DNA from: a virus
Taxonomy: Duplodnaviria > Heunggongvirae > Uroviricota > Caudoviricetes
DNA length: 64,000 bases
Virus record (IMG/VR): IMGVR_UViG_3300013126_000013
Reading direction: 5' to 3' (one strand)
In this document: one piece after another, positions 1-64,000 of the stretch
How positions within the stretch are numbered: the stretch's first letter is position 1
Layout of the letters: each line of letters opens with the position of its first letter
Made by a program: the position numbers and the translations under genes
The notes under the pieces: model-generated
The model's input: only the letters and a program-made list of their open reading frames with translations
Told to the model about the DNA's origin: nothing
Databases searched by the model: none

Positions 1-657
1 AAACCCATAGCAGCACCGGCATGGAATGCATCGATGTTTGCACCAAGGAACATGAAGCCCCAGTTCTTGCCTTCAGACTTTTCGACCATTGCTTTGATGT
101 CGTCGTTACGGAAGGTGCGAGACTGATTCTCTTCACCGTCGGTCAGAACAGTGATAATGACCGACTCGCGATCAGCTTTCTTCTTGTCAGCTAGAAGAAG
201 GTTGATCTTCATCATGACGCCACCCATAGCGTCAAGAAGGTTGGTGTCACCGCTTGGACGATAGCTGGATTTGTCGAGGGGTTGAACCTCAGCCACGTCT
301 TGACGATCAAAGATCGCCCGAACGTCGTAGCCGTTGAACTTGTAGAGAGAGACAAGAGTCTTGATGCCGGTCTTTTCAGCGTCTTCTTTCTGAGCCTTCA
401 GATATTCGTTGTAGCCAGAGATGGTTTGTTCCCAGCAGGACGACATCGAAGAGGACTCGTCAAGGACGAAGATGATGTGCGAGAGATTCGGATTCTTGCC
501 GGCACGCTTCGGTTTGAAAGCTTGGCCAAGATTTGCAGGTTGAGCGATTGCTTGAGTCGCGAATGAACTAGGAATTGCAGAAGTAGTAGGTTGAACGTAT
601 CCACCGATGTATGTTGGGATAACGGATTCTTGCGCAGTAATGCGACGTGAATTTGCC
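1..657 (-). CDS. von Willebrand factor A (vWA) domain protein, 5' part only (gene continues left of window)
   Basis: ATG at 657 with GAGG RBS; translation has MIDAS DxSxS (VLDESSSMSS), GDTNL and TDGEEN motifs; absent from ORF track because truncated. Confidence 0.6.
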
Positions 658-1039
658 ATGTAAATGCCTCATGTGTAAATGTGTGTTGTGTGTAAGCGGG
701 CCCGTTCTGTTTCTAGGTGGTGCCCATACCCACAGGATTATGCGGCTAGCGCGTAAGCCTTAGGAGCAAAGTTTTCGTTTGCAGTTATAATTTTCTTGCG
801 TTAACCGAGCTTGCGCCGGGTAGCTCCATCCTGCCTAGTCCGCCTGTCGATCCTATTTCGAGCCCATCAAAGATACACTCGGATAATCCTAATGTGCTGG
901 CAGGATTTTACAGGATAGCCAGCACCCTCTATTGGTATAGCCAAGTGAAACTTGGAACCCAACCGAGTGTATCTATGGTGGACCCGCTGGGTACCGCCCC
1001 CAGGTCCAGAACGTGTTCAGTGAACATCATCACTACAAG

Positions 1040-1075
1040 TCTATTTATATCATATTATTCGCGAATGTCAACTAA
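1040..1075 (-). promoter_or_regulatory. phage promoter (TTGACAT -35 + A/T-rich -10), minus strand
   Basis: revcomp GTTGACATTCGCG..TATGATATAAATAG; member of the 36-copy family. Confidence 0.55.
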
Positions 1076-1178
1076 ATAGTTTAGCCCTTTTCATATCGTC
1101 GTTGCTTCTCAAGGTATTCTTCGTGTCTAGGCGTGGATGGAGCTTCTTTTTGTTCTTCCTGTTTCTCCATTCATCACC

Positions 1179-1445
1179 TCAGATACTTGGGTGTTGATAG
1201 ATATGTGAAGCTCTTCCTTCCTTAAAGGCAGTACCAACGTAAATTGAGTGTTCTGGAACAGCTCCTCCGGTTGGTACTACAGTAAAGGTTACATCAATTG
1301 GCACTACAGGTTTTTCGAGCGTTTCGTACCATACAGTTGGAATACCATCTCGTTCATGTGCAGTAAGAACTTTGAAGGCCCCGGCAGATGTTCGGATAGT
1401 TGCACTATCACTGGTGATCTGTACTCTTTGTACGACTCGAGTCAT
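1179..1445 (-). CDS. hypothetical protein (88 aa)
   Basis: ORF with AAGGAG RBS 8 nt upstream of ATG. Confidence 0.5.
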   Translation of the reverse strand: MTRVVQRVQITSDSATIRTSAGAFKVLTAHERDGIPTVWYETLEKPVVPIDVTFTVVPTGGAVPEHSIYVGTAFKEGRASHIYQHPSI

Positions 1446-1455
1446 GCCTTACTCC

Positions 1456-1983
1456 TTAGCGATAAAAGATGTGATTTTCGATTTGAGTAGTCTCTTCAAA
1501 CGATTTGCGCCACTTCGGTTTTACAGAGTCGGCGTGGTACATAGTTGCACCCATCGTAGGGTCGAATGAAGCACCATACGTATTTATAACTACAGTGGCA
1601 ACCTGTAAAGCTTGTTCGTACGATTCTTGATTTTGAATTTCGTCTGATTTACCGTCACAATACCAAGAGAACTGACACTGATTGCGCTTAGGCTGACCAT
1701 CTTTGCCAAGACGAGCTTGCTTAACAACCCCACAGATATCGTCTGGATAGCGATCGTCTGCAGCTCTATTAAGAGTTACATATGCAACTGCTCTTTGACC
1801 AAGCTCGGATTCACCTTTTGCTTCGTGGTAGATGTTGAGAGCTAAGCACTCACGTTGTTCATTATAATCTTCAATCGCCGAAGTGTTGAAGTCTGGGTTA
1901 TACGACGATGCTACTGCATGCGGCAAAAGAGAGATTATGGCTGCAGCCGTGATGGCTGAGCTTACGTTTACTAGAAATTTCAC
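1456..1983 (-). CDS. SleB/CwlJ-like cell-wall hydrolase (endolysin candidate) with signal peptide
   Basis: Hydrolase_2-like motifs (VTLNRAADDRYPDDICGVV, QFSWYCDG); likely GTG start at 1983 (alt 2010) before signal peptide KFLVNVSSAITAAAIISLL. Confidence 0.6.
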   Translation of the reverse strand: MKFLVNVSSAITAAAIISLLPHAVASSYNPDFNTSAIEDYNEQRECLALNIYHEAKGESELGQRAVAYVTLNRAADDRYPDDICGVVKQARLGKDGQPKRNQCQFSWYCDGKSDEIQNQESYEQALQVATVVINTYGASFDPTMGATMYHADSVKPKWRKSFEETTQIENHIFYR

Positions 1984-2080
1984 GGGAAATACTACCTCTG
2001 TTGTTTCCACTTTGGTAAAAATATTTATTCCATAGAAGTCACTACATCAACATTTAATTCTACAACGAGCAGAATTCTGC

Positions 2081-2428
2081 TCATTCCTTGTCTTCAATTC
2101 CAATGATGTCGAATTTGACCAGAAGAGAAAGAATATTCGCAGAGCCTTGGATGATAAGCCATGGTAGAGCAACAAATGCAATATAGCTGTATGGGCTCAT
2201 GTATACGAGAGTTGCCATAGTGATATAAATCATGTACACCATCAACATATGCAAGACGTCAAAGTCAGTTGAAAGGGCAGCTTGAGACAAACCGGTAAAC
2301 AAGCGAACCGCTACAAAATAGAACATTGAAGCAAGTAAAGCAAGAAAGAAGGCAGTTACTTCAATCGCTCCTTCGATTCCATAAGTGGCAGCCAAAGCAG
2401 CTGCCACTCCAAGATACTTAATCATCAT
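2081..2428 (-). CDS. small 4-TM membrane protein (holin-like, next to hydrolase)
   Basis: 115 aa, hydrophobic segments throughout; position adjacent to cell-wall hydrolase. Confidence 0.45.
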   Translation of the reverse strand: MMIKYLGVAAALAATYGIEGAIEVTAFFLALLASMFYFVAVRLFTGLSQAALSTDFDVLHMLMVYMIYITMATLVYMSPYSYIAFVALPWLIIQGSANILSLLVKFDIIGIEDKE

Positions 2429-2433
2429 TTGCT

Positions 2434-3576
2434 TCAGAAAGGAGATTCGTTGCGGTAGTCGTCATCGGGGTTCGTCGTAATGTGCGACTTACCGCTCGGA
2501 GCCGATGCAAGAGCATCGATCTTAGTGTAGAGGTCGACAAAGGCTGCACGAGTATCTTCATCGAAGCGAGAGACGCAGAGGTCGATCGACTTCTTACGAT
2601 CCTTGAAGATCGCGAAGGTCTGAGCGATGTGGCACAGTCGACGAGTGGAGATGATCTCGTCAATGCCACCTTCATCAAAGGTCTTGCGAATGGCAGCCGA
2701 CCATTTCGTCAGGTTCTCAGCAAAGTCTTCGTCGACTTGGCCAAAGAGCTCCATGTGCTTGACGACGATCTTCTTCTCGACCTGAGCCGTCGGGTAGGGT
2801 TGCTCCATCGTGATGGTGAAGCGCTCAAGGAAAGCTTCGTCGATGATCGTAGCGGCGATGAAGCGGCCATCCTCGGAACCTTTACCTTTGGTGTTCGAGG
2901 TGGCGATGATGTTGAAGCCAGCAGCCGGAGTCACAAGCTCACCAGTCTTCTTGATGAGAACAGGCTTACCTTCGAGAACACCCTGAAGAGCCATCAGCTT
3001 GTTCGAACCACGGTCGATCTCGTCGACCAGCAGCATTGCGCCAGCTTCCATCGCTTTGATGACCGGACCTTTCGAGAAGATGGTCTCACCATTCACAAGG
3101 CGGAAGCCACCGATCAAGTCATCTTCGTCAGTCTCAGGAGTGATCTGAACCCGGATGTATTCGCGACCAGCTTCAGCGCAAGCCTGTTCGACCATCATAG
3201 TCTTGCCGTTACCCGACAAGCCGGTAAGATAAACAGGGTAGAACATGCGGGACTCAATGATGGTCGAGATGTCTTTGAAGTGACCCCACTTGACGTAGGT
3301 TTTCACGCGCTTGGGGATGTAGGTGCCTTCTTCCGAGAGGACGATCGTCGGCTGGGCGGTGGCAGTAGTGTTCAACGGAATAACTTTCGCAGAGAAGTCG
3401 ACCACTCCGCGCTTAACAGCAGGAACAGACTTGATCGCTTCCCAGACGGTTTTCGGACGAAAGCCATTTGCCTTTCCGAAGTCAAGAAGTTCTTTACGAG
3501 AGTAGGTTTCTTTACCGCCTTTAGCCGAGCGGATCGAGTCGATGAAAGTTTGGGCGTCAGACATAAGAGTCTCCAT
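2434..3576 (-). CDS. AAA+ ATPase, CobS/MoxR-like
   Basis: Walker A GLSGNGKT, Walker B LLVDEID, sensor ATSNTKG; 380 aa. Confidence 0.7.
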   Translation of the reverse strand: METLMSDAQTFIDSIRSAKGGKETYSRKELLDFGKANGFRPKTVWEAIKSVPAVKRGVVDFSAKVIPLNTTATAQPTIVLSEEGTYIPKRVKTYVKWGHFKDISTIIESRMFYPVYLTGLSGNGKTMMVEQACAEAGREYIRVQITPETDEDDLIGGFRLVNGETIFSKGPVIKAMEAGAMLLVDEIDRGSNKLMALQGVLEGKPVLIKKTGELVTPAAGFNIIATSNTKGKGSEDGRFIAATIIDEAFLERFTITMEQPYPTAQVEKKIVVKHMELFGQVDEDFAENLTKWSAAIRKTFDEGGIDEIISTRRLCHIAQTFAIFKDRKKSIDLCVSRFDEDTRAAFVDLYTKIDALASAPSGKSHITTNPDDDYRNESPF

Positions 3577-3589
3577 GATTTAGCCATTC

Positions 3590-3630
3590 ACTTATTCTAT
3601 ATAAGTCAGTTAAGGGGAAATGTCAACCCC
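3590..3630 (-). promoter_or_regulatory. phage promoter (TTGACAT family)
   Basis: revcomp GGGGTTGACATTTCCCCTTAACTGACTTATATAG. Confidence 0.6.
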
Positions 3631-5754
3631 TTAACTGATAATTTGTGCAAAATTTGCAGCGATCATTCGATCTTGCTTACGCTTGAAAGCCTTGTTAGTA
3701 AAGGCCGAAGCAATGTTACGAGTATCAGAATCAAGATCTTCGTCTTCATCTTCTTCGTCCTTAGTCGAAGAAGTGTTACCAAGAACAGTGAAGATCTGAC
3801 GGTCATATCCATCACGGTTATCCACCGCAATGCAACCATTCTTGTTAACCGTAGCAATAGCATCGGCTAGTTCTTGGCCATCAATGCCGAGGTAGCGCTT
3901 CAGCCCCGAAGTGCCGATCAGGTGGTAGTTCATAGTGCGAACACCCATAGCACGTAGGCCATTCAGGATGCAAGGAGTAGTCTTGCCATAGCCATAGCTG
4001 ACTTCGATCTTCTGGCCAAGGATCTCAATCACTCGCTTCCTGTAACCAGACTTATTGCCACCCAAATCGATGCCGTTTTCAATAAACAAGCCTTCGCCTG
4101 CGCCATCAGTCAACGTGATGAAGTTCATCTTTTGGACCTGATGTTTAGCCTTGAAGTCGGCGATGTGGTGGAACATGGCCAAGATCGAAGTGTCGAGAGG
4201 AGTGCCACCCATTTCTTCAAGTGCACCCTTCCATTGGCGACGGCCATTACCAGTCTGAGCAAAGAGAGCTTTGAAAGCTTCTTCATAGACCTTCTTCGGC
4301 ATTGACGAGTCGATCAGCTTGAAGAGGTGAGTGTTGCTCATGCCGACAGAGGTCAGATGATGCTTAGCAGCACGAACACGAACACCGAAGTCCGGACCAA
4401 CACCGTAGGGGTTGGTGAAGCCATAGACTTCAAACGGAATGTTCACACGCTTACAGAAGGTGGCAAGGATGAGAACCTGCTTGATCACTTTTGGCAGGAC
4501 AGTATCCATCGAGCAAGAGTAATCAATCAGCATCATCATACCGTGCGACTTGTCGTCGTCGAGATGAGTCACTTGTTTAAAGAGGTTGTCTTCGAACTTA
4601 TACTTGTGAAGCACGTTGACGTCAAGCGAACCTTTAGTCGATGTCCGTGCCCGAGCGAAGCGACGAGCAGTCTTACGCATCTCGAACTCTTTTACCATCA
4701 CGGTAACAGAGTCTTTGATATCAGAAAGAAAGCGAATATACTTTCTAGTAGGGAAGTCAGCCGAGTCGACTTTCTTCCAGCGACCTTTCTTCACAGCTTC
4801 GTAGGGAGAAGTGACAGCATTAGCCAATGCTTTGCTCGGCCCTTTGGCATAGAGAGTCGACCCACCGGCATTGATCGAGTCAACAAGCGAGCGAGCAATG
4901 GCTGAACGGAAGAGAGAGTCGGTCTCGACAACATCAGGGTTATCTTCAGTCGTGATGGTGATGGGAGCATCACCGTCTTCAGTCGACTTGTCTTCTTCGT
5001 TGAAGCTGTCGATGTCGACTTCAATCTCGACTTCGCCGCTGAGAATAGCTTCTTTCAGCTCTTCCGACATCGGCTCGGCTTCACCACCACCTTTGCCTTT
5101 CGTGATGATGATCTTTTCAGGGATCGGCTGAGGCATCTTGATGCCGGCTTCTTTAGCAGCTTTCTCAGCTTCTTCCTGAGCCTTGCGAGCAGCTTCGAGT
5201 TCTTCTTTCATGAACGCATAGAGTTCACTGCAGGAAGCCATAACATCTTCCCATGTTTCAACTGCCATGGCACGGTCAACGTAGGGTTGCTCTTTGCTGG
5301 AGAACCTGACGTTGACAAGGCCGCGGCTTTTCGCGAAGATGTTCAGACGGTTCATGAAAGAAAGACCGTTGACGTCTTCTTCTTTGATACCGAAGAAGTC
5401 GCGATCAAGAAGATCTTGATAGCCACGCATGAAAGAACCGAGAAGACCCGGAAACTCGCGAAGCACAAGCTTCTCGATGCGGATGTCTTCAACGATGTTG
5501 ATGTACGAGCGAGGGCAACCAGGAATTTGAGCAGTCGACTCGTGCCAACCTTCAGCCGGAGTGTGAAGGGCATGGCCAATTTCGTGGCCGACGAGCAGAT
5601 CGTAGAGGTCGTTCCCGACGTCTTTCCAATAAGGAAGACCAAGGATACGGCGTTCAACGTCAAAGAAAGCGGTGTGATGGTTAGTCTGTTCAACAGTGAT
5701 GTTCTCACGAGCGAGAAGACGAGCGAGGATAGACTTTTTTGCAAGTGCGGTCAT
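3631..5754 (-). CDS. CobT-like vWA-domain protein with HExxH metallopeptidase-like motif
   Basis: 707 aa; HEIGHALH; MIDAS DYSCSMD; paired with upstream CobS-like ATPase. Confidence 0.55.
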   Translation of the reverse strand: MTALAKKSILARLLARENITVEQTNHHTAFFDVERRILGLPYWKDVGNDLYDLLVGHEIGHALHTPAEGWHESTAQIPGCPRSYINIVEDIRIEKLVLREFPGLLGSFMRGYQDLLDRDFFGIKEEDVNGLSFMNRLNIFAKSRGLVNVRFSSKEQPYVDRAMAVETWEDVMASCSELYAFMKEELEAARKAQEEAEKAAKEAGIKMPQPIPEKIIITKGKGGGEAEPMSEELKEAILSGEVEIEVDIDSFNEEDKSTEDGDAPITITTEDNPDVVETDSLFRSAIARSLVDSINAGGSTLYAKGPSKALANAVTSPYEAVKKGRWKKVDSADFPTRKYIRFLSDIKDSVTVMVKEFEMRKTARRFARARTSTKGSLDVNVLHKYKFEDNLFKQVTHLDDDKSHGMMMLIDYSCSMDTVLPKVIKQVLILATFCKRVNIPFEVYGFTNPYGVGPDFGVRVRAAKHHLTSVGMSNTHLFKLIDSSMPKKVYEEAFKALFAQTGNGRRQWKGALEEMGGTPLDTSILAMFHHIADFKAKHQVQKMNFITLTDGAGEGLFIENGIDLGGNKSGYRKRVIEILGQKIEVSYGYGKTTPCILNGLRAMGVRTMNYHLIGTSGLKRYLGIDGQELADAIATVNKNGCIAVDNRDGYDRQIFTVLGNTSSTKDEEDEDEDLDSDTRNIASAFTNKAFKRKQDRMIAANFAQIIS

Positions 5755-5769
5755 GTCGGATTCCTTTCC

Positions 5770-5808
5770 TGAGACCAGTCTATACTATACACAAGTGAAT
5801 GTCAACAA
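5770..5808 (-). promoter_or_regulatory. phage promoter (TTGACAT family)
   Basis: GTGAATGTCAACAAAAAAG on plus; -10 TATAGTATAG on minus. Confidence 0.55.
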
Positions 5809-5819
5809 AAAAGTGCAGG

Positions 5820-6170
5820 TTATTTCACCTGCACGTAAGGTTTGCACCAGTCTCCTACAGAGAGCGAGAAGTAGTAGGCGGTATGAAAGTAGTCGACCAT
5901 CGAGTCTGAGTGATCGAACCAGTCTTGACTCTTGATGATGTCGAGCATTTTCGAGAACAGAGGTTCAAACTTACCCGACATGTAGAGGTGGTACTGGTTC
6001 ACTTGATGATGACCGTTGGTAGCGATCTCAGAGAAGTCGACCGGACCTTTCAGGATGTTAACGTCGACACTGGTGTGATGGCTCTTGCGTACCGAGAACT
6101 TGAAACCTGGAAACTCAGCTTTGAGACGATCGCGAATGTTCTTCACTTCTTCAGTCGAGATGTAGGCCAT
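5820..6170 (-). CDS. hypothetical protein (116 aa)
   Basis: ORF downstream of family promoter. Confidence 0.45.
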   Translation of the reverse strand: MAYISTEEVKNIRDRLKAEFPGFKFSVRKSHHTSVDVNILKGPVDFSEIATNGHHQVNQYHLYMSGKFEPLFSKMLDIIKSQDWFDHSDSMVDYFHTAYYFSLSVGDWCKPYVQVK

Positions 6171-6189
6171 GATGGCACCTTTCTGTTGT

Positions 6190-6232
6190 TTACTATATAG
6201 ATATAAACACTCACTTGCTAAATGTCAATAGC
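6190..6232 (-). promoter_or_regulatory. phage promoter (TTGACAT family)
   Basis: revcomp TATTGACATTTAGCAAGTGAGTGTTTATATCTATATAG. Confidence 0.55.
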
Positions 6233-6235
6233 TAA

Positions 6236-6580
6236 TCACACAAGTCCGTCGTATTTACCCATAGCGACCCAACCAAAATTGTCGCAGAAGTAGCAGACAC
6301 CATCCTTCACAGCGATATCACCGACAGAAGTACTCGACCCCGGGCGAACGCGAGTCACGAGATGATCGTTCCAGAGGTTCGTCGACTCGAAGGCTTGATC
6401 AAGATTATCAGTGTCGACTTCGTACACCTTCGAGAAGAACGGTACATACTCAGCTTTCCATCTATTAAAGCCAATCATCAGCGAAGTCTTTGCGTGCACG
6501 GCAGGAACTGCGCCGAACCCTTCAGCATTGGCTCGAGCGACGTCAGAGCCGTTCAGTAGAATTTGATAGATTGCGATCAT
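6236..6580 (-). CDS. hypothetical protein (114 aa)
   Basis: ORF. Confidence 0.45.
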   Translation of the reverse strand: MIAIYQILLNGSDVARANAEGFGAVPAVHAKTSLMIGFNRWKAEYVPFFSKVYEVDTDNLDQAFESTNLWNDHLVTRVRPGSSTSVGDIAVKDGVCYFCDNFGWVAMGKYDGLV

Positions 6581-6599
6581 GAGAAGCTCCTTTGCTTAC

Positions 6600-6637
6600 T
6601 ATTCAGATATAAGCACTCGCATTACAAATGTCAATAC
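6600..6637 (-). promoter_or_regulatory. phage promoter (TTGACAT family)
   Basis: CAAATGTCAATACC on plus; AT-rich -10 on minus. Confidence 0.5.
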
Positions 6638-6843
6638 CTTTCGATCAAAATTTGTACAATTTTTTGAATATCTTCCAGCGTACCAGACTCGATGAGCTTC
6701 ACCATCTCGGCTTTCTGTTTTTGACGGTAGATGTCCATGAAGTACTTCTTTGCTTCCATCATACTTACGCCGAACTGTTCGCGATACTGACGAACATCTT
6801 CGGCGCTGAAGCCATACTCATTTTTCACTTCACTGTAAACCAT
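6631..6843 (-). CDS. hypothetical protein (70 aa)
   Basis: ORF. Confidence 0.4.
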   Translation of the reverse strand: MVYSEVKNEYGFSAEDVRQYREQFGVSMMEAKKYFMDIYRQKQKAEMVKLIESGTLEDIQKIVQILIERY

Positions 6844-7424
6844 TCCGGCACCTCACGATTTGTCCAAGCCATCTTGAAACGTTCTTGTTTGGTTTGGTAG
6901 AACTCACGGTACGAACGAACAGGATCATTCGGATACATGCATTCAGGGTTCGACTTCATGGCAAGAGGCTGTTGAGTGAGAGGACCAACCTCGATGTTAC
7001 GAGGAAGCTGCTTCAGCTTCTCACGAAGAAGAGTATCAGTCGCATGCACCTTGCCATAGCGATAAGTGTATTCGTCACACAGAGCAGCAAAGTGAACCCA
7101 GTGCCAAGTGTAGTTGTTGTTTGACACCATCGTCCAGACTGTACACGGGTGGCCGACATGTACCGCTTTGTACAGCACATCTTCGCGATCATCTGGAAGA
7201 GTCCAGTGCTTCGACATAGTCTTGCCAGATTTAGAAGGTGCTCGCTTGAGTTTACCGTCGAGCATGCGATGCGCAGTTGATAGCATCTGAGCTGACTCGA
7301 CGATCATTTTTACTACATGTGCATTACATTGTAGTTGTGCTGCTTCAACTGGATCTTTCGAAAGTACGAAGATATTCATCAAGTTCATCCCAAAGTTTAG
7401 GGTCGTTGACCCCGTGTTCTTCAT
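6825..7424 (-). CDS. hypothetical protein (start uncertain, may be M13/M16)
   Basis: 199-aa ORF overlapping 3' end of upstream gene. Confidence 0.4.
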   Translation of the reverse strand: MKNTGSTTLNFGMNLMNIFVLSKDPVEAAQLQCNAHVVKMIVESAQMLSTAHRMLDGKLKRAPSKSGKTMSKHWTLPDDREDVLYKAVHVGHPCTVWTMVSNNNYTWHWVHFAALCDEYTYRYGKVHATDTLLREKLKQLPRNIEVGPLTQQPLAMKSNPECMYPNDPVRSYREFYQTKQERFKMAWTNREVPEWFTVK

Positions 7425-8040
7425 CTATGAAGACTATATCATAGCCTTGTTCGATTGTACATACCATTTTTGATATATTTAGATCTAGGTTTTGCTTCCA
7501 CGTCCAGTCGCTCTTGATTTCAACGATCAGATCGAGTTCAACAATGTAGAAGTCAGGGTAGTAGTGCCTTGACGTTCCTTCATGGGTGTATTCTATTCTA
7601 GACGGAACTTCTAAGGTGTACCCGCATTGTTCAGCAAAATCAACAAAAAGTTTTTCATAAGCAGACCTACACACAAATCCCTTGTATCTTTCTGCAACGG
7701 AATGTTTAGTTAAATATCCGTTTGAAACACCATATCGTTCAACCATTGTATCACGGCGCTTATCTATTAAGCTTTGCGGTTGAGTTCGCCCAGTCCAATA
7801 TGAGGTCGGTGCTATGTGATTAGATCTACACTTAGGTGAGCAATACTCGCGGTATCCTTCACCGAGATTACGAAACTTTTTAGCGGCACCACATTTGCAT
7901 ATCTGGCTAACCTCTTTTATGTATATATCGTAGTATTCTTTCTTTGAAATATTATGATTTCTAATGTGTTTGGCCAACCCATTCACATTATTGAATTCCT
8001 TTTTGCAAATATTACAAATAGCCATGCTAATCTCCTTCAT
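7345..8040 (-). CDS. Zn-finger + PD-(D/E)xK nuclease-like protein (homing-endonuclease-like)
   Basis: N-term CNICKKEF..HIRNH C2H2-like; C-term YYPDFYIVELDLIVEIK (PD..ExK); paralog of 58455..59117. Confidence 0.5.
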   Translation of the reverse strand: MKEISMAICNICKKEFNNVNGLAKHIRNHNISKKEYYDIYIKEVSQICKCGAAKKFRNLGEGYREYCSPKCRSNHIAPTSYWTGRTQPQSLIDKRRDTMVERYGVSNGYLTKHSVAERYKGFVCRSAYEKLFVDFAEQCGYTLEVPSRIEYTHEGTSRHYYPDFYIVELDLIVEIKSDWTWKQNLDLNISKMVCTIEQGYDIVFIDEEHGVNDPKLWDELDEYLRTFERSS

Positions 8041-8397
8041 GACTATTTATACAATTATGTATTTACAATGTGTTTGTCGAGGATGAAGAGGTTCATATTA
8101 TTTCCAGTACGTTTGACCGACGCCGAGAAGGCCTAGCTGTACAGATTTAATATGATAGCAGACATATGTCAACCGTTTTTTGCATGTGCAAGAAAAACCC
8201 TCATCATGCATGACAACCTCGCAGCCACGAAATGGCCAAGCTGTGCCAACAAGATGAGAGCCTTGAGTTAAGATTTTGTTATGCTGAAAGTATGTCATGA
8301 TAAGGCATAGACCATCATAAAGACTAGCACACCAAAACTAGCACCTAAAAAGATGCTGGCGATGAGTCCCCAGATAATTGCGTTGAGCAGGTCATCA

Positions 8398-8592
8398 TCA
8401 CTTAGTCGCATGGTAGTACGCGATCAGTTGTTTGTCTGCAGCCGTCAACTTCGAAAGCTCGCTCTTGTCTTTCAAGCGAGTCAGACGATCTGACAACGAG
8501 GCAAGAGCATTGCTGATCGTGTCGTTCTTGTGAGTAGCGGCCATGGCCGACATACCGTGCGAAAGTTCGAAGATGGTGCGTTCAAAAGTCAT
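8398..8592 (-). CDS. hypothetical protein (64 aa)
   Basis: ORF. Confidence 0.4.
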   Translation of the reverse strand: MTFERTIFELSHGMSAMAATHKNDTISNALASLSDRLTRLKDKSELSKLTAADKQLIAYYHATK

Positions 8593-8602
8593 ATCGTTCT
8601 CC

Positions 8603-8757
8603 TTAGAGGTCAGCCATGGTCATGATACGGTCAAGACGAAGTTCGAGGTTCTTGACCTTCATATTTGCAACATCTTTCTCGACGATAGTCGAGGCTTTCA
8701 TCAGGTCTTCTTTGGCTTTGATGAGGAGGTCGGTGAGGATCGTGACGATGTCAGACA
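8603..8757 (-). CDS. small hypothetical protein (50 aa)
   Basis: sub-threshold ORF; stop overlaps AAGGAG RBS of next gene. Confidence 0.3.
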
Positions 8758-8774
8758 TGTTCTACTCCATTGCT

Positions 8775-8815
8775 TACTAGTTAGATATAGTACTTGGCAA
8801 CGGAAATGTCAACCG
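8775..8815 (-). promoter_or_regulatory. phage promoter (extended consensus copy)
   Basis: CTTACTAGTTAGATATAGTACTTGGCAACGGAAATGTCAACC; near-identical to copies at 37575 and 61110. Confidence 0.6.
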
Positions 8816-8904
8816 GTAAAATGCACTTTTTGCAAATTATTTTCTTGTTGACAACTTTGGCAGGTTGTGTATAATACCTTTAAGGTCTTCAGAATACTTT
8901 GATA

Positions 8905-9249
8905 TTAGATTCCATTAATCTGCTGATACTTCTTCCGTAGATCCATAAACTGTGGTAGCCAGTTCAGTGGCTGTTCTACAAAGATCTGTGGTTGTTCATC
9001 ATCAACCATAACGAGAGTAACAATCTGTTTGATTGGAATACCAGTCAGCTCGTAGAACGCTGCAGCATAGAATGACTCTTGCATGAAGTAACCATTCGTA
9101 TAAATAGTACTGATCGCGGAGGTACCAGCTCCCATCAGCTCTAGAAAACAAAAGGAATTCCCAGCATGGCTATTTATTACACATACCTTATAGGTTGGTC
9201 GAAACTCAATAGATGGTATTATGGCGTTAGATATGCTAAAGATGCTCAT
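8905..9249 (-). pseudogene. truncated duplicate of the 3' end of nuclease gene 9802..10554
   Basis: last ~58 aa (AAFYELTGIPIKQIVTLVMVDDEQPQIF..RKKYQQINGI) parallel C-terminus of the 250-aa gene; N-terminal part unrelated. Confidence 0.55.
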
Positions 9250-9816
9250 CCAAATGAACTGTGGATGAGATATTTTACATCTTCTAAGGTTGTTAAGAAG
9301 TTTGTAGAGATCAATGGTGAACCAGACGTAATTGAAATTCGTAAAACCTTTGATTCGCCATCTAAAGCTCGTTTATGGGAATCTAGAGTTCTCACTAGAA
9401 TGAGAGTTTCTAGTGATAACAGATTTCTTAATATAACTACTAATGCTGCTCCAGTATCTCCTTCAGAATTACCTAAGGAAGTAGAAGATCTTAGACGATC
9501 AAAAATATCATCTTCGCATAAGATCGGAAATATACAATATCGATCACAAAAAGAATCATACCCAGATTCTGCTAAGTCAATTATTTCCCAAAAGACTAAA
9601 GATAGATGGGCCAAAACCGACAAAACCATTCTATCTGAAAAGATGAAACAGGGGTGGAAGAACATGACCCAAGAATCTGAAGAAATGAGAAAAGAATCTT
9701 GGAAGAAAGCGTACCACGCTAAACCATTGTTAGAGTGTCCACATTGCGGCAAAACTGGCAAAAACCGAAGCGCAATGAGTAGATGGCATTTCACAAACTG
9801 TTCATATACCCTTTAA
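9166..9816 (+). mobile_element. GIY-YIG homing endonuclease gene (216 aa)
   Basis: IYYTYLIGW..YYGVRY GIY-YIG motif; plus-strand insertion among minus genes; C-terminal CPHCGKTG Zn-finger-like. Confidence 0.75.
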
Positions 9817-10554
9817 TTCGAAGTATTTTCTACGCAAAGATATAAACTTTGGAAGCCATTCATATGTGTTAACAGTGAACACTTGCGGCAAATCATCGTC
9901 GACCATTACAAGAATTACGCCTTGTTTAATTGGGATTCCGGTTCTTTCATAAAAAGCTGCGGCGTAAAATGCTGTTTGTAGAAAATATCCTTCAATCCAC
10001 TCAGCCTTCTTTGGCTTACGAGATGTCTTAAAGTCAATGATGGATAGTTGACCATCAAACTCTGCAATCAAGTCGACTCGACCAGCAGTCTTGATCTTCC
10101 TTGAATACAACGGTGCTTCCTGAAAGTAGATGTTATCGACTCGAGCATCGAGCACTGGCTTGAGTGTGTTGAAAGTCATTACATTGATCGGCATGCGACC
10201 TTTGCCATAGTCGACTTCATTGTTCAGATAATTTTCAGCAATGAGGTGGACATCAGATCCACGATTCGCAGCCTGAACACTGATGCGCTTTGCTTCCTCT
10301 TCACCAACACGAGCTTTCCATGCTTCGAGTCCAGACTTGTCCTGCACGCTGAGCACAGTTGTAACTGAAGGAAACTTCTCGCCGGTTGGAGGAAAATAGA
10401 AACGCCCGGTTGGAGTAGTATCACAACCGAGCTGATCGAGTACAATTCCATGATTGACATGGTTAAACATTGGATTGGTTCTTTCGATATTTGGAAACAA
10501 GGAACTCAAGCGTATCTGGAATATGCTTGAAGAATCGTAGTCCTTCTTTTCCAT
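9802..10554 (-). CDS. PD-(D/E)xK-type nuclease (250 aa)
   Basis: IIDFKTSRK motif; full-length copy of gene whose 3' end is duplicated at 8905..9084. Confidence 0.45.
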   Translation of the reverse strand: MEKKDYDSSSIFQIRLSSLFPNIERTNPMFNHVNHGIVLDQLGCDTTPTGRFYFPPTGEKFPSVTTVLSVQDKSGLEAWKARVGEEEAKRISVQAANRGSDVHLIAENYLNNEVDYGKGRMPINVMTFNTLKPVLDARVDNIYFQEAPLYSRKIKTAGRVDLIAEFDGQLSIIDFKTSRKPKKAEWIEGYFLQTAFYAAAFYERTGIPIKQGVILVMVDDDLPQVFTVNTYEWLPKFISLRRKYFELKGI

Positions 10555-11158
10555 TCATTGCAAATGCTTCTTCACGAGTGACTTTTCGCCACTCATCAAA
10601 TGTTTTGGTCTGGCAATCAATACTTATATGATCGTCCATGATGGTTACATCGTAAGTAAAGCCAGTGAGCACGATGGGCTTCTGAGTCGTCTTACGAGTG
10701 ATGTTAGCATATCCATCAATTACAAAATCGCCATACACCCAAGCGTCATCATGCACCTTCGAGTGGCCTAAGATTTCAATCTTTCCGAATACTTGAGAAT
10801 TTCCATACACTGATGAAATACCATCAATAATAGCTTCATCATACACTAACGCGTTTTGAAAGACGTTTGTTTGACCAGTGACAAGAGCATCATCTGATAT
10901 CTTTGCGTTGCCATATACGTTCGCTTGATCTTTTACTTTTGCGTTTCGGTCGACTTGTGCTTTATCGTATACAAGTGCGCTGTCATATATCCAGCAATCG
11001 CCTTCATGTGAAAGGTTAGCTTCGCTTTCAACAAACCCACCGATATCACCAGCACTCACATCTGCAAAGTCTCGAAGTGCTTGAACAGCGTATAACCTCT
11101 TTTGACCAACTCGAATATCGATATCTCGATTCAGCTTGTACTTAGGTTGAAGCATCAT
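10463..11158 (-). CDS. hexapeptide-repeat (left-handed beta-helix) protein
   Basis: >12 tandem hexapeptides [LIVA]xxxxx (AKVKDQ ANVYGN AKISDD ALVTGQ TNVFQN ...). Confidence 0.55.
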   Translation of the reverse strand: MMLQPKYKLNRDIDIRVGQKRLYAVQALRDFADVSAGDIGGFVESEANLSHEGDCWIYDSALVYDKAQVDRNAKVKDQANVYGNAKISDDALVTGQTNVFQNALVYDEAIIDGISSVYGNSQVFGKIEILGHSKVHDDAWVYGDFVIDGYANITRKTTQKPIVLTGFTYDVTIMDDHISIDCQTKTFDEWRKVTREEAFAMNGKEGLRFFKHIPDTLEFLVSKYRKNQSNV

Positions 11159-11633
11159 CTACTTTAATTTCATTGAACGTTAATTCAAACGTTGGAAGTT
11201 TCACTTTGTTCATATCGGGCAAATCTTTCGAGTAGGATACAGACACATGTGGTTTATATTCAGGCCATGCATCTTTCATGTCATAGGTATCTTCATAGTA
11301 TTTTCTGAGTCTCGATATCGCTAGTGACTCTACCTTCAATACCGGTATGTCATTATTAGCTCCAAGCATCATAATGTCAACTACTTTTGCGCTGTTCGGA
11401 GGCGCAATTGTGTGTTTACGATTCGGTATATCATGCTTTGAAGTAGTGAAGAAGATCGTTGTATGAAAGTCGAAGTCTTCTTCGCCCTGCTTCGTACCAT
11501 CATACTTTGTGGTCAGATCAAAGCCGTTTTCTTTTGCCCACTTTCGAAGCTTACGTTGAGTTGCTTCATCATACTGTACAGCAACGTATTTTTCTACCGG
11601 AGCCTTTTCCATAAAATCTCTAAAACTAATCAT
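11142..11633 (-). CDS. hypothetical protein (163 aa)
   Basis: ORF. Confidence 0.45.
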   Translation of the reverse strand: MISFRDFMEKAPVEKYVAVQYDEATQRKLRKWAKENGFDLTTKYDGTKQGEEDFDFHTTIFFTTSKHDIPNRKHTIAPPNSAKVVDIMMLGANNDIPVLKVESLAISRLRKYYEDTYDMKDAWPEYKPHVSVSYSKDLPDMNKVKLPTFELTFNEIKVDDAST

Positions 11634-11637
11634 ATTG

Positions 11638-11937
11638 TTATCCTATGAATACGGATGATGCACCACTTGTTATGCTACCAGCATCACAACCATCACCAAC
11701 TTTTGCTGCTGATATTCCACCAATCTTTACACTTGACGTTGCACCGTTTATAAACTCTACATGCGGTACACAGTCATCGCCAACTAACACTGTATGCGAT
11801 ACTGTAGGGTCGCCTTGGCATGCCACAAGCTGACCCTCTACAAACACCGTCGATTGTGATGGTGTATTCAGCGTAGTCGACCCGGTACAGGCATGTCCAG
11901 TCGAAACAGAATCAGTTTTACGAGCGATCGCTGGCAT
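11638..11937 (-). CDS. PAAR-like protein (spike-tip type, cf. T4 gp5.4)
   Basis: MPAIARKTDSVSTGH.. and VKIGGISAAKVGD..GSITSGASSVFIG resemble PAAR repeats. Confidence 0.55.
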   Translation of the reverse strand: MPAIARKTDSVSTGHACTGSTTLNTPSQSTVFVEGQLVACQGDPTVSHTVLVGDDCVPHVEFINGATSSVKIGGISAAKVGDGCDAGSITSGASSVFIG

Positions 11938-12099
11938 CTTCTTTCTTTCTTATGATGGCCATGTTACCCATGATTTCCCATTCAAGAAGAGTTTGATCGT
12001 CCCAGCCCATTTGTTTCATGAGGGTAGCATTAAACTCTATGTAGGGCTCGCCATATTCATCTTCTTTTACTGTCGATACACCGATGATGTCTGCCATAT

Positions 12100-12846
12100 T
12101 TATAACCCCAATCTATCGCGTTCGATGATATAAGACTTGACTAATTTTGATCGAACAATGTCTTCTACTTGGAAGTCGACGAATTCAAACTCTTTCATTC
12201 GTTCAATGATTCTCATAAAGTCACGAAGGCCTGATAGTTCTTTCTTACGCTCAGACGTAAGGTCGTCTTGCTTCACGTCACCGCAAAAGATGATTCTGCA
12301 ATTTTCACCAACACGAGTCATGACTGTATGTAGTTCACCATCACCCATGTTTTGGACTTCGTCGACGAGAAGAATGCAATCGTCAAATGTCTCTCCGCGA
12401 AGATACGACGTCGTAATAAACTCTACGTAACCTTTACCCTTAAGTACTTCATACGCATCGCCTCTACCAAACAGCTTTGTCGCAATCGGCACATACGGAG
12501 CTTCAAAGACTTTCGCTTTGTCTTTCAATGATCCAGGTAAAAATCCTTGATCACGAGTTGATACTGTCGAACGAACAATGTAGACTTTTTTGTACGGCGA
12601 GTTTGCTTTCAATACTTCTTTGAGAGCAAAATGCAATCCAAGAAATGTTTTGCCGGTACCAGCGATACCGTGAAGCATCATATTGTATCCATCATCCCAA
12701 CGATCAAACGCAAGTCTTTGATTCTCTGTCATTGGTGATATATCAGACTTCATAGCAAACATCTTTGCTTCGCCTGATTCAACTGTTCCATCTTGCTTTA
12801 AGATTCTTTTTTGCCGCTTTGTTAGTCTTTGTTGTTGTAGAGGCAT
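12100..12846 (-). CDS. phoH: PhoH-like ATPase
   Basis: GIAGTGKTF Walker A, LLVDEVQN Walker B, PhoH-family length/organisation. Confidence 0.8.
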   Translation of the reverse strand: MPLQQQRLTKRQKRILKQDGTVESGEAKMFAMKSDISPMTENQRLAFDRWDDGYNMMLHGIAGTGKTFLGLHFALKEVLKANSPYKKVYIVRSTVSTRDQGFLPGSLKDKAKVFEAPYVPIATKLFGRGDAYEVLKGKGYVEFITTSYLRGETFDDCILLVDEVQNMGDGELHTVMTRVGENCRIIFCGDVKQDDLTSERKKELSGLRDFMRIIERMKEFEFVDFQVEDIVRSKLVKSYIIERDRLGL

Positions 12847-12860
12847 TATTGGTCCTTGTA

Positions 12861-13163
12861 TTAAAGTGTATCAATCGTAGAATACTTGTGCGCGGACTTA
12901 GCTTTGATAAGGACGTCGTTGAAGCTCTTGTCTATTTTGCGCACACCTAAGCGCACCGGGTCAGCAAAACCTGGAGTTGCTAGATTCTGTTTGATATGAG
13001 GATTGTTTGTAAGAAAATCATATCTTTCAGAGAGAGACATGATTTCGGTGAAAACTTCTTCAGTTTCAGTGTTTGTAAAGGTGTAGGTTGGCATAATAAC
13101 TCCGATAAAAGAAAAGGGTCCCATGATAGGGACCCATTCACTACCACGATAGTATTTATTCAA
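12861..13163 (-). CDS. hypothetical protein (100 aa)
   Basis: ORF. Confidence 0.45.
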   Translation of the reverse strand: MNKYYRGSEWVPIMGPFSFIGVIMPTYTFTNTETEEVFTEIMSLSERYDFLTNNPHIKQNLATPGFADPVRLGVRKIDKSFNDVLIKAKSAHKYSTIDTL

Positions 13164-13166
13164 TAC

Positions 13167-13748
13167 TCAGGTGATAAGTTCATAGATATGACGCCAATTT
13201 TGCACACGAGTGATATCGGCGTGGTGGTGACCTTTGTTGTGACCGTGATCGATCAGAAATGGAGTAAGACCGGCATTCAGCCCAGCAACTGCGTTTTCAA
13301 ACTTATCTTCAACCCAGATACAACCACTATCTTTGTACTCAGCAAGAGCTTCGTCTTTATCAGCGCCGGTATCAAGACACAAGATTTTTTCAAAAGCAGT
13401 CTCTCCGAACAACCGATGAATATTGCGTTTACGCAATTCACCAGCATATGGATCTTCACTGAGAGAAGTAATGCAATGGAACACATATCCATGTTCTTCG
13501 TGCAGTTTACGAACATACTTAATCGCATCTCTGAAAGGTGGAAGATATTCGATTCGAGCACTCTCATTGAAGTGTCGAGCGAGAGCTTTCGCTTTTTCCT
13601 TTGGGATATTAAACGACTTTTCGATTTGGTACTCGTCGTTTTGTACGATGGGATATCCGTGGAACTTCATCCATCCCGCAAAGGAATAGAACCAGTCAAG
13701 TAGAACCCCGTCAGCGTCGACAACGATAAGTTTTTCACTCAGTTTCAT
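13167..13748 (-). CDS. HAD-superfamily phosphatase (5'(3')-deoxyribonucleotidase / Pnk-phosphatase-like)
   Basis: N-terminal VVDADGVLLDW (DxDG(V/T)) motif. Confidence 0.5.
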   Translation of the reverse strand: MKLSEKLIVVDADGVLLDWFYSFAGWMKFHGYPIVQNDEYQIEKSFNIPKEKAKALARHFNESARIEYLPPFRDAIKYVRKLHEEHGYVFHCITSLSEDPYAGELRKRNIHRLFGETAFEKILCLDTGADKDEALAEYKDSGCIWVEDKFENAVAGLNAGLTPFLIDHGHNKGHHHADITRVQNWRHIYELIT

Positions 13749-13764
13749 GCTAAAGCCTTTCTTT

Positions 13765-13803
13765 ACATGACCAATATAATCACTTGCAGAAGAATGTCAA
13801 TGG
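13765..13803 (-). promoter_or_regulatory. phage promoter (TTGACAT family)
   Basis: GAAGAATGTCAATGG; -10 from CCAATATAATCAC. Confidence 0.5.
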
Positions 13804-14006
13804 CTATTATCACTATCAAAGAAACTATTTTTTCGGAGTGATTTTTGTTCGCGCTGTTGCTTCACGAATTCTTTTTTCGGATTATAGCGTTTACCATCTT
13901 TTTTAACATCGTCAGACGATCCCCATTCGTCGTCTTGCCAATCTTTAAACTTCTTCTGCTTTTTCGCCATTTTTTGGCTTTCGTCCTCTTTTAGGTTGTT
14001 AAGCAA
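13797..14006 (-). CDS. hypothetical basic protein (69 aa)
   Basis: ORF. Confidence 0.4.
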   Translation of the reverse strand: MLNNLKEDESQKMAKKQKKFKDWQDDEWGSSDDVKKDGKRYNPKKEFVKQQREQKSLRKNSFFDSDNSH

Positions 14007-14430
14007 TTACTGGTAGATTAAGACCAAGGCCTTCGTTGATTACGTCTGCGGTGAGTCCTTTTGGTGGTGTTTGTAGAAGAACGCGTTCCATAAGCTTAGC
14101 ATCTTCTTTATCAATACTTTCAAGTAACTCAATGAAGAGGAACTCTCTTCTGTACTGGTTAAGCCTGTCGCCGTCATATCCTTTGATGAAGTACCGAAGT
14201 TTACGAGTTTGACGATATAACATGCCTTGCGACTCAACATGTGGTGAAGGCTTGTAAGGTGGAACACTATCAGATGGAATATTCCATTTGAAGTTTTCCT
14301 TGTCAAACATTACCGTCATAAGAGTACGAAGAGACTGACTATTGTTTCTTTTCAGAAAGTCGACCTTCTCTTCTCGTGTCGGTAATGTTGCAGTTTTGTT
14401 CACGATCTCAGATAATGAAAGTGTTGCCAA
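13999..14430 (-). CDS. hypothetical protein (143 aa)
   Basis: ORF. Confidence 0.45.
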   Translation of the reverse strand: MATLSLSEIVNKTATLPTREEKVDFLKRNNSQSLRTLMTVMFDKENFKWNIPSDSVPPYKPSPHVESQGMLYRQTRKLRYFIKGYDGDRLNQYRREFLFIELLESIDKEDAKLMERVLLQTPPKGLTADVINEGLGLNLPVIA

Positions 14431-14452
14431 TATGGTTCTCCTTTGAGCTCAC

Positions 14453-15307
14453 TCAGAACTCATTCAAGGACTCCGTGAGCAGTTTAAGACGATTTTTGAT
14501 AAAGTAGTTGAGAAGCTGCGAACGATCTTTCGTGTTTTCTTTATTGTACTCATCAAGAATGCGCTCTTTAAGATGAGTGGGAACTTGAGAAAGATCAATA
14601 AGTGATTGATTACGAGCATAGTTTCGCTTAACTTCTGAACTCATTTTATTTATATCAATCCATTCTTCCAACCGCTTCTTCGTAACCGGCTTCTGACGGA
14701 TGTTCATGACAAAGGAATTGTCGACTGAGAGGATGTTCGGAATACCGTCCCCAGCATCACCTTTTACAATATGCTCATAAAGGTACTGCTCAGGATTTGA
14801 ATGTGTAACCCACTTCTTCATCACCGGGTTATACTGCTTCACATTTGCATACTTGTGAAGTTGGATGTAGTCCTTATCACCAGATAGGATAAGAAACTTC
14901 TCGCCAGTATTTAGCTCACGACCTTCTTGGTGGATGATAGTGCCAATGATGTCGTCGGCTTCACATGCGTCAATTTGAATTACTTTGTACGGAAAGATCG
15001 TCTTGAGCTCTTCACGAATCTTGTTCAGAGCATTGAAGATAGCAGTCCAGTCAAGTTCAGACTCTTCACGATTCTTACGACGAGATGCTTTGTAGTAGGG
15101 AAACTGCGTCCGCCGCCAGTAGTTTTTGTCGTCGGCACAGATGATGAGTTCGCCGAATTCATCTTTGAACTTCATACGATTAAAGCGAATTGAGTTGAGA
15201 ACCATGTGACGAATCATGTTCTCATCTACTTCTGCGTTGTGGTGATTGCCAATCTGCATCATAAGATTGGCAATCATTACCTGATTGAGGTCGACCAAGA
15301 TGGCCAT
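14453..15307 (-). CDS. rnh: RNase H / 5'-3' flap exonuclease (T4 rnh-like)
   Basis: FPYYKASRRK, ACEADDIIGT motifs of the T4 RNase H / FEN family; 284 aa. Confidence 0.7.
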   Translation of the reverse strand: MAILVDLNQVMIANLMMQIGNHHNAEVDENMIRHMVLNSIRFNRMKFKDEFGELIICADDKNYWRRTQFPYYKASRRKNREESELDWTAIFNALNKIREELKTIFPYKVIQIDACEADDIIGTIIHQEGRELNTGEKFLILSGDKDYIQLHKYANVKQYNPVMKKWVTHSNPEQYLYEHIVKGDAGDGIPNILSVDNSFVMNIRQKPVTKKRLEEWIDINKMSSEVKRNYARNQSLIDLSQVPTHLKERILDEYNKENTKDRSQLLNYFIKNRLKLLTESLNEF

Positions 15308-15324
15308 TGTATTTACTCCTATTC

Positions 15325-15366
15325 TAGACTATAAAATTATATATCAACTGCGGAGAATGTCAACGG
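15325..15366 (-). promoter_or_regulatory. phage promoter (TTGACAT family)
   Basis: GGAGAATGTCAACGG; upstream -10 in ATAAAATTATATATC. Confidence 0.55.
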
Positions 15367-16562
15367 TAAACTTTCAAAATAATTGTTTCCTCGTTGAGTC
15401 GACCATTTGCTTGTGCTGACTTTGTCTTCAGATCAAGGAAGATCTTTAGAGCCCGCGCCTTCGTTGCAGCGCCAATATCTTTCAGCACTTCTTCAGGCTT
15501 ACGCAAAGTCTTTTTCAAACAGGACTCTTCTCTCAAATTTGTGATCGTCGTACCCTTCACCGAGAAGCCATCCACAGAGGCTGCTACGAGCTGCACCAAT
15601 TGGCGATACTTAGTATTAAAGAGGTATACCTCAGACGCTCCTACAAGAGCTGCAGGATCAACTGAAGTCAGTTTATATTCAGCACTCTCTTTTTGATATT
15701 TTACTTTCACAACAAGCTTTTCAACCGGCACTTTCTTCTTTGCGCGTGGCTTGCGCACTGCTTGCACCTTCGCCGCAGTGGCAGCATTGATAAACTTTTG
15801 ACAGTCGTCGACGATGTTCTTAATGAAAGACAAATAATCTTTCTTATCTTTTGCTGTCTTTAGGTGCTTGTAGCCTTCAACCAGATCAGGAGTCTTTTGA
15901 GTAACAAGCTCTTCGATTTCGTCGTACAGCGGCTTGTAATAATCATACACCTTTTGTGCGAGTGGCTTAGGTGCGTTGATCTTCTTCAGTTCGTTGTATA
16001 CCGAATAGTTTTCACCATCAAGCCAGACCTTTGGATCATGATAAAGATCGATCACATGTTCAACTTCAGCGATAAAGTCACTTGTCTTTTCGGATAGAAT
16101 GTCTGCAGCAGTTTTTACGATTGTAGTTTTCGCTGAGTCATTCATAGCGCGATTCTTGCGGCCGGCATCGATAGCTTCTTGCAGCTTACCATTCAACCAA
16201 GCCATCCGCTTTTCGCTAAAGCGGGCACCCGCCGAAAGCATCTTGCATAGACCGCCAATTGCAGTATTCACTCGCCACTCTTCTGCTGCTTTAAAGTCGA
16301 CTAGATCTTGTGTGCGGTTCTTCTTGATCCAAGCTTCCGCCCACTTGTAAGCATCTTTGTAATCGTAGAAGTAGTTGTAATGCTTTAGGTTCTGGTATAA
16401 CACAACTTCAGCATCAGGAATATTCGTGAAGTTCGTAATCTCAGCACCAATATGTTTTTCTTCAAGAAGCTTCGAAGCGCCGGACTTCCGTTGAGGAACC
16501 GGCTTCAATTCGGGCTTTTTCTTTTTAGTAGTAAGCTTTTTCAGCGCAGCAGATTTTGCCAT
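15360..16562 (-). CDS. hypothetical protein (400 aa, Lys-rich N-terminus)
   Basis: ORF. Confidence 0.5.
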   Translation of the reverse strand: MAKSAALKKLTTKKKKPELKPVPQRKSGASKLLEEKHIGAEITNFTNIPDAEVVLYQNLKHYNYFYDYKDAYKWAEAWIKKNRTQDLVDFKAAEEWRVNTAIGGLCKMLSAGARFSEKRMAWLNGKLQEAIDAGRKNRAMNDSAKTTIVKTAADILSEKTSDFIAEVEHVIDLYHDPKVWLDGENYSVYNELKKINAPKPLAQKVYDYYKPLYDEIEELVTQKTPDLVEGYKHLKTAKDKKDYLSFIKNIVDDCQKFINAATAAKVQAVRKPRAKKKVPVEKLVVKVKYQKESAEYKLTSVDPAALVGASEVYLFNTKYRQLVQLVAASVDGFSVKGTTITNLREESCLKKTLRKPEEVLKDIGAATKARALKIFLDLKTKSAQANGRLNEETIILKVYR

Positions 16563-16574
16563 GAGAGGTCTCCT

Positions 16575-16614
16575 TTAAGGGCAGTATACACCATCACAGA
16601 AATGATGTCAACAG
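16575..16614 (-). promoter_or_regulatory. phage promoter (TTGACAT family)
   Basis: GAAATGATGTCAACAG. Confidence 0.5.
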
Positions 16615-17502
16615 TTCTTTCCACTGCCACCGCCTATTTTCCCACGAATATGTCTCGTTGAGAAAGTCGACTCGATCTTCCGACATCTCGTTGCCATCTA
16701 TTACGTCTTCGATAGCATCACGAAGATTCGCTTCAAACCGTGCCATATGGTGAGCATGATTCTCAGTATAACCATACATATAAGTGCATCCCATAGCAGT
16801 CTCTGGTAGGGCTGCGAGTGACGAATGAACACACACTAAACCTGCACACATAGCTTCAATCATCACTAGACAAGAGGTTTCCTGCCAGATCGACGGATAG
16901 GCGAGAATGTGCGAACGCTTGAGCTCTTCACGGATTACATCATTTGATACTGATTTCGAATAATTAATGCCAGGATGCGCTCTCAATTGTTCGAATAGCT
17001 TTTCATACGGTTTATCACGTACATCCCATCCATAAAGATCGAAAGATGAGTATACATTCAGTTCGATCTTATCACCGAATTCTTTGTATAGATTATCATA
17101 AACTGGATAAAGCAGCTCAAGCCCTCGATGAGGTGTTGAGAAGTACATAAGCCGGACTTTGTCCTGAGGCTTCGCGTGTTTCTCAATTGGCTTGATAGCA
17201 TTCTGTAGAACAATACCGGTGTCAAACGGAACACCTAGATAAGCGTTATACATCTGTTGTTGCCAATAGCTTACAAATACAAGCTTATCAAATCGTTTCC
17301 ACCCGCCATTCTTTAGGTGCTGTACTTCAGGATCACCTGGAAGATCGTGCAGCACAAGTATTTTGCGCTTAGTGGAATCAAGTTCACGCACTCGTGAATG
17401 AATGATTTGAAACGGCGAAAGCAACTCAGGCGGAAGGGAATTAATCCGATCCGCCATAAGTTCAGTTCCGCCTCGAGCGAAATTAGACAAAGACTGCTCC
17501 AT
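16594..17502 (-). CDS. glycosyltransferase-like protein (GT1/GT4-like C-terminal domain)
   Basis: weak similarity (..ILAYPSIWQETSCLVMIEAMCAGLVCV..). Confidence 0.35.
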   Translation of the reverse strand: MEQSLSNFARGGTELMADRINSLPPELLSPFQIIHSRVRELDSTKRKILVLHDLPGDPEVQHLKNGGWKRFDKLVFVSYWQQQMYNAYLGVPFDTGIVLQNAIKPIEKHAKPQDKVRLMYFSTPHRGLELLYPVYDNLYKEFGDKIELNVYSSFDLYGWDVRDKPYEKLFEQLRAHPGINYSKSVSNDVIREELKRSHILAYPSIWQETSCLVMIEAMCAGLVCVHSSLAALPETAMGCTYMYGYTENHAHHMARFEANLRDAIEDVIDGNEMSEDRVDFLNETYSWENRRWQWKELLTSFL

Positions 17503-17794
17503 TTACGCGTTTAAGACTATCCCAACGGAATGATCGCCAGCCTTGATTGATAATGTCAAAGACTGCAACCACATCCGGATTCGGAGTCTTCTTTTGCACA
17601 ACTTCTTCAAGGTCGACCTGCTTAGGAAGAGAATCTTCTTTGAGAGTGCAAGTCATAACTCGAATCGTCCCGTCTTTCTTTACGAATTCGACATCGACGA
17701 TTTCATTACGCAATAAAATAAGAACGTCAGATTTTTCCATCACCAAAACCTCCAGAGGTATTTTCAATTTCTGCAAGAAACGCGTCGTGGCCAC
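17483..17794 (-). CDS. hypothetical protein (103 aa)
   Basis: ORF. Confidence 0.4.
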   Translation of the reverse strand: MATTRFLQKLKIPLEVLVMEKSDVLILLRNEIVDVEFVKKDGTIRVMTCTLKEDSLPKQVDLEEVVQKKTPNPDVVAVFDIINQGWRSFRWDSLKRVNGAVFV

Positions 17795-17981
17795 CTATGT
17801 ATTGGTCATGCCAAAAAATTTGAGGGATTTTTGTAGTGCCCGACGGTACCTTCGACTTCATTTCTTCATACACAGCCAGATCTTCTACATCTTTCCAAAC
17901 GTGTTTCAGCCCACGGTCTTCTGCAAGCTTCTTTGCAGCTTTGCACCATTTGCACCACTCGGCGCCGTAGATGACGATCAT
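17727..17981 (-). CDS. glutaredoxin / NrdH-like redoxin
   Basis: MIVIYGAEWCKWCKAAK CxxC active site, 84 aa. Confidence 0.7.
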   Translation of the reverse strand: MIVIYGAEWCKWCKAAKKLAEDRGLKHVWKDVEDLAVYEEMKSKVPSGTTKIPQIFWHDQYIGGHDAFLAEIENTSGGFGDGKI

Positions 17982-18265
17982 TCGCCATCTGCCTTCTTTG
18001 CCGACTTATTCCAATCCTTCAGGCGAGCAACGTATTCACGACCGGACACTTTCACTTTGATGAAGCGCTTGTTCGTCTGCTCTTTGTTCGGATTTGCAAT
18101 AGTCATAACAACATCTTTACCTTGCTTCAAGGCGCGAAGCTGATTTGCAAGACGATCGCTCGATTGCAAGTATTCGGTACGCATTGCATTACGCACTTTC
18201 TTATCCACGTTCGAATGGATACCTTGCGAAATAAAGCCCTTCGACTTACCACCTTTTTTACCCAC
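17978..18265 (-). CDS. hypothetical basic protein (95 aa)
   Basis: ORF. Confidence 0.4.
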   Translation of the reverse strand: MGKKGGKSKGFISQGIHSNVDKKVRNAMRTEYLQSSDRLANQLRALKQGKDVVMTIANPNKEQTNKRFIKVKVSGREYVARLKDWNKSAKKADGE

Positions 18266-18515
18266 GGTCTTTCTCCTTCATTTCAAATTGAACGTCTTTA
18301 CGCAAGAACCAGTACAACCAACTGGTCATGCAATGATCTTTATCCCAGAAAAATATCTTGTCGAGAAGCCAAACTACATTCGGCTTTCTTGCTTTCTTTA
18401 AAGCGTAATTTCTTGCACTCAGTGTTTGATTACTTGATCCGCCAAGTATTACATTGAGCAGTACGGATATCGCTGTACCTACTCTTGAAAAATATCTTAT
18501 AACAAGATTTGTCAA
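18258..18515 (-). CDS. hypothetical protein (85 aa)
   Basis: ORF. Confidence 0.35.
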   Translation of the reverse strand: MTNLVIRYFSRVGTAISVLLNVILGGSSNQTLSARNYALKKARKPNVVWLLDKIFFWDKDHCMTSWLYWFLRKDVQFEMKEKDRG

Positions 18516-18525
18516 ATGTCAACTC
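18485..18525 (-). promoter_or_regulatory. phage promoter (tandem TGTCAA boxes)
   Basis: TTTGTCAAATGTCAACTCC. Confidence 0.5.
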
Positions 18526-18552
18526 CATAATGAAACCACTATAGAATATATA

Positions 18553-19125
18553 TCAAATCTCTTCGTCGATAGACCGTCTCATTTCTTCTAGAAGATCATC
18601 GTAAGATTCAACCATCTTGATACTGTATCGATCACATACCATCTTTACGTTTCCGTAGCGGTAGAACTCTTTCGGGCAACATACGATCACATTAAACGGT
18701 CCGGGTCCTAAACCTCGACCAAAGATACCAAGTTCAAGAAGCGTAATAGGAGCCTTTGATTCCGCAGCAAAGTAGTACACGAGCATGCTAGCATCTTCTT
18801 GTTGCTCGAGTTCCCAGTCGACTTGCTCATAGAACTGAGTGCCGGGTGTAGGGTCTTGAACCCAAGAAGAATCCCAATCATCACGGCGAGGATTTACAAG
18901 AATCAAATCATCGTTATAATCTGATAGATCTTTCGACAATCTATCCTGCCAATTCTCAGCAGCGCCCATGTCAATCGATCCGCCGAGAAAGACTGAGAAC
19001 TTTCCAGATGGAACCCAGTGTGGCGCCTTAATTACTTGAGTCAAAGGTTTTCTCCCAACAATCTCGAATCCACTCAATCTTCTTTTCAGTGGTCCAACCA
19101 GAAAGATAATCATTATCGCTGTCAA
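18553..19125 (-). CDS. hypothetical protein (possibly nucleoside 2-deoxyribosyltransferase-like Rossmann fold)
   Basis: weak pattern only. Confidence 0.35.
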   Translation of the reverse strand: MTAIMIIFLVGPLKRRLSGFEIVGRKPLTQVIKAPHWVPSGKFSVFLGGSIDMGAAENWQDRLSKDLSDYNDDLILVNPRRDDWDSSWVQDPTPGTQFYEQVDWELEQQEDASMLVYYFAAESKAPITLLELGIFGRGLGPGPFNVIVCCPKEFYRYGNVKMVCDRYSIKMVESYDDLLEEMRRSIDEEI

Positions 19126-19351
19126 AAAGATCGAGAACTTCTTTTTCGCTCATCGTGATTGTATCGGTGATATTTTCTCCAACATGTAATTGAGAAAATT
19201 CTTTTACCTCGTTACAAGTAACACAGTCATGAGCCCAAGTAGCATCTACTGTAGCGTCCGTATTTAGTTCTTGAAGTTTATCTTTTGGCATAACGTACCG
19301 ATGACGAAACGTTGAAACCGTCGTTACAACTATGTATTCATTATCACTCAT
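19028..19351 (-). CDS. hypothetical protein (107 aa)
   Basis: ORF. Confidence 0.4.
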   Translation of the reverse strand: MSDNEYIVVTTVSTFRHRYVMPKDKLQELNTDATVDATWAHDCVTCNEVKEFSQLHVGENITDTITMSEKEVLDLFDSDNDYLSGWTTEKKIEWIRDCWEKTFDSSN

Positions 19352-19372
19352 TTGATACCCATTTGTTAAGGT

Positions 19373-20638
19373 TCAGGCAGACTTAACCGCCTGAACACGT
19401 GCCTTAAACATACCGTCCTTGATCTTTGTCGTGTTCTTCTCGTCGTTTGGAAATACATCTGCAAACTTAACAGCACGAACACTATCGAAAACCCACCGCA
19501 CTTTCATCAGGTGCTCAGTCGGAGCATCCTCAGAACCCAGTCGGCCATTCTCATCACAAACACCAACAGCCCACAGCAGCAGTACAACCTCAGGATCACG
19601 AAAAGCATCCATGTCCTCGAACATGTGAACCCAAGTCTTCGGGTTCAGAGTGTCCAGCTTGTGCATATGCATATGGAACCGAGTAGTCTTCATCACTCGA
19701 TCTCGCATCTTTGCGGGAACAGTCAGACGATTACAGAAGTCACGAGCAACTGCAACACCAGTCACCTCATGCCCGTAGTGCTTAGGCAGCTGATCACGTG
19801 GTGTCAGACCCTTACCGAAGTCATGTACCAGACATGCCAGTCGAGTCTCCAGGTCAAAGTTGCTCTCAGCAGCTTGAGTCAGAACCAGCATAGTGTGCTC
19901 GTACGCATCGCCCTCAGGGTGCCAACGCCGAGCCTCCAGTGCAGTCTTCAGTCGATAGACCTCAGGAAACAGAACATGCAGAGCGTCGCACTCCAGCAGA
20001 GTATCGAAAAACAGTCGTGCATGATCCTCCATCAGAGCTCGACTCAGCTCCTTCCAAACGCGCTCAGCAGTCAGCTCGTTCAGAACACCCTTCTTTGCCA
20101 TCTGAGAAACCAGAGCAGCAGTCTCAGGAGCAACTGTCCAGTCAGAACCGAAGCGAGCCCGAAAACGTGCCAGCCGCAGAACCCGAACCGGATCCTCGAC
20201 AAAAGCATCAGAAGTGTGCCGCAGTACTTTGTTCTTCATATCTTCTTGACCACTGAAAGGGTCGACTATATTCATAATGCGAGTCTCAGCATCGTCAAAG
20301 AACTCTATCGCCATCGCGTTAATCGTCAGATCGCGACGAGACAGATCCTCTTCGATCGTAACCTCGGGTCCAAACTCAACATCGAAACCGTGATAGCCTT
20401 TGCCAGACTTACGCTCTCGCCGTGCGAGAGCCCACTCGTCACCTTGATCGCTCAGATACACCGGAAACTCAGCGCCGACTTTGGTAAACGACTTGATGTA
20501 AAACGGAGGGTTCGCCATCAGCTCAGCCTCAGTTGCACCGGTGACAACCCAGTCAACATCCTGAGAGCGTACACCCATCAGATAATCACGAACGTATCCG
20601 CCGACTTTGTAAAATCTCATGTTGTTCACCTTGTTCAT
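19373..20638 (-). CDS. cca: tRNA nucleotidyltransferase (CCA-adding enzyme) with HD domain
   Basis: GGYVRDYLMG..DVDW head motif; HD motif HPEGDAYEHT; 421 aa. Confidence 0.8.
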   Translation of the reverse strand: MNKVNNMRFYKVGGYVRDYLMGVRSQDVDWVVTGATEAELMANPPFYIKSFTKVGAEFPVYLSDQGDEWALARRERKSGKGYHGFDVEFGPEVTIEEDLSRRDLTINAMAIEFFDDAETRIMNIVDPFSGQEDMKNKVLRHTSDAFVEDPVRVLRLARFRARFGSDWTVAPETAALVSQMAKKGVLNELTAERVWKELSRALMEDHARLFFDTLLECDALHVLFPEVYRLKTALEARRWHPEGDAYEHTMLVLTQAAESNFDLETRLACLVHDFGKGLTPRDQLPKHYGHEVTGVAVARDFCNRLTVPAKMRDRVMKTTRFHMHMHKLDTLNPKTWVHMFEDMDAFRDPEVVLLLWAVGVCDENGRLGSEDAPTEHLMKVRWVFDSVRAVKFADVFPNDEKNTTKIKDGMFKARVQAVKSA

Positions 20639-20676
20639 AGATATAGTCTACACTACATGCAGATAGATGTCAACAA
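20635..20676 (-). promoter_or_regulatory. phage promoter (TTGACAT family)
   Basis: AGATAGATGTCAACAAC. Confidence 0.55.
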
Positions 20677-20679
20677 CTA

Positions 20680-20910
20680 TTATTCAAATTCACAATGAAG
20701 TTCTTCTTCATAATAGTAACAGTCGTCAACATATTCGGGGTCGTAACCGTGTTCGATTGCTTGCTGAACATGATATTGATGTCGTGCAAAATCGGCTTCA
20801 GCTTCAAGATGTGCTTGAAGTTCAGAATCTGCACAAGCCGACAAGAGTACGACCGAGATAAGAACGAGATATTTCATGTTGAGCTCCTTGCTATATAGAT
20901 AGCTTATCAT
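20680..20910 (-). CDS. small lipoprotein
   Basis: MKYLVLISVVLLSAC lipobox. Confidence 0.45.
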   Translation of the reverse strand: MISYLYSKELNMKYLVLISVVLLSACADSELQAHLEAEADFARHQYHVQQAIEHGYDPEYVDDCYYYEEELHCEFE

Positions 20911-20932
20911 GTGCTGAAACTGATGTCAACAG
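20890..20932 (-). promoter_or_regulatory. phage promoter (TTGACAT family)
   Basis: CTATATAGATAGC..CTGATGTCAACAG. Confidence 0.55.
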
Positions 20933-20935
20933 TTA

Positions 20936-21337
20936 TTATCGATGCAGGGACAATTTTTTGAGCTGCTCGAGGATTTCATCTGGAGTCAAGTCACAAGCAA
21001 AGACCCATGCACATGTTACTTCTGAAGTAAGAAACACCTTACCGTAGAAGTTACGCCACGGATACGTCGGGTCAACAGTAACACCGACAGGATGAGGTGT
21101 ACCCATTCCCATAGCTGCGATATCGCTGATCTGCTCAAGTGTAGCCTCAAGAACGAGAGTGCGTCCAAAAGAACGATCTTCTTTCCATTCTTCGATATAT
21201 GGCACATATTCATTCGGAGTTTTTGTGTTAACCCATTCATCGAAGTCTGCTTGAGCATGCATCGCTTGAGCCATACCTTTACCAGGATTCAAGTCTTGCA
21301 GGTCTTCTCGCATAAGGCAATAGAGAGTTGGTGTCAT
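20936..21337 (-). CDS. peptidyl-tRNA hydrolase, PTH2 family
   Basis: LYCLMREDLQDLNPGKGMAQAMHA resembles PTH2 core (..RTDLKMGKGKIAAQCSHA). Confidence 0.5.
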   Translation of the reverse strand: MTPTLYCLMREDLQDLNPGKGMAQAMHAQADFDEWVNTKTPNEYVPYIEEWKEDRSFGRTLVLEATLEQISDIAAMGMGTPHPVGVTVDPTYPWRNFYGKVFLTSEVTCAWVFACDLTPDEILEQLKKLSLHR

Positions 21338-21582
21338 TGTGTAAATGATCCTGTATTAGGTCTATGAGGGTGAGTAGAACTAGTTCTATTCGATTTCCAG
21401 TGTCCAAAGCCTGAGCTAGTAGTGCCATCATCCCAGGTTTCAACTGAATAGTATTTTTGTAACCATACAGTGTACCCGTCGTCAAGCTCAGTTGGGAGCA
21501 ATGCGAAATAAGTTACAATGCGCTGTTCACCAGATTTTGTTGTCTTCCATTTCATGATATATCTCTTTTTGCCGAATGTCAA
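21334..21582 (-). CDS. hypothetical protein (82 aa)
   Basis: ORF. Confidence 0.4.
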   Translation of the reverse strand: MTFGKKRYIMKWKTTKSGEQRIVTYFALLPTELDDGYTVWLQKYYSVETWDDGTTSSGFGHWKSNRTSSTHPHRPNTGSFTQ

Positions 21583-21585
21583 CAG
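21545..21585 (-). promoter_or_regulatory. phage promoter (TTGACAT family)
   Basis: GCCGAATGTCAACAG. Confidence 0.55.
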
Positions 21586-22257
21586 TTAATCCCAAAGAGA
21601 GAAATAATATTTTGCAAAGAGACGAAGGCCGTTTTGGATTCGATCATAGTGAGCCTTCTGCCCCACGCGATCAACCTTGAATGTGTGGTTAGGACCTTCG
21701 TTCATACGATAGAGTTCACTATCTTCTTCCTTATCGAACTTCAAGTCAACTTCACCGGAGTAAAACTGTTCATCGCCTTTATCATCTTTGGTGCACTGCT
21801 CAAAGGCCCAAATCATTTCATCGAGAACCCATGCCCAACGAGCATGTAGAGTATTATCGTGATCAGGATCGTCTGTAACAGGATGCCGAAGATGCTCTGG
21901 AACATCGGCATTATCGACGTATGGCGATCCATGTTTCTTTTCTTTTAGTTTCAAGAGAATAGGATGAACGACAAGTGCAATCGTATGATCTGCACCCCAT
22001 ACGTCATAATCATCAATGCGGATTTTGATTTTACGTTCATTCTTGTCAAGATACTTGTTAATGGTTTTGTTCAAAACATCCATCATAGCATCAGTGACTT
22101 TTGCGACTACGCGATCATACTGAGTGTAATCCGCCTCGCTGTAATCGTAGTTAAACTTACCGAAGCGCTTTGCAAAATACCAATCCTGGAGTTTCAAAGG
22201 CCAGGCGATTCGATCACGATAGGGTCCTATACGAGCTTTCATTCTTCTAGATTCCAT
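21586..22257 (-). CDS. hypothetical protein (223 aa)
   Basis: ORF. Confidence 0.45.
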   Translation of the reverse strand: MESRRMKARIGPYRDRIAWPLKLQDWYFAKRFGKFNYDYSEADYTQYDRVVAKVTDAMMDVLNKTINKYLDKNERKIKIRIDDYDVWGADHTIALVVHPILLKLKEKKHGSPYVDNADVPEHLRHPVTDDPDHDNTLHARWAWVLDEMIWAFEQCTKDDKGDEQFYSGEVDLKFDKEEDSELYRMNEGPNHTFKVDRVGQKAHYDRIQNGLRLFAKYYFSLWD

Positions 22258-22280
22258 ACAATTGTGTCACAGCCTATCAC

Positions 22281-22688
22281 TTAGCTGTAGTGAATGAGAT
22301 TTATCAGCTTTGGTTGTACACCTTCAAGTAGGTGAACGTGGTCTGGATACAGTCTTGCAAACTGTTCTTTGTAGTCGAACCACTTACCAAACAATCCAAC
22401 ATCCTCAATCTCTTGATAGTTGTTCATATCGTCGCAATAACGGAAGTCGCCAGAATCATATAGTATGAGTCCAAGAACCATATACTCACCCATCATAGCA
22501 TCCATGATTGTTTCGATCTGACGGTCAGCAGGTTGCGGTTTACCCCAGCCAAACTCATCAGTGAGTGCTTCTTCGATTTCTTCATATGCTTCATGAAAAG
22601 CATCATCCCAAGGAAGTTTCACACCATAGACGGTGTAGACATGCATGTTAATACCCATTATTTTATGATCCAATCCATATTCATCCAA
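22281..22688 (-). CDS. hypothetical protein (135 aa)
   Basis: ORF. Confidence 0.45.
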   Translation of the reverse strand: MDEYGLDHKIMGINMHVYTVYGVKLPWDDAFHEAYEEIEEALTDEFGWGKPQPADRQIETIMDAMMGEYMVLGLILYDSGDFRYCDDMNNYQEIEDVGLFGKWFDYKEQFARLYPDHVHLLEGVQPKLINLIHYS

Positions 22689-22981
22689 TCAGTATCTTCT
22701 GGCATCAGTTCAACGATATCACCATGTCGCTCTTGTAGCTGAGACCAAATATGTGCATTATTCATTCGAAGACAATATCCAGTCTTTCGGCACTCATAGC
22801 AAGATCCAGTTGAGCCATAGAACATAAACGCATGTTTAGTCTCTTCGACTCGAGTAATACCACTATTCATACGCCAAGAGTCACCGGTAGTGTAGCCACC
22901 AGACCAGCCAGCAAGAATGCGATAATGGGGATCGTCCCCTTTAATTTTGATTACGACCCAGTTATCAGGAGTGTATGTCAT
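22658..22981 (-). CDS. hypothetical protein (107 aa)
   Basis: ORF. Confidence 0.4.
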   Translation of the reverse strand: MTYTPDNWVVIKIKGDDPHYRILAGWSGGYTTGDSWRMNSGITRVEETKHAFMFYGSTGSCYECRKTGYCLRMNNAHIWSQLQERHGDIVELMPEDTDWMNMDWIIK

Positions 22982-23178
22982 AGCCCTAATGCCTTCCTCA
23001 TTTCATCTTGCGTGTCTTCTCGGCCAGCTCTGTATGCCATTCGGATCAACTCTGCAATTCTATTTGCAACACCTTCGTTTTGAGCCGGAAAGTTCCAATA
23101 CTTCGATCTAACTCCCCAGCCGGTTCCGTGTTCAGACACATATGCTTCACACTCTAAAAATGGACTACGTTCGTTCAT
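22978..23178 (-). CDS. hypothetical protein (66 aa)
   Basis: ORF, ATGA coupling. Confidence 0.35.
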   Translation of the reverse strand: MNERSPFLECEAYVSEHGTGWGVRSKYWNFPAQNEGVANRIAELIRMAYRAGREDTQDEMRKALGL

Positions 23179-23822
23179 AGTTCTACGTCCACATAGTCAT
23201 GAATACCCAAGCAATGGAACATTGTACGGCCGTGCTTGTACTGCATCGTGTTGTGCCAGTGGCCGAAGTACCACTCATCTGGTTGATGGATGTCGAGCAT
23301 TGTGCTGAACGCCATTGCAGTCCGTGTAGGAATAGTTTTAGCATTTCCTTTGAACAAAGCGAGCCCAGTTTGAATGAACATAGCAGTGCTCACCTCTTGC
23401 GGACAGTCATGGGTAATCATGACTCGAGGCTTGACCTGCTCATATATGTCGATCATACGATAAAACTCTTCCATCGAGAGCTCCTCATCAGCCCACCATG
23501 AAACACCTTCTGTACGAAGTGCATGATCGATCGACCAAGCACCACCGATAAACATCACATCATTCTCGATGAAGCCGTCTTTAATCCAGCCCGCCATTTT
23601 TGCACAGCGAGCAGGATCATCATGATTGCCACGAATGAAGCGATGAGTTCCATCCCAGTGGAACTCATCTGCACGGTCGTGCCAGTAAGGACCAGCGAAG
23701 CCTACGCCAAAGTCACCGACTTGAATCGTACGTTCGCATCCGCCAAAGTTGATTCCATCCATTGCGGTTTGGTGATAGAGTTCCCACTCGCCGTGGATGT
23801 CTCCAATGAGACGTGTTTTCAT
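23175..23822 (-). CDS. calcineurin-like metallophosphoesterase (ApaH/Ser-Thr phosphatase-like)
   Basis: GDIHG and GNHDD motifs. Confidence 0.6.
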   Translation of the reverse strand: MKTRLIGDIHGEWELYHQTAMDGINFGGCERTIQVGDFGVGFAGPYWHDRADEFHWDGTHRFIRGNHDDPARCAKMAGWIKDGFIENDVMFIGGAWSIDHALRTEGVSWWADEELSMEEFYRMIDIYEQVKPRVMITHDCPQEVSTAMFIQTGLALFKGNAKTIPTRTAMAFSTMLDIHQPDEWYFGHWHNTMQYKHGRTMFHCLGIHDYVDVEL

Positions 23823-24292
23823 TTGTCGAGTTCCTTCAGTTTGAAACTGATTTCAAGATAGAACCGATGATACTTCTCCATCCGAGCAATGTCCTTTTCT
23901 GAGACACCTTTCAGACGGCGTACATCGGTGTTATGGCGAAGGTCGGCCAACTTTACTTTCATCGCATCGACGTTAGCAAAGACACCTTCTTTGTATTCAT
24001 CGTAGGTCTGGCCTGGAACTTTCGTCAAAGCACGAATACCTTCGATGATGCGATCGGTCATACCGGCATCTCTTAGATCTTTGTACGTGACATCAGTATC
24101 TTCGATGACGTCATGGCCGAGTGCGATGCACTGTAGCTCTTCGTCTTCAGACTTGATGTAGTGCATCACTTTGATCGGATGCAGGATATAAGGATTACCG
24201 CCACGATCAAACTGCCCATGATGAGCGTTGGTCGCGATGTGAAGCATCTTGCTGAGGAGTTCACCTTTTTTCATACTATAGTCTCCTTCCAT
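23819..24292 (-). CDS. HD-domain (p)ppGpp hydrolase-like protein (small alarmone hydrolase type)
   Basis: HHGQFDRGGNPYILHP..ALGHDVIEDT matches RelA/SpoT HD hydrolase motif. Confidence 0.55.
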   Translation of the reverse strand: MEGDYSMKKGELLSKMLHIATNAHHGQFDRGGNPYILHPIKVMHYIKSEDEELQCIALGHDVIEDTDVTYKDLRDAGMTDRIIEGIRALTKVPGQTYDEYKEGVFANVDAMKVKLADLRHNTDVRRLKGVSEKDIARMEKYHRFYLEISFKLKELDK

Positions 24293-24331
24293 GGTTTTAC
24301 TCTATACCATGAAGTTATAAATGTCAATCAT
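24292..24331 (-). promoter_or_regulatory. phage promoter (TTGACAT family)
   Basis: TTATAAATGTCAATCA. Confidence 0.5.
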
Positions 24332-25082
24332 AAATATTCGACCAATGCTCAGGATTTACGACTCCTTCAGAGTCTTCATCGAGCTGTGGAAAGATATTAA
24401 GCCCCGTGAGTTCTTCTACTCGATTCACGGTGGTAAGATACTTAGGCATATCTTTGACTGGAAGTTCAGCGTTTGGCATAAGATATGCAATGGTCGAGTC
24501 TGTTGCCTTATCATATACGACCTTCCAGAGGTACGTAGGAACACCTACTTTACCATCACCAATGGTCTTATAACCTTCTTCGTAGATCGTGCCAGATACT
24601 ACATAGAGGTCACGATTCTCAAGCGCCCAGTTGCGCACCTTGAGTTCAAGCATCCGCCAGATACCACGATTGTTATTTGGAACTTGCGGTACCATGTTTG
24701 AGAGGAAGAAGCTCTCACTCATAACTTCTTGGCTAGCTTTATTATTCGCGCCTGCTGACAAGTGTCCACGATCATATGGCTCACCTGAGTAATCTTCAAG
24801 GCTTGCTGAGTGTTCTTTTGGAATTTGATAATCTGGCCGAAAATCGTCCCTGCGTTTAGCAACACCTGTAATATCTAAATTATCAAGATGTTCAACTACA
24901 TACTCAGCGGTCTTTGTGTCATAGCGGTAATGAATTGCGTAGTTAGTATGGCATACATACTGAGTGTTTTCAGTAATAGCCGAAATAGGAGCGCCGAAAA
25001 TCACGTGCTGAGAACAGTTCTCATCAATAGGATTTGCGAAAGTAACAGATGGTATAAGAGCAAGAAGATAAAGTAAGCGCAT
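24324..25082 (-). CDS. secreted DNA/RNA non-specific endonuclease (NucA/Serratia nuclease family)
   Basis: signal peptide; GYDRGHL active-site motif; NNNRG. Confidence 0.75.
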   Translation of the reverse strand: MRLLYLLALIPSVTFANPIDENCSQHVIFGAPISAITENTQYVCHTNYAIHYRYDTKTAEYVVEHLDNLDITGVAKRRDDFRPDYQIPKEHSASLEDYSGEPYDRGHLSAGANNKASQEVMSESFFLSNMVPQVPNNNRGIWRMLELKVRNWALENRDLYVVSGTIYEEGYKTIGDGKVGVPTYLWKVVYDKATDSTIAYLMPNAELPVKDMPKYLTTVNRVEELTGLNIFPQLDEDSEGVVNPEHWSNIYD

Positions 25083-25110
25083 GGATCCTCCATAATATTG
25101 TGCTTACTAT

Positions 25111-25440
25111 TTATTCCTCGCTCTTATAGAACAGATAGCTAGGATGCGTGCGGTTTTTCCACGCTTTATACTGTGAATCCATAAAATTCACTTTAGCCAC
25201 AATATAGCCATCGACGCATTCTTCTTTGTACCAGTCTCGAATGCGTCGATATTCGTCTGCAACTTGGTCAGCAGCCTCTTCAAGCGTGTTATCAACATGC
25301 CGACAGTCTCCGAGCACTCTGCAAAAATGCTGTTCAACAGTGATCTCGTCGTCTGGCCAGAAGGCAATATCCCAGCCTTTACCATTACACATTATGCTTC
25401 CTGCCCGAAAGGTAAGATTGCATTTCAAGAGTAAGTTCAC
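25111..25440 (-). CDS. hypothetical protein (109 aa)
   Basis: ORF. Confidence 0.4.
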   Translation of the reverse strand: MNLLLKCNLTFRAGSIMCNGKGWDIAFWPDDEITVEQHFCRVLGDCRHVDNTLEEAADQVADEYRRIRDWYKEECVDGYIVAKVNFMDSQYKAWKNRTHPSYLFYKSEE

Positions 25441-25576
25441 GAATTCTAGGTTTTACCGAAACATCGTTATCACGAATGAGCTTTTTCATAAGATTAGCTC
25501 GCTCTCTTCGCATATCTCCGATTTTTGATCCAACCCAGAGACCATTTACTACCTCATAGTTCTTTTCGTCGATCAT
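25385..25576 (-). CDS. hypothetical protein (63 aa)
   Basis: ORF. Confidence 0.3.
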   Translation of the reverse strand: MIDEKNYEVVNGLWVGSKIGDMRRERANLMKKLIRDNDVSVKPRIRELTLEMQSYLSGRKHNV

Positions 25577-25827
25577 GCAACCACCTTATCAAGAATTTTA
25601 CTCAAGTTCTCAAGTACCCACTCTTTTGCAACAATGAGTTGTGCAGCATCACCTTGTACTTCGGCATCTTTAAACTTTGCTGCAGTCAACACAATGTTAT
25701 AGTCGGTTGGTAGGCCCGCATCAACTTCGTATACAAAGAAGTCTGATTCTTTTGGCCTACAATATCTATATAGATAAGTGAAGGCCATAAAGTCTTCGAG
25801 GATATCAGTTATCACGCTTTCATCCAT
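25573..25827 (-). CDS. hypothetical protein (84 aa)
   Basis: ORF. Confidence 0.4.
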   Translation of the reverse strand: MDESVITDILEDFMAFTYLYRYCRPKESDFFVYEVDAGLPTDYNIVLTAAKFKDAEVQGDAAQLIVAKEWVLENLSKILDKVVA

Positions 25828-26312
25828 TCCATTAGAGCTTCATACTTCGGCGTCGAGCCGATGTTCTTCTTGCAGTGATCGAGGAGCAGGTCCCGAAGAA
25901 CACAACCGTCGATCAGCCGGAAGATGAAGCCGCCGTCGGCCTTGTTGATCAGGTTTGGCACCATCTCAAGCGCGATGCGCTTCTTGTCAGCACCATAAAT
26001 CGTCCGTGCCAGCAACTCTAGACCTTCCAGTCGACCTTCAGCATTGCGGAAAGCTTCCCAGAAAGCTGCTTCGACTGCATCAACACGAGCTAAGTCCGAC
26101 GGATCGAGCATAGCCCGAGTGTCGTCGATCGTTTCGTTCAGAACGAGCTCAACGATGTTACGATCAACTCGGACGATGTCCTTGGTCTTGTGGATCTGCA
26201 CATACTCATCGGCTTTGACCTTGAGCATGTGCCCGTCTGCAAACCGAATGATGATACCCTCTTCACCGCGAAGAGCCTTTACTTTTTCAAGAAGAGCTTC
26301 AATTTTCGTCAT
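25812..26312 (-). CDS. rnlA: RNA ligase (Rnl1-type), C-terminal segment (motifs IV-V)
   Basis: EGIIIRFADGHMLKVKADEYV = motif IV (EG..) + motif V (KxK); own RBS/promoter. Confidence 0.65.
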   Translation of the reverse strand: MTKIEALLEKVKALRGEEGIIIRFADGHMLKVKADEYVQIHKTKDIVRVDRNIVELVLNETIDDTRAMLDPSDLARVDAVEAAFWEAFRNAEGRLEGLELLARTIYGADKKRIALEMVPNLINKADGGFIFRLIDGCVLRDLLLDHCKKNIGSTPKYEALMEWMKA

Positions 26313-26339
26313 CGTTGTCTCTTTTCACATGGTCTCGAT

Positions 26340-26378
26340 ATAAATAGACTATACTGATCGTTGGAGGATGTCAACATG
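26340..26378 (-). promoter_or_regulatory. phage promoter serving the RNA-ligase C-terminal ORF
   Basis: revcomp GTTGACATCCTCCAACGATCAGTATAGTC; overlaps RBS/start of plus-strand HEG. Confidence 0.55.
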
Positions 26379-27089
26379 TTTTTGCTGTACAAGACAACAA
26401 ATTTGCTGAATGGTAAAGTGTACGTTGGTATTCATGAGTGTGGCGATACATGTCGACATCTTGTAGATTCTAAGTGTACGTACTTTGGGTCTGGCTCAGC
26501 CATTGGGCGGGCGCTGAAGAAGTACGGAAAGGAAAACTTTATACGAGAAACTTTAGCGGAATTTTCTACAGAGGCACAAGTTCTCGCAGAAGAAGCACGT
26601 ATCGTCGACAAAGCTTGGGTGAAGTCTTCTAATAACTACAACATGGCACTCGGAGGAGGTAAGCCGCCAAACCAATCTGGCTTTAAGATGTCACAGAAAG
26701 CTAAAGAGAAGATCAGTGAAGCATCTAAGCAAAGATCACAAAGTTTGTCATATACAGCCAAGAAGACTATGGATGCTAGGGTTTCAACGGGTGGTTGGAC
26801 TTCAGAAGAAATATCTAAAAGAGTCCAGACAAGAAGAACAACTGTTGGGTACTCGAGCGACATGACTGCATGTAACACCCAAGAATCTATAGCTAAACGT
26901 GTAGCTACTAAGAAGGCAAATGGTTACAAACAAGATGTATCTTACTTGCACTCAGAAGATGTTACTTTCCGCAAAACAAGAACCAGGATCATCAACCAGA
27001 TGAAGAAAGGCAAGACCTTCAATGAAGAGGTCTTGCTTAAGTACAACATTACTTCAGAAGATACTCAAGGTATTCTTCTACCGAGTTGA
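26376..27089 (+). mobile_element. GIY-YIG homing endonuclease gene inserted inside the RNA ligase gene
   Basis: MFLLYKTTNLLNGKVYVGIH GIY-YIG; GGAGG RBS; probable ATG 26376 (track gives 26361 TTG). Confidence 0.75.
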
Positions 27090-27705
27090 ATGTACGAACC
27101 AACTCAAAAGGTGCATCCCACTGACGCAAGCTACGGTACTCACCAGACACAGTCTCACGTATTGCAGTCAGGATCAACTTGGCTTCGGTATATTCGACAA
27201 CAATCTTGTTGGTCGGAGCAACATACTCGAAGATCGGTGTGAAGCCATCAATCATCATGTCCTCGAGCCAGTCATACTGGCCAGGATCAAGAAGCTTCTC
27301 GGCTTCCATCGCGATGTCGGTCACACCCATCTTCGTAGCAAGACGAACCATGCCGTGCATACGAACCGGGCGAATCATCGAACCGTCGAGCTTGTCCATC
27401 ACAATGTGAGCACGAGTCAAGTCCAGTCGATGCGACTGGGTTTCTTCTTTCTCGTTTATGTTGAAGAACTTGTGGAACGGACGAGACATGATGTTGCCTT
27501 CAGTGTCGAAGATCAGGCCGCGGCATTCACGACGAATGGCACCCATCACATCGTCAGGACCTTCCATCTTGAAAGTATCAGGCATAGCGACGAGATAGTT
27601 GATCACCGTACCAAACTCACGTTCAGCAACAACGAACTCATCACGACTAGCGATTGCCGGAAGAACGTCATTGATCGTACGAATTTCAGGGAACTGGTAG
27701 TGCAT
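27049..27705 (-). CDS. rnlA: RNA ligase (Rnl1-type), N-terminal segment (motifs I-IIIa)
   Basis: KLDGSM motif I at residue ~105 (T4 Rnl1 K99), FEYV motif III; ORF stops inside HEG region. Confidence 0.7.
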   Translation of the reverse strand: MHYQFPEIRTINDVLPAIASRDEFVVAEREFGTVINYLVAMPDTFKMEGPDDVMGAIRRECRGLIFDTEGNIMSRPFHKFFNINEKEETQSHRLDLTRAHIVMDKLDGSMIRPVRMHGMVRLATKMGVTDIAMEAEKLLDPGQYDWLEDMMIDGFTPIFEYVAPTNKIVVEYTEAKLILTAIRETVSGEYRSLRQWDAPFELVRTFNSVEEYLEYLLK

Positions 27706-27721
27706 AATGTACCTCTCTGTT

Positions 27722-27761
27722 ACTCGATAGATATAAGTAATCTACTCGGGAATGTCAACCA
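27722..27761 (-). promoter_or_regulatory. phage promoter (extended consensus copy)
   Basis: TTACTCGATAGATATAAGTAATCTACTCGGGAATGTCAACC. Confidence 0.6.
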
Positions 27762-27774
27762 GCAAAATGCAGAT

Positions 27775-27897
27775 TTATGCGTTATCTGCGTACCAGACGA
27801 TGAACTTCCACGAAGCAGCTTCGATCGCCTTGCCGAGGGCATAGAGCCCGCCGAACATGATGACGTTGGGGAGGACGTAGTAGATGATGGTTTCCAT
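27775..27897 (-). CDS. small hydrophobic protein (40 aa)
   Basis: sub-threshold ORF METIIYYVLPNVIMFGGLYALGKAIEAASWKFIVWYADNA; ATG overlaps upstream stop. Confidence 0.3.
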   Translation of the reverse strand: METIIYYVLPNVIMFGGLYALGKAIEAASWKFIVWYADNA

Positions 27898-27898
27898 A

Positions 27899-28066
27899 TC
27901 ACACCTGATAATCTTGGGGTTCAGAGTTTTTCATACGTTCGAGAAGAGGCTTGAGTTCAGCTCGACGAACTGCGTATTGCGCGATGCCGAGCTGATTACC
28001 TTCCGAGTCGAGCCACAGCGCAGTCCAGAGACGAAGGCTACGATCGTACCAGTGTTCGATTTTCAT
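27899..28066 (-). CDS. small hypothetical protein (55 aa)
   Basis: sub-threshold ORF with AGGAA RBS directly after promoter. Confidence 0.3.
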   Translation of the reverse strand: MKIEHWYDRSLRLWTALWLDSEGNQLGIAQYAVRRAELKPLLERMKNSEPQDYQV

Positions 28067-28082
28067 GCCGGATTCCTTCTCT

Positions 28083-28123
28083 TACTCGATAGATATAAGC
28101 AATCCGGCATGAAATGTCAACCA
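28083..28123 (-). promoter_or_regulatory. phage promoter (extended consensus copy)
   Basis: CTTACTCGATAGATATAAGCAATCCGGCATGAAATGTCAACC. Confidence 0.6.
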
Positions 28124-28187
28124 GCTAAACCAACAAAAATGATGCCCGCGGCTAAAATAATCACAAGAAGCGTAAAGGCATCCATGA

Positions 28188-29312
28188 TCAGTCTTCCCTC
28201 TTACCTTTGCCCCAGTCGATCACAACCGGGAACCGCGGAACACCATCCGGTGTCGGAGTGAAGTAACGCAGAGTGACCCAATCAGGCTTCTCTTGCTTTT
28301 TCCACATCACGGCGAGGGTATCCATATCACCACGAACACCAGCTTGGAAGGTCTTCTCAGAGTTGAGACGAAGAACGAAGTGCTTCACGCAACCCTGCCA
28401 GTTGCCTTGACCTTCGAGAACCTCGACGACTTCAAACTCGTCAGTCAAGAACTCCTTACGCTTGAGCAGGTTCTTCGTACGTTTGTTCTCGTACGGCTTG
28501 TCGATACGAACCATTTGGCCTTCGTATCCATGCTCAAGGTAGCCTTCATACAGAGAGTCAAGCCCCGTGCGAGTGGGCACGTGCACCGTGGGTACGATCC
28601 GCACGTACTCGAGAGGAGCTTCATAGCGAAGCAGCTCACGTTTGCTGAAAGGAAGATCGGGTTGATCGAGAACGATCACATCGTACACATGGTACTGAAC
28701 AAGTTCTTTCGACTTCACAAGATCTTCTGCTTTCGGCTTGGTCTTGCGGACCATAGAGGTGATCGAGTTGAAGTCATCTTTGAGCTCATGATTGTAGAGC
28801 TCACCGTCAAGGATCATGTTCGGATGCTTCTCAAAGAAAGGTTGTAGGGACTCCCAGATATGAGGCACCGCAACGATCTCTTTGCCGGACCGAGTCCACA
28901 ACCCATCTTTGCGAGCGATGCACCGGATGCCATCGAGCTTCGGCTGAGCATACACATTACCAGCGGCGAAGTTCACTTCAACATCTTCGAACTTCTCAGC
29001 CAGCATGGGCTTGAACTTGTCGAAGGTGTCAACGTTTTTCAAGTCAGAGAAGTATCCACGGTCTTTCTTCTTCTGCACTTCAGACTGCATCTCAGACGTT
29101 GCTTGCTCTTCCAAAGAAGTCTCATTCGAGCGACCGACGTTCTTTTGCTCGACGAAGGTCCATTCGGAAGTCACTTTCTTCCCGTCTTCGAGACCAGCGA
29201 TCGAACGAAGACCCCAGCGAGTCCCGTCAGTGCCAGTCTCAGCGTACCACACTCGAACCTTCCCTTTGGAATCGAGCTTGTAGAGGGTTTCACTAGTGAG
29301 TACAGTTTTCAT
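28188..29312 (-). CDS. ATP-dependent DNA ligase
   Basis: KLDGIR motif I, EGQMVR motif IV, LLKRK motif V; 374 aa. Confidence 0.8.
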   Translation of the reverse strand: MKTVLTSETLYKLDSKGKVRVWYAETGTDGTRWGLRSIAGLEDGKKVTSEWTFVEQKNVGRSNETSLEEQATSEMQSEVQKKKDRGYFSDLKNVDTFDKFKPMLAEKFEDVEVNFAAGNVYAQPKLDGIRCIARKDGLWTRSGKEIVAVPHIWESLQPFFEKHPNMILDGELYNHELKDDFNSITSMVRKTKPKAEDLVKSKELVQYHVYDVIVLDQPDLPFSKRELLRYEAPLEYVRIVPTVHVPTRTGLDSLYEGYLEHGYEGQMVRIDKPYENKRTKNLLKRKEFLTDEFEVVEVLEGQGNWQGCVKHFVLRLNSEKTFQAGVRGDMDTLAVMWKKQEKPDWVTLRYFTPTPDGVPRFPVVIDWGKGKRED

Positions 29313-29313
29313 A

Positions 29314-29847
29314 TTATCTCCAGAAGTTGATCAGTTTGGTCCAGAACGATTCTTTGATGCCACGAGCTTCCTTCCACTTCTTCATCATGGAGTAGGACAC
29401 TTCTCGAGCTTCGACTTCCCACGGGAAGTTTCTGTATTGGTTATAAGTCGGTTTAGTCAAGATGTCAACAGAATAGTGTACACCTCGATAGATTTCGCTT
29501 CCATCATGAAGACGCTGAAAGTCTCCACGTACTTCTTGCATCACATGAGTCATCTCATGAAAGATCACCTCGAGAATCTTGTTCATCGGAACACCGCGAG
29601 AAATTTTGATGACGAATCTCAAAGGCTTGAGTTTGCCACGATCATCGTAGAACTGAGTTTTACAGTAACCACTGGTGAGTCCGAATCCATTAACGGATTC
29701 AACTTCATATGGAAACTTGACATATACCGTGTAGTCGTACTTGTCAAGTTTGTGTTCCTTGATGTAGAACTCAAACGCTTCATGGATAGTAGTCCACGCT
29801 TCTTCAGCGAAGAAAATTTTTGCGCCAAGATGTAGACGCACTTTCAT
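29314..29847 (-). CDS. HExxH zinc-metallopeptidase-like protein (SprT/WLM-like)
   Basis: FHEMTHVMQE motif. Confidence 0.4.
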   Translation of the reverse strand: MKVRLHLGAKIFFAEEAWTTIHEAFEFYIKEHKLDKYDYTVYVKFPYEVESVNGFGLTSGYCKTQFYDDRGKLKPLRFVIKISRGVPMNKILEVIFHEMTHVMQEVRGDFQRLHDGSEIYRGVHYSVDILTKPTYNQYRNFPWEVEAREVSYSMMKKWKEARGIKESFWTKLINFWR

Positions 29848-30386
29848 GAGTAGTTCCTCACGAAATTAGTGACATATTCGTCAGAAGCTTCACCCATGTC
29901 CTTGCCGTCTTCCATCACGTGATGACTTGTACCACACTTAGCAAGCTTACGACCAGCACGGTCATTATCGCATACGGCCACAACAGGGCGAGTACGTCTC
30001 GCCAGCCAAAGCCATCGAGCAAGAGAATCATCAACGTCGTTGCTAAGGGTAGCGACAGCACTGTACCCAAGAGAAGTAAGTCGAGCAGCATCGAAGACAC
30101 CTTCCGTTACAAAGAGAGTGTTTGAGAAAGACCATGACTCGAGACCCCAGACGCCGACGACTTTAGCCTTGCGCCATGTGAAGTAACGAGAGTCACGAGG
30201 ATGATTGTCTCTCTTCTTGTCAGCAGCATGACGATACTGCTGAAAGCCGACCATTTGGCCAGAGAGATTCCAGAGAGGAAACGTTGCGACACCTTCGTCT
30301 TCGTCAACCCAAGCCGTGTGCACGCTCAGATCGAAGTGTCTGGACTTGAGATTTTCGAGGACGGTCATGGTATCACCTTTGCTCAC
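29844..30386 (-). CDS. Toprim-domain protein (primase-core-like)
   Basis: VAVCDNDRAGRK DxD motif. Confidence 0.4.
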   Translation of the reverse strand: MSKGDTMTVLENLKSRHFDLSVHTAWVDEDEGVATFPLWNLSGQMVGFQQYRHAADKKRDNHPRDSRYFTWRKAKVVGVWGLESWSFSNTLFVTEGVFDAARLTSLGYSAVATLSNDVDDSLARWLWLARRTRPVVAVCDNDRAGRKLAKCGTSHHVMEDGKDMGEASDEYVTNFVRNYS

Positions 30387-30424
30387 TGATCAGGTATAAG
30401 CAATCGACAAGAGAATGTCAACTG
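30385..30424 (-). promoter_or_regulatory. phage promoter (TTGACAT family)
   Basis: GGTATAAGCAATCGACAAGAGAATGTCAACTG. Confidence 0.55.
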
Positions 30425-30949
30425 TTATTCTGCAGCTTCCATCAGATCTTTCACTGGAACAAACTTACCTTCGCGGAAGATGTGAGTGATCTTGTTCAGG
30501 CCTTGCTCGGCCACTTGCCTAATGCTAGCAGACCACACTTTTTTGATGGTGCCATCCATCTGCTTCTCTTTGCGTTCAACCGCAACTCTTCCGAGGATGC
30601 CGCCGTAAGTAAACCCAGCGACCACTCGATACTTCCCGGCCCGGCTTCCCGTCACTTGAACAAGATCGCCGACCTTCAGCACTTGGGCCTTGTTGAGCCA
30701 CTCACCTGTCTTGTCGAGAAGTTGCTTACGGTCTTTGTAAGCAGCACGATTTCGAGCCTCATCTTCCAGCTCGAAGACTCGAAGCTTTGAAGTCAGATCT
30801 TTCATCGTCTCAGCGTGTCGCTTCTTCTCAGCGGCGATGGCGTCTTTGAGTTGCTGCTTGTTCATATCACTGTACCTCGCCGAACGGCACGTCAACAGGC
30901 CAAGGTTCCCAGCAATACGCCGGATAGCCATACTTCTGGTCCCACTCAC
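30425..30949 (-). CDS. hypothetical protein (start possibly M29 at 30865, GAGGT RBS)
   Basis: ORF. Confidence 0.45.
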   Translation of the reverse strand: MSGTRSMAIRRIAGNLGLLTCRSARYSDMNKQQLKDAIAAEKKRHAETMKDLTSKLRVFELEDEARNRAAYKDRKQLLDKTGEWLNKAQVLKVGDLVQVTGSRAGKYRVVAGFTYGGILGRVAVERKEKQMDGTIKKVWSASIRQVAEQGLNKITHIFREGKFVPVKDLMEAAE

Positions 30950-31027
30950 TCATGAGTTTACCGTGATCGGTATAAACGGCATGAAGTTCCCATTTACCGT
31001 TTACCATCTTAAAAACTGGAAAGCACA

Positions 31028-31282
31028 TCATTTCCTCGCAAGTGCTAGAGAAGATCCATCTTTGAAGAACATCTTGAGACCAGACATGGTCTGGAACTCA
31101 TCATCTCGCATGTCGTACTCGAACTTCCATTCGTTTATCAATGCTTCCCATGCACCAGAGAAGGGAAAGTCATGGAGTTTGAAATGAGTGAACTGCGCGA
31201 GTTCAGCAATTCCAACTTTATTGAGAGCATTGAGAGGCCGGGTTGTAGAGACTTTGAAGACTTCAGACAGACGAACTTTCAT
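31028..31282 (-). CDS. hypothetical protein (84 aa)
   Basis: GGAG RBS. Confidence 0.4.
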   Translation of the reverse strand: MKVRLSEVFKVSTTRPLNALNKVGIAELAQFTHFKLHDFPFSGAWEALINEWKFEYDMRDDEFQTMSGLKMFFKDGSSLALARK

Positions 31283-31292
31283 GATGAACTCC

Positions 31293-31421
31293 TTAGATCA
31301 GGCCAGTGACAACTTCGAGAACAACGCGGTTGATTGCCGCAGTCAGAGGATCGTAGATAGACGCAAGATGAGCGCAGTAGCACACGATGGCGGTGTTGAG
31401 GACGATCATGAAGGTTTTCAT
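31293..31421 (-). CDS. small membrane protein (42 aa)
   Basis: sub-threshold ORF MKTFMIVLNTAIVCYCAHLASIYDPLTAAINRVVLEVVTGLI, AGGTGA RBS. Confidence 0.3.
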   Translation of the reverse strand: MKTFMIVLNTAIVCYCAHLASIYDPLTAAINRVVLEVVTGLI

Positions 31422-31439
31422 TGTGTCACCTATTGTTGC

Positions 31440-31482
31440 CTTATAGATATGTTCTATACAGTTCTTCAGGTGATGTCAACAA
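31440..31482 (-). promoter_or_regulatory. phage promoter (TTGACAT family)
   Basis: TTATAGATATGTTCTATACAG..GTGATGTCAACAAAAAAAG. Confidence 0.55.
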
Positions 31483-31528
31483 AAAAAGAGCGCTTCGGCG
31501 CTCTTTTTCTGCACTTTTTTCATGTGCC

Positions 31529-32461
31529 TTACTTTTGTGCCATGTCCATGAATGGAACAGTCGAACCCGGGATCATAGTCGTCGGAAGCTTACCGTCCCA
31601 GCGCTCAGCTTGAGTCAGTGCGATCAGGCCGGCGTTGTCACGAAGAGCGTCAGCTTTTGCTCGGATCGCAGCAGCTTCAGCATCACCACGAAGACGAGTT
31701 GCTTCAGCCGCAGCTTTTGCCTGAGCCAGTTGAGCGTCAGCTTGCGCTTGTGCTTGAGTCACGACGATCTCAGCCTGAACCTTTTCACGCTCAGCGTTCT
31801 GACGAACCTTTGCGACTTCGACTTCAGCCTTCATACGATCAGCAACAGCCTCGACATAGTCTTCGGAGAACTTTGCGCCTTCGACCTGCACCGACTCGAT
31901 GATCACGGGACCAACGACACTCGACTGAAGAGCGGTTTGGATCTCAGCCGAGATACGTTCCCACTCGTTGATCGCAGTCGCAGCGGTGAACTTACCGAAG
32001 ACGTTCTTCGATGCTTCAAGCGCTTGACGATCGAGCAGTCGAGCCAAAAGGCCGTCTTCACCGCCGTACTCGCTATAGACTTTCTCGACCTGATCAGGCG
32101 GAAGACGATAGTTGACCGAGACAGTCAGGGTCGCTCGCTGTTGGTCTTTCGAGAACACGATCATGTCTTCATAGACGCGAGCGTTCGAACGAACCGAGAT
32201 CTCTTTGATCGAGTCGACGATCGGAAGCTTGAAGCCGAGCCCGGGTTCAGCCGTGCCAACGACTGCGCCGTTGCGCAGGATAACGCCGCGATCACCTGAG
32301 TCGATCGTATAGAAGGAACCACCAACGATGGTGAGAGCGAAGAGGCCGATGACAACTGCGGTGCTGCCGGCGATAATGGTACGTGCGTTCATGATCTTTT
32401 CCTTGGGTTTTTCAAAAGTAGAAGTACGTTGAGGGCGACGATCGAATGGTGACTTAATCAT
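31529..32461 (-). CDS. SPFH/band-7 (HflC/HflK/prohibitin-like) membrane protein
   Basis: N-terminal TM, SPFH core (RGVILRNGAVVGTAEPGLGFKLPIVDSIKEISVR), Ala-rich coiled coil. Confidence 0.7.
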   Translation of the reverse strand: MIKSPFDRRPQRTSTFEKPKEKIMNARTIIAGSTAVVIGLFALTIVGGSFYTIDSGDRGVILRNGAVVGTAEPGLGFKLPIVDSIKEISVRSNARVYEDMIVFSKDQQRATLTVSVNYRLPPDQVEKVYSEYGGEDGLLARLLDRQALEASKNVFGKFTAATAINEWERISAEIQTALQSSVVGPVIIESVQVEGAKFSEDYVEAVADRMKAEVEVAKVRQNAEREKVQAEIVVTQAQAQADAQLAQAKAAAEATRLRGDAEAAAIRAKADALRDNAGLIALTQAERWDGKLPTTMIPGSTVPFMDMAQK

Positions 32462-32597
32462 TTTCGTCGATCACCGTTTCATTACCGTCTTTGTCGACTT
32501 CATAGCGATAGCTACGAATCTTTACACGAGTCAGAAGGGCATAGACGCCCACGCCGATAAGCGCAGCGACAACACACATTCCGATAAAGGTTACCAT
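32454..32597 (-). CDS. small membrane protein (47 aa)
   Basis: sub-threshold ORF with GGAG RBS, ATGA overlap with SPFH gene. Confidence 0.3.
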   Translation of the reverse strand: MVTFIGMCVVAALIGVGVYALLTRVKIRSYRYEVDKDGNETVIDEND

Positions 32598-32599
32598 GT

Positions 32600-32872
32600 T
32601 CAACTCCAATCCATTTCGATTTCACGAGACTCTTGCCCGGATTTCAGCACTTCTCCGCTGAGACAAATGGAACCCGGGCCTTTCCACGTCCAGTTCATTC
32701 CGGTACGCCATGTGTTCTTCACAGCCATACCGTTATCACGAAAGTCGCCGATGCAGAGACCATATGCGTAGTAGCTTGCGTCGACGAGAGGAACGATGAC
32801 TCCGGCTTCCATGTCTTTGATGACAGAGTTGCGAAGGTTAACTCGTTCTTCCATCGTGAGAGTCTTGTTCAT
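32600..32872 (-). CDS. hypothetical protein (90 aa; ORF shortened to start after internal promoter)
   Basis: GGAAGAAGAGGA RBS before M40 of listed ORF. Confidence 0.4.
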   Translation of the reverse strand: MNKTLTMEERVNLRNSVIKDMEAGVIVPLVDASYYAYGLCIGDFRDNGMAVKNTWRTGMNWTWKGPGSICLSGEVLKSGQESREIEMDWS

Positions 32873-32889
32873 CTGTTCCTCTTCTTCCT

Positions 32890-32931
32890 TACAAGATAGA
32901 TATAATCTATCCTTCAGGAATGTCAACCACT
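32890..32931 (-). promoter_or_regulatory. phage promoter (TTGACAT family)
   Basis: CAAGATAGATATAATCTATCCTTCAGGAATGTCAACC. Confidence 0.6.
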
Positions 32932-33305
32932 TTTTTGTTGCGAAACGAAATTTTTCCTGCCCATGCTGCAGCGCAGTAGAACGTATCACCTACTTCGAGC
33001 TGGAACCCATTGAACTGAAACCGCTTGATCACACGATCTCCGTTCCAGCATGCGTACTCTGGAATGTCAATGTAGCCATGAGCTTTCAGCAATCGACGAA
33101 CTTCATCGAACGCAGGATGATCCTTGAAAGCAGCTATGGTGCCATAGTGACCTTCGAACTCGTAACGGATCAAGCAATCTGTTACGAGTTCATCGGGAAT
33201 CACCACTTTGGGATTCTCGATAGGCGGCTTTGGTGTGTGTTCAGAGAGGACGCGATCAGCGATCTCTTCTAACAGATGGGCTGGAAGTACGTTGTTCCAC
33301 GACAT
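32907..33305 (-). CDS. hypothetical protein (132 aa)
   Basis: ORF. Confidence 0.45.
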   Translation of the reverse strand: MSWNNVLPAHLLEEIADRVLSEHTPKPPIENPKVVIPDELVTDCLIRYEFEGHYGTIAAFKDHPAFDEVRRLLKAHGYIDIPEYACWNGDRVIKRFQFNGFQLEVGDTFYCAAAWAGKISFRNKKVVDIPEG

Positions 33306-33865
33306 CAGTCAGCGAACTCCTTGAGAAGTACCTTTGCCTGTGCGGTGATGTCCTCAAAGGCAATAGGTGTATAGTTGATCACCTCAACCGAGACGTTGAT
33401 GTAACGACCAACTGGTGTTGGGTTACCATGGATATGCCCATGGATGTTGCAGAAGAAGTTTTTGCTTCCCGGAGCACCGACCTCATGTTGCGAAGGATGA
33501 AGCGGGATATGAGAAATATGGATCTTTTCGTCACGGAACTTACGCTCAAGATACACTTCCTTGAAAAATCCACCGCTCGACAAATAGCGAATATCGTCGT
33601 GGTTACCAACAATCAATCGCTTACTACCGTTGAGCTTTGGCCACATCTTCGCAAAACGATCTTTGTCGCCAAACATGACGTCACCGAGATGATAAACCTT
33701 ATCACCGTTCTTTACAACAGAGTTCCAGTTCTCAACCATGCACTCGTCCATCTCATCAACATTTGCAAACCCTGGACGAACTTTGAGTCCAGTGCGAGAG
33801 TCGATAAAGTTCAAGATGTTTGCATGACCGAAGTGAGTGTCACTGATTAGCCAAATATTACTCAT
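33305..33865 (-). CDS. calcineurin-like metallophosphoesterase
   Basis: ISDTHFGH, GNHDD motifs; start set at MSNIW (AGGAA RBS). Confidence 0.6.
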   Translation of the reverse strand: MSNIWLISDTHFGHANILNFIDSRTGLKVRPGFANVDEMDECMVENWNSVVKNGDKVYHLGDVMFGDKDRFAKMWPKLNGSKRLIVGNHDDIRYLSSGGFFKEVYLERKFRDEKIHISHIPLHPSQHEVGAPGSKNFFCNIHGHIHGNPTPVGRYINVSVEVINYTPIAFEDITAQAKVLLKEFAD

Positions 33866-33905
33866 ATTATATTCCTTTGAGAAGAGGTGGAGCCGAAGCT
33901 CCACC

Positions 33906-34022
33906 TCATTTTTGTTTTAGACGATCGCAAAGTTCCAATTGTTTGCTCAACTGGTTTCGAAGATCGTTTGCTTTCCATACTGCAGCCATCCACTCTACAT
34001 ATTCTTTCGAGCGAGTATCCAT
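33906..34022 (-). CDS. small hypothetical protein (38 aa)
   Basis: sub-threshold ORF, AGGAAGGTG RBS, ATGA coupling to nadV stop. Confidence 0.3.
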   Translation of the reverse strand: MDTRSKEYVEWMAAVWKANDLRNQLSKQLELCDRLKQK

Positions 34023-35449
34023 CATACACCTTCCTTTGCACGTTCACGAATAGTTGCGAAGTCGTCTTCGATCAAAATAATACCGTTGTGGTATACTTTA
34101 CGAAGAAGGTTCTTTGCTGCGAACTCCCAGACGTAGTCTTCTGGTACAGTATGAATGTACGGGTTTACACCAAAGCCAGCCTCTTTCACGAGAGCCAAAC
34201 GACCCTCTTTCGACTTCTTACCGTGGTCAGTGATTGGATCTTTCGAGAATCCTTTCCATTCGCCGTTAGCGCCTTTGATCGCCGAAGCTTTCATAGCATA
34301 CTTAAGAGTATCACGGTTCCAAGCCTGCAGAAGACCACCACCCATACCGAATGCAATGTTATCGGCAGAAATGTTTTTCGCGATCATATTTTCCAGAATA
34401 ATGGGCAACGACTTCTCGTTAATACCATCACCCTGAATTACACGAATGTAAGGAGGAAGAACTTTGAAACCCTTACTGTTCACGGTGTAACCAAACTTCT
34501 CCATCAAGATCTCGATGATTTCGACTGGAACAGTCTCAGGGTCACCAGAGTCAGGGCGTACCACCAAGGTGCCGCCAGAAGCAATAATCTTATCTTTCAG
34601 AGCAGTACCCCAAAGATCTGAACATGCTTTGTAGATGTCGAAGCTGTCAGATACGCAAGCATAAAGTTTACCTTCACCTGCGAACTGATTAATCATGTTG
34701 TCGTAAGCTTTCACTTCGTCTTCTCGACCCCAAGAAGTGATCGTCGAGTGTTCAGAAGCAGGAATCGAAAAGCCAACGACTTCATCAGTGTTGTAGTATT
34801 CCATAACCCCGACAAGTGCTTCAGCCGTGTCAGTGCCCCAGAAGTTCACGAGGTGAGCCATACCACCAAGGATTGCGGTCTCACTTGAAGAAGCACCACG
34901 AGCACCGAAGTCATGCAACTTAAAGTTGATCTGAGCTTCTACCGGAACGTCAGACGTTTTCAATAGAGCAGCTTTGATGATCTTCTTCATCTTACGTGAC
35001 TTAGTCGCAACAGTCGAAGGGTACCAGACACCGCGCAGAAGTGCAGTCTCGAGGTATGAGGTCAGCCACCACAGGCGAGGATCAGTGTTCACCACCTGCA
35101 CCTGAACGTTGTGAGTCGGCATAACCGTACCTTCAGGAACAGCTTCGATTTCAACAGGAAGCATGCCATCATATTCGTTGACGATAACTTCCCAGCCTTC
35201 ACGGTTGAAAGGTAGACCGTGTGCAGTTACGATCTTCTCAGCACGGTCGACGTCCTCCATCGTGATAGGAGTCGTCATGTAGTCTTTCATGAAAGCCTGA
35301 AGACCGAAAAAGACCGATTCATCTTCGCCACCACGAGATTCGATGTACGAAGACACATGAGTCGTGCCGGCAGGATACTGCACCCACTGTGAAAATTTGT
35401 AGCTGTCAGTGCGGATAATTGCGGAGATTAGATTTAGTACGTTTTTCAT
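34022..35449 (-). CDS. nadV: nicotinamide phosphoribosyltransferase
   Basis: N-terminal IIRTDSYKFSQWVQYP hallmark of NAMPT; 475 aa. Confidence 0.8.
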   Translation of the reverse strand: MKNVLNLISAIIRTDSYKFSQWVQYPAGTTHVSSYIESRGGEDESVFFGLQAFMKDYMTTPITMEDVDRAEKIVTAHGLPFNREGWEVIVNEYDGMLPVEIEAVPEGTVMPTHNVQVQVVNTDPRLWWLTSYLETALLRGVWYPSTVATKSRKMKKIIKAALLKTSDVPVEAQINFKLHDFGARGASSSETAILGGMAHLVNFWGTDTAEALVGVMEYYNTDEVVGFSIPASEHSTITSWGREDEVKAYDNMINQFAGEGKLYACVSDSFDIYKACSDLWGTALKDKIIASGGTLVVRPDSGDPETVPVEIIEILMEKFGYTVNSKGFKVLPPYIRVIQGDGINEKSLPIILENMIAKNISADNIAFGMGGGLLQAWNRDTLKYAMKASAIKGANGEWKGFSKDPITDHGKKSKEGRLALVKEAGFGVNPYIHTVPEDYVWEFAAKNLLRKVYHNGIILIEDDFATIRERAKEGV

Positions 35450-35510
35450 AATAGAGCTCCTCTATTGTTAGGTTGATGCCAACTCTCTCTGAGCTGGGCT
35501 TTATCGGTTA

Positions 35511-36524
35511 TTAGCCGATATTGATAAAGTTGTCGATGATGTGGAAGTGATCCTCAAACATTTTTTCTTGTTTGACCTTGTTAAAGGGCACCCAGAACGC
35601 TTTAGCTGCATCATCAGAACCTTTCACTTTCGGCAGTTCGCCGACACCAAGATCGATCAAGAACGCTTGAGTGATAGTGCGGCCACGAGAAGAACGATTC
35701 GGAGCATCGAAGGTCTTAGACTCTTTGATAGAACCCTTCAGAACAGGAAGGGGAACCTTGATCTTGGTTTCTTCCTTGAGCTCACGGATAGCACCATCGA
35801 GCATTGTCTCTTCTTGGTTCAAGAACCCGCCCGGAAGAGCCCAAAGCCCTTTGCCCGGCATGTCACCGCGCTCGACAAGAAGGATGTGACCCGATTGTAC
35901 AACGACCGCGTCGACAGTCATGAACGTCGGAGGGAATGGCGCAGCTTTCCAAGCCTCCTTGTACTTCTTGACCATTTGGTATTCGTTGTACAGAGTATCC
36001 CAGTAGCCACCGATCTTTCCACCTGCGATGATGACTCTGTTCATTGCATCACGTGCAGCGTCAGGCATATTGTCAAGAGCCGCGAAGTCGCAGTTGCCGA
36101 ACAGGCAGTTACGAATGTCGGTCGCGTTGATACCACCAACGTCTGCGACTTCCACGTGGTTCTTCCAACGCGGGAAGATTTCCAAGTAGTAGCTGGTGCT
36201 ATCCTTCGAGTGACCGATCAGACCGATGTCTTCAGCATCAGGCACAGTGGATTCAACGATTCGCATAATCGCATTGATCCACTTGTTATCATCATACGGG
36301 TAGTCAGAGACTGGAACGACTTTTACACGATCAGTCGGGAACACCGCTTCGATCATCGCCTTGCGTTCTTGGAATGTAAAAGGATTTCGAATGTTGCGAG
36401 CTGCGAAACTGGAACCGACGACTACGACGACTTCCTTTGCTTGCTCAAGCGCGGCTTCGATAACCGCTTTGTGTCCATTGTGGAAGGGCTGGAACCGCCC
36501 GATAAAAACGAGTGCGTCACGCAT
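35511..36524 (-). CDS. natV: bifunctional NMN adenylyltransferase / Nudix hydrolase
   Basis: FIGRFQPFHNGH (H/T)xGH motif; Nudix box GGFLNQEETMLDGAIRELKEETKI; start at MRDALVFIG (AAGGAG RBS). Confidence 0.8.
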   Translation of the reverse strand: MRDALVFIGRFQPFHNGHKAVIEAALEQAKEVVVVVGSSFAARNIRNPFTFQERKAMIEAVFPTDRVKVVPVSDYPYDDNKWINAIMRIVESTVPDAEDIGLIGHSKDSTSYYLEIFPRWKNHVEVADVGGINATDIRNCLFGNCDFAALDNMPDAARDAMNRVIIAGGKIGGYWDTLYNEYQMVKKYKEAWKAAPFPPTFMTVDAVVVQSGHILLVERGDMPGKGLWALPGGFLNQEETMLDGAIRELKEETKIKVPLPVLKGSIKESKTFDAPNRSSRGRTITQAFLIDLGVGELPKVKGSDDAAKAFWVPFNKVKQEKMFEDHFHIIDNFINIG

Positions 36525-36564
36525 GCAAAAACTCCTTTTGCTACTATGTAGGAGCCTCACTGGC

Positions 36565-36606
36565 TCCTACTTCTATTTATATCACAAGTTAATCAGATGT
36601 CAACTT
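36565..36606 (-). promoter_or_regulatory. phage promoter (TTGACAT family)
   Basis: CTTCTATTTATATCACAAGTTAATCAGATGTCAACTT. Confidence 0.55.
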
Positions 36607-36761
36607 ATTTTTCATTCCGGCTCCATAACCAACATCATATGCAGCCTCTAGCCACCGAGTAATAATCTCAATGTTATCACCTTGGTAATCATTCAGATCT
36701 TCGTACAGCCGCTCGAGACGGCTGCTAAAGACTTCTGTCTCGTTTAACCACTCTTCAAAGG

Positions 36762-37288
36762 TCACTGCTTAATTCCCTTTTCGGCGATGGTATTACCAAA
36801 AAGATCGACGATGAGAATGTAGTCGAAGCCTTCATCAAGTTCAGGCTCAACATAAGAGTCAGCCATCGCTTTGATGATGTGATGAGGGATCGTCTTACCT
36901 TCGCGAAAAAGAAGACGAATTTCAAGTTCGGCCCACTCTTCAGGGGTGCGAGGAGGAGCGATGCATCGACAAGACTTGCGATACGCCTTTGGGAACTTTG
37001 ATAAGATGCCTCGCCGCTTCTTTGGCGACATGTTTGTCTGATCCCAGTAGACGTTAACACCAGCTGAAACAATCGCGTTCAGCACATCATTCATGTGCTT
37101 TGTAGCTGCTGCAATATTATCTTGAAACACATCGTTGTACGTAAGACCAAGTTCTTTAGCTTTGTCTTCGATGTAGTTATCAGTGCTGTAGACGAATACG
37201 TCACCGCCGAACTCAGGATCATCAACAAACGACAAGAAAGTCGACTTACCAGAACCCGGGAGTCCAACAAGAACTTCAACCTTAGACA
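36762..37288 (-). CDS. P-loop polynucleotide-kinase-like protein (T4 Pnk kinase-domain-like)
   Basis: MSKVEVLVGLPGSGKSTF Walker A at N-terminus (cf. T4 Pnk); start moved to M37. Confidence 0.5.
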
Positions 37289-37560
37289 TATTCATCTTCC
37301 ACTTCATCCTTGAAGACTTCGGTGAAGACCGCTTCGCCGTACTCACCAGTTGTGTACAGACCCAGTTCCCAGAACCGAGCCATAAGTTTCGCATCAGCTT
37401 CGTTCTTGATATACATCGTATTCACGAGTTCACCGTTCGGAAGACCCGAGACACTCGAGAAGAAGTCAACGACGTAGATCGTCTTGATGATAGAGCCGTC
37501 GAAGTCGCCGTAGCAAACATCGACATCAACTTCTTCAGGGGTCACGATCGCGATAGCCAT
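37282..37560 (-). CDS. hypothetical protein (92 aa)
   Basis: ORF. Confidence 0.4.
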   Translation of the reverse strand: MAIAIVTPEEVDVDVCYGDFDGSIIKTIYVVDFFSSVSGLPNGELVNTMYIKNEADAKLMARFWELGLYTTGEYGEAVFTEVFKDEVEDEYV

Positions 37561-37574
37561 GTTGTTCTCCGTTG

Positions 37575-37617
37575 CTTACTAGTTAGATATAAGCAACGGA
37601 GAAGCAAATGTCAACCT
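37575..37617 (-). promoter_or_regulatory. phage promoter (extended consensus copy)
   Basis: GTTGCTTACTAGTTAGATATAAGCAACGGAGAAGCAAATGTCAACC. Confidence 0.6.
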
Positions 37618-38303
37618 TTTTCTTGAGTTTCTTGCACTTTTTTTCGCGAAGATTTCTTTAGGCTTGTCATAACTACAGGTTCAGCTTCTTCGATATCGTT
37701 AGCTTCCTGCGCAGCTTTTTCTGCTTCCATCTTTGCTTTCTTTGCTTCAAGACGCTTGATTACTTCGTCGCCATCCATCCAAAGATCTTTGTTGTTCAAC
37801 ATAAGCCTGATTTCTTCTTCAGTCAAGAAGTCTTCATAGATGTCACGCAGAAGCTTCTCTGACCAAACACGCTCATGCTGCAATTGGTCAAGCATCTCGC
37901 CTCCTTTACCCATAACACCACCAGAATAGTTATGGAACATAAACATCGAGTGTTCAGATACTTCAAACTGATCAGCACAAAGGAAGATCATAGTTGCAGC
38001 AGACATACAAGCACCTTCAACTGATACTATCACGGTCGCATCGGTTTCAGAGAGTACTCGCATGAATTGAATCGCAGTGAACAGATCACCGCCATATGAG
38101 TTAATGAACAGACGAATTACGTCTGTTGCGCCCGAATGTCGAATCGTATCAAACCACTCAATATATTCATCGGCTGATTCGATGTTACCGCAAAGATAAA
38201 ATTCGTGGATATTAACAACAGCTCTCGATGTATAACGATCCTGCTGTTTGTTCTTTTGCTGGAACAAATCCATGATGTCGATCTGTTTCATTTTCTTTTG
38301 CAT
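37611..38303 (-). CDS. ClpP-family (S14) serine peptidase-like protein
   Basis: INSYGGDLFTA..GACMSAATMIFL resembles ClpP core; acidic coiled-coil C-terminus. Confidence 0.5.
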   Translation of the reverse strand: MQKKMKQIDIMDLFQQKNKQQDRYTSRAVVNIHEFYLCGNIESADEYIEWFDTIRHSGATDVIRLFINSYGGDLFTAIQFMRVLSETDATVIVSVEGACMSAATMIFLCADQFEVSEHSMFMFHNYSGGVMGKGGEMLDQLQHERVWSEKLLRDIYEDFLTEEEIRLMLNNKDLWMDGDEVIKRLEAKKAKMEAEKAAQEANDIEEAEPVVMTSLKKSSRKKVQETQEKG

Positions 38304-38320
38304 TATCGCTCCTTTTTTTG

Positions 38321-38349
38321 TTGACGTTCTTTGTAGTCTAAGTATAATA
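38321..38349 (+). promoter_or_regulatory. plus-strand sigma70-consensus promoter (TTGACG-17-TATAAT)
   Basis: TTGACGTTCTTTGTAGTCTAAGTATAAT; would produce transcript antisense to 38404..38757. Confidence 0.35.
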
Positions 38350-38403
38350 GCTTTAAGGCTATCAAATGTAATAGATTTGAGATTGAACCATTAATAGTTC
38401 AAT

Positions 38404-38757
38404 TTAGAGATTAAACCATTCCTTCGTAAACAGAACATTCGACGGTACGTCGAACTGCTTAAGCAGAGAGTAAATCTGCTCACGAGAGTATCCAGCCAAG
38501 CCGGTACCGATAGGAGTGAGCATGAAAATATCTTCAGGGTGTTCTTTTGCATAATCGATGAAGTCAGCTAAGTGCCGACCGATTGCATCGAGGGTAAGGA
38601 CGTTGAGAAGATAATCTTTGGTTGGAACTGCATACGAGTTCCCTTGGCGACCAATGCCTTCGCCATATTGCGCGCCATAGTGCGTTAACGCATGGAGTGC
38701 TGCACCTTTGCCGTGGCGGCCAGCAAGGTTACTCCCGAAGACGAAGACGTTCGCCAT
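38404..38757 (-). CDS. hypothetical protein (117 aa)
   Basis: ORF. Confidence 0.4.
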   Translation of the reverse strand: MANVFVFGSNLAGRHGKGAALHALTHYGAQYGEGIGRQGNSYAVPTKDYLLNVLTLDAIGRHLADFIDYAKEHPEDIFMLTPIGTGLAGYSREQIYSLLKQFDVPSNVLFTKEWFNL

Positions 38758-38971
38758 ATTCTTTCACTACCTCATCAGCAAATTCAATCACATCAAACGG
38801 CACCTTTATGCCAATCACTTGATGTTCCCAGAAGCCCACTGAGCCTCTCAATATGTATATCTTTGGCTTTTTAGAAAAGAAAAAACGACTCCACACTGAG
38901 ATTCTCTCCTCGATACGAAGAGTGAACTCATGAGAGCCGTGATAGGTCGTGTGAACTAATCTGTACTTCAT
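38729..38971 (-). CDS. hypothetical protein (80 aa)
   Basis: ORF. Confidence 0.3.
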   Translation of the reverse strand: MKYRLVHTTYHGSHEFTLRIEERISVWSRFFFSKKPKIYILRGSVGFWEHQVIGIKVPFDVIEFADEVVKEYGERLRLRE

Positions 38972-39011
38972 AGAGATATTTATATATCAGTTATGAAGGG
39001 ATGTCAACCCT
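38970..39011 (-). promoter_or_regulatory. phage promoter (TTGACAT family)
   Basis: TTATATATCAGTTATGAAGGGATGTCAACC. Confidence 0.55.
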
Positions 39012-39372
39012 GTTCGATACGGTCCATCTCTGCTTTGCGCTCCTCAAGCCAAGCGTCAGCCTCTTTTTCGTCGAGGAAGTAACCACTCCAATGATTGGCT
39101 TCATTAATGTTTCCTTCATCAATCATATTACCATCGTCAAGATAATACTCGTCGATATGATCTTCCATGCTTGGAACAAGACCTTCAACTACTTTTAGCA
39201 CGCGGCCGACGATCGTGTATTCAGTCTTTGTTTGAGCACGAAGCGGCTGATCATATCGAAACCACTCTATACCGTTTTGGTCTTTAAAGTAGATCTTCTT
39301 ACGATGAAAAGCATTGTTATCCTCTTCAACGTAATAAACTTTTGTACCGATTTCAAGCCGTTCATTAATCAT
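39004..39372 (-). CDS. hypothetical protein (122 aa)
   Basis: ORF. Confidence 0.4.
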   Translation of the reverse strand: MINERLEIGTKVYYVEEDNNAFHRKKIYFKDQNGIEWFRYDQPLRAQTKTEYTIVGRVLKVVEGLVPSMEDHIDEYYLDDGNMIDEGNINEANHWSGYFLDEKEADAWLEERKAEMDRIEQG

Positions 39373-39613
39373 CTGTTATCCTTATCCATTGTACATCGTC
39401 AAGGTAATCAAGATAGATGTTAGGATCATTCTCTTTTCCATACGCCATCACAATCGGCCCATCCATCGAGGGGCCAACAAAGATAGTATGAAAAATAAGA
39501 TCTTCTGCTTTCTCAAGGTCCTTGAATATGTATTCCAATTCAGGAAACACATACTCGAGTGTTTCTTCTACTTGAGGAGCACGATCAGACACCCAGACAA
39601 TCGGAAATTTCAT
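39365..39613 (-). CDS. hypothetical protein (82 aa)
   Basis: ORF. Confidence 0.4.
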   Translation of the reverse strand: MKFPIVWVSDRAPQVEETLEYVFPELEYIFKDLEKAEDLIFHTIFVGPSMDGPIVMAYGKENDPNIYLDYLDDVQWIRITDD

Positions 39614-39645
39614 ATCTCACCTATTTTTCTGTAGTTAGCCATTCA

Positions 39646-39801
39646 GGTACTATCTCTTTTTCCATCAAAAATTACTGAAGTACTTGGTCTAACAATACCA
39701 CAAGTTTTACAATATGTCAATATAACTTTGAAGCGAAAGTCGTCTTCAATGAAGAGTTCCTTCCGCTCCAGATCTACGTTATGACAACATCTTCCCGCCA
39801 T
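39646..39801 (-). CDS. small Zn-ribbon-like protein (51 aa)
   Basis: sub-threshold ORF MAGRCCHNV..CKTCG with AAGGAG RBS. Confidence 0.35.
39685..39723 (-). promoter_or_regulatory. phage promoter (TTGACAT family)
   Basis: revcomp ATTGACATATTGTAAAACTTGTGGTATTGT. Confidence 0.45.
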
Positions 39802-39868
39802 TAGAACTCCTTCGTCATAGGGTTCTGAATCACAGTGTAGTCCTTTGCAAGAAGCTGATTCGTGCTCA

Positions 39869-40150
39869 CTACATTACCTTTCCATCTTGATCGAGATGCT
39901 TTTCGATCTTGGGTCGACCAAGCCAAGTCTGCAGAGTTTCTTGGTACTCTTCATGAGACTTGATAGTTGCAATCATGCCATAGAAGTGGCCCACGCTCAG
40001 AACCTTTGAACCTTTGTAGACGAAGTGATTGCCGAAGCGATCCTCGAGGAAGTTCATGTGGGTGTATCCAAAGGTGTTCTGAAAGGTACGAGACTTCACG
40101 CACTTAACAAACACATACATACGTTCACCAATGGTTCCGACGTGTTTCAT
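39869..40150 (-). CDS. hypothetical protein (93 aa)
   Basis: ORF. Confidence 0.4.
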   Translation of the reverse strand: MKHVGTIGERMYVFVKCVKSRTFQNTFGYTHMNFLEDRFGNHFVYKGSKVLSVGHFYGMIATIKSHEEYQETLQTWLGRPKIEKHLDQDGKVM

Positions 40151-40164
40151 TTCGCATATCCGTT

Positions 40165-40208
40165 GCTTACCAGTTAGATATAAGTCATAGTCTCTCGAAT
40201 GTCAACCG
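40165..40208 (-). promoter_or_regulatory. phage promoter (extended consensus copy)
   Basis: GTTGCTTACCAGTTAGATATAAGTCATAGTCTCTCGAATGTCAACC. Confidence 0.6.
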
Positions 40209-40263
40209 GTAAAATGAAAAAAGTGCCCCGAAGGACACTTTTTCTTACATGGGTACTTTAAGA

Positions 40264-40761
40264 TTACGCGTGGTCCTTCAGACCACGACCGTGAGCAACA
40301 CCGTCTGCACCGAAGGATGCAGCCCAGCTCTCTGGCTTCAGCTTTGGTTCAATACCGGTCATACCGAGAACATAACCAGCGGCTTCGTTCGCAGCACAGT
40401 TTGAACCGAACTTTGGGTCGGTGTTAATATCGAGATGAATCTCTACATCGAACTCGTCGATGAAAGGTGCAAGCTGACTGTACAGCGCGCAGACCTTTGA
40501 AACCTCGTTCATCATACGCATCTTCGGACGATTCTTCTTCAAGTCGTAGTCAGGTTCGTGGTCGACGTGGCTGAAGATACGGCAGCCATTCTTACCGTTC
40601 ATATGAACAATAGCTACTGTTGCGTATCGAGCATGCCAGCGTTCGTCCTTGCGGTAACGAACAGAGTCACATCCGAGATAGATCTTTGTTTCTTGGCCCA
40701 ACGTGATGAGCAAGTTAACTATTTCTTCTACTTGTGATTGAGTAAACATTTCTAACTCCAT
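40264..40761 (-). CDS. hypothetical protein (165 aa; possibly RNase-H-fold)
   Basis: ORF. Confidence 0.45.
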   Translation of the reverse strand: MELEMFTQSQVEEIVNLLITLGQETKIYLGCDSVRYRKDERWHARYATVAIVHMNGKNGCRIFSHVDHEPDYDLKKNRPKMRMMNEVSKVCALYSQLAPFIDEFDVEIHLDINTDPKFGSNCAANEAAGYVLGMTGIEPKLKPESWAASFGADGVAHGRGLKDHA

Positions 40762-40769
40762 TATGTACC

Positions 40770-40809
40770 CATGCTTCCATTATATCTATATATCAGAAAA
40801 TGTCAACTG
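40770..40809 (-). promoter_or_regulatory. phage promoter (TTGACAT family); boundary with plus-strand block
   Basis: TATATCTATATATCAGAAAATGTCAACTG. Confidence 0.55.
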
Positions 40810-40840
40810 CTATAAATACTAAGTCAAAGAGGAGAGTGGT

Positions 40841-41119
40841 ATGGATTTTCTTAGCTTAGTATCTGATGTAGGATTTCCGATTGCGGCTTCTCTGGCTGGT
40901 GGGTTCTTTGTTTTTCTAACGCTTCGGTTTATTCTTGATGGCGTGTTAGGCAGCATCAAAACCCAACGCGGGTTTGTAATGGCTCTGAATAATCGCGTAA
41001 AGACTATGAACAACGAATTAGTTCGAATCGATGTTTTAATTTGTAATGCGTTCGGTGTAAGACCTGACCTTGATCGCATTGCTCGTGCAGATGGTCAGGC
41101 TGATGCAAGGAAAGACTGA
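40841..41119 (+). CDS. single-pass membrane protein (paralog of next gene)
   Basis: AGGAGAG RBS; GFPIAASLAGGFFVFL TM segment. Confidence 0.4.
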   Translation: MDFLSLVSDVGFPIAASLAGGFFVFLTLRFILDGVLGSIKTQRGFVMALNNRVKTMNNELVRIDVLICNAFGVRPDLDRIARADGQADARKD

Positions 41120-41421
41120 TGCAAGAAATAGCTAACGCGATTAATCAATACGGCTTTCCTATCATTGCTGCGTTTGGTTTAGGCTACTTCATTTACTATA
41201 TTTGGACATGGGTGACTGAACAAGTAGATCCTATCGTAAATGAATCCCATATGACTCTGATTGGTTTGATTGATCGTATTCGAATGCTAGACAATGATTT
41301 GATTCGTCTGCGGGCAAAGTTGGATATGATTCTACAGGAACAGGAAAGAGATAAACATGAGGCTGCTGCTACCAATAATACTAATGACGACAACTCCGGC
41401 AATCGCTCAGGAGGCGTATAA
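41119..41421 (+). CDS. single-pass membrane protein (paralog of previous gene)
   Basis: YGFPIIAAFGLGYFIYYIW TM + coiled coil; ATGA coupling. Confidence 0.4.
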   Translation: MQEIANAINQYGFPIIAAFGLGYFIYYIWTWVTEQVDPIVNESHMTLIGLIDRIRMLDNDLIRLRAKLDMILQEQERDKHEAAATNNTNDDNSGNRSGGV

Positions 41422-41794
41422 CTTCTCGAATCCTTCCTTTTCTGGACAAGGGTTTTCTCAGCATATTCTTACACTCGAACAGATGACTCAAAAGAATGAG
41501 CAGGCAATCGATGAACGTGAGAGAGCATTAGCTGAAGAAATTGAACGTGAGCTTCGAAACTCAAATCTAAATAAGTTCTTAAACAACGTCGAAGCAAGAA
41601 TTTACGCCGAGATGTCGAAGCAGCTTGTCGATGCTATCTTTGGAGACAATCCAAGCGCCTCTGGTACAATTGAACTTGGAGGCAATACTATAGAATACTA
41701 CAATGATGGTGTAGATGTTTATCTCACAATCACTGACCAGAATGGTAATTCAACAGAAATAGTTGTACCTTATGGAACGTTAGGAATCGGATGA
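41357..41794 (+). CDS. csgF: CsgF-like curli assembly protein
   Basis: signal peptide MRLLLPIILMTTTPAIAQ; YNFSNPSFSGQGF (cf. CsgF FQFRNPNFGG) and C-terminal LTITDQNGNSTEIVV (cf. NVTDRKTGQTSTIQV). Confidence 0.6.
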   Translation: MRLLLPIILMTTTPAIAQEAYNFSNPSFSGQGFSQHILTLEQMTQKNEQAIDERERALAEEIERELRNSNLNKFLNNVEARIYAEMSKQLVDAIFGDNPSASGTIELGGNTIEYYNDGVDVYLTITDQNGNSTEIVVPYGTLGIG

Positions 41795-42519
41795 TGAAAT
41801 ACCTTGTCATTCCACTTATGGTTGCTGGATGTGTAAATACGGCTGCAGTTCAAGAAGATCCTGAACTCGTAACGCCTACACAAAGCTACGAAGTGCCTGC
41901 ACCACGCAGTGGAAAGATTGTGGTTGGTGTATACGGCTTTGCTGATATGACTGGTCAGAGAACAGGTACAACTTTATCATCTGCTGTAACACAAGGCGCA
42001 GAGAACTATCTTATCACTGGACTCAAAGATTTCGATAATGGTGAATGGTTTCGTGTTGTTGATAGAAAAGCAATCGATAATTTAATCAAAGAGCGACAAA
42101 TCATTAAGTCAGCGAATCCTAGCTTCACCGACGCAGATATGCCAACAATGCTTTATGCCGGCATACTCATTGAAGGCGGAATTGTGGGGTATGACACAAA
42201 CGTTGTATCTGGTGGAGATGGTGTTCGGATATTTGGTATAGGAGCAAGCGGGAAATATTCGAAACATGTTGTTACGATATCGCTTAGAGCAGTATCAGTC
42301 GCAACAACAGAAGTTTTAGCGAGTGTATTAGTGCAAAAAACAATAGTGAGTAAATCGGAAAACACTACAGTTGTTGCATTCTTTGATCAAGACACTCAAA
42401 CCATTGAAATGGAATCGGGATCAAATTATAATGAACCCTCAAATTATGCTGTACAATCAGCGATTGAGAAGGGTATATATGAATTAGTTATAGAGGGAAA
42501 AAGGCAAAAAATCTGGTAA
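41791..42519 (+). CDS. csgG: CsgG-like curli secretion-channel lipoprotein
   Basis: lipobox MVAGC; IVVGVYGFADMTGQ and ILIEGGIVGYDTNVVSGGDGVRIFGIGA closely parallel E. coli CsgG core. Confidence 0.85.
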   Translation: MMKYLVIPLMVAGCVNTAAVQEDPELVTPTQSYEVPAPRSGKIVVGVYGFADMTGQRTGTTLSSAVTQGAENYLITGLKDFDNGEWFRVVDRKAIDNLIKERQIIKSANPSFTDADMPTMLYAGILIEGGIVGYDTNVVSGGDGVRIFGIGASGKYSKHVVTISLRAVSVATTEVLASVLVQKTIVSKSENTTVVAFFDQDTQTIEMESGSNYNEPSNYAVQSAIEKGIYELVIEGKRQKIW

Positions 42520-42528
42520 AGGAAAAAG

Positions 42529-43209
42529 ATGAAACATTTAGCTATTACAGCAGTGCTTGTAATGGTGCCTACTATAACATTTGCAGATCAGTCTGTGTAT
42601 ATTGACCAGGCAGGTGAAAATTTAAACGCTACTATTATCCAAAAATTGGGTGATAACAACACGATCGGTGATATCACTGCCACCGACAAATACTTCTATC
42701 TCGACGGTGATGACATGACACTCACCTTCGGAATGGAAGGTGATGCAAACAAATTAATCGGTTCGATCTCTGGTGATACCTTAGATTTTACTTTGTCACA
42801 AATTGGTGATAACAACCTATTTGAGATTTATGCTACGCTTTCATCAAGCAGTTCTTTGTTGTGGAATATTATTGGAAGCGCGAATGAAGTGTACCTCAAC
42901 ATGGGCCAAGTAGTAAGCGCTGAATATACAACGCTTGATTACAACATAACCGGCAATGACAATATCTTCAATATTGGTATTGATGCCGATGGGGCTACTC
43001 ATACTGTTGAGTTAACCGGTAATAGTAATGAATATACAATTACTCAAACTGGGTACGGGAGTTCATTAGAAGGTCACCTCATCACTGTCGATGCTACTGG
43101 CAACTTCAATAGTGTAACTATTCTGCAAGAAACTACAACTGCGCAATCGATCGTTAATATGGTGACCAATGGCTCGAATCAGGTTATTAGCATTACTCAG
43201 TCTGATTAA
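42529..43209 (+). CDS. secreted curlin-like repeat protein (putative amyloid subunit)
   Basis: signal peptide; imperfect repeats ..ITQ.G..N.. (TITQTGYGSS, ISITQSD, TIIQKLGDNN), Gln/Asn/Gly-rich. Confidence 0.5.
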   Translation: MKHLAITAVLVMVPTITFADQSVYIDQAGENLNATIIQKLGDNNTIGDITATDKYFYLDGDDMTLTFGMEGDANKLIGSISGDTLDFTLSQIGDNNLFEIYATLSSSSSLLWNIIGSANEVYLNMGQVVSAEYTTLDYNITGNDNIFNIGIDADGATHTVELTGNSNEYTITQTGYGSSLEGHLITVDATGNFNSVTILQETTTAQSIVNMVTNGSNQVISITQSD

Positions 43210-44215
43210 TCTGATTGCTGCACCATCGATAGCTGGCATTGGAGAAATAACTGAGTATAGTGGAACTGGGATGGTCGCGCGCTCTGAAGAAGAGATTAAC
43301 GCCGACCTCTCATTGCCTATTGAAATGAACGATTATATCCAGACTGCCAAAGGTGTTATTGGTATTACCTTTGATGATGAGACACAAATAAAAGTATCAG
43401 AACACTCTGAACTAACTATCGACGATTTTGTATATGACCCGAATACAAGTCAAGGGTCTCTTGGCCTCAAGGTTGCGATGGGTACCGTGAAATATGCTTC
43501 AGGAAATATTGCTCACTCGGATCCAGACAGCGTTGATATTGAAACTCCTTCAGCCACAATTGCTGTTCGTGGCACAGCATTCACTATGACGGTTGATGAA
43601 CTCGGTAAATCACTTATAATACTTGTTCCGAATATAGACGGATCTGTCGGTTCAATCGAAGTTTCAAACGATGTCGGGTTCGTTGTGCTAAACCGAGCAT
43701 TTGAATCTGTTCGTGTTAGCTCTCGAGATTCTGCTCCATCAAAACCAGTTATAGTTTCTATTGATGAAAGCAATATCGACAACTATATGATTATTAGTCC
43801 ACCGAAAGAAGTAAAGGATAAGATTATCAGAGAAGCAAAGAGTAGCAATCCTCTCGACGAAAACGAATTAGATGTTGACTTACTTAAAGCAGATTTTCTT
43901 GATACTCGAGATCTTGAATTTAACGAGCTCGATGTCACCTATCTCGATGAAGTTATCTTCGAAGACCTTTTAAGATCTACGGATGCATCTGCTACCGACG
44001 GCGTAGTTCCTGGCCAGAATTCAGTAACTGGTGTTATAACAATTAAACAAGATCCTTATGTTGAAGTAATAAGAATGAATTCAAAGGGTACATTTGGTAT
44101 TAAGTTTGTAGAAGAGACCGGTATAAACACGACTGCAACACAAGGCGAAATAACGATAAATATTATTACTCTCGATGGGCAATCAAGCAATTTTATAAGG
44201 TTAATACAACAATGA
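43169..44215 (+). CDS. FecR-domain-like secreted protein
   Basis: signal peptide; TPSATIAVRGTAFTM-type FecR motif. Confidence 0.45.
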   Translation: MARIRLLALLSLINLIAAPSIAGIGEITEYSGTGMVARSEEEINADLSLPIEMNDYIQTAKGVIGITFDDETQIKVSEHSELTIDDFVYDPNTSQGSLGLKVAMGTVKYASGNIAHSDPDSVDIETPSATIAVRGTAFTMTVDELGKSLIILVPNIDGSVGSIEVSNDVGFVVLNRAFESVRVSSRDSAPSKPVIVSIDESNIDNYMIISPPKEVKDKIIREAKSSNPLDENELDVDLLKADFLDTRDLEFNELDVTYLDEVIFEDLLRSTDASATDGVVPGQNSVTGVITIKQDPYVEVIRMNSKGTFGIKFVEETGINTTATQGEITINIITLDGQSSNFIRLIQQ

Positions 44216-46212
44216 AAATATTATTATCGCCGATGTGGGCAATCATTACAACCGCCGCTTTGACTTGGTTGACTCTATCAAATCCTACATTTCTACAAAA
44301 CGTCGAACTAAAACTCTTTGATCAGATGATTATTCAAGAGCCAATCAAAAACACCGACGCAGTTCTTGTCGATATATCAGAAAAGACACTTGACAAATAC
44401 GGGCAGTTTCCGTTCCCACGTGACACATACGCAGATATCATTACGCGATTAAGAGAATCAAACGCCGGTGTAATCGTACTTAACCTATCTTTCCCTGAAG
44501 AAGATAGAACTGGCAAAGATAGTAAATTCATCGAGGTACTTCCTCAGGGTGTAATACTTGCACACTTTCCATCTGAGAAGACTGAAGGAAGAGCTGCATA
44601 TGCTACGGGCATCGCAGAGGTCGGCGTTCCTGCTTCTAACTTTGTGCCTCGATATAAAGGCATAGCTGCGAACCTTCCACAATACGAATCAGCTGCTTCT
44701 GGCATCGGTATCGCAAACACTTTACCGGAAATAGACGGTGTTGTTCGTCGGCTTCCTATGATATCTGCAGTCGACGATAAACTATATCCTTCAATTGTTC
44801 TTGAAATATTTAAAGCTTACGCTGGTACTAACACGTATCAGATCAAGTCTTCTGATTTTGGTGTTGAGGCTGTTCGAGTAAAAGGATTTGATGCCATTAA
44901 AACTGACCAGTTATCTCGTATCTGGATCAATCCAAACTTTACGTTCCAACGATATGACGCTGCTGATAACTTTCCAGATCTTATGGGTGCTACAGTCTTT
45001 ATCGGTGTAACGGCTGAAGGTATATCCAATCCGGTTCCAACTGCAGCCGGAGCGTCATACGGTCATGATGTAGTAGCAAAAGCTTTTGCATCAGTAACAA
45101 GTGGTTACAACATTGTAACACCAATGGAAAGTGAACTATATAAGTTAGCTGCTATCATTGGTCTCGGGCTTGTGATCGTGTTAAGTAGTTATATAAGATT
45201 CGGCTGGGCACTTCCGATTATTCTTGTGATTGGTGCAATTGCCTATCCATTCTATCTGTTTGCTACTAGCTCGATTCTCATCAACACTGCAATTCCTGCA
45301 CTTATGTCGATTCTTGTCTTTGCTCATGTATACGGTGTAAAGTATGGCCAAGAATACTTCGCGAAGATGCAAATCAAGAAACAGTTTGGTACTTACCTAT
45401 CTCCAGCAATGGTTGAAAAACTACAAAAGAATCCTGATCTACTTAAGCTCGGTGGCGAGACTCGCGAACTCTCGATTATGTTTACAGACGTTCGTGGATT
45501 TACGACGATCTCTGAACATTACGGCGAAAACGTACAAGGGTTAACTCAAATCATGAATCGTTATATGACAGCCATGACTGCTAAGATTCTTGAGAATGAA
45601 GGTACTCTTGACAAATACATCGGCGACGCACAGATGGCGTTTTGGAATGCTCCACTTGACGACTCTCAACATGCAAAGAACGCAGTAAGAACTGCGCTTG
45701 CTATGCTCGAAGACTTGGAGAAGTTCAATGAAGAAATTGCTCAAGAAGGCGTGCCGGCTTTTGGAATGGGACTTGGGATTAATACTGCTCATGTGGTTGT
45801 GGGCAATATGGGTTCTTCTCAGCGTTTTGATTATACTTGCTTAGGCGACGGTGTTAACCTTGCTTCTCGTCTCGAAGGGCAGTCAAAACCATATGGCGTA
45901 AAGATGATTCTTGGTCCTGTGACTGCTGAACAGGTGAGAGACGAATTTGACGTATGCGAACTAGATTGTATAGCTGTGAAGGGTAAGACAGTTGGTGCAA
46001 AGATCTACACCATCCATAAGCAAACGGATGAACACAAAGCCTTCTTAAGAAGCTACTATGATGGCGATTGGGCTACTGCTATATATCGCTTAGAAAAGGC
46101 ACGAGCAATATCGCCGGGTCTTAGCACATATTACGATGCAATGTACGATCGTATTCAAAGCGGCAAAGCTCCAGCAAATTGGGATGGTACTTACCGCTCA
46201 AACTCAAAGTAA
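44212..46212 (+). CDS. CHASE2-sensor membrane adenylate/guanylate cyclase
   Basis: N-terminal TM + periplasmic CHASE2-like domain, TM bundle, class III cyclase core (SIMFTDVRGFTTISE..CLGDGVNLASRLEG). Confidence 0.75.
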   Translation: MKILLSPMWAIITTAALTWLTLSNPTFLQNVELKLFDQMIIQEPIKNTDAVLVDISEKTLDKYGQFPFPRDTYADIITRLRESNAGVIVLNLSFPEEDRTGKDSKFIEVLPQGVILAHFPSEKTEGRAAYATGIAEVGVPASNFVPRYKGIAANLPQYESAASGIGIANTLPEIDGVVRRLPMISAVDDKLYPSIVLEIFKAYAGTNTYQIKSSDFGVEAVRVKGFDAIKTDQLSRIWINPNFTFQRYDAADNFPDLMGATVFIGVTAEGISNPVPTAAGASYGHDVVAKAFASVTSGYNIVTPMESELYKLAAIIGLGLVIVLSSYIRFGWALPIILVIGAIAYPFYLFATSSILINTAIPALMSILVFAHVYGVKYGQEYFAKMQIKKQFGTYLSPAMVEKLQKNPDLLKLGGETRELSIMFTDVRGFTTISEHYGENVQGLTQIMNRYMTAMTAKILENEGTLDKYIGDAQMAFWNAPLDDSQHAKNAVRTALAMLEDLEKFNEEIAQEGVPAFGMGLGINTAHVVVGNMGSSQRFDYTCLGDGVNLASRLEGQSKPYGVKMILGPVTAEQVRDEFDVCELDCIAVKGKTVGAKIYTIHKQTDEHKAFLRSYYDGDWATAIYRLEKARAISPGLSTYYDAMYDRIQSGKAPANWDGTYRSNSK

Positions 46213-46222
46213 CGGAAACAAC

Positions 46223-46543
46223 ATGTCAGAAGATATAAAAATTGACGAATGCGAAGTGGTGGATGAAAAGTTGAATATGAAAGAAAAACAACTGAAAATT
46301 GAAAACGCTGACAAGAGAGAAGATGCTCAGCGCAGAATGGCTTGGTTTGCTCTTTTTGGGATGTTATTATATCCTATATCAGTTGTAATCGCAGCGTGCT
46401 ATGACCTAGATCACGCTGCTACAGTTCTAGGTGATATTGCTCCAACTTACTTCGTATCAGTCGCAGCGATCGTAGCAGCATTTTACGGTGCACAAGCGTA
46501 TAATACCGTTAAGGTGAATTCGAAGCCATCAGATGGTAATTAA
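46223..46543 (+). CDS. small membrane protein (106 aa)
   Basis: ORF shortened to MSEDIKIDE start after cyclase stop. Confidence 0.4.
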   Translation: MSEDIKIDECEVVDEKLNMKEKQLKIENADKREDAQRRMAWFALFGMLLYPISVVIAACYDLDHAATVLGDIAPTYFVSVAAIVAAFYGAQAYNTVKVNSKPSDGN

Positions 46544-46748
46544 GAACAAAGTTCTCTACTAACAATTTAGTTAATGCAGCAAGAGCTATAGTTTGGCGAT
46601 CAGCCGGATTATGGCTCTTCATCATTTCAATTACTTGCTCTGCCATCTTACGATATGCATCTTCTTCTTTAATAGGAATCATTCCCCAATCAATAGGATC
46701 ACCATTCTCTATTTCGTGCGCAAGCTCGACTAACTGATCAATATTCAT
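46509..46748 (-). CDS. hypothetical protein (79 aa)
   Basis: ORF. Confidence 0.4.
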   Translation of the reverse strand: MNIDQLVELAHEIENGDPIDWGMIPIKEEDAYRKMAEQVIEMMKSHNPADRQTIALAALTKLLVENFVLNYHLMASNSP

Positions 46749-46894
46749 GCTGTGTAATACGAAGTATGACCGGTTTTGTTCAACTCTTCAAATTTAACAA
46801 GCTTTCCGTCTTCATAGTATTCCCACAAATGTTCGATACCATCGACAAATGCTTCTTCTTTTTCCTCAAGCTTTTCTTTTACTTCTTCCGACAT
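46746..46894 (-). CDS. small acidic protein (49 aa)
   Basis: sub-threshold ORF, GAGGAA RBS, ATGA coupling. Confidence 0.35.
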
Positions 46895-46949
46895 GATTTC
46901 CTCTATTGAAACTACAAAGCGGCCAGAGACAAACTCTAGCCGCTACGAT

Positions 46950-47023
46950 TGGTGCTGAAGGAGAGAATCGAACTCTCATCGATGGGATACGAAGCCATTG
47001 TAATACCACTATACTACGTCAGC
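46950..47023 (-). tRNA. tRNA (probable Thr, anticodon CGU; one acceptor mismatch)
   Basis: T-arm GAGAGTTCGATTCTCTC, acceptor GCTGACG/CTTCAGC+A+CCA encoded. Confidence 0.45.
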
Positions 47024-47029
47024 ATGAAT

Positions 47030-47105
47030 TGGTGCTGCAAGAGGGAATCGAACCCCCGACCTGATGCTTACAAGGCAACTGCTCTACCGACTGAGCTACT
47101 ACAGC
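47030..47105 (-). tRNA. tRNA-Thr(UGU)
   Basis: cloverleaf: GCTGTAG..GCTCAGTCGGTAGAGC..loop CTTGTAA..GGGGGTTCGATTCCCTC..TTGCAGCACCA. Confidence 0.65.
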
Positions 47106-47112
47106 GTTATTT

Positions 47113-47185
47113 TGGAGCGGGTAGCCAGAATCGAACTGGTCTCCTACAGCTTGGAAGGCTGCCTGGCTACCATAGCCTTACCCGC
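47113..47185 (-). tRNA. tRNA-Gly(UCC)
   Basis: acceptor GCGGGTA/TACCCGC, anticodon loop CTTCCAA, T-loop TTCGATT, CCA encoded. Confidence 0.6.
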
Positions 47186-47263
47186 GTTATTCTTATTTAT
47201 ACTTCTCGCTCCGACCAGTCCATTTAGAGTTTGGACAAACTTGGGGCTAAAAAGCCACTCCAC

Positions 47264-47287
47264 CACCTGCTTTTACGAAAGCAGGAA
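47264..47287. other. perfect 8-bp hairpin (CCTGCTTT-TACG-AAAGCAGG)
   Basis: between HEG and tRNA-Gly; possible processing/termination structure. Confidence 0.3.
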
Positions 47288-47357
47288 AATTCGTCAGGAT
47301 CGTTTTGTCCGCTAAGACATCGAATATTATTTAGCGTTTTTGTTTGCTGAACCGATC

Positions 47358-47993
47358 CTATCTCTTACGACTTTTATACCATCCTTCTGGTATAATGTCA
47401 ACATCTTTTTTGATCTTCTTGTTCTCTTTACCGTCCGTTATCCACATCGTGCCGAACTGAGAATTTGAAGAACCAACATTCTTTGACTTACGCAACTTTT
47501 GTATCGTATCTTCTGAATGCTTCTTTCCTGTAAAGCCTCTACTGTTTTTGCCACCTAGAGAAGAATGAATTTTTCTTTTAGTTACAAAGTCATCATCTGT
47601 TTCCATAAGTCTTTTTATAACTCGTGCAGCTGCAGCAGATGCCTTTTTAGAAAAATTTGGATCTAACCTTCTTTGTTCATCTAAAGATACAGACTTTCCA
47701 CTCATGTTCAGATAACCAAATCCACCATTACCTCCTGGGCAAAGGTTGTAAGTGTCTTCTCTTAAGCAGAACTCTTCTGTTACCAACAGAGCTTCTTTAG
47801 CATTCATATCAGCTTCATTATCAAACTGGAAGAGAATTTCTTTCGTAAAGTTCTCGATTCCATGTTTGTTTTGAGCAGATTTTAGATGTTTACCAGAACC
47901 CATGTAACCATCATTCAAGTCTTTGGTCTGATGTTTTCCAATATAGATCTCGCCATTGATTAGGTTAGTGATCTTGTAGATTGTGTAGAACAT
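47358..47993 (-). mobile_element. GIY-YIG homing endonuclease gene (segB-like position in tRNA cluster)
   Basis: MFYTIYKITNLINGEIYIGKH GIY-YIG. Confidence 0.7.
47365..47404 (-). promoter_or_regulatory. phage promoter inside 3' end of HEG, driving tRNAs
   Basis: revcomp GTTGACATTATACCAGAAGGATGGTATAAA. Confidence 0.5.
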
Positions 47994-48048
47994 TGTTTGT
48001 ACTCATAGTTTTATGCCTTCGCTACTATTTATACAAACAATGTTCTCT

Positions 48049-48125
48049 GTGTCCGGATGGTGGGACTCGAACTCACGACCTACGGTACCCAAAACCGTCG
48101 CGCTACCAGACTGCGCTACACCCGG
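48049..48125 (-). tRNA. tRNA-Pro(UGG)
   Basis: CCGGGTG TA GCGC..loop TTTGGGT..TTCGAGT..CATCCGG A. Confidence 0.6.
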
Positions 48126-48243
48126 ATTATTCTTTGACGTACTCTCCCGTCTGAGTCACCTGGTGCCATCAGGTCAGAGTCAGTATAATCACCCAAACTA
48201 GTAATAGTCTTGCAGGGTTTTGGCGTATCTGACTACGCATATT

Positions 48244-48318
48244 TGGCAGGGGCCGTGGGAATTGAACCCACTTCTCAAGGTTTTGGAGACCTGCGGATTA
48301 CCACTTTCCTTGACCCCT
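48244..48318 (-). tRNA. tRNA-Trp(CCA)
   Basis: acceptor AGGGGTC/GGCCCCT, loop CTCCAAA, T-arm GTGGGTTCAATTCCCAC, CCA encoded. Confidence 0.55.
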
Positions 48319-48326
48319 ATAATCTT

Positions 48327-48402
48327 TGGCTCCCTGAGTAGGGCTTGAACCTACGACCCGCTGATTAACAGTCAGCTGCTCTACCAACTGAGCTATCAGG
48401 AA
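48327..48402 (-). tRNA. tRNA-Asn(GUU)
   Basis: GCTCAGTTGGTAGAGC D-arm, loop CTGTTAA, GTAGGTTCAAGCCCTAC. Confidence 0.65.
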
Positions 48403-48403
48403 T

Positions 48404-48800
48404 AAACTATTTGTCCATTGTACACCCGCAACGGACTAACGACTTGATAGGGTGACCCTCAGACTGAGTAGTTGAACTTCTGACATCTTTTAATGTTCAA
48501 CTTCTACGTGCCAACTCGTCTTCTCATGGTGTCGTCTTAACTTTATTCTCTGTTTTCAACGATACACCACCAAAGCGCTTGAAGCCCGAAGAGGTGGCAA
48601 CAGCTACTATGTCTACCCGCTTACATCTTTCGAATGGTGCACGTAGTGTATCTATGAAAACAGAGTACTCGTTATAACACTATTTATATTCGGGTCTTAC
48701 GGGTTTGTCCCTGCCCGATAATCAACTGGAACTTCTACCTTCATGATCTCGGATCGTCGTGGTTTTCTTGTTCCTTACTATTACAATCTATACTATTCTA
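48404..48800 (-). ncRNA. ~400-nt non-coding transcribed spacer (candidate small stable RNA(s))
   Basis: no ORF, no tRNA; lies between promoter at 48807 and tRNAs; near-repeats GTTGAACTTCT/GTTCAACTTCT. Confidence 0.3.
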
Positions 48801-48815
48801 CAGGAATGTCAACTA
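48775..48815 (-). promoter_or_regulatory. phage promoter (TTGACAT family) driving ncRNA/tRNA block
   Basis: CAATCTATACTATTCTACAGGAATGTCAACTAC. Confidence 0.6.
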
Positions 48816-49036
48816 CTATTTTTAGTTTTTCGCACTTTTTTCTTTTGATCTTGCATGAGGTGTAAATGCTTTTGATACAAGTGTTCTTCTTCTTGTTCTT
48901 CGCGAGTCTCGCGAATCGCTTTAATTGTTTTGATCAATTTACGATGCGCTCGAGCGACGAGTGATCGTTGGAATCGATCTTTACGAGAAGGTTTTTCGAA
49001 ATGGATTTCTACGTCTTCAGTAGTTACTTCAGTCAT
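48809..49036 (-). CDS. hypothetical Lys/Arg-rich protein (75 aa)
   Basis: GAGGTGAT RBS. Confidence 0.4.
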   Translation of the reverse strand: MTEVTTEDVEIHFEKPSRKDRFQRSLVARAHRKLIKTIKAIRETREEQEEEHLYQKHLHLMQDQKKKVRKTKNSS

Positions 49037-49059
49037 AACATCACCTCATTGTTGTTATA

Positions 49060-49147
49060 TGGCGGATGGAGGAGGAATCGAACCCCATAGGTTTCCCTAT
49101 GAACCGCTTTCCAGGCGGCCTCCCGCGCCAGCTAGGAGACTCCATCC
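49060..49147 (-). tRNA. tRNA-Ser(GGA), type II
   Basis: GGATGGA acceptor, loop CTGGAAA, long variable arm CATAGGGAAACCTATG, CCA encoded. Confidence 0.6.
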
Positions 49148-49171
49148 ATACTTTGAGGTTTGCTATATTTA

Positions 49172-49259
49172 TGGCAGAAGGTAGAAGCATCGAACTTCTG
49201 ACGAATTAACGTCACCCGGGCTTTCGAGACCCGTTGAGGAGCCAACCTCGGTACCTTCC
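49172..49259 (-). tRNA. tRNA-Ser(CGA), type II
   Basis: GGAAGGT/ACCTTCT acceptor, loop CTCGAAA, long variable arm, CCA encoded. Confidence 0.55.
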
Positions 49260-49263
49260 ATAT

Positions 49264-49353
49264 TGGCGGATACGGCAGGATTTGAACCTGCGGACCCCTT
49301 TCGGGATCGACGGTTTAGCAAACCGCTGGTTTAAGCCACTCACCCACGTATCC
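49264..49353 (-). tRNA. tRNA-Ser(GCU), type II
   Basis: GGATACG/CGTATCC acceptor, loop TTGCTAA, variable arm GATCCCGAAAGGGGTC, T-arm GCAGGTTCAAATCCTGC. Confidence 0.6.
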
Positions 49354-49357
49354 AATA

Positions 49358-49732
49358 TTATCCAGCAGATCGAGTAATGAAGTTCAATCTGATCTTTTCT
49401 GGGCTAAAGTACTTAGCGATAAGTTCTTCTGCAATCTTTACGTCAACAGTCTTGCACGAGAAGATGTCAATATATGCATCACCATTTGAGTCAACAAGAT
49501 GCCCAGAGATATTGCTTGTCTCGATCATCTGAATAAAGCTGATACCAGCCTTGTCAGGTGCATGTGTAGCAAAATGCTCGATCATTGGTTCGCCATATGC
49601 AATCATATCGATCGCTGGCACCAACTCTTTAATGAAGTTGTAAACGTTTTCTTTGCTTGTAATTTTGTCAATGTCACATGCGGCGCAGTCGAACATTGCG
49701 TGATAGCCCCAATAAGCCATAGTATCCTCCAT
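49358..49732 (-). CDS. speD: S-adenosylmethionine decarboxylase-like (SpeD class 1b, pyruvoyl-dependent) protein
   Basis: GYHAMFDCAACD and GISFIQMIETSNISGHL..IDIFSC parallel SpeH (HLVAEFYECD..VVVISESHLTIHTWPE..IDLFTCG). Confidence 0.5.
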   Translation of the reverse strand: MEDTMAYWGYHAMFDCAACDIDKITSKENVYNFIKELVPAIDMIAYGEPMIEHFATHAPDKAGISFIQMIETSNISGHLVDSNGDAYIDIFSCKTVDVKIAEELIAKYFSPEKIRLNFITRSAG

Positions 49733-49738
49733 TATTGT

Positions 49739-49815
49739 TGGTGCCCTTGGTGAGACTCGAACTCACACTTTCCGGAGTTTGAAGCCGGTGACTCTACCAA
49801 TTGGCCTACAAGGGC
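49739..49815 (-). tRNA. tRNA, type-I body with anticodon CAA (Leu codon UUG) - atypical
   Basis: acceptor GCCCTTG/CAAGGGC A CCA; D-arm GGCCAATTGGTAGAGTC; stem CCGGC/TCCGG, loop TTCAAAC; no long variable arm. Confidence 0.45.
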
Positions 49816-49816
49816 G

Positions 49817-50092
49817 TTATCTACGATTGTCTTTCAGTTGCTCGAGAACTCGTTTCGCCTTTTCACGAAACGCTGCATCAGTAACGGTATCAGAGTCAAC
49901 GTCATTGCGAAGAGTGTACTTGATGCCTTCGTACCGATACAGCGCTTCTTCCATCGCCGAAGCATGAAACTGAATCCGCTCAACTGTTGCTTTGAGCATC
50001 GAGAAATCGTACGTTTCTAACATCTTTCGAATAGTATCAAGTTCGGAACAAATGTAACGGTTCACATCAATTGTGTACGGTACTTTCGACAT
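49817..50092 (-). CDS. hypothetical protein (91 aa; start moved downstream of tRNA)
   Basis: GAGGATGAG RBS before MSKVPY. Confidence 0.4.
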   Translation of the reverse strand: MSKVPYTIDVNRYICSELDTIRKMLETYDFSMLKATVERIQFHASAMEEALYRYEGIKYTLRNDVDSDTVTDAAFREKAKRVLEQLKDNRR

Positions 50093-50117
50093 CTCATCCT
50101 CATTTTGATTTTGAATT

Positions 50118-50193
50118 GGTGCGGATAGAGGGACTCGAACCCCCAACATGCGCGTTCTAAGCGCGCCGACTCTACCAATTGGCCTATATCCGC
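50118..50193 (-). tRNA. tRNA, type-I body with anticodon UAG (Leu codon CUA) - atypical
   Basis: acceptor GCGGATA/TATCCGC A CCA; same D-arm as 49739..49815; perfect stem GCGCG/CGCGC, loop CTTAGAA. Confidence 0.5.
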
Positions 50194-50298
50194 GATATCT
50201 GGTCGGTTTTAAGTTATCCGAAAACTATCAACCCATACTATGCCCAAGCAGCTTGGAAGCCGGCTATCTATTCTCTGGTTGTCCGAACATTCGATCTT

Positions 50299-50374
50299 TG
50301 GTGCGGAATGAGAGGGTCGAACTCCCGACATCTTCGGTGTAAACGAAGCGCTACTACCACTGAGCTAATTCCGC
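50299..50374 (-). tRNA. tRNA-Val(UAC)
   Basis: GCGGAAT..loop TTTACAC..GGGAGTTCGACCCTCTC..ATTCCGC A CCA. Confidence 0.6.
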
Positions 50375-50538
50375 TTAAGTTTATTCCTCAAGTCATTCAG
50401 ACTTGTTTCTCTTTGCTGTGCTTCTACGTTAACCTTTGGTTCTTCGACATCATTATGAATGACTGCATTACCTTCAATTCGGCTTCGCAACTCAGCAATT
50501 CGTTTACGTAAAGAAGCAATTTCAGTTTGAAAATCCAT
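50365..50538 (-). CDS. small coiled-coil protein (57 aa)
   Basis: sub-threshold ORF, GGAGATG RBS; stop lies in tRNA-Val 5' end. Confidence 0.3.
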   Translation of the reverse strand: MDFQTEIASLRKRIAELRSRIEGNAVIHNDVEEPKVNVEAQQRETSLNDLRNKLKRN

Positions 50539-50552
50539 TGCATCTCCAATTT

Positions 50553-50626
50553 TGGCGACCTATGAGGGACTCGAACCCTCTTCACCCGGTGGACAGCCGA
50601 GCGTAATACCCATATACGAATAGGCC
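50553..50626 (-). tRNA. tRNA-Asp(GUC)
   Basis: GGCCTAT/ATAGGTC, loop CTGTCCA, GAGGGTTCGAGTCCCTC, CCA encoded. Confidence 0.55.
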
Positions 50627-50629
50627 AAT

Positions 50630-50669
50630 TCTTGTTTAATCTATACTATCTACTTGGTAGTGTCAACTA
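50630..50669 (-). promoter_or_regulatory. phage promoter (TTGACAT family)
   Basis: CTATACTATCTACTTGGTAGTGTCAACTAC. Confidence 0.5.
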
Positions 50670-50910
50670 CTTTTTTCAAGTAGTCGTAAGTTTCTTCATA
50701 AGTCTTAAAGACCTTCGTTCCATGCTTGCTCATGACTCTCACTGACGATCCAAAGCATTGAACACGTCCAAAACCTGGGTACCTACCGTTGCCAAGGAAT
50801 CGAGAGTTCCATCGGGTACGGCGACGTACAGGATCATGAAACAGATGAGGTATGCTAAGAATAGTGCTGCAATTTGCATAGAACTCTTCTTTCTCTTGAA
50901 TTGTTTTCAT
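50650..50910 (-). CDS. hypothetical protein (86 aa; start after tRNA)
   Basis: ORF; listed 110-aa ORF overlaps tRNA-Gly. Confidence 0.4.
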   Translation of the reverse strand: MKTIQEKEEFYANCSTILSIPHLFHDPVRRRTRWNSRFLGNGRYPGFGRVQCFGSSVRVMSKHGTKVFKTYEETYDYLKKVVDTTK

Positions 50911-50921
50911 ATTATACTTTC

Positions 50922-50996
50922 TGGAGCGGAGAATGGGGATCGAACCCACGACCATCTCGTTGGCAACGAGAAGCTCTACCACTGAGCTACCTCCGC
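50922..50996 (-). tRNA. tRNA-Gly(GCC)
   Basis: GCGGAGG TA GCTCAGTGGTAGAGC, loop TTGCCAA, GTGGGTTCGATCCCCAT, CCA encoded. Confidence 0.65.
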
Positions 50997-51002
50997 GTTA
51001 TT

Positions 51003-51041
51003 TGGTGGACCCTAGCGGGATCGAACCGCTAACTCCTAATT
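51003..51041 (-). pseudogene. tRNA 3' half (positions ~37-76 of a split tRNA-Ala-like gene)
   Basis: AATTAGGAGTTAGCGGTTCGATCCCGCTAGGGTCCACCA; acceptor 3' strand pairs with 5' half at 51668..51698 incl. G3:U70. Confidence 0.55.
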
Positions 51042-51617
51042 TATGGTGGAGGATAAGGGAGTCGAACCCTTGACTCTGCCTTGCAAGGGCAGCGTGTTCC
51101 CACTAGCACCAATCCCCCATTTGTCTTTTACTAATTCCTCAATCAAAGGAACTACTTCATTTGACCATTTACTATGAACCATTTCGTGATGATTTGGACA
51201 TAAGGGTATCAAATTTTTTGGTTCATTATTGTAATGATTTTCATCAATGTGATGAACCGCAACTACTTTATCAAATCCACAAATTGCACATTCACATTTC
51301 CAATTTTGAAATGCTATAGTTCTGTAGTGTGTAGCATTATCCTTCCACCATTCTTGCCTATTGTTTGCGCAAGACCTAGAGCAATAATACTTATCTTTCT
51401 GAGGATGAAGTTTTTCTCGTTCTGTTACTAAAAACTTATTAGAACAACATAAACATTCAACTTCAAATTCCTTTAATTCACCAAACTGACTAATAGTTCC
51501 TTGCGCTTTATTCCAATTATCCCTTTTAGGATTATGTTCACACCAACGACTATGATTAGCCTTTTCCGAAGTAGTTGAGAAATTAAACTCTATTTTGCAA
51601 TGTTTGCATTTCCACAT
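51036..51617 (-). mobile_element. HNH homing endonuclease gene with N-terminal Zn-finger
   Basis: CECAICGFDKVVAVHHIDENHYNNEPKNLIPLCPNHHEMVH; ORF 3' end reads through tRNA-Ala. Confidence 0.65.
51044..51118 (-). tRNA. tRNA-Ala(UGC) (intact; G3:U70)
   Basis: GGGGGAT..loop CTTGCAA..AAGGGTTCGACTCCCTT..ATCCTCC A CCA. Confidence 0.65.
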
Positions 51618-51667
51618 TCGAATTACCTCCTATTATGGAGTATTTATAATTCGCATATTTTCAGCAA

Positions 51668-51698
51668 ATCAGGCGCTCTCCCAACTGAGCTAAGAGCC
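51668..51698 (-). pseudogene. tRNA 5' half (acceptor + canonical D-arm + 5' anticodon stem) of split tRNA-Ala-like gene
   Basis: GGGCTCT TA GCTCAGTTGGGAGAGC G CCTGA TTTGC..; near-identical to E. coli tRNA-Ala(UGC) 5' half. Confidence 0.55.
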
Positions 51699-51702
51699 CG
51701 AA

Positions 51703-51725
51703 ACTATCTAGAGGGGACCTATTCC
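51703..51725. other. perfect 7-bp hairpin CTAGAGG-9nt-CCTCTAG beside split tRNA half
   Basis: inverted repeat in sequence. Confidence 0.3.
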
Positions 51726-51812
51726 TCTAGCAGGTAGATGATGCGTGATCGCCTCAACGAGTCAGGTCGAGAACTCTCAGCAGTGATCAGTGGGATCATC
51801 TACAATATTGGC

Positions 51813-51900
51813 AGAGAGCGGGTGGTATCGAACCCCAACCGGGTACTAGCCGGTCCACTAGTTTTCAAGACTAGGCTGCAGACCTCTGCAGATCACTCTC
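51813..51900 (-). tRNA. tRNA-Ser(UGA), type II (weak T-stem)
   Basis: GAGAGTG, D-stem CTGC/GCAG, perfect stem CTAGT/ACTAG loop CTTGAAA, long variable arm; CCA not encoded. Confidence 0.45.
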
Positions 51901-51908
51901 CATGGAAT

Positions 51909-51983
51909 TGGCACCAGTGGAAGGAATCGAACCCTCTACGCGCGGTTTTGGAGACCGCCGCTCTACCACTGAGCTACACCGAT
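51909..51983 (-). tRNA. tRNA-Trp(CCA), second copy
   Basis: ATCGGTG TA GCTCAGTGGTAGAGC, stem GCGGT/ACCGC loop CTCCAAA, GAGGGTTCGATTCCTTC, CCA encoded. Confidence 0.55.
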
Positions 51984-52051
51984 ATAAAATTTCAGCCGGT
52001 GAATTCTTTTGTACGTGCGGCCGGATCCGTCACAATTTCTGACTAAAGACA

Positions 52052-52124
52052 AAACTGTAATAGGGATCGAACCCATATCTCCCCGCCGTTCCGCAAGGCG
52101 TGCTATCCATTGCACCATACAGTC
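52052..52124 (-). tRNA. tRNA-like gene, anticodon arm non-canonical (8-nt loop or 6-bp stem); anticodon unresolved
   Basis: acceptor GACTGTA/TACAGTT, D-arm GTGCAATGGATAGCAC, T-arm ATGGGTTCGATCCCTAT. Confidence 0.35.
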
Positions 52125-52338
52125 TACTAGTTCGCTTTCTCGGCAAAGACTGCTACTGTAGTTCTCTAGTCAAGGCAATTGCCGCTGCCTATATAAATTC
52201 CTGGGCATCTCGCAATTGGGACTCTTACCCCTGCATCCAAGCTATGACTCAGACCGTGTTTCCCGATACGCCGAGTAGCCCTGTGGCGTATGTAGTGTTC
52301 TCATTGTAGTAGATGTCGACCTCTTCTACAACGTTTTA
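52125..52338 (-). ncRNA. ~210-nt non-coding spacer within tRNA cluster (candidate stable RNA)
   Basis: no ORF/tRNA; GGCAATTGCC palindrome. Confidence 0.25.
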
Positions 52339-52412
52339 TTGGTGCTCCTGGAATGAGTCGAACATTCGTAAGCAGGCTTCGTAGACCCGCCACCGGATCC
52401 GCCGGCAGAAGC
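52339..52412 (-). tRNA. tRNA-Arg(ACG)-like with compact D-region
   Basis: acceptor GCTTCTG/CAGGAGC A CCA, loop CTACGAA, perfect T-arm GAATGTTCGACTCATTC; D region CCGGCGGATCCGG. Confidence 0.45.
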
Positions 52413-52413
52413 G

Positions 52414-52719
52414 TTATGGCATATAAAGACCTTCGATCTGTGGATCAACAATCATTTCAGGCATGTCATCAATCCAAACATCGATATTAATCTTGTGAAC
52501 GTGAAGCATAAAGTCTCGTTTAGGGCGTAGGCCTGTTCCGAAGCAATTCTCAGCACCGATGATACGACCAATAGTATACTTGGGATCATCCATGTGTTGA
52601 ATGCCACGAGCAGATACACAGTAAACTTTATGTCCACGGTCAAGAGCTTGTTGTGCGAACCAATTCCACAACAGTGGATCTTTGGTGTAGGTGTCATCGT
52701 AGTCAATCGAGATATTCAT
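52414..52719 (-). CDS. hypothetical protein (101 aa; start after internal promoter)
   Basis: GAGGAG RBS before MNISIDYDD. Confidence 0.45.
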   Translation of the reverse strand: MNISIDYDDTYTKDPLLWNWFAQQALDRGHKVYCVSARGIQHMDDPKYTIGRIIGAENCFGTGLRPKRDFMLHVHKINIDVWIDDMPEMIVDPQIEGLYMP

Positions 52720-52724
52720 CTTTT

Positions 52725-52769
52725 TCTCCTCTACACCATCATAATCTAAACTGTTCCACATGTCAACCT
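52725..52769 (-). promoter_or_regulatory. phage promoter (TTGACA-17-TATGAT)
   Basis: revcomp GTTGACATGTGGAACAGTTTAGATTATGAT. Confidence 0.6.
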
Positions 52770-52774
52770 CTAAA

Positions 52775-52848
52775 TGGTGCTGCTAGAAAGAATCGAACTT
52801 TCTTCTCATCCGTACCAAGGACGTATAATACCAGTATACTATAGCAGC
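52775..52848 (-). tRNA. tRNA-Thr(GGU)
   Basis: GCTGCTA/TAGCAGC, loop TTGGTAC, AAAGTTCGATTCTTTC, CCA encoded. Confidence 0.6.
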
Positions 52849-52853
52849 GTTAT

Positions 52854-52927
52854 TGGTGTTCCCACCAGGAATCGAGCCTGGGCCTTCTCCGTGTCGAGGA
52901 GATGAGCTTCCATTACACCATGGGAAC
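52854..52927 (-). tRNA. tRNA (anticodon GAC, Val?) with irregular D-stem
   Basis: GTTCCCA/TGGGAAC A CCA, stem TCTCC/GGAGA loop TCGACAC, T-arm CCAGGCTCGATTCCTGG. Confidence 0.4.
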
Positions 52928-52932
52928 ATTGT

Positions 52933-53010
52933 TGGTGCGGCCACCGGGAATCGAACCCGGTTCTCAAGCTTGAGAGGCCGGCGACCATCGCCAAGTAGTC
53001 CTACGCGAGT
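52933..53010 (-). pseudogene. tRNA-like 3' fragment containing perfect palindrome TCTCAAGCTTGAGA
   Basis: good T-arm CCGGGTTCGATTCCCGG + TGGCCGC A CCA, but no complementary 5' acceptor strand. Confidence 0.4.
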
Positions 53011-53088
53011 TGGTACAGCGTACGGGTATCGAACCCGTCATCTCCGAATTGAAAGTACGGCGACCACCCCATCTAGTCCGACGCTGCA
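53011..53088 (-). tRNA. tRNA-Glu(UUC)
   Basis: GCAGCGT/ACGCTGT A CCA, loop CTTTCAA, ACGGGTTCGATACCCGT. Confidence 0.55.
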
Positions 53089-53146
53089 TAAATTTCAGGG
53101 GCATGATTGCTTTGAAATGCCGAAGCCCAGCGGCATTGGGGTTTAT

Positions 53147-53234
53147 TGGTGGGAGTGAAGGGAATCGAACCCAACATGCGTTACCGCGACAGATTTACAG
53201 TCTGCTGCCTCACCTTGAGGCGTCACTCCCAAAC
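53147..53234 (-). tRNA. tRNA-Tyr(GUA), type II
   Basis: GGGAGTG/CACTCCC A CCA, loop CTGTAAA, variable arm CGCGGTAACGCA. Confidence 0.55.
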
Positions 53235-53239
53235 TTGGT

Positions 53240-53310
53240 AGCGCCAGATGGACTCGAACCATCCCTACGGGCTTATGAGACCCATGTCAGCACCTGCTGT
53301 GTCGCCATAA
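53240..53310 (-). tRNA. tRNA-Met(CAU), initiator-like (GGG:CCC anticodon stem, acceptor mismatch)
   Basis: stem TGGGT/GCCCG, loop CTCATAA, GATGGTTCGAGTCCATC, TGGCGCT A CCA. Confidence 0.5.
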
Positions 53311-53316
53311 TTTGGT

Positions 53317-53390
53317 GTTCCTACAAGGTAACGATCCTTGGTCTCTCGCTTATCAGGCGAACGCTCTACCTTTGAGCTATAGGAACATGT
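53317..53390 (-). tRNA. tRNA-Ile(GAU)
   Basis: GTTCCTA TA GCTCAAAGGTAGAGC, loop CTGATAA, T-loop ATCGTTA, TAGGAAC A CCA. Confidence 0.6.
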
Positions 53391-53392
53391 TA

Positions 53393-53433
53393 ATCTAACA
53401 CTATACTAATTGAAGACGAATGTCAACAACTAT
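53393..53433 (-). promoter_or_regulatory. phage promoter (TTGACAT family)
   Basis: CACTATACTAATTGAAGACGAATGTCAACAAC. Confidence 0.55.
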
Positions 53434-53454
53434 TTTCATAGTACTTAATTTGGT

Positions 53455-53530
53455 GCACTTGGAGAGAATCGAACTCCCGACACCAGGATCTTCAATCCCG
53501 TGCTCTACCGTCTGAGCTACAAGTGCGTTA
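53455..53530 (-). tRNA. tRNA-Phe(GAA)
   Basis: GCACTTG TA GCTCAGACGGTAGAGC A CGGGA TTGAAGA TCCTG..GGGAGTTCGATTCTCTC CAAGTGC A CCA. Confidence 0.7.
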
Positions 53531-53535
53531 TTGGT

Positions 53536-53605
53536 CAGGATGGCGGGAATCGAACCCACGCCGGAAGCTTCCAAGGCCGCCACGCTACCACTACGCTACA
53601 TCCTG
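53536..53605 (-). pseudogene. tRNA-like gene with anticodon arm replaced by palindrome GGAAGCTTCC
   Basis: perfect acceptor CAGGATG/CATCCTG A CCA, D-arm and T-arm present; no 5-7-5 anticodon stem-loop can be drawn. Confidence 0.4.
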
Positions 53606-53680
53606 TTTATGAGTTTGGCTCTACCTCCTCGTAGGCGACTTAGCTACACTTCAAGTTTGCAGTACCGTGAATGTGTTTTG

Positions 53681-53760
53681 CTCGGTCGGCTGGGATCGAA
53701 CCAGCGCCATATTGGGTCTCCGGTTAACAGCCGGGCGCATTACCACTCTGCCACGACCGA
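53681..53760 (-). tRNA. tRNA (anticodon GUU?, extended variable region)
   Basis: perfect acceptor TCGGTCG/CGACCGA, loop CTGTTAA in CCGG stem, T-arm GCTGGTTCGATCCCAGC; CCA not encoded. Confidence 0.4.
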
Positions 53761-53777
53761 GCAAAACACACTTTATT

Positions 53778-53853
53778 TGGCTGCCCCTCGTGGACTCGAA
53801 CCACGGTTTCCTGTTTCAGAGACAGGCGTCCTACCGGCATAGACGAAGGGGCA
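53778..53853 (-). tRNA. tRNA-Gln(CUG)
   Basis: TGCCCCT/AGGGGCA G CCA, perfect stem CCTGT/ACAGG loop CTCTGAA, CGTGGTTCGAGTCCACG. Confidence 0.65.
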
Positions 53854-53860
53854 AAAGTAT

Positions 53861-53935
53861 TGGCTGGGAAGGGTGGATTCGAACCACCGGCCTGCTGATT
53901 CAAAGTCAGTTATTCTACCACTGAACTACTTCCCA
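53861..53935 (-). tRNA. tRNA-Gln(UUG)
   Basis: TGGGAAG/CTTCCCA G CCA, loop CTTTGAA, GGTGGTTCGAATCCACC. Confidence 0.65.
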
Positions 53936-53941
53936 ACATTT

Positions 53942-54016
53942 TGGTCCTGACGGTTGGTTACGATCCAACTCTACCGAGTCCACAGCTCAGCGTGCTACCA
54001 TTATCACTACATCAGG
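53942..54016 (-). tRNA. tRNA-His(GUG)
   Basis: CCTGATG/CGTCAGG A CCA, loop CTGTGGA, GTTGGATCGTAACCAAC. Confidence 0.55.
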
Positions 54017-54022
54017 ATATTC

Positions 54023-54097
54023 TGGTGTACCGGGTGGGGATCGAACCCACGACTTACGGATTAAGAGTCCGCCGTTCTACCGCTGAACTACCGGTGC
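54023..54097 (-). tRNA. tRNA-Lys(CUU)
   Basis: GTTCAGCGGTAGAAC D-arm, stem GCGGA/TCCGT loop CTCTTAA, GTGGGTTCGATCCCCAC, CCA encoded. Confidence 0.6.
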
Positions 54098-54201
54098 ATT
54101 ACTTAGAAGATACACTACAACGGATTCGCACCGTCTCCCCTTTCATTCCGCAGAAACCGCCTACTGACGCTTGGGTGCCTACTAGTGTATCATCAAAGTA
54201 A

Positions 54202-54240
54202 TGGTGAATCCGGTCAGACTCGAACTGACGTATTCCGATT
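54202..54240 (-). pseudogene. tRNA 3' half (T-arm + acceptor 3' strand + CCA) of a split tRNA
   Basis: TCGGA ATAC GTCAGTTCGAGTCTGAC CGGATTC A CCA; pairs 7/7 with 5' half at 55051..55088. Confidence 0.5.
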
Positions 54241-54245
54241 AATCT

Positions 54246-54329
54246 TGGTGAACGGGGTGAGATTCGAACTCACGAAGCTAGTGCGACTGATTAAAAGTCA
54301 GTTCCCTTTGTCCACTTGGGTACCCGTCC
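54246..54329 (-). tRNA. tRNA-Lys(UUU) (12-nt variable region)
   Basis: GGACGGG/CCCGTTC A CCA, perfect stem ACTGA/TCAGT loop CTTTTAA, GTGAGTTCGAATCTCAC. Confidence 0.55.
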
Positions 54330-55017
54330 GTATATCTTCCATTACAGAATCAATATAAGCTTTTCTATCTTGTTTGTCAACTAATTTTTTGTAGTCAGAC
54401 CATTTTATCCGTATTATTTTCCACCCAAGATTTTCAAGATATTGATTTCTTCTTTTGTCACTCTCTATAATGCGGTCATCTAAGTAATGTTGATCACCAT
54501 CTATTTCAATGTCAATCTTTTTTTCAACTAAAGCAAAGTCAAGTTGATAGGTGTGTATTTGATATTGCTCAACATAGTTTAAACTTACTTTATCAAAAAT
54601 TTTCTTCCAGTATCTTTCTGGATATGATAGGCCTTTGCTATAATGATTTAGTTTATATGGTACCATATCTGGGTTTTCAGAAAGAAATTTTCTCCTAGAA
54701 TTGGAAATTTTGTTTTTAGTTTCTTGGGTATGCTTTCGTCCGACATTAGCGTTACGCAATTTAATTATTGTTTGTTCAGATCTAATAGGTTTTGGTAAGC
54801 CTAATTTATTAGCTTTTGTATATTGGTTTTCACCCTTATATCCAGGTTTCCTACCAGATTTCGATTTAGGCTTAGGAAAGGGATTGCTTACACAACGATT
54901 TTCATGTGCTTTATTTGCACCAGGATTAGTAGTTTCTCTGCCACAAAATTGGCAAATAAATAGTTTCATGCTGGAAATCTCCGTTTGTGTTTCTAGAGTA
55001 GGTAGATGTTGGCGCAT
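54298..55017 (-). mobile_element. homing-endonuclease-like gene: N-terminal Zn-finger + C-terminal Vsr/DUF559-like (PD-(D/E)xK) nuclease domain
   Basis: CQFCGRETTNPGANKAHENRC; ..DFALVEKKIDIEIDGDQHYL..; 3' end overlaps tRNA-Lys(UUU). Confidence 0.5.
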
Positions 55018-55050
55018 CGTGACCTACATTATTATTTATACAAACAAAGA

Positions 55051-55088
55051 TTTTAGTCGGGTGCTAAAACCACCTCAGCTACGGATCC
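55051..55088 (-). pseudogene. tRNA 5' half of the split tRNA whose 3' half is 54202..54240
   Basis: GGATCCG TA GCTGAGGTGGTTTTAGC A CCCGA CTAAAA.. Confidence 0.5.
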
Positions 55089-55218
55089 ACTCTTTGCGAA
55101 GCGCCATCTTATCGTTACGGCGTTCCACTTTCTTAGTCTTTCCATGCGCACCAGAAGGACGTTTGGAAAGATGAAGGACGAAAGGATTTCGTGCCTTCGG
55201 GAGTTCCTTATGTTTCAT
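55078..55218 (-). CDS. small basic peptide (46 aa) directly after promoter; stop inside tRNA 5' half
   Basis: AGGAAAGGGAA RBS; MKHKELPKARNPFVLHLSKRPSGAHGKTKKVERR.. Confidence 0.3.
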
Positions 55219-55232
55219 TTCCCTTTCCTCGT

Positions 55233-55273
55233 TACTTACTCAGTTATAAACAGTCTTTTCAGAATGTCAACAA
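55233..55273 (-). promoter_or_regulatory. phage promoter (TTGACAT family)
   Basis: TTATAAACAGTCTTTTCAGAATGTCAACAAC. Confidence 0.55.
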
Positions 55274-55300
55274 CTATTTTCGTTTTCCATAAATATTTTT

Positions 55301-55789
55301 ATGAAATATCTTATTCTCATATTCGCCCTTGCCGGCTGTTCGAACAATATGTTCTTGAGCCGTGTCATACCACCAGTTGAGCCGGTAGATACTGCTGCAT
55401 CTATGATTGGCCTACATGAAAAAACCTCAAGAAAAGAGATTCGCAAATTCATAGGTCTCGACCCAGTTAGGTATCAATGGTGTGCAGCATTTGTCAACTC
55501 GGTACTTCACTATCATGATATTCCTGGGTCTGAAACCGTAAGCCGCCATCCGCTTCTTGCAAGAAGCTTTTTGAAGTGGGGTGAGCCGGTTCAAGAGCCA
55601 GAGTTCGGAGATATCGTAATATTTACTCGAAACAACAATAACTGGCAAGGTCACGTTGGTTTCTATATAGAGTCTGCTATCGTAGATGGTGTCCCAAGCT
55701 ACATTGTGTTAGGTGGAAACCAAGACGATGAGATTAAGTACAAAGCGTACCCAACATCAAGATTGCTTGGAATCCGAAGAATACCTTGA
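55301..55789 (+). CDS. NlpC/P60-like (TIGR02594-type) cysteine peptidase lipoprotein
   Basis: lipobox LAGC; YQWCAAFVNSVLH..GDIVIFTR..GHVGFY Cys/His motifs. Confidence 0.45.
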   Translation: MKYLILIFALAGCSNNMFLSRVIPPVEPVDTAASMIGLHEKTSRKEIRKFIGLDPVRYQWCAAFVNSVLHYHDIPGSETVSRHPLLARSFLKWGEPVQEPEFGDIVIFTRNNNNWQGHVGFYIESAIVDGVPSYIVLGGNQDDEIKYKAYPTSRLLGIRRIP

Positions 55790-55802
55790 TTCTGTTTTCA
55801 AC

Positions 55803-55882
55803 TGCACAATCACGAATCGAACGTGTTTTCTTGTCACTGACTATATAGTCCACTACCCAGTAGCTACAATGGGTTATTGTGC
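55803..55882 (-). pseudogene. tRNA-like gene with anticodon arm replaced by palindrome GACTATATAGTC
   Basis: perfect acceptor GCACAAT/ATTGTGC, D-stem CCCA/TGGG, T-arm CACGTTCGATTCGTG. Confidence 0.4.
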
Positions 55883-55991
55883 ATGTGAAAACAGAATCGC
55901 TTCTGTTTCCAGTTCCATCATCGGGCCTCCCCTAGGAACAAAGCTTAAATTTTCAATGAGCTGGGATGATTGATACGATCTCTTCGATCCC

Positions 55992-56031
55992 GAGTTTTTC
56001 TTCTATATTAGATCGACACGAATGTCAACCG
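55992..56031 (-). promoter_or_regulatory. phage promoter (TTGACAT family)
   Basis: TTCTATATTAGATCGACACGAATGTCAACCG. Confidence 0.55.
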
Positions 56032-56036
56032 TTATT

Positions 56037-56118
56037 TTGGAGGTGAGTGTCAGAATCGAACTGACTACTTGCGTGCTTCGGATTTGCAATCCGACCCCTT
56101 ACCATCCGGGCCACTCAC
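56037..56118 (-). tRNA. tRNA-Cys(GCA) (13-nt variable region)
   Basis: GGTGAGT/ACTCACC T CCA, perfect stem TCGGA/TCCGA loop TTGCAAA, GTCAGTTCGATTCTGAC. Confidence 0.55.
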
Positions 56119-56121
56119 CGA

Positions 56122-56165
56122 ATAAGAAACCCCTCCAGACCTTTCGATCGGAGGGGTTGGTTTTC
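56122..56165. terminator. GC-rich 9-bp hairpin with T-runs on both strands (bidirectional terminator-like)
   Basis: AACCCCTCC-13nt-GGAGGGGTTGGTTTTCTT. Confidence 0.4.
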
Positions 56166-56350
56166 TTGAACCATGTACTCTAGCTTGTTAGCTGTTGTAC
56201 CCCCTCATGTTCATAATATTAAGTTCTTCACAACGCACGGTAAAGCGATAGCCAGGCTGTGCCTGCATATGCTTTGAGACTGATGCGATAGTGGGTTTCA
56301 TTGAAGGATAGTTCCTGTTAGTTTGTTTCTTATACTATTTATACACTGAT
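56166..56350 (-). ncRNA. ~190-nt non-coding segment between promoter and hairpin (candidate small RNA)
   Basis: no ORF/tRNA; bounded by promoter 56360 and hairpin 56165. Confidence 0.3.
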
Positions 56351-56368
56351 TCTTGATGATGTCAACAA
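56328..56368 (-). promoter_or_regulatory. phage promoter (TTGACAT family)
   Basis: TTATACTATTTATACACTGATTCTTGATGATGTCAACAAAAAAG. Confidence 0.55.
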
Positions 56369-56393
56369 AAAAGTGTAAGTTTTTGAAAATAAT

Positions 56394-56834
56394 TTAGATG
56401 AAAGCTTTGAGCATCCAGCGGTGCTTTTCATGAGCAGCGATACGATCCTCGATGAAGTTCACAACACCTGCTTGTTCGAGTTGGTCTGCAATTGTACGAA
56501 CTTCATATAGCGTCGTAATGACTACATCATTATCGCGAGCAAGGCGAGCAAACATAAGAGGAGGTTCTGGAATCATAAGCTCATCTTCGATTCGGCTCAG
56601 CTCCTTGAAGCGAGACAACGAACCTGGAGCAAACGATCCTGCAATACGAATCATTTCTGCGATGTCGTCAATAGAACCGTCAACCTCTTCGTAGAAGTCA
56701 CCGAAGAACTCGTGGTACTGGGCAAAGTTTGGCCCAGTCACGTTCCAATGATAGTTCTGGGCTTTGATCGAAAGCCCATACACTGTTCCAAGTAGAACCT
56801 TCAATGCTTCTGCAATTTGATCCATGATACTCAT
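56394..56834 (-). CDS. dps: Dps-like ferritin-fold protein
   Basis: HWNVTGPNFAQYHEFFGDFYEEV..IAEMI ferroxidase-centre pattern. Confidence 0.7.
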   Translation of the reverse strand: MSIMDQIAEALKVLLGTVYGLSIKAQNYHWNVTGPNFAQYHEFFGDFYEEVDGSIDDIAEMIRIAGSFAPGSLSRFKELSRIEDELMIPEPPLMFARLARDNDVVITTLYEVRTIADQLEQAGVVNFIEDRIAAHEKHRWMLKAFI

Positions 56835-56865
56835 CCTTTGTTATTGTTCTTGAGTATTTATACTA

Positions 56866-56904
56866 TGGTGCTCCCGCAGGGATTCGAACCTACGATCAAG
56901 ACGG
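56866..56904 (-). pseudogene. tRNA 3' half (degenerate T-stem) of a split Cys(GCA)-like tRNA
   Basis: CGTCT TGATC GTAGGTTCGAATCCCTG CGGGAGC A CCA; pairs with 5' half 57547..57584. Confidence 0.5.
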
Positions 56905-56977
56905 TAGTTCCCCAGAGACTCGAACTCTGACCTGAAGCGTTATGAGCGCTTAGTGCTGACCTTTACACCAGAGAACC
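56905..56977 (-). tRNA. tRNA-Met(CAU) (elongator or Ile-lysidine type)
   Basis: GGTTCTC/GGGAACT A, perfect stem AAGCG/CGCTT loop CTCATAA, perfect T-arm CAGAGTTCGAGTCTCTG. Confidence 0.6.
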
Positions 56978-57490
56978 ACTTTTTTGTTTCTTCTTTCTCC
57001 AAATTTCGCGAAGATGCTCTTTACGTTCTTCTGAAAGTGGAGCACGTTTTTGGCCTTTGTTTGCCAACCCACCTTTGCGACCAACTTCTTTAGCAGATTC
57101 ACTGTTCCACACTTTTCCGGCTTTTACTGCACCAGCACCACCTGCCAATGAGCGTTTGTGCTGACCGTTTATATAACCTTTGTGTGCAGCTTCTTTGCTG
57201 AAACCACCGTGACCAGTTTCTTCTCGAAAGTTGGCCCACTCTTTAGATTCAACGATGTTGAAAAGTTTGCTAAAGAATATAGCAGTTTCTTTGAACTCGG
57301 CTTCATCTTCAGTAGCCAAAAGAATCTGAGTATCTAGGTTTAAGCCGTGTTCTTTCAGATGTCTTTTCCAATATAGACCTGATCCATTATAGCACATTGG
57401 GTCTCTTATGGTTTTGCCGAGATACTTTAATCCTGTCGTACGATGGGTTTTAACGTACAAATAAATAGTCATGCTGGAATTCCCTTTCAT
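56963..57490 (-). mobile_element. GIY-YIG homing endonuclease gene
   Basis: MTIYLYVKTHRTTGLKYLGKT GIY-YIG; 3' end overlaps tRNA-Met. Confidence 0.7.
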
Positions 57491-57546
57491 TCTAGAGTTA
57501 GTGGACGTTGGCCCGGCGCGACTAACACTATTTATATGATCAAGAA

Positions 57547-57584
57547 TTTGCAGCGCCCAGCTCTAACCGCTGAGCTACAGGAGC
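57547..57584 (-). pseudogene. tRNA 5' half (acceptor, canonical D-arm, anticodon stem + loop CTGCAAA) of split tRNA
   Basis: GCTCCTG TA GCTCAGCGGTTAGAGC T GGGCG CTGCAAA. Confidence 0.5.
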
Positions 57585-57684
57585 AGATTGGTAGAAGTGC
57601 TGGGTTACGCTCCCAGTCGAGAACAGTCATCTACTGCTGAAGGGTTTATAAGGCCCTCTTGCGTCTAACGCCCACTTCCATAAT

Positions 57685-57729
57685 TGGTGTCCCCGGTCGG
57701 ACTCGAACCGACACTGAGATGTAAAATTA
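57685..57729 (-). pseudogene. tRNA 3' fragment (T-arm + acceptor 3' strand + CCA)
   Basis: GTCGGTTCGAGTCCGAC CGGGGAC A CCA with no local 5' strand; possible partner 5' half at 59189..59226. Confidence 0.4.
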
Positions 57730-57737
57730 TATAAATA

Positions 57738-57820
57738 GTGGTAGGCATGGTCGGACTCGAACCGACACGGATTAACCAGCGAATTTTAAGTCCGCCGCGG
57801 CTACCATTTCGCCACACGCC
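57738..57820 (-). tRNA. tRNA-Leu(UAA), type II
   Basis: GGGCGTG/CATGCCT A CCA, stem GCGGA/TTCGC loop CTTAAAA, variable arm TGGTTAATCCG, GTCGGTTCGAGTCCGAC. Confidence 0.55.
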
Positions 57821-57835
57821 CATGGAGATATTTAT

Positions 57836-58429
57836 ATGATTCCTAAGAAAATACTAACACAGTTCAAACTAACTGTCAACTATAATTGTTCAAAATGTAA
57901 TATTTCTTCTTGGTTAGAAAATAAGATTACATTAGAAGTTGACCACATTGATGGTGACAACACTAATCATAGCTTATCAAATCTAAGATATCTTTGCCCG
58001 AATTGTCACAGCCAGACAGATACGTGGAGAGGTCGAAACAAAAATACTGGAAAGGTAAAAGTTTCGGATGAAGAACTATTGAGTGCTATTCATGAAACTG
58101 CAAATATAAGACAGGCTCTCATTAAAGTAGGATTGTCTCCTAGAGGACCAAACTATAACAGAGTTTCAAAGTTGTTAAATACATATGAAATAGACTTCAA
58201 AAATTCTCAATATAATACTGTTTGGATAAATGATGGAACACTCAACAAAAAAGTTAAACATGAAGTATTAAATGAATATTTAGCTACTGGATATAAGATT
58301 GGTAGAATTGGAATTACTCAACCATCAGTTAAAGGAAAGGTATGGGTAACTAATGGAATTATTAATAAAATGTGCAACCCAGACTCTATTCCAGATGGAT
58401 TTTGGAGAGGAAAATTCCACAGAAATTAA
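57836..58429 (+). mobile_element. HNH homing endonuclease gene
   Basis: LEVDHIDGDNTNHSLSNLRYLCPNCHSQTD HNH motif; plus strand. Confidence 0.65.
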
Positions 58430-58454
58430 GTGTCCTGCCTTTGGCCTACGAGGA

Positions 58455-59117
58455 CTATATCGTAAAATTTTCACATTTTTTTAACGTGTCTATTATCTCG
58501 ATATTTTTATATTGTTTAAGTAATATTTTTAATTTTTTATCTTGTACTTTGGCCGCATGTGGATTTTTAGGATCAATATATCTATTATACTTTGGAAGGT
58601 AAAAATCTGGAAAGTAATTATGAATTATTCCATTTTCATCAATCCATGGTAAGGGATCGGGCCTAATCCACTCTATATTTAACTCATCTAATCTTTTAGC
58701 TAAAGCTAATTCCCAAGACGAATCTAATAAAATTCCTTTGTACTCAACAACACCTTTTCTCAATCTTCTATGGGTAGATGCTAAAGCTTTCTCTTTTATT
58801 AGGAGTTTACTTTTTTCAGTATGCCTTTTACCAGTCGATGCGACTCTTTGTTTTTCTCTTGTTGCTTCAGATACAATAGCACCATAAGTGAATTGATTAT
58901 TAAAATTCCTTTTTGCTGATCTAGCTTTAATTAGATCTTTGTTATAAGAATCTTTTTTTGGGTTTTCTGAACACCATCTACTATGATTCGCCATCCATCC
59001 CTTAGATTTATCGGATATATCGAATTCTTTCTGACAGTGTTTACATATTCCCTTATTCACTAAAATACTCCTATATGGAAGCCCCTGGAGGAATCGAACC
59101 TCGTACCGTCCATCCAC
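58455..59117 (-). mobile_element. Zn-finger + PD-(D/E)xK homing-endonuclease-like gene (paralog of 7345..8040)
   Basis: CKHCQKEF..ANHSRWC Zn-finger shared with 51036 HNH; NYFPDFYLPKYN PD motif. Confidence 0.5.
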
Positions 59118-59159
59118 CTTTAAGGACTCGTTTAGAAGACGAGGAGTGGGGCAGGAGCC
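59076..59159 (-). tRNA. tRNA-like gene, anticodon UCU (Arg) candidate, atypical (no room for D-arm, long variable region)
   Basis: GGCTCCT/AGGGGCT T CCA, perfect stem CTCGT/ACGAG loop CTTCTAA, T-arm CGAGGTTCGATTCCTCC. Confidence 0.35.
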
Positions 59160-59188
59160 TTGATATAAAAGTATTTATAGTTTTGTAA

Positions 59189-59226
59189 ATTTAGGCAGTT
59201 GCTCTATCCAACTGAGCTACGGAAGC
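59189..59226 (-). pseudogene. tRNA 5' half (acceptor + canonical D-arm + 5' anticodon stem)
   Basis: GCTTCCG TA GCTCAGTTGGATAGAGC A ACTGC CTAAATT; no adjacent 3' half. Confidence 0.45.
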
Positions 59227-59233
59227 GTTATCT

Positions 59234-59641
59234 TTATTTGTAGAAGTCAAACGAATAGGTTTGACCATTCTGTTTGAAAGTAATGGTACTGTGTGAATAC
59301 ACTTGTGTGCTTTCGTATCGGTATGTTGTTTCTTCCCAACACTTTTTACCGCCTTTATCAGCACCAATTACGCCTCCAATGACGGCACCGGCGGCGGCGC
59401 CTTTATCGTCACCAGTAACACCTTTGCCGATAATACCACCGATAATCATCCCAGCCAGAGCGTCACCACCTGCCGAACCATTGCGGCAAAATGTTTGAGT
59501 GATGGGAACACTGACTTCTTGCCATATGTAATGATCTTTAACCGTAGCCCGAACCGTATCGGCTGATGCTGATGTCGTAATGAGAGTTACTGCAATTGCT
59601 AGTACGATTTTCATTGACCGAGCCTTTCGTCCCAAAAGCAA
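59234..59641 (-). CDS. secreted glycine-zipper protein
   Basis: signal peptide; GMIIGGIIGKGVTGDDKGAAAGAVIGGVIG. Confidence 0.5.
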   Translation of the reverse strand: MLLGRKARSMKIVLAIAVTLITTSASADTVRATVKDHYIWQEVSVPITQTFCRNGSAGGDALAGMIIGGIIGKGVTGDDKGAAAGAVIGGVIGADKGGKKCWEETTYRYESTQVYSHSTITFKQNGQTYSFDFYK

Positions 59642-59661
59642 TATTTTTATTTATAGACGTT

Positions 59662-59862
59662 TCACTTTTTTCGAATATCAATAGCGATCAAGATACCGGC
59701 AACAAAAATGACAAATAGCCAGGTAATCCAAATCGGCGAAAGAACCCACCACCAAGACCACGTAATATAGTTTGTAAGCTTGAGTGTGATGAACACAATA
59801 GTAAGAAGACCAATGAAGCCAATGCCACTCGAAGACGAGCTACTATTCGTGTTGTTTGCCAT
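59662..59862 (-). CDS. small 2-TM membrane protein
   Basis: ORF. Confidence 0.4.
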   Translation of the reverse strand: MANNTNSSSSSSGIGFIGLLTIVFITLKLTNYITWSWWWVLSPIWITWLFVIFVAGILIAIDIRKK

Positions 59863-59863
59863 A

Positions 59864-60079
59864 TTAGTTCAGCCTTTCGTTCCAGAAAGCAGTATACATT
59901 TCTTTGTCAGTTTTCCAGCGAGGACGTACCGACACTGGAGAATCGTAAAGACCTACACGTTCGATAAACGCAGCGACTTCTTTATCAATTGCTAGCTCAA
60001 ATTCAGATTTAACTGGCTTAGCATTTACTCGACGCATTTCGTCGACGACTGGGTTATATTCGGTATTCATACGATCCAT
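59864..60079 (-). CDS. hypothetical protein (71 aa)
   Basis: ORF. Confidence 0.4.
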   Translation of the reverse strand: MDRMNTEYNPVVDEMRRVNAKPVKSEFELAIDKEVAAFIERVGLYDSPVSVRPRWKTDKEMYTAFWNERLN

Positions 60080-60270
60080 TCACGTTTTTCTTTCATTGCA
60101 TCGTGGGCGCAATCAACATAGTCTTTGTCTTCGTCTGTCATATGCGCCCAATACTTAGACAAAGACTCAATCAATTCAGCGACAGCATTAGGTGTTTCGA
60201 TGTGCATTTGAGCATTCATCAAATGCTCTAGAGCCTGCATCTTTCGTTCGACTTTTTCAGCGATACTCAT
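60067..60270 (-). CDS. hypothetical protein (67 aa)
   Basis: ORF. Confidence 0.4.
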   Translation of the reverse strand: MSIAEKVERKMQALEHLMNAQMHIETPNAVAELIESLSKYWAHMTDEDKDYVDCAHDAMKEKREWIV

Positions 60271-60443
60271 GCTGCCATACTCTTAATCATTTTCTCTTCT
60301 TCAAGACTTTGTTCAAGCTGAAGATCTTCTACGAAGAATTCAATCCGCATCATAAGATCTTCTTTCGTGTGGCCATAAGTTTTGGCGCGACGAACGATGT
60401 CTTTCAGGCGGATGATCACGGTGTCGTAGTCTTGCATCTGCAT
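60267..60443 (-). CDS. small hypothetical protein (59 aa)
   Basis: sub-threshold ORF, ATGA coupling. Confidence 0.3.
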   Translation of the reverse strand: MQMQDYDTVIIRLKDIVRRAKTYGHTKEDLMMRIEFFVEDLQLEQSLEEEKMIKSMAA

Positions 60444-60457
60444 CTTTTTTCTCCGGT

Positions 60458-60499
60458 TTACTTATATAGAGTATACTAAACTCTGCCATATGTCAACAG
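60458..60499 (-). promoter_or_regulatory. phage promoter (TTGACAT family)
   Basis: TATATAGAGTATACTAAACTCTGCCATATGTCAACAGG. Confidence 0.55.
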
Positions 60500-60514
60500 G
60501 AAAAATCACTAAGT

Positions 60515-60772
60515 TCACGCATTCTTTTTACCCTTCTTGTTTTTCTTGTCTTCAACAATACGAGCTGCAAGTGCTTTGCTCTTGTCCCACATTTCTTGGA
60601 CGTCTTTGTACCGCTGAGTCGTAATCCACTCGCCGGTCATAAAGCCCCAAGACTGAATTGCGCGGGTCTTCGTTCGATGACTTTGGATAAGACGAGACTT
60701 CATACAAACCGGTTCTTTAATCTCGTCAATCACGTCGAATTGTACGCCGAAGTCGATGTTTTTCGTATTCAT
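60515..60772 (-). CDS. hypothetical protein (85 aa)
   Basis: ORF. Confidence 0.4.
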   Translation of the reverse strand: MNTKNIDFGVQFDVIDEIKEPVCMKSRLIQSHRTKTRAIQSWGFMTGEWITTQRYKDVQEMWDKSKALAARIVEDKKNKKGKKNA

Positions 60773-60780
60773 CTTTTACC

Positions 60781-61089
60781 TCAAAAGTTGTAGTCATAGA
60801 AGCGCTTGGGCTTGTCGGACAGACGATGTTCGCCGTGGATCGACTTCCACTTTCCGCTTTTCTGCAGGCGAGCACGAACAACGGGCGAACCTTCGCGGGG
60901 GCTGTAGGTGTACTCTTGAGTGCTGTTGTTTACACAGTGAGCGCTAAAGCCGCCGGCGATCATCTCGGGTTTCCACCCGTCGACGAGCTTGGCATTCATC
61001 TCACGGATTTCGATGGTTTTGTCAGAAACAACACGAACAACTTCATAGGGGACGATGTCAGAGTAACCGATCAGATTCGCGAATTTCAT
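60781..61089 (-). CDS. hypothetical protein (102 aa)
   Basis: ORF. Confidence 0.45.
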   Translation of the reverse strand: MKFANLIGYSDIVPYEVVRVVSDKTIEIREMNAKLVDGWKPEMIAGGFSAHCVNNSTQEYTYSPREGSPVVRARLQKSGKWKSIHGEHRLSDKPKRFYDYNF

Positions 61090-61109
61090 GGTGTAGCCTT
61101 TCGTTGCCT

Positions 61110-61151
61110 TACTAGTTAAATATAGTACTTAGCTACGGAAATGTCAACCAG
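61110..61151 (-). promoter_or_regulatory. phage promoter (extended consensus copy)
   Basis: CTTACTAGTTAAATATAGTACTTAGCTACGGAAATGTCAACC. Confidence 0.6.
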
Positions 61152-61421
61152 TTATTTTCGATTTTCGTTAATTTTTTTCGCTTGTCTTGCTGCCCATGCA
61201 GCTTCAAATCCAATCTCATGTACAACATTCTCGTGGTTGCCCCAGATCCTCTGGATGTATGAGTGATACGTATCCTCAATATCTTTTTCAGACCATGACT
61301 CGGGAATGAGCTGACCCTTAACAATCCAGTAAAATCGATTCGCTTCTTTAATTTGAAACAATGTCATAACGTTTCCTACAAATGTGTTCCGGAAAGAAAA
61401 ATATAGTTGTCGTGTGCCCAC
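61152..61421 (-). CDS. hypothetical protein (89 aa)
   Basis: ORF. Confidence 0.4.
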   Translation of the reverse strand: MGTRQLYFSFRNTFVGNVMTLFQIKEANRFYWIVKGQLIPESWSEKDIEDTYHSYIQRIWGNHENVVHEIGFEAAWAARQAKKINENRK

Positions 61422-61494
61422 ACTGCAAGAAAACAGGAGGTGCCGGTGTCATGCAGCGTTGGCACTTCGACAGGTGCAGATCACTTAACGATTA
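61396..61494 (+). pseudogene. remnant of a HEG C-terminal Zn-finger module
   Basis: plus frame ..CPHCKKTGGAGVMQRWHFDRC.. parallels C-terminus CPHCGKTGKNRSAMSRWHFTNC of the 9166 GIY-YIG gene; preceded by in-frame stop. Confidence 0.35.
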
Positions 61495-61903
61495 AGTGTT
61501 TTAAGTGGCTCCTATTAATGCGGCCACCAATAAAGGCGTTATAGTATTCATCCGGTTTGAGTAGAACATCATTTACTACTTGTTCACGGAGTTCATAGTA
61601 ACTCATTTCGGCAGTAGTCTTACATAGACGTAAGATTTTTCTTTGAAACCGATCAGGGCCAAACTCTTCTATAAGCGACCTTACTTCCTCGCTTGAGCCG
61701 TAGTAATCCATCCAATCAGATTCAGAAACAACCTTGCGTTTCCGTTTTTGACCCTTCAGAGGTTTCAACGTACGAGTTGAACTGAGTTTTTTCTTTCCGA
61801 CATATTTTTTACCATTCAACGTATCGGTTATTTCATAGACGAAACCAGCATGTCCATTAATATCTTCCGAAGAGAATGGCTTCCCTTCGTACGTCCAGCT
61901 CAT
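61481..61903 (-). mobile_element. GIY-YIG homing endonuclease gene
   Basis: GFVYEITDTLNGKKYVGKK GIY-YIG. Confidence 0.65.
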
Positions 61904-62058
61904 TCTTCGTCTAGCTCTTCATCCCTCTCTTCTTCGTCGTCATCGTCATGAAAAAGAGATTCTCCACAAAATGGGCAGAAACAAATCTCACCGTCTTCAT
62001 AATGTTCAATCGAAAATTCTGAGTCGCAAACTTCGCAGACTAAATCTTCTTTGTTCAT
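61900..62058 (-). CDS. small Zn-ribbon acidic protein (52 aa)
   Basis: sub-threshold ORF, GAAGGAG RBS, CEVCD..CPFCGE, ATGA coupling. Confidence 0.35.
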   Translation of the reverse strand: MNKEDLVCEVCDSEFSIEHYEDGEICFCPFCGESLFHDDDDEEERDEELDEE

Positions 62059-62119
62059 GATAGTCTCCTTCAAATAAAATGGGCAGGATTTGCTCCTGCC
62101 CTATTTATCTTTCCGGATA

Positions 62120-63769
62120 TTAGGCTTCACACGCCTGGCAATTCATAATATCACGCACAAGCTGCTGTGCCGGATTTGTCGATCGCTGATAGTAGAAAGT
62201 CTTTACACCAAGTCTCCAACCTTCGATAATAAGAGCATTCACATCCTTTGGTGATACATCAGGAGCAATCAACAAGTTCAATGACTGTGCTTGGTCGACA
62301 TACTTTTGACGAGCTGCTGCTTGCTGAACGATGCTAATAGGTGCAATCTCAGAGAAAGTCTTGAATACATCCTTTTCAGTCTGAGTAAGGAACTCGAGGT
62401 GTTGCACTGATCCACCATGCTGAAGAACAGACATCCAAGTTTCATCGTCATTCTTGCCATGCGCTTCAAGAACATATACGAGGTAAGGATTCTTGTAGGT
62501 GAACTTACCTTTTGCAAGGTCCTTCGTAAAATAATTCGAAGCAAGCGGTTCGATAGAAGGTGATACCTGACCAAGAATAAAACTAGATGAGGTTGTAGGA
62601 GCAATTGCGCAACGAGTAAGATTGCGTACACCATATCCAAGTAATCCTTCTGGTTCGCCATACTCTTCTGCAAGCTCTTTCGAAGCAGAAAGAGAACGGT
62701 CGTCAATGAACTTGGAGATCTTAATCGAAAGCATGTGAGCGTCAAATGATTCAAACGGAATCATCTTTGATTGAAGATATGAATGCCAACCAAGCTGGCC
62801 AAGACCAAGCGCTCTCCAGTGGCGAGCAAAGTTATTTGATGCTTCCATATACTTTACGCCATCGGTCTTTTCGATGTATTCTTCCATAACGGCGTCAAGG
62901 AACCAGATCATGACCTCGACTGCGTCGGTATTCACCCATTCGTCGAAAGTAAGAATATTCATTGAAGCAAGATTACAAACAAACGACCAATCTTTCGATG
63001 AAGGAAGCGCAATCTCCGAGCAAAGATTTGAAGCCCAGATCGGAATATTCTTATCTTTCAAGGCTTGTGGTTTGTTGTTGTTCACAGTATCGGTAAAGAA
63101 CAGGTAAGGATAGCCGGTCTCTTTACGCTTACGAAGAACACGAGCCCATACGGTGCGCTTTTCTGCATCGCCAGCAATCATTTCTTCCATCCACTTGTCA
63201 GTGATGGTTACACCCATCGAGACATTCTGAATAGGACTGCCAACTTCACGAATATCAAGAAACTCCATAATGTCCGGATGTTCGATCGGAAGATATGCCG
63301 CGAACGAGCCACGACGAGTCGACCCTTGGCTGATGACGTCAACACCTGTATCCCAGAGTGCGAGGTAGTAGGCAGGACCGTTTGCCTTACCATTTGCTCC
63401 ACCTTTGATGTCAGTACCGCGAGGGCGAATAGCACCAAGGTAACCTGAAGTACCAGCGCCGAGTTTGCTCTGTGTACAAACTTCACCAAACTTATCGAGG
63501 AAGCTTTCAACCGAGTCTTCGATGAATACTCCATTACAAGAGATAGGAAGACCCTTCTTCGTACCAAAGTTTGACCAGACCGGTGAGGAGAGGGAATAGA
63601 ACCCTCTGCTCATATAGTCATAGAACTTATCAGCGAAACCTTCTTTATCGAGAATACGTTCAGCTGCTTTTGCAATCTCGCGAACTCTCTCTTCAACCGT
63701 CATATTACCGTCAATATATCCACGCGAAAGAAATGTACGTGAATCTTCATTTGCCCATGCAAATCCCAT
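62120..63769 (-). CDS. nrdA: ribonucleotide reductase class I alpha subunit, C-terminal ~550-aa segment
   Basis: ISCNGVFIEDS, NLCSEIALPS catalytic region, KTFYYQRS, C-terminal CQACEA redox tail. Confidence 0.8.
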   Translation of the reverse strand: MGFAWANEDSRTFLSRGYIDGNMTVEERVREIAKAAERILDKEGFADKFYDYMSRGFYSLSSPVWSNFGTKKGLPISCNGVFIEDSVESFLDKFGEVCTQSKLGAGTSGYLGAIRPRGTDIKGGANGKANGPAYYLALWDTGVDVISQGSTRRGSFAAYLPIEHPDIMEFLDIREVGSPIQNVSMGVTITDKWMEEMIAGDAEKRTVWARVLRKRKETGYPYLFFTDTVNNNKPQALKDKNIPIWASNLCSEIALPSSKDWSFVCNLASMNILTFDEWVNTDAVEVMIWFLDAVMEEYIEKTDGVKYMEASNNFARHWRALGLGQLGWHSYLQSKMIPFESFDAHMLSIKISKFIDDRSLSASKELAEEYGEPEGLLGYGVRNLTRCAIAPTTSSSFILGQVSPSIEPLASNYFTKDLAKGKFTYKNPYLVYVLEAHGKNDDETWMSVLQHGGSVQHLEFLTQTEKDVFKTFSEIAPISIVQQAAARQKYVDQAQSLNLLIAPDVSPKDVNALIIEGWRLGVKTFYYQRSTNPAQQLVRDIMNCQACEA

Positions 63770-63779
63770 TTTATTCTCC

Positions 63780-64000
63780 TTAGAATAGATCTTCAGCTGT
63801 AATTGCTTTGCCCTTCGAATATTCGACCGGTCTCTTTTGGAAGAAGTCAGTCATATTCGCGCCGTAGAGTTCTTCATCGAACCAATGCGTTTTCTTTACG
63901 AGTTCAGCATCATATACAATCGCAGAGCTGTCAAAACCGATTTGATCGATAGACTCTTTCATGCGCTTAGCGATAAAGGCTTTCAAAATGCTTGCATCAA
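63780..64000 (-). CDS. nrdA: ribonucleotide reductase alpha, N-terminal segment (partial; ORF continues beyond window)
   Basis: no in-frame stop to window edge; stop TAA sits in AAGGAGAA RBS of downstream segment. Confidence 0.5.
   Translation of the reverse strand, partial: DASILKAFIAKRMKESIDQIGFDSSAIVYDAELVKKTHWFDEELYGANMTDFFQKRPVEYSKGKAITAEDLF

Follow-up and report, generated by a model that had tools for sequence, protein, structure and literature searches.

To our knowledge, few enzymes survive the splitting of their genes by homing endonuclease genes (HEGs) where no splicing restores the product, namely the NrdA protein of Aeh1, the topoisomerase of T4 and the DNA polymerase of phage 25. 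The first of these is also the closest counterpart of the locus analysed here. In Aeh1, nrdA-a together with mobE and nrdA-b has been described as 'genes in pieces' (Friedrich et al. 2007, as cited in PMC2988022; Crona et al. 2011, PMC3045599). In the parts of these accounts on which we draw, a free-standing HEG lies within a conserved enzyme gene that is intact in relatives, no splicing takes place, the insertion has created novel C- and N-terminal tails, which in Aeh1 are essential for assembly, and the HEG has a late TATAAATA promoter. Genes 39 and 60 of T4, with mobA, and gene 43A/43B of Aeromonas phage 25, with a seg-like gene, are likewise HEG-split genes of T4-like phages, and their products reassemble into a working enzyme (PMC2988022). 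'Fractured genes', in turn, are phage-like metagenomic loci in which half a gene, a HEG and the other half follow one another (Dassa et al. 2009, PMC2677866). Their HEGs carry TATAAATA and hairpins in the 5' UTRs, RNA ligase is not among the eight host enzyme types reported there, and the authors predicted that the invading element may bring along the signals by which the downstream half is transcribed. Finally, T4 segD is a free-standing GIY-YIG HEG opposite in orientation to the surrounding genes, but it lies between genes 23 and 24 rather than within a gene, and no segD-specific promoter has been identified (PMC2988022).

The window that we analysed is a stretch of 64,000 nucleotides from a virus of the class Caudoviricetes, in which the RNA ligase 1 gene rnlA is broken by a GIY-YIG HEG on the opposite strand. 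Its two pieces are collinear with an intact homologue, the HEG lies between them and there is neither an intron nor an intein; judged by sequence, the locus is a variant of the Aeh1 nrdA/mobE type. All the features of Aeh1 listed above, except the essential role of the tails, recur here, the late promoter as a putative one, and the differences, as far as the parts of the Aeh1 accounts used here go, are as follows. The target there is nrdA and here rnlA; mobE is an HNH gene, co-oriented and overlapping nrdA-b, whereas the HEG of the window is of the GIY-YIG type and antisense; and the distal half in the window has a predicted early promoter of its own, interleaved with the signals of the HEG. 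The T4 and phage 25 cases concern other enzymes, their HEGs are co-oriented with the host gene, and a dedicated outward promoter for the distal piece has not been described for them (PMC2988022). In contrast to fractured genes, which involve a split intein, the present split is intein-less and its halves stay separate; the rnlA genes of two related genomes (L012 and L013) are of the fractured type. A literature search returned no report of a split rnlA.

Parts of the split locus

The proximal half, rnlA-N (27049..27705, minus strand, 218 aa), covers the nucleotidyltransferase domain of Rnl1 in its N-terminal part, and the distal half, rnlA-C (25812..26312, minus strand, 166 aa), holds motifs IV and V and the Rnl1-specific C-terminal helical domain. 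Rnl1 is not encoded as a single polypeptide here, as the two ORFs are 736 nt apart, with the HEG in that interval on the other strand (26376..27089, plus strand, 237 aa, Seg-like and free-standing). The first-pass annotation had given both ligase ORFs at these positions and lengths, with a complete opposite-strand GIY-YIG gene between them that overlaps the upstream half by about 40 nt. Its coordinates hold, the identity of the endonuclease gene is confirmed by PHROG, Pfam and an alignment to I-TevI, and the overlap of the two converging 3' ends measures 41 nt (27049..27089).

By alignment, rnlA-N and rnlA-C follow directly on each other along a T4-type RNA ligase 1. Namely, rnlA-N matches positions 1-156 of the 227 in the Pfam profile RNA_lig_T4_1 (E 6.9e-21) and positions 47-204 of PHROG 562; rnlA-C matches positions 215-371 (of 377) of the latter (E 1e-19), as well as Pfam T4_Rnl1_C at an E of 2e-4, below the curated cut-off. 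Once joined, the halves align with T4 Rnl1 (2c5u) in one HMMER stretch, 59-303 against 52-297, and intact phage Rnl1 genes match them as one tblastn piece. The segments KlDGS, fEyv, EGiii and lKvKad pair with K99 (motif I), E159, E227/G228 and K240/K242 of the T4 enzyme. In particular, motif I on rnlA-N is KLDGS, with K105 in the place of T4 K99, the lysine that becomes adenylated, and in a column invariant in alignment A1, and motif III is FEYV, with E160; on rnlA-C, motif IV is EGIII (E17, G18) and motif V is KVKAD (K30, K32), and the columns of motifs III, IV and V are invariant across 23 sequences. The first-pass annotation had placed motifs I and III on the first ORF and IV/V on the second, and had proposed aligning both with the T4 protein; the alignment bears out this placement, and PHROG 562, tblastn and HMMER agree on the consecutive order. 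Among cultured phages, the nearest Rnl1 proteins, at about 40% identity, belong to phages of alphaproteobacteria and cyanobacteria. At the DNA level, a search of cultured phages gave no megablast match and only short blastn matches of at most 77% identity, that is, no close cultured relative.

An AF2 model of the halves joined end to end, built with alignment A1, has a pLDDT of 77, and its top PDB matches are T4 Rnl1 (5tt6, 2c5u, 9do4) at E values of about 1e-17, with a TM of only 0.48. A single-sequence AF2 run of the same construct was discarded at a pLDDT of 40. At the break, the model shows a helix (209-216), a low-confidence stretch (217-219), another helix (222-231) and then the strand of motif IV. 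The half rnlA-N ends in a helix, SVEEYLEYLLK, with a tail of about 10 aa, and rnlA-C begins with a head helix, MTKIEALLEKVKAL, ahead of motif IV; the tail of about 10 aa at its start (MTKIEALLEK...) corresponds to some 10 residues that are in surplus over intact Rnl1 in alignment A1. The N tail and the C head resemble each other weakly, at the protein level only, which hints that the helix at the break may have been partly duplicated. There is a stop codon at the end of rnlA-N and a start codon at the head of rnlA-C. Namely, the TAA of rnlA-N is supplied by the complement of the terminal ...AACATTA of the HEG, and rnlA-C has a weak ribosome-binding site, AAGAGA, in the gap of 63 nt that separates its start from that of the HEG (26313..26375).

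The HEG itself belongs to PHROG 314, 'homing endonuclease' (E 4e-30), and matches Pfam SegE_GIY-YIG at an E of 5e-4, below the curated cut-off. Its N-terminal domain aligns with I-TevI (1mk0) over 4-91 against 5-92, although the E-value in the PDB search is weak (0.83), and the GIY-YIG catalytic residues (Tyr, Tyr, Arg, Glu, Asn) are present in LLY...VYVG...CRH...EEA...NYN. The part past ...KYNI is read-through and is without conservation. Against the copy in L022, a relative with the same split, dN/dS is 0.18. Relatives of this HEG in IMG/VR match in the N-terminal domain only, at no more than 48% identity and without informative insertion contexts. A plus-strand terminator-like hairpin at 27419-27443 was considered as the HEG terminator and dropped, as other split alleles do not conserve it.

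Intact and split alleles among relatives

Uninterrupted rnlA, which the first-pass annotation had proposed to look for, is present in related phages. A syntenic gene of 374 aa is found in L001, most close relatives likewise carry a single uninterrupted 374-aa rnlA, and orthologues of 373-380 aa, up to 92% identical, make up more than 90 clusters. The same split occurs in at least six independent assemblies and also in a lineage that is only 43-55% identical. Its carriers are L022, L031-L034 and the divergent L023-L026, and the fact that these independent assemblies show the same architecture excludes an assembly artefact as its source. The six C-half clusters (P0001-P0006) are exactly 166 aa each, with a common start. 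The gene is also broken elsewhere: L028 has a split at another position (site B) with an unrelated HEG, and L012 and L013 have a split intein with a HEG at a different site, motif I. Three further suspicions came to nothing: L027 as a split without a HEG was rejected, a run of N in the scaffold separating its two ORFs; L033 as a shortened HEG was rejected, its sequence being identical to that of L032 with a different gene call alone; and for an nrdA-like ORF at 62120-63769, suspected of being split too, no evidence was found.

Does the split allele move? Insertion presence or absence is polymorphic at one site, with intact and split alleles among close relatives, and the HEG takes along some 50-110 nt of flanking sequence on either side. 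On the N side this tract is 27052..27105 (minus strand, rnlA-N codons 201-218), where split alleles are alike and intact alleles diverged; on the C side it is 26205..26312 (minus strand, the first 36 rnlA-C codons) and includes the surplus residues. In particular, the window is 87-93% identical to the intact allele of L001 outside the tracts and only 52-73% identical adjoining the HEG, where its identity to the split allele of L022 is 82-88%. What is more, in L032 a different rnlA background is joined to the same 14-codon tail, the tract there being the last 14 codons only. No direct repeat of the kind left by target-site duplication was found in the DNA flanking the insert. These comparisons support the view that the split allele is mobile by homing with co-conversion, in which the endonuclease would cleave intact alleles; the HEG and its flanks would home as a unit into uninterrupted alleles, and for this reason the unit would sit in different rnlA backgrounds.

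Signals in the gap and selection on both halves

The short gap contains putative divergent early and late promoters, interleaved on opposite strands. For comparison, the early sigma70-type promoter of rnlA-N (27730..27759, minus strand) has GTTGACAT at 27752-27759 and consists of TTGACA, a 17-nt spacer and TATATC; in L001, whose rnlA is intact, this upstream promoter is conserved. An early-type promoter of the same family faces rnlA-C (26348..26375, minus strand) in the form GTTGACAT-N14-TATAGT, with GTTGACAT at 26368-26375, the hexamers TTGACA at 26369-26374 and TATAGT at 26348-26353, and a spacer of 15 nt. The element GTTGACAT occurs 33 times in the window, always on the minus strand, against 2.7 copies expected from shuffles, and the 15-nt distance from TTGACA to TATA is shared by 7 of the 33 family sites. 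In six split alleles both hexamers of the rnlA-C promoter are invariant, whereas the spacer differs at 6-7 of the 13 positions coming after the invariant GTTGACATC. We predict from this that rnlA-C has a dedicated early promoter, which would be used at early times. A generic sigma70 scan of 25500-28200 called no promoter; it missed the rnlA-C site because its rule demands a spacer of 16-18 nt and the site has 15. The -35 hexamer of rnlA-C lies between the ribosome-binding site and the ATG of the HEG, and its conservation could partly reflect the translation signals of the latter.

The first-pass annotation had placed a copy of the family promoter at 26340-26378, facing the distal half, and had concluded that the HEG supplies it. 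The copy is where it was said to be, and the conclusion stands insofar as the promoter lies inside the inserted DNA and is conserved. It needs one nuance, in that divergent split alleles differ in position or route: L023 has TTGACA-17-TATAGT at another position, within the first HEG codons, and in L029 a 117-nt, 87%-identical duplicate of the rnlA upstream region precedes the C half. Owing to these differences among divergent splits, the rnlA-C promoter looks acquired or captured under selection, rather than a fixed part of the endonuclease cassette. That said, there is no obvious promoter in front of the C half of L028, and a dedicated promoter is therefore not universal.

On the plus strand, a T4-type late promoter motif, TATAAATA, which the first-pass annotation had overlooked, is found at 26339..26346, 30 nt ahead of the start codon of the HEG, followed by a ribosome-binding site, GGAGGA (26363..26368), 7 nt before the ATG and inside the spacer of the opposite-strand early promoter. 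The motif has 22 copies in the window against 1.8 expected, stands directly upstream of all four HEG-like ORFs there, and its copy at this HEG is conserved in L022, L023, L028, L029, L032 and L034. It is a putative T4-type late promoter that would drive the HEG.

Both halves appear to be translated and under selection, since dN/dS is 0.02-0.12 over the 54 codons found in split alleles only. This tract-only test covers just those 54 codons; against L034 they differ by 10 synonymous changes and 1 non-synonymous change. When the whole halves of the window are compared with those of L022, dN/dS comes to 0.07 (rnlA-N) and 0.11 (rnlA-C); in several pairs dS is near saturation. The low whole-half values could partly predate the split if homing was recent, a concern that the tract-only test lessens.

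Probable origin of the two-gene rnlA and its alternatives

We consider it probable that an antisense HEG invasion has made rnlA a two-gene system, whose halves reassemble, whose distal half has its own early promoter and which spreads by homing. Namely, a free-standing GIY-YIG HEG would have invaded the coding sequence antisense, in the helix just before motif IV, and its own TATAAATA promoter would drive its late expression. By its end the insert would give rnlA-N a stop codon, and rnlA-C would acquire a start codon that is new and, at its N terminus, about 10 additional residues. Synthesised as separate chains, the two polypeptides would join non-covalently to form an active ligase; a version of the helix at the break is retained by both, and these helices may aid docking. 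With an early promoter of the sigma70 type, interleaved with the signals of the HEG (late promoter, ribosome-binding site, start codon), rnlA-C would be independent of read-through over some 740 nt of untranslated antisense HEG sequence. The HEG, with about 50-110 nt of flank per side, would then enter uninterrupted rnlA by homing with co-conversion. That this is a HEG-split gene working as two polypeptides had been proposed in the first-pass annotation, and the intact orthologues, the recurrence of the split in diverged genomes and the purifying selection on split-only codons all agree with it.

Could the halves be functional and rnlA-C nonetheless be translated from read-through of the early rnlA-N transcript? 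The GTTGACAT...TATAGT element would then not be its promoter, and would be incidental or serve mainly to make antisense RNA or to occlude the HEG start early. There is no terminator-like site on the minus strand between the rnlA-N stop and rnlA-C, the -35 hexamer overlaps the HEG translation signals, and the C half of L028 is without an obvious promoter. We nevertheless regard such read-through as rather unlikely, as the element is a full member of a strand-specific family of 33 copies, its hexamers are invariant though the spacer varies, independent lineages have arrived in different ways at a promoter in front of the C half, and polarity would be likely over some 740 nt of RNA that is not translated. 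A less charitable reading holds that Rnl1 is dispensable, that the ORFs are decaying remnants and that the endonuclease gene alone is maintained. Indeed, T4 can do without rnlA in the laboratory, a gene can be inactivated by the insertion of a HEG, and relatives carry a second RNA ligase, of the PF09414 type, nearby. Against such tolerated damage, both ORFs are intact in at least 7 independent assemblies, which span lineages with dS above 1, the dN/dS values (0.07-0.11 for the halves, 0.02-0.12 for the split-only codons) are low, every catalytic residue is kept, and the start codon, stop codon and promoter are conserved; we find it improbable.

If the halves are maintained, they might also serve separate functions with no reconstituted ligase, for example as a C-terminal tRNA-binding domain or in tail-fibre attachment. 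T4 gp63 is bifunctional in the latter sense, PHROG 562 is annotated as 'RNA ligase and tail fiber protein attachment catalyst', and the C-terminal domain of T4 Rnl1 is a fold of its own. The break, on the other hand, falls inside the nucleotidyltransferase domain, and motifs I/III and IV/V are conserved on separate halves, as expected only if a composite active site is used, which makes separate functions very improbable. Lastly, a single product could be restored by splicing of a group I or II intron, by trans-splicing of a split intein or by translational bypass. L012 and L013 do use a split intein elsewhere in rnlA, with N-intein and C-intein blocks at that break, and antisense ORFs occur in some introns. 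Yet an Rfam cmscan of 25000-28500 on both strands found no intron or ribozyme at E<=10, only chance snoRNA and miRNA hits, in keeping with the first-pass contrast to the intron model; the tails of about 10 residues (SVEEYLEYLLK* and MTKIEALLEK...) are without intein blocks, having no Cys/Ser+1 and no HN; the insert brings a stop codon and a promoter as well as a new start codon; the 10-aa surplus of the joined halves means that the junction is not clean; and the 736-nt gap far exceeds any translational bypass of which we know. We give restoration of one product hardly any credence. Since no frameshift or splice was found to restore a single ORF, the active site would have to assemble from two polypeptides, presumably as a heterodimer.

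If the two-gene reading is true, RNA ligase 1, a covalent nucleotidyltransferase, would be a new host enzyme for such splits, with an active site formed across two chains, and split rnlA would be a natural design for split ligases. The orphaned distal half would be rescued in expression by a dedicated promoter, as predicted here, gained in different lineages by different routes, and the question of how an invading endonuclease gene is rendered neutral in phenotype at the level of transcription, which earlier work had raised as a possibility only, becomes directly testable. Furthermore, the antisense orientation and the interleaved promoters suggest a built-in temporal separation of host-gene and HEG expression. 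The comparative series is unusually complete, as it comprises uninterrupted alleles, one split that is shared by several rnlA backgrounds, another position at which the gene is split and a site with a split intein.

This series also invites a wider and more tentative reading, which we think possible rather than probable. Namely, in the present group of T4-like phages from fresh water, rnlA may have suffered at least three separate breaks, by an antisense HEG each time, at site A (that of the window), at site B about 20 codons upstream and at the split-intein site at motif I. The viable intein-less splits might then share a common recipe, which would comprise a stop codon from the HEG end, short helical docking tails and a bidirectional control region with late and early promoters, the distal half receiving a captured or evolved early promoter and a ribosome-binding site. 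If so, a HEG cassette that is antisense and has an outward promoter would amount to a portable device for splitting genes in general, and homing would spread the split allele as a unit, and not just the HEG. Site B is occupied by two unrelated HEG types.

The divided ligase gene and its surroundings

The gene rnlA, for T4-type RNA ligase 1 (Rnl1), is present in the window as two minus-strand ORFs. The N half, rnlA-N (27705-27049; 218 aa), matches the Pfam family RNA_lig_T4_1 (E 6.9e-21, profile positions 1-156 of 227) and positions 47-204 of PHROG 562 ('RNA ligase and tail fiber protein attachment catalyst'). The C half, rnlA-C (26312-25812; 166 aa), matches Pfam T4_Rnl1_C and positions 215-371 of the same PHROG (E 1e-19). 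When the halves are joined end to end, residues 59-303 align in one stretch with residues 52-297 of T4 Rnl1 (2c5u), with motifs I (KLDGS, K105) and III (FEYV) both on the N half and motifs IV (EGIII) and V (KVKAD) both on the C half; in tblastn, the joined halves match uninterrupted Rnl1 genes of cultured phages in a single piece. The first-pass annotation had distributed the motifs in just this way and had taken the ORFs as consecutive parts of Rnl1, and the alignments to the PHROG and to T4 Rnl1 bear it out on both points. It was also correct in placing between the halves a complete opposite-strand GIY-YIG homing endonuclease gene (HEG; 26376-27089, plus strand), whose 3' end overlaps the N half by 41 nt (27049-27089), against the approximately 40 nt first estimated. 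The HEG product, 237 aa counted from the ATG, matches PHROG 314 'homing endonuclease' (E 4e-30) and, weakly, Pfam SegE_GIY-YIG, and its N-terminal 90 residues carry the GIY, YIG, Arg, Glu and Asn of the I-TevI catalytic domain in register.

Overall, the window has the look of an early region in a large T4-like phage, for which a DNA-level search gave no close cultured relative. Genes near rnlA include those for DNA ligase, NAD salvage, ribonucleotide reductase and tRNA nucleotidyltransferase (19373-20638). Since the window also encodes 33 tRNAs, clustered at 46950-57821 on the minus strand, Rnl1 is found here in a context of tRNA maintenance. One tRNA, called by ARAGORN at 52051-52125, has a four-base anticodon (gaac).

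Origin, spread and product of the split allele

Uninterrupted rnlA, which the first-pass annotation had proposed to look for in related phages, does exist. Namely, the syntenic 195-kb IMG/VR contig L001 has a 374-aa rnlA, with the window's DNA ligase on its upstream side and the window's small ORF on its downstream side. Searching for proteins similar to the joined halves gave over 90 clusters of 373-380 aa. Of these, P0028 comes first, at 92% identity to the joined halves, the differences being confined to the break, i.e., to residues ~201-218 of the N half, residues 1-36 of the C half and 10 surplus residues. Judging from these comparisons, intact rnlA is the usual form, from which the split, a minority allele, is derived.

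This split recurs elsewhere. Six protein clusters (P0001-P0006), each of exactly 166 aa and with the common start M(T/A)KI(E/D).LLEKV, come from contigs (L022 and L031-L034) of identical layout: halves of 218-224 aa (N) and 166 aa (C), and an antisense endonuclease gene of 237-238 aa overlapping the end of the N half. A far more distant lineage (L023-L026; 55% identity to the window in the N half and 43% in the C half) is split in the same manner and at the same position. Over most of the gene, a four-way DNA alignment puts the window nearer to L001 (intact; 87-93%) than to L022 (split). Within approximately 100 nt on either side of the HEG this order flips (window-L001 52-73%, window-L022 82-88%), and in the motif IV segment even L023 climbs to 78%. 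In L032, the same 14-codon tail, TFNSVEEYLEYLLK, is attached to a different rnlA background (P0096 type, with a 6-residue insertion). Such mosaics are what homing with co-conversion of flanks, as described for the T4 seg and mob genes (PMC2988022), is expected to leave. The spreading unit is the endonuclease gene plus both modified rnlA ends.

GIY-YIG homologues of the window HEG, at 44-62% identity, are found at the window's break (site A) and one at site B, about 20 codons upstream (in L029 and L030); at both sites protein similarity stops at ...KYNI, and the final 8-13 residues, which read through into rnlA, are not conserved. The HEG's ...AACATTA gives, in complement, the TAA stop of rnlA-N; therefore, the insert provides the stop codon of the upstream half. 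A target duplication at the insert is unsupported, because no direct repeat flanks it at the DNA level.

Are both halves maintained as genes, and as how many polypeptides? The window and L022 alleles (dS approximately 1-1.8) show dN/dS values of 0.07 and 0.11 in the N and C halves, respectively, and 0.18 in the endonuclease gene. Because pre-split evolution could account for part of the whole-half values, we limited a second test to the 54 codons exclusive to split alleles, namely 18 at the end of the N half and 36 at the start of the C half, novel tails included. Across five alleles, these give dN/dS of 0.02-0.12, with 10 synonymous differences and 1 non-synonymous one between the window and L034. 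Split alleles also keep the start codon, the stop position and all catalytic residues, which together is strong evidence that, once split, the two pieces are each translated and selected. The halves lie 736 nt apart, no Rfam intron or ribozyme is matched at E<=10, and the tails of approximately 10 residues contain no intein blocks. In other words, neither a frameshift nor splicing, the two ways back to a single ORF considered in the first-pass annotation, restores one, and the product must be two polypeptides, which, we infer, form an active ligase.

AlphaFold2, given the joined halves and an alignment of 22 intact homologues, produced a model with a pLDDT of 77, whose best PDB matches are T4 Rnl1 structures (E ~1e-17). 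In this model, a helix at 209-216 (the N tail, SVEEYLEY) is followed by a low-confidence hinge (217-219), a second helix at 222-231 (the C head, IEALLEKVKA) and the motif IV strand (237-241); intact relatives have a single helix at this position. The break is thus within the nucleotidyltransferase domain, a few residues ahead of motif IV, and each piece retains a helix there. The split NrdA of Aeh1 cannot assemble without the tails that the mobE insertion created (PMC3045599), and by analogy the rnlA tails might have a docking role.

Proposed transcription of the distal half

The 63-nt gap between HEG and rnlA-C (26313-26375) holds interleaved promoter motifs of both strands. On the plus strand are the T4 late-promoter octamer TATAAATA (26339-26346) and the HEG ribosome-binding site GGAGGA (26363-26368), ahead of the ATG at 26376. 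On the minus strand, facing rnlA-C and overlapping the HEG start signals, as the first-pass annotation had it, is an early promoter motif with TTGACA (26369-26374), inside GTTGACAT (26368-26375), and TATAGT (26348-26353). GTTGACAT occurs 33 times in the window, always on the minus strand and followed by a TATA-type -10 element, versus 2.7 expected; the 15-nt spacing seen here matches 7 of the 33. The octamer occurs 22 times versus 1.8 expected. Among six site-A alleles, both hexamers are invariant, 6-7 of 13 spacer positions after an invariant GTTGACATC vary, and TATAAATA is kept in five.

Does the HEG, then, supply the promoter, as was first claimed? The motif does stand in the gap, but it does not look like a fixed part of the HEG. 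In distant L023, the matching hexamers are degenerate, and TTGACA-17-TATAGT lies approximately 30 nt upstream, within the first HEG codons. In L029, a 117-nt direct repeat (87% identity between the copies) precedes both halves, one copy abutting the C half; it takes in an HEG-type hairpin, TATAAATA, an early promoter and a ribosome-binding site. No obvious promoter precedes the C half in L028, where site B is occupied by an unrelated HNH-like ORF. A distal-half promoter is thus present in three of the four split types, and the route to it differs in each, which suggests that selection favours rnlA-C being transcribed on its own, rather than that the endonuclease gene always brings a promoter along. 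Polarity over approximately 740 nt of untranslated antisense RNA would be a plausible reason.

An early-promoter sub-family with extended similarity over 52-90 nt (promoter, leader and TAGTAAG..ribosome-binding-site region; 8753-8842, 27716-27767, 28078-28129, 37555-37644, 40163-40214 and 61088-61177) takes in the promoters of rnlA-N and of an adjacent small ORF.

Precedents and other endonuclease-like genes

Taken together, the split is real and its reading as HEG-made is supported. The closest precedent is Aeh1 nrdA-a/mobE/nrdA-b, followed by T4 genes 39 and 60 with mobA and by phage 25 gene 43 (PMC2988022, PMC3045599); split-intein 'fractured genes' (PMC2677866) are related, but the window rnlA has no intein. 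It differs from these precedents in host enzyme, antisense HEG, interleaved early and late promoters and breadth of natural variants. The searchable literature yielded no description of a split rnlA. It is not a new principle; both PMC2988022 and PMC2677866 anticipated that invading endonuclease genes may bring or need promoters for neighbouring genes. What it adds is a new type of enzyme apparently assembled across two chains, a testable account of how distal-half expression is rescued, and direct comparative evidence that the split allele is mobile and selected.

Breaks in rnlA also take other forms. At site B, the gene is split without an intein in L028 (1849-3869), L029 (1517-3460) and L030. 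In L012 (5965-8634) and L013, a split intein breaks rnlA at motif I (...EKMDG|CLDED... then stop; ...NNILVHN|SMIRP...), and an antisense DUF7487 ORF of 338 aa separates the intein halves. This is a fractured gene in an enzyme, RNA ligase, that Dassa et al. 2009 (PMC2677866) do not list as a host.

The window has four HEG-like ORFs, all with TATAAATA directly upstream (spans with octamer 7345-8051, 9099-9816, 26339-27089 and 57730-58429), in keeping with T4 HEGs, which are expressed at the late or middle stage (PMC2988022). Besides the rnlA HEG, they are a DUF7487/Vsr-like ORF (7345-8040, minus), an HNH ORF adjoining tRNA-Leu (57836-58429, plus) and a second antisense, SegE-like GIY-YIG ORF (9166-9816, plus; 46% identical to L029:619-1365). 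Three of them run against the surrounding early genes. T4 differs in this, its sole antisense HEG, segD, being intergenic, whereas the rnlA HEG is antisense within a gene. A conserved HEG 5'-UTR module (TATAAATA, hairpin, CTCTAGAAA..AAGGA, CCAGCATG) precedes unrelated HEGs (SegE-like, GIY-YIG, HNH-like) in different phages (window 9100-9168; L028 3181-3270; L029 1366-1460 and 2766-2850) and resembles the RBS-sequestering hairpins described for mobE and fractured-gene HEGs. Finally, in the region 8905-10554, the SegE-like ORF overlaps the 3' end of a PD-(D/E)XK nuclease gene (9802-10554, minus), and downstream, ORF 8905-9249 (minus) contains a diverged duplicate, of approximately 60 aa, of that nuclease's C-terminus (FYAAAFYE.TGIPIKQ...LR.KY...GI*); it seems that this cassette brought a replacement 3' end, the old one being left as a remnant.

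What the first reader, a model, noticed from the sequence alone, without database searches (positions are those of the whole stretch)
40841..46543. Curli-type amyloid secretion module (CsgF + CsgG + curlin-repeat protein) wired to a FecR/CHASE2-cyclase pair inside a phage genome
The only long plus-strand block in an otherwise minus-strand phage region encodes the following, with phage-like codon use and tight coupling:
- two paralogous single-pass membrane proteins (40841..41421);
- a CsgF-like secreted protein;
- a CsgG-like lipoprotein (lipobox MVAGC; core motifs VYGFADMTGQ and ILIEGGIVGYDTNVVSGGDGVRIFGIGA almost collinear with E. coli CsgG);
- a secreted Gln/Asn/Gly-rich protein with imperfect ..ITQxG..N.. 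repeats, reminiscent of curlin subunits;
- a FecR-domain-like secreted protein;
- a CHASE2-sensor membrane nucleotidyl cyclase.
CsgG/CsgF form the outer-membrane curli channel. I do not know of this module being described as phage cargo, nor coupled to a CHASE2 cyclase. No CsgE/CsgC/CsgD homologues are visible.
Basis: partly seen in the sequence, partly recalled or inferred. Interest (0 to 1): 0.9.

Follow-up and report, generated by a model that had tools for sequence, protein, structure and literature searches.

The report
Known phage curli module, new member
This marine T4-like phage carries a curli-type secretion gene set joined to a membrane sensor that makes cAMP; the gene calls are correct, but the same cassette has been published for ocean phages since 2020-2022, so this is a divergent new copy rather than a discovery.

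Summary
Window 40841-46543 (+) has eight tightly packed genes: two paralogous small membrane proteins, CsgF, a CsgG lipoprotein, a curlin-repeat beta-solenoid protein, a secreted FecR-domain protein, a CHASE2 class III adenylate cyclase with all catalytic residues, and a small 2-TM protein. It sits in an uncultivated T4-like marine myophage. An independent assembly spans both junctions, so it is not an artefact.

The novelty claim fails. The same syntenic cassette is annotated in Pelagibacter phage HTVC008M and the Methylophilales Melnitz phages. It is described in PMC7029224, PMC9004378 and PMC9599517, and the last of these names FecR and the adenylate cyclase. I found at least 579 related stretches in IMG/VR.

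What I add:
- The cyclase sensor is CHASE2, and FecR+CHASE2 is a known bacterial signalling pair.
- The published "histidine kinase" label for the small proteins is not supported.
- A T4-type late promoter (TATAAATA) precedes the block.
- The cassette has been relocated and inverted, and has lower GC3 than its flanks.

Function remains untested. Verdict: new member of a known kind, modest interest.

The parts
40811..40818 (+). TATAAATA, the T4-type late-promoter consensus, 22 nt upstream of the first ATG and followed by a GAGGAG ribosome-binding site
   Evidence: Sequence read. The octamer occurs 22 times in the window against 1.8 expected (0 of 100 shuffles reach 22), mostly co-oriented with genes. 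The exact octamer lies within 200 nt upstream of the first module gene in 22 of 87 related loci, including Melnitz and L004. That it acts as a late promoter is inferred from T4 biology, not shown.
40841..41119 (+). Small single-pass membrane protein 1 (92 aa), with an N-terminal TM helix and then a predicted helical tail
   Evidence: phrog_18771 E 4.8e-27. TM segment at aa 10-32. Paralogue of the next gene. No HisKA/HATPase_c domains.
41119..41421 (+). Small single-pass membrane protein 2 (100 aa), paralogue of the previous gene
   Evidence: phrog_18771 E 7.4e-29. An exhaustive phmmer search found 378 representatives, and the best 150 are all 49-209 aa. No kinase domains in the longest ones. 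Among deposited phages it occurs only in CsgG-carrying phages.
41357..41794 (+). CsgF-like secreted protein (145 aa with signal peptide MRLLLPIILMTTTPAIA)
   Evidence: Pfam CsgF E 1.9e-17. phrog_35372 E 4.9e-39. N-terminal motif YNFSNPSFSGQG matches the E. coli CsgG-binding peptide FQFRNPNFGGNP and is conserved in 70 of 93 relatives.
41791..42519 (+). CsgG-like outer-membrane lipoprotein channel (242 aa, lipobox MVAGC)
   Evidence: Pfam CsgG E 2.8e-43. NCBIfam CsgG E 4e-41, below the equivalog cut-off. PDB 3X2R/4UV3/6L7A E ~2e-38 over aa 5-242. The constriction loop is shortened to RTGTTLS, with Leu where E. coli has F56 and the Y51 position deleted.
42529..43209 (+). Secreted curlin-repeat protein (226 aa, signal peptide ...TITFA|DQ), the putative fibre subunit or substrate
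   Evidence: Curlin_rpt 19.1 bits, sub-threshold. NCBIfam CsgA E 9e-5. 37 of 47 family members hit Curlin_rpt. Family profile vs PDB 8C50 E 7.3e-6 and CsgA 8ENQ E 0.015. The AF2 model (pLDDT 83.4, pTM 0.79) shows about 17 regular 6-8 residue strands with 4-residue turns.
43169..44215 (+). Secreted FecR-domain protein (348 aa): signal peptide, FecR/PupR-type beta domain (aa 25-183), disordered acidic Leu-rich linker (aa 200-274), small C-terminal beta domain (aa ~276-348)
44212..46212 (+). CHASE2-sensor class III adenylate cyclase (666 aa): N-terminal TM, periplasmic CHASE2, three TM helices (aa ~306-374), cytoplasmic cyclase domain
   Evidence: CHASE2 E 1.3e-35 and Guanylate_cyc E 3e-18. phrog_35576 E 1e-216. 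PDB CyaC/CyaB/bPAC E 1e-30 to 1e-24. Catalytic set D426, K468, D472, R538, T542, N549, R553 is intact.
46223..46543 (+). Small 2-TM protein (106 aa) at the end of the block. Membership in the module is uncertain.
   Evidence: TM segments found. Homologue directly downstream of the cyclase in L013 and L015, and elsewhere near the module in L004, L048 and L086. No family assignment.

Best explanation
This is a divergent copy of the already described 'viral curli / type VIII secretion' cassette of marine T4-like and HTVC023P-type phages.

Proposed working:
1. The block is transcribed as one unit from a T4-type late promoter.
2. CsgG (lipoprotein) and CsgF assemble an outer-membrane channel in the infected cell.
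3. The Sec-exported curlin-repeat protein passes through the channel and stacks into a beta-solenoid fibre or coat on the cell surface.
4. In parallel, the secreted FecR-domain protein and the CHASE2 domain of the inner-membrane cyclase form a periplasmic sensing pair, as they do in bacterial FecR/CHASE2 cassettes. This pair converts an envelope-side cue into cAMP in the cytoplasm.
5. The two small inner-membrane paralogues are co-inherited accessory components of unknown role.

Shown here: gene identities, intact secretion signals, the lipobox, the CsgF plug motif, the cyclase catalytic residues, strict co-inheritance of the parts across viral contigs, and phage context.

Inferred: late timing, actual fibre formation, the FecR-CHASE2 contact, cAMP as the product, and the benefit to the phage. 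Published proposals for the benefit are aggregation ('sibling capture'), exclusion of other phages, and lysis timing.
For: Identity of parts.

Same gene order in HTVC008M and Melnitz.

Conservation across 80 IMG/VR loci:
- CsgF-CsgG always adjacent.
- FecR downstream in nearly all loci with enough flank.
- Cyclase downstream in nearly all loci with more than 6 kb of flank.
- Small-TM pair upstream, or inverted downstream.

Among 50,697 deposited phages, the small-TM protein and the CHASE2 cyclase occur only in the phages that have CsgG.

CsgF N-terminal CsgG-binding motif conserved. Curlin family with signal peptide and confident solenoid-like model. All class III cyclase catalytic residues present, with the Lys/Thr adenine-specifying pair as in CyaC.

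FecR-domain periplasmic protein next to a CHASE2 sensor is an established bacterial cassette (PMC5192318).

Late-promoter octamer directly upstream, 12-fold enriched in the window.

Phage context (CobS/CobT, NAMPT, NadR-like, RNR, ligase, PhoH, 33-34 tRNAs, tmRNA).

Literature describing the cassette, with metatranscriptomic expression: PMC7029224, PMC9004378, PMC9599517.
Against: - No experiment anywhere shows fibres. Buchholz et al. saw no clumping of Melnitz-infected cells in cytograms or TEM (PMC9004378).
- The window's repeat protein alone is below the Pfam Curlin_rpt threshold, and its model has no significant Foldseek match in PDB.
- The CsgG constriction loop is shortened and lacks the Tyr/Phe of E. 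coli, so channel properties may differ.
- No CsgE, CsgC or CsgD equivalent was found among the block's eight ORFs, which are the only ones profile-scanned for them.
- No cAMP receptor was found in the window. That scan was heuristic and covers only part of the genome.
- The cyclase domain also matches Pycsar pyrimidine-cyclase models, so the product nucleotide is not proven.
- The late-promoter assignment rests on a consensus match only.
Confidence: 0.6

Rival explanations
1. Pore-only reading (Buchholz et al. 2022). CsgG/CsgF have been repurposed as a gated outer-membrane pore (a pinholin- or secretin-like device). It helps time or execute lysis and does not export an amyloid. The cyclase/FecR arm and the small membrane proteins would regulate its opening.
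For: - Late-promoter consensus upstream fits a lysis-stage function.
- Two small paralogous single-pass inner-membrane proteins resemble holin/antiholin pairs in size and topology. One has a weak hit to a holin PHROG (E 0.0012, N-terminal 19 aa only).
- The altered constriction loop suggests changed channel properties.
- No clumping was seen in Melnitz infections (PMC9004378).
Against: - A conserved, signal-peptide-bearing curlin-repeat protein sits immediately after CsgG in most relatives (tblastn detects it at that position in about half of the fetched loci; it diverges fast). Family members pass Curlin_rpt. The premise that csgA/B are missing is therefore wrong, as Wittmers et al. also found.
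- The CsgF plug motif, which narrows the pore rather than opening it, is conserved.
- An outer-membrane 1-nm pore does not by itself depolarise the inner membrane.
- The holin hit is weak and very short.
Confidence: 0.2
2. Import-channel reading (Zaragoza-Solas 2020, Wittmers 2022). The ungated CsgG channel (no CsgE) lets nutrients or cofactors into the periplasm of the infected cell. FecR would hint at iron-siderophore sensing.
For: - No CsgE homologue in the block.
- The FecR domain fold equals that of siderophore cell-surface-signalling regulators such as PupR.
- The idea is proposed in PMC7029224 and PMC9599517.
Against: - This FecR-like protein lacks the N-terminal anti-sigma domain and the TM helix of true FecR regulators. 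It is a secreted protein paired with CHASE2, a pairing found in non-iron systems.
- No TonB-dependent receptor or ECF sigma factor lies in the block.
- This reading does not explain conservation of CsgF and the curlin protein.
Confidence: 0.1
3. Artefact reading. The block is host or foreign bacterial DNA joined to phage sequence by mis-assembly.
For: Module GC3 (0.34) and codon usage differ from the flank average. The block is inverted relative to its neighbours.
Against: - An independent assembly from another sequencing run (L083, SRR11049220) is 99.994% identical over window 31998-48367 and crosses both junctions.
- There is no GC step at 1-kb resolution.
- The nearest homologues of all parts are on viral contigs.
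- Bacterial isolates with CsgG lack the FecR/cyclase/small-TM neighbours.
- The phage late-promoter motif sits at the block's 5' edge.
Confidence: 0.01

Closest known systems
Viral T8SS/curli cassette of pelagiphages (HTVC008M; pelagimyophage MAGs; HTVC023P-type podophages) and Methylophilales phage Melnitz (PMC7029224, PMC9004378, PMC9599517)
   Same: - Same genes in the same order: two small proteins, CsgF, CsgG, curlin-repeat protein, FecR, cyclase.
- Same lack of CsgE/C/D.
- Same T4-like marine phage background, with a permuted alpha-type tmRNA also present.
   Different: - Only 37-41% amino-acid identity to the cultured phages and at most 61% to any IMG/VR locus for CsgG.
- Compact version without the second curlin-repeat gene between FecR and the cyclase.
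- Short 7-residue CsgG constriction loop, against 11 residues in most relatives.
- Sits at a different, inverted position next to a 33-34 tRNA array, rather than after the PhoH/replication genes.
- Phage GC is about 44%, and the host is unknown.
Bacterial curli system (E. coli csgBAC/csgDEFG; alphaproteobacterial curli operons)
   Same: - CsgG lipoprotein channel.
- CsgF with the N-terminal plug peptide.
- Secreted Q/N-ladder curlin repeats.
   Different: - No CsgE, CsgC/H or CsgD.
- One fibre gene rather than a CsgA/CsgB pair.
- Constriction loop lacks Y51/F56.
- Linked to FecR, a CHASE2 cyclase and small TM proteins. These are absent within 9 kb of csgG in 15 or more bacterial isolate and high-GC genomes.
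Bacterial FecR-domain / CHASE2-sensor cassettes (e.g. Burkholderia contaminans BiofilmReg operon, PMC5192318)
   Same: A secreted or periplasmic FecR-domain protein is encoded next to a membrane sensor with a periplasmic CHASE2 domain.
   Different: - The output here is a class III adenylate cyclase, not a histidine kinase with a response regulator.
- The FecR protein has no LysM domain. It carries an acidic disordered linker and a small C-terminal beta domain instead.
FecR/PupR cell-surface signalling anti-sigma regulators
   Different: - No cytoplasmic anti-sigma domain and no TM anchor.
- No partner TonB-dependent transducer or ECF sigma factor in the block.
Retention ('plug') module of LapA/MpIBP-type RTX adhesins (PDB 5IX9; PMC5550230; bioRxiv 10.1101/198937)
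   Different: - Not detectable by sequence or profile search.
- Domain order is reversed. There is no RTX repeat, T1SS signal or LapG site.
- The pore in this system would be CsgG, not a TolC-like protein.

Membership tests
Type VIII (curli) secretion system | CsgG outer-membrane lipoprotein channel (PF03783, lipobox Cys) | tested here: met
   Pfam E 2.8e-43. Full-length alignment to E. coli CsgG structures at E 2e-38. Lipobox MVAGC read.
Type VIII (curli) secretion system | CsgF with an N-terminal peptide that inserts into CsgG | tested here: met
   Pfam CsgF E 1.9e-17. Motif YNFSNPSFSG matches E. coli FQFRNPNFGG and is conserved in 70 of 93 relatives. Complex formation itself was not modelled.
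Type VIII (curli) secretion system | Secreted curlin-repeat subunit (PF07012) | tested here: met
   The window protein is 1.6 bits below the cut-off. Its family is clearly curlin: 37 of 47 members hit, best E 3.6e-12, and PDB 8C50 E 7.3e-6. Signal peptide present. Regular strand-turn-strand model.
Type VIII (curli) secretion system | Separate nucleator (CsgB) and major subunit (CsgA) | tested here: not met
   The window has only one curlin-repeat gene. Relatives often have a second one between FecR and the cyclase.
Type VIII (curli) secretion system | CsgE periplasmic adaptor/cap, CsgC/H inhibitor, CsgD regulator (gammaproteobacterial type) | tested here: not met
   No such Pfam or NCBIfam hits in any of the eight ORFs. 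There is only a non-significant CsgH match at E 1.2. From the curli literature as I know it, these components are not universal outside Gammaproteobacteria.
Type VIII (curli) secretion system | Formation of extracellular amyloid fibres (Congo red/ThT, EM) | not testable with these tools
   Needs an experiment.
Viral curli cassette of marine phages (Wittmers 2022) | Gene order: small proteins, CsgF, CsgG, curlin, FecR, (curlin2), adenylate cyclase | tested here: met
   The window lacks only the optional second curlin gene.
Viral curli cassette of marine phages (Wittmers 2022) | Encoded on a phage genome | tested here: met
   T4-like marine phage gene set and tRNA array in the flanks. An independent assembly spans both junctions.
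Viral curli cassette of marine phages (Wittmers 2022) | Components fall in the monophyletic viral clade | tested here: inconclusive
   No tree was built. CsgG identity is 43-61% to viral loci and 37-42% to bacterial isolates. The full module occurs only on viral contigs or on low-GC contigs binned with MAGs.
Viral curli cassette of marine phages (Wittmers 2022) | Host is SAR11 or OM43 | not testable with these tools
   Host unknown. About 44% GC and 33-34 tRNAs differ from HTVC008M/Melnitz-type genomes. The alpha-type tmRNA is only a hint.
FecR-domain / CHASE2 signalling cassette | Secreted FecR-domain protein adjacent to a membrane protein with a periplasmic CHASE2 domain | tested here: met
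   The genes overlap by 4 nt. The bacterial precedent is PMC5192318. Physical interaction was not tested.
Class III adenylate cyclase | Two metal-binding Asp, a Lys plus Asp/Thr adenine-specifying pair, a phosphate-binding Arg, and transition-state Asn and Arg | tested here: met
   D426, D472, K468, T542, R538, N549, R553, by alignment to CyaC (1WC0) and others.
Histidine kinase (label used for the small upstream proteins in PMC9599517) | DHp (HisKA) and catalytic HATPase_c domains | tested here: not met
   The proteins are 92 and 100 aa and have no such Pfam hits. The 150 best homologues out of 1.84 billion representatives are all 49-209 aa. The longest carry no kinase domain.
Pycsar anti-phage system (PycC cyclase plus effector) | Pyrimidine cyclase adjacent to a cNMP-binding effector | tested here: not met
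   PycC HMM hits (E 6.4e-25) reflect the shared cyclase fold. No effector-like or cNMP-binding gene is in the block. Purine-type Lys/Thr residues are present.

The most novel reading that the evidence does not exclude
The FecR-like protein is the missing link between the two halves of the cassette.

- Its small plug-fold domain (like the LapA/MpIBP retention module) and its 75-residue disordered linker lodge at or thread through the CsgG channel. There it would act as a cap or tether that replaces CsgE.
- Its FecR domain contacts the CHASE2 domain of the cyclase.
- The cassette would then be a trans-envelope signalling device: outer-membrane channel to periplasmic FecR to inner-membrane cyclase. 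This is analogous to FecA-FecR cell-surface signalling but with cAMP as output.
- It would let a late-stage infected cell report secretion or fibre state, or an outside event such as contact with another cell or a superinfecting phage.

None of the three phage-curli papers mentions a plug-like domain or CHASE2.
Probability: 0.15. Interest if true: 0.7.

Novelty: new member of a known kind. Interest (0 to 1): 0.3.

Why it matters
Phage-borne curli cassettes are abundant in the ocean. Wittmers et al. report about 0.1% of assembled viral proteins at all 65 stations examined, and their function is still unknown.

This copy shows the cassette in a larger, higher-GC, tRNA-rich T4-like phage, at a new genomic position. 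That supports the view that it travels as a self-contained unit between phage lineages, possibly beyond SAR11 and OM43 hosts.

The refinements made here turn a vague 'regulatory genes nearby' description into specific, testable interactions:
- a CHASE2 sensor with an intact adenylate cyclase;
- FecR/CHASE2 as a standard signalling pair, not an iron regulator;
- the small proteins are not kinases;
- a late-promoter motif upstream;
- a plug-fold domain in the FecR-like protein.

It does not by itself change what is known about phage biology.

Tried and rejected
1. Idea that the FecR-like C-terminus (…SSNFIRLIQQ) is a single curlin repeat that docks on the fibre. Rejected: 0 of 26 family C-terminal segments hit Curlin_rpt at E<=1, and there is no PDB curlin hit.
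2. 'Histidine kinase' identity of the small proteins. Rejected.
3. Foldseek of the curlin model against PDB. Only weak generic beta-helix matches (TM<0.4, E>0.02), so it is uninformative.
4. Locating the 5IX9 match by sequence. Neither the N-domain, the C-domain, nor the family profiles retrieve 5IX9. The tools give no aligned ranges, so assigning the match to the C-terminal domain rests on size only.
5. Megablast of the block and of 24 kb of flank against deposited phages. No relatives except tRNA fragments.
6. Naming the source or host through cluster members. No accessions or informative names.
7. Search for a phage-encoded cAMP receptor with a phosphate-binding-cassette motif. None found in 125 ORFs, but this was a heuristic.
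8. Bacterial origin of the full cassette. Isolate genomes with the closest CsgG lack the other parts. The five 'bacterial' contigs with the full cassette are 32-40% GC MAG contigs assigned to high-GC taxa, and are probably binned phage.
9. Defence-system reading (PADLOC). Only fold-level PycC hits.
10. Rfam 'tRNA-Sec' hit. The anticodon is UGA, so it is a tRNA-Ser.

Full report

Yes. Window 40841-46543 carries eight co-oriented + strand ORFs that overlap by 4-65 nt or are separated by at most 11 nt.

- CsgF (PF10614), E 1.9e-17.
- CsgG (PF03783), E 2.8e-43.
- FecR (PF04773), E 2.4e-8.
- CHASE2 (PF05226), E 1.3e-35, fused to a class III cyclase domain (PF00211), E 3e-18.

CsgG aligns over its whole length with the E. 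coli CsgG structures (E 2e-38) and has the lipobox MVAGC.

The repeat protein by itself is just under the Curlin_rpt threshold (19.1 vs 20.7 bits; NCBIfam CsgA E 9e-5). I collected its family (76 homologues). Of 47 aligned members, 37 hit Curlin_rpt (best E 3.6e-12). The family profile hits the solved 'curlin associated repeat-containing protein' 8C50 at 7.3e-6 and CsgA 8ENQ at 0.015. An AlphaFold2 model is confident (pLDDT 83.4, pTM 0.79) and consists of about 17 regular 6-8-residue strands joined by 4-residue turns.

The two small proteins are paralogues.

Minor corrections:
- The repeat protein is Thr/Ile/Asn/Gly-rich rather than Gln-rich.
- The module's codon usage is measurably more AT-rich at third positions than its flanks. 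GC3 is 0.34 vs 0.46, and RSCU r is 0.63 vs 0.83+-0.07 for controls.

**2. Context**

The window is part of an uncultivated large T4-like marine myophage.

Flanking genes include:
- CobS- and CobT-like proteins, NAMPT, a NadR-like NMNAT/NUDIX protein, ribonucleotide reductase, ATP-dependent DNA ligase and a CCA-adding enzyme;
- PhoH, a PD-(D/E)XK nuclease and a ClpP-like protease;
- 33 ARAGORN tRNAs plus one more found by Rfam;
- a permuted alphaproteobacterial-type tmRNA.

There is no nucleotide-level relative among 50,697 deposited phages.

The exact CsgG protein occurs on contigs up to 159 kb. An independent Logan assembly (L083, SRR11049220) is 99.994% identical to window 31998-48367 and crosses both edges of the block. 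There is no GC step at the edges. An assembly artefact is therefore excluded for practical purposes.

The other + strand ORFs in the window are isolated homing-endonuclease-like genes. The block really is the only multi-gene + strand unit.

**3. It is a known cassette**

A tblastn search with CsgG finds Pelagibacter phage HTVC008M and four Methylophilales Melnitz phages. Their GenBank annotations show the same order: two ~93-aa hypothetical proteins, CsgF, CsgG, a curlin-associated protein, a FecR-domain protein, (a second curlin-repeat protein), and an adenylate/guanylate cyclase.

The literature:
- Zaragoza-Solas et al. 2020 reported the 'curli operon' as widespread in pelagimyophages and proposed uptake or 'sibling capture' (PMC7029224).
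- Buchholz et al. 2022 modelled the Melnitz CsgGF pore and proposed a role in lysis timing (PMC9004378).
- Wittmers et al. 2022 described the full cassette in both podo- and myoviral pelagiphages, including FecR, an adenylate cyclase and a 'histidine kinase'. They showed it at all 65 GOV2.0 stations, found transcripts, and argued for cross-family transfer (PMC9599517).

I found no later experimental work in the held library.

In IMG/VR at least 579 stretches encode a CsgG relative. In the 80 loci fetched, CsgF-CsgG are always adjacent. FecR and the cyclase follow wherever enough flank is present. The small-TM pair lies upstream or inverted downstream.

Among deposited phages, the small-TM protein and the CHASE2 cyclase occur only in the CsgG phages.

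In bacterial isolates with the most similar CsgG (Azospirillum, Nitratireductor, Rhizobium, Methylobacterium, Mesorhizobium, Agrobacterium), none of the other parts lies within 9 kb. The five 'bacterial' contigs with the full cassette are 32-40% GC MAG contigs assigned to high-GC taxa, and are most likely binned phage.

**4. What this copy looks like**

- It is divergent: 37-41% CsgG identity to cultured phages and at most 61% to any IMG/VR locus.
- It is compact. FecR and the cyclase overlap by 4 nt, with no second curlin gene between them.
- Its CsgG constriction loop is the short form. It reads RTGTTLS (7 residues), against the 11-residue loop of most viral relatives and E. coli FKPYPASNFS. 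Leu stands at the position of F56, and the Y51 position is deleted.
- The CsgF N-terminal peptide that plugs into CsgG in E. coli is conserved. It reads YNFSNPSFSGQG against FQFRNPNFGGNP, and 70 of 93 relatives keep the motif.
- In L004 and Melnitz the cassette follows PhoH and PD-(D/E)XK genes. In the window those genes lie about 30 kb away, and the cassette is inverted next to the tRNA array and a GIY-YIG endonuclease.

Together with the lower GC3, this fits a cassette that moves between phage lineages, as Wittmers et al. proposed.

**5. Refinements bearing on mechanism**

(a) The cyclase
- It has an N-terminal TM helix, a periplasmic CHASE2 domain, three TM helices and a cytoplasmic class III domain.
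- Every canonical residue is present: metal Asp D426 and D472; adenine-specifying K468 and T542 (the class IIIb pattern of CyaC); R538; and transition-state N549 and R553.
- It is predicted to be an active adenylate cyclase. PADLOC PycC hits reflect the shared fold. The product still needs measuring.

(b) FecR
- This protein is not an iron regulator here. It has a conserved signal peptide but no anti-sigma domain or TM anchor.
- FecR-domain periplasmic proteins next to CHASE2 sensors are a known bacterial cassette (PMC5192318).

(c) A plug-fold domain
- 5IX9 is the periplasmic 'plug'/retention domain that anchors the MpIBP and LapA-type adhesins in their outer-membrane pore (PMC5550230, bioRxiv 10.1101/198937).
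- By size, the match is most likely to the small C-terminal domain (aa ~276-348). That domain follows a 75-residue disordered acidic linker.
- The tools do not report ranges, and no sequence-level search recovers 5IX9. This is a lead, not a result.

(d) The small proteins
- They are not histidine kinases. They are 92 and 100 aa with one TM helix and have no HisKA/HATPase_c.
- In an exhaustive HMMER search of 1.84 billion representatives, the best 150 relatives are all 49-209 aa, without kinase domains.

(e) Promoters
- The 79-nt region upstream of the block holds a perfect sigma-70-type promoter (TTGACA-16-TATAAT) pointing leftward.
- It also holds TATAAATA pointing rightward, 22 nt before the first ATG and followed by GAGGAG.
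- The octamer is 12-fold enriched in the window and mostly co-oriented with genes. It recurs upstream of the cassette in 22 of 87 related loci, including Melnitz.
- From T4 biology this is the late-promoter consensus, so late expression is inferred.

**6. Most likely working, and rivals**

I favour this reading: late in infection the phage installs a CsgG-CsgF channel and exports the curlin-repeat protein to the surface, while FecR-like/CHASE2 senses an envelope-side cue and makes cAMP.

I put the identification of the cassette at above 0.9, and the fibre-export-plus-cAMP-signalling mechanism at about 0.6.

- The pore-only/lysis-timing model (about 0.2) fits the late promoter and the holin-like size of the small proteins. 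It ignores the conserved secreted curlin protein and the CsgF plug motif.
- The import-channel model (about 0.1) has little specific support.
- An artefact is essentially excluded.

The benefit to the phage is not addressed by any data here. Published ideas are aggregation, exclusion of other phages, and lysis timing.

**7. Verdict**

This is a correct annotation of an already published phage cassette, and a new, divergent and relocated member of a known kind. Interest is modest. The residual interest lies in the unexplained biology of the whole class, and in the testable idea that the FecR-like protein physically couples the CsgG channel to the CHASE2 cyclase.

Noticed in passing
window 695-1075 (-): Permuted (two-piece) alphaproteobacterial-type tmRNA gene: Rfam alpha_tmRNA 101 bits and tmRNA_permuted 104 bits. 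ARAGORN did not report it. Melnitz and the pelagimyophages carry a similar ssrA (PMC9004378), so this may hint at shared ancestry or an alphaproteobacterial host.
   Followed up: no
window 46950-57821 (-): Array of 33 tRNA genes covering nearly all amino acids, interspersed with small ORFs and TATAAATA motifs. This is an unusually large set for a phage that carries this cassette.
   Followed up: partly
window 51812-51902 (-): Rfam calls this tRNA-Sec (50.6 bits, cut-off 47), but the anticodon is UGA. It is therefore a long-variable-arm tRNA-Ser(UGA) that ARAGORN missed, which makes it the 34th tRNA.
   Followed up: yes
window 52051-52125 (-): ARAGORN reports a tRNA with a four-base anticodon 'gaac' and undetermined identity. 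Rfam scores it as a weak tRNA at 41.2 bits with an enlarged anticodon region. It could be a degenerate tRNA or a frameshift-suppressor-like one.
   Followed up: no
window 47358-47993 (-), 26361-27089 (+), 57836-58429 (+): Three homing-endonuclease-like ORFs: GIY-YIG with NUMOD3, SegE-like GIY-YIG, and HNH. The two on the + strand each follow a + strand TATAAATA. One of the three lies directly beside the curli cassette and tRNA array.
   Followed up: partly
window 40779-40806 (-): Perfect 12/12 sigma-70 consensus promoter (TTGACA-16 nt-TATAAT). It points away from the cassette toward the RNaseH-like gene at 40264-40761, back-to-back with the late-promoter motif.
   Followed up: no
window 34022-36560 (-): NAD salvage pair: NAMPT (PF04095/PF18127) and a NadR-like cytidylyltransferase/NUDIX protein. 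Further upstream, at 37611-38303 (-), is a ClpP-like protease.
   Followed up: no
L085-L088 and L108 (genome contigs): Contigs binned into MAGs named Polynucleobacter, Rhodobacteraceae, Pirellulales, Luteolibacter and Legionellales carry the full or partial viral cassette. They are only 32-40% GC, so they are probably phage contigs mis-binned into bacterial MAGs.
   Followed up: partly
L002 (Melnitz) cyclase, locus ~11840-12490: The Melnitz cyclase has Ser where the transition-state Asn stands (VSTAARIE vs VNLASRLE), and Asp rather than Thr at the adenine-specifying position. Catalytic competence may therefore differ between lineages of the cassette.
   Followed up: no
IMG/VR loci L021, L022, L043, L044, L059, L072, L076: CsgG cassettes occur on viral contigs of 190-357 kb. 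The cassette is therefore also present in much larger, possibly jumbo, phage genomes than the pelagimyophages described so far.
   Followed up: no
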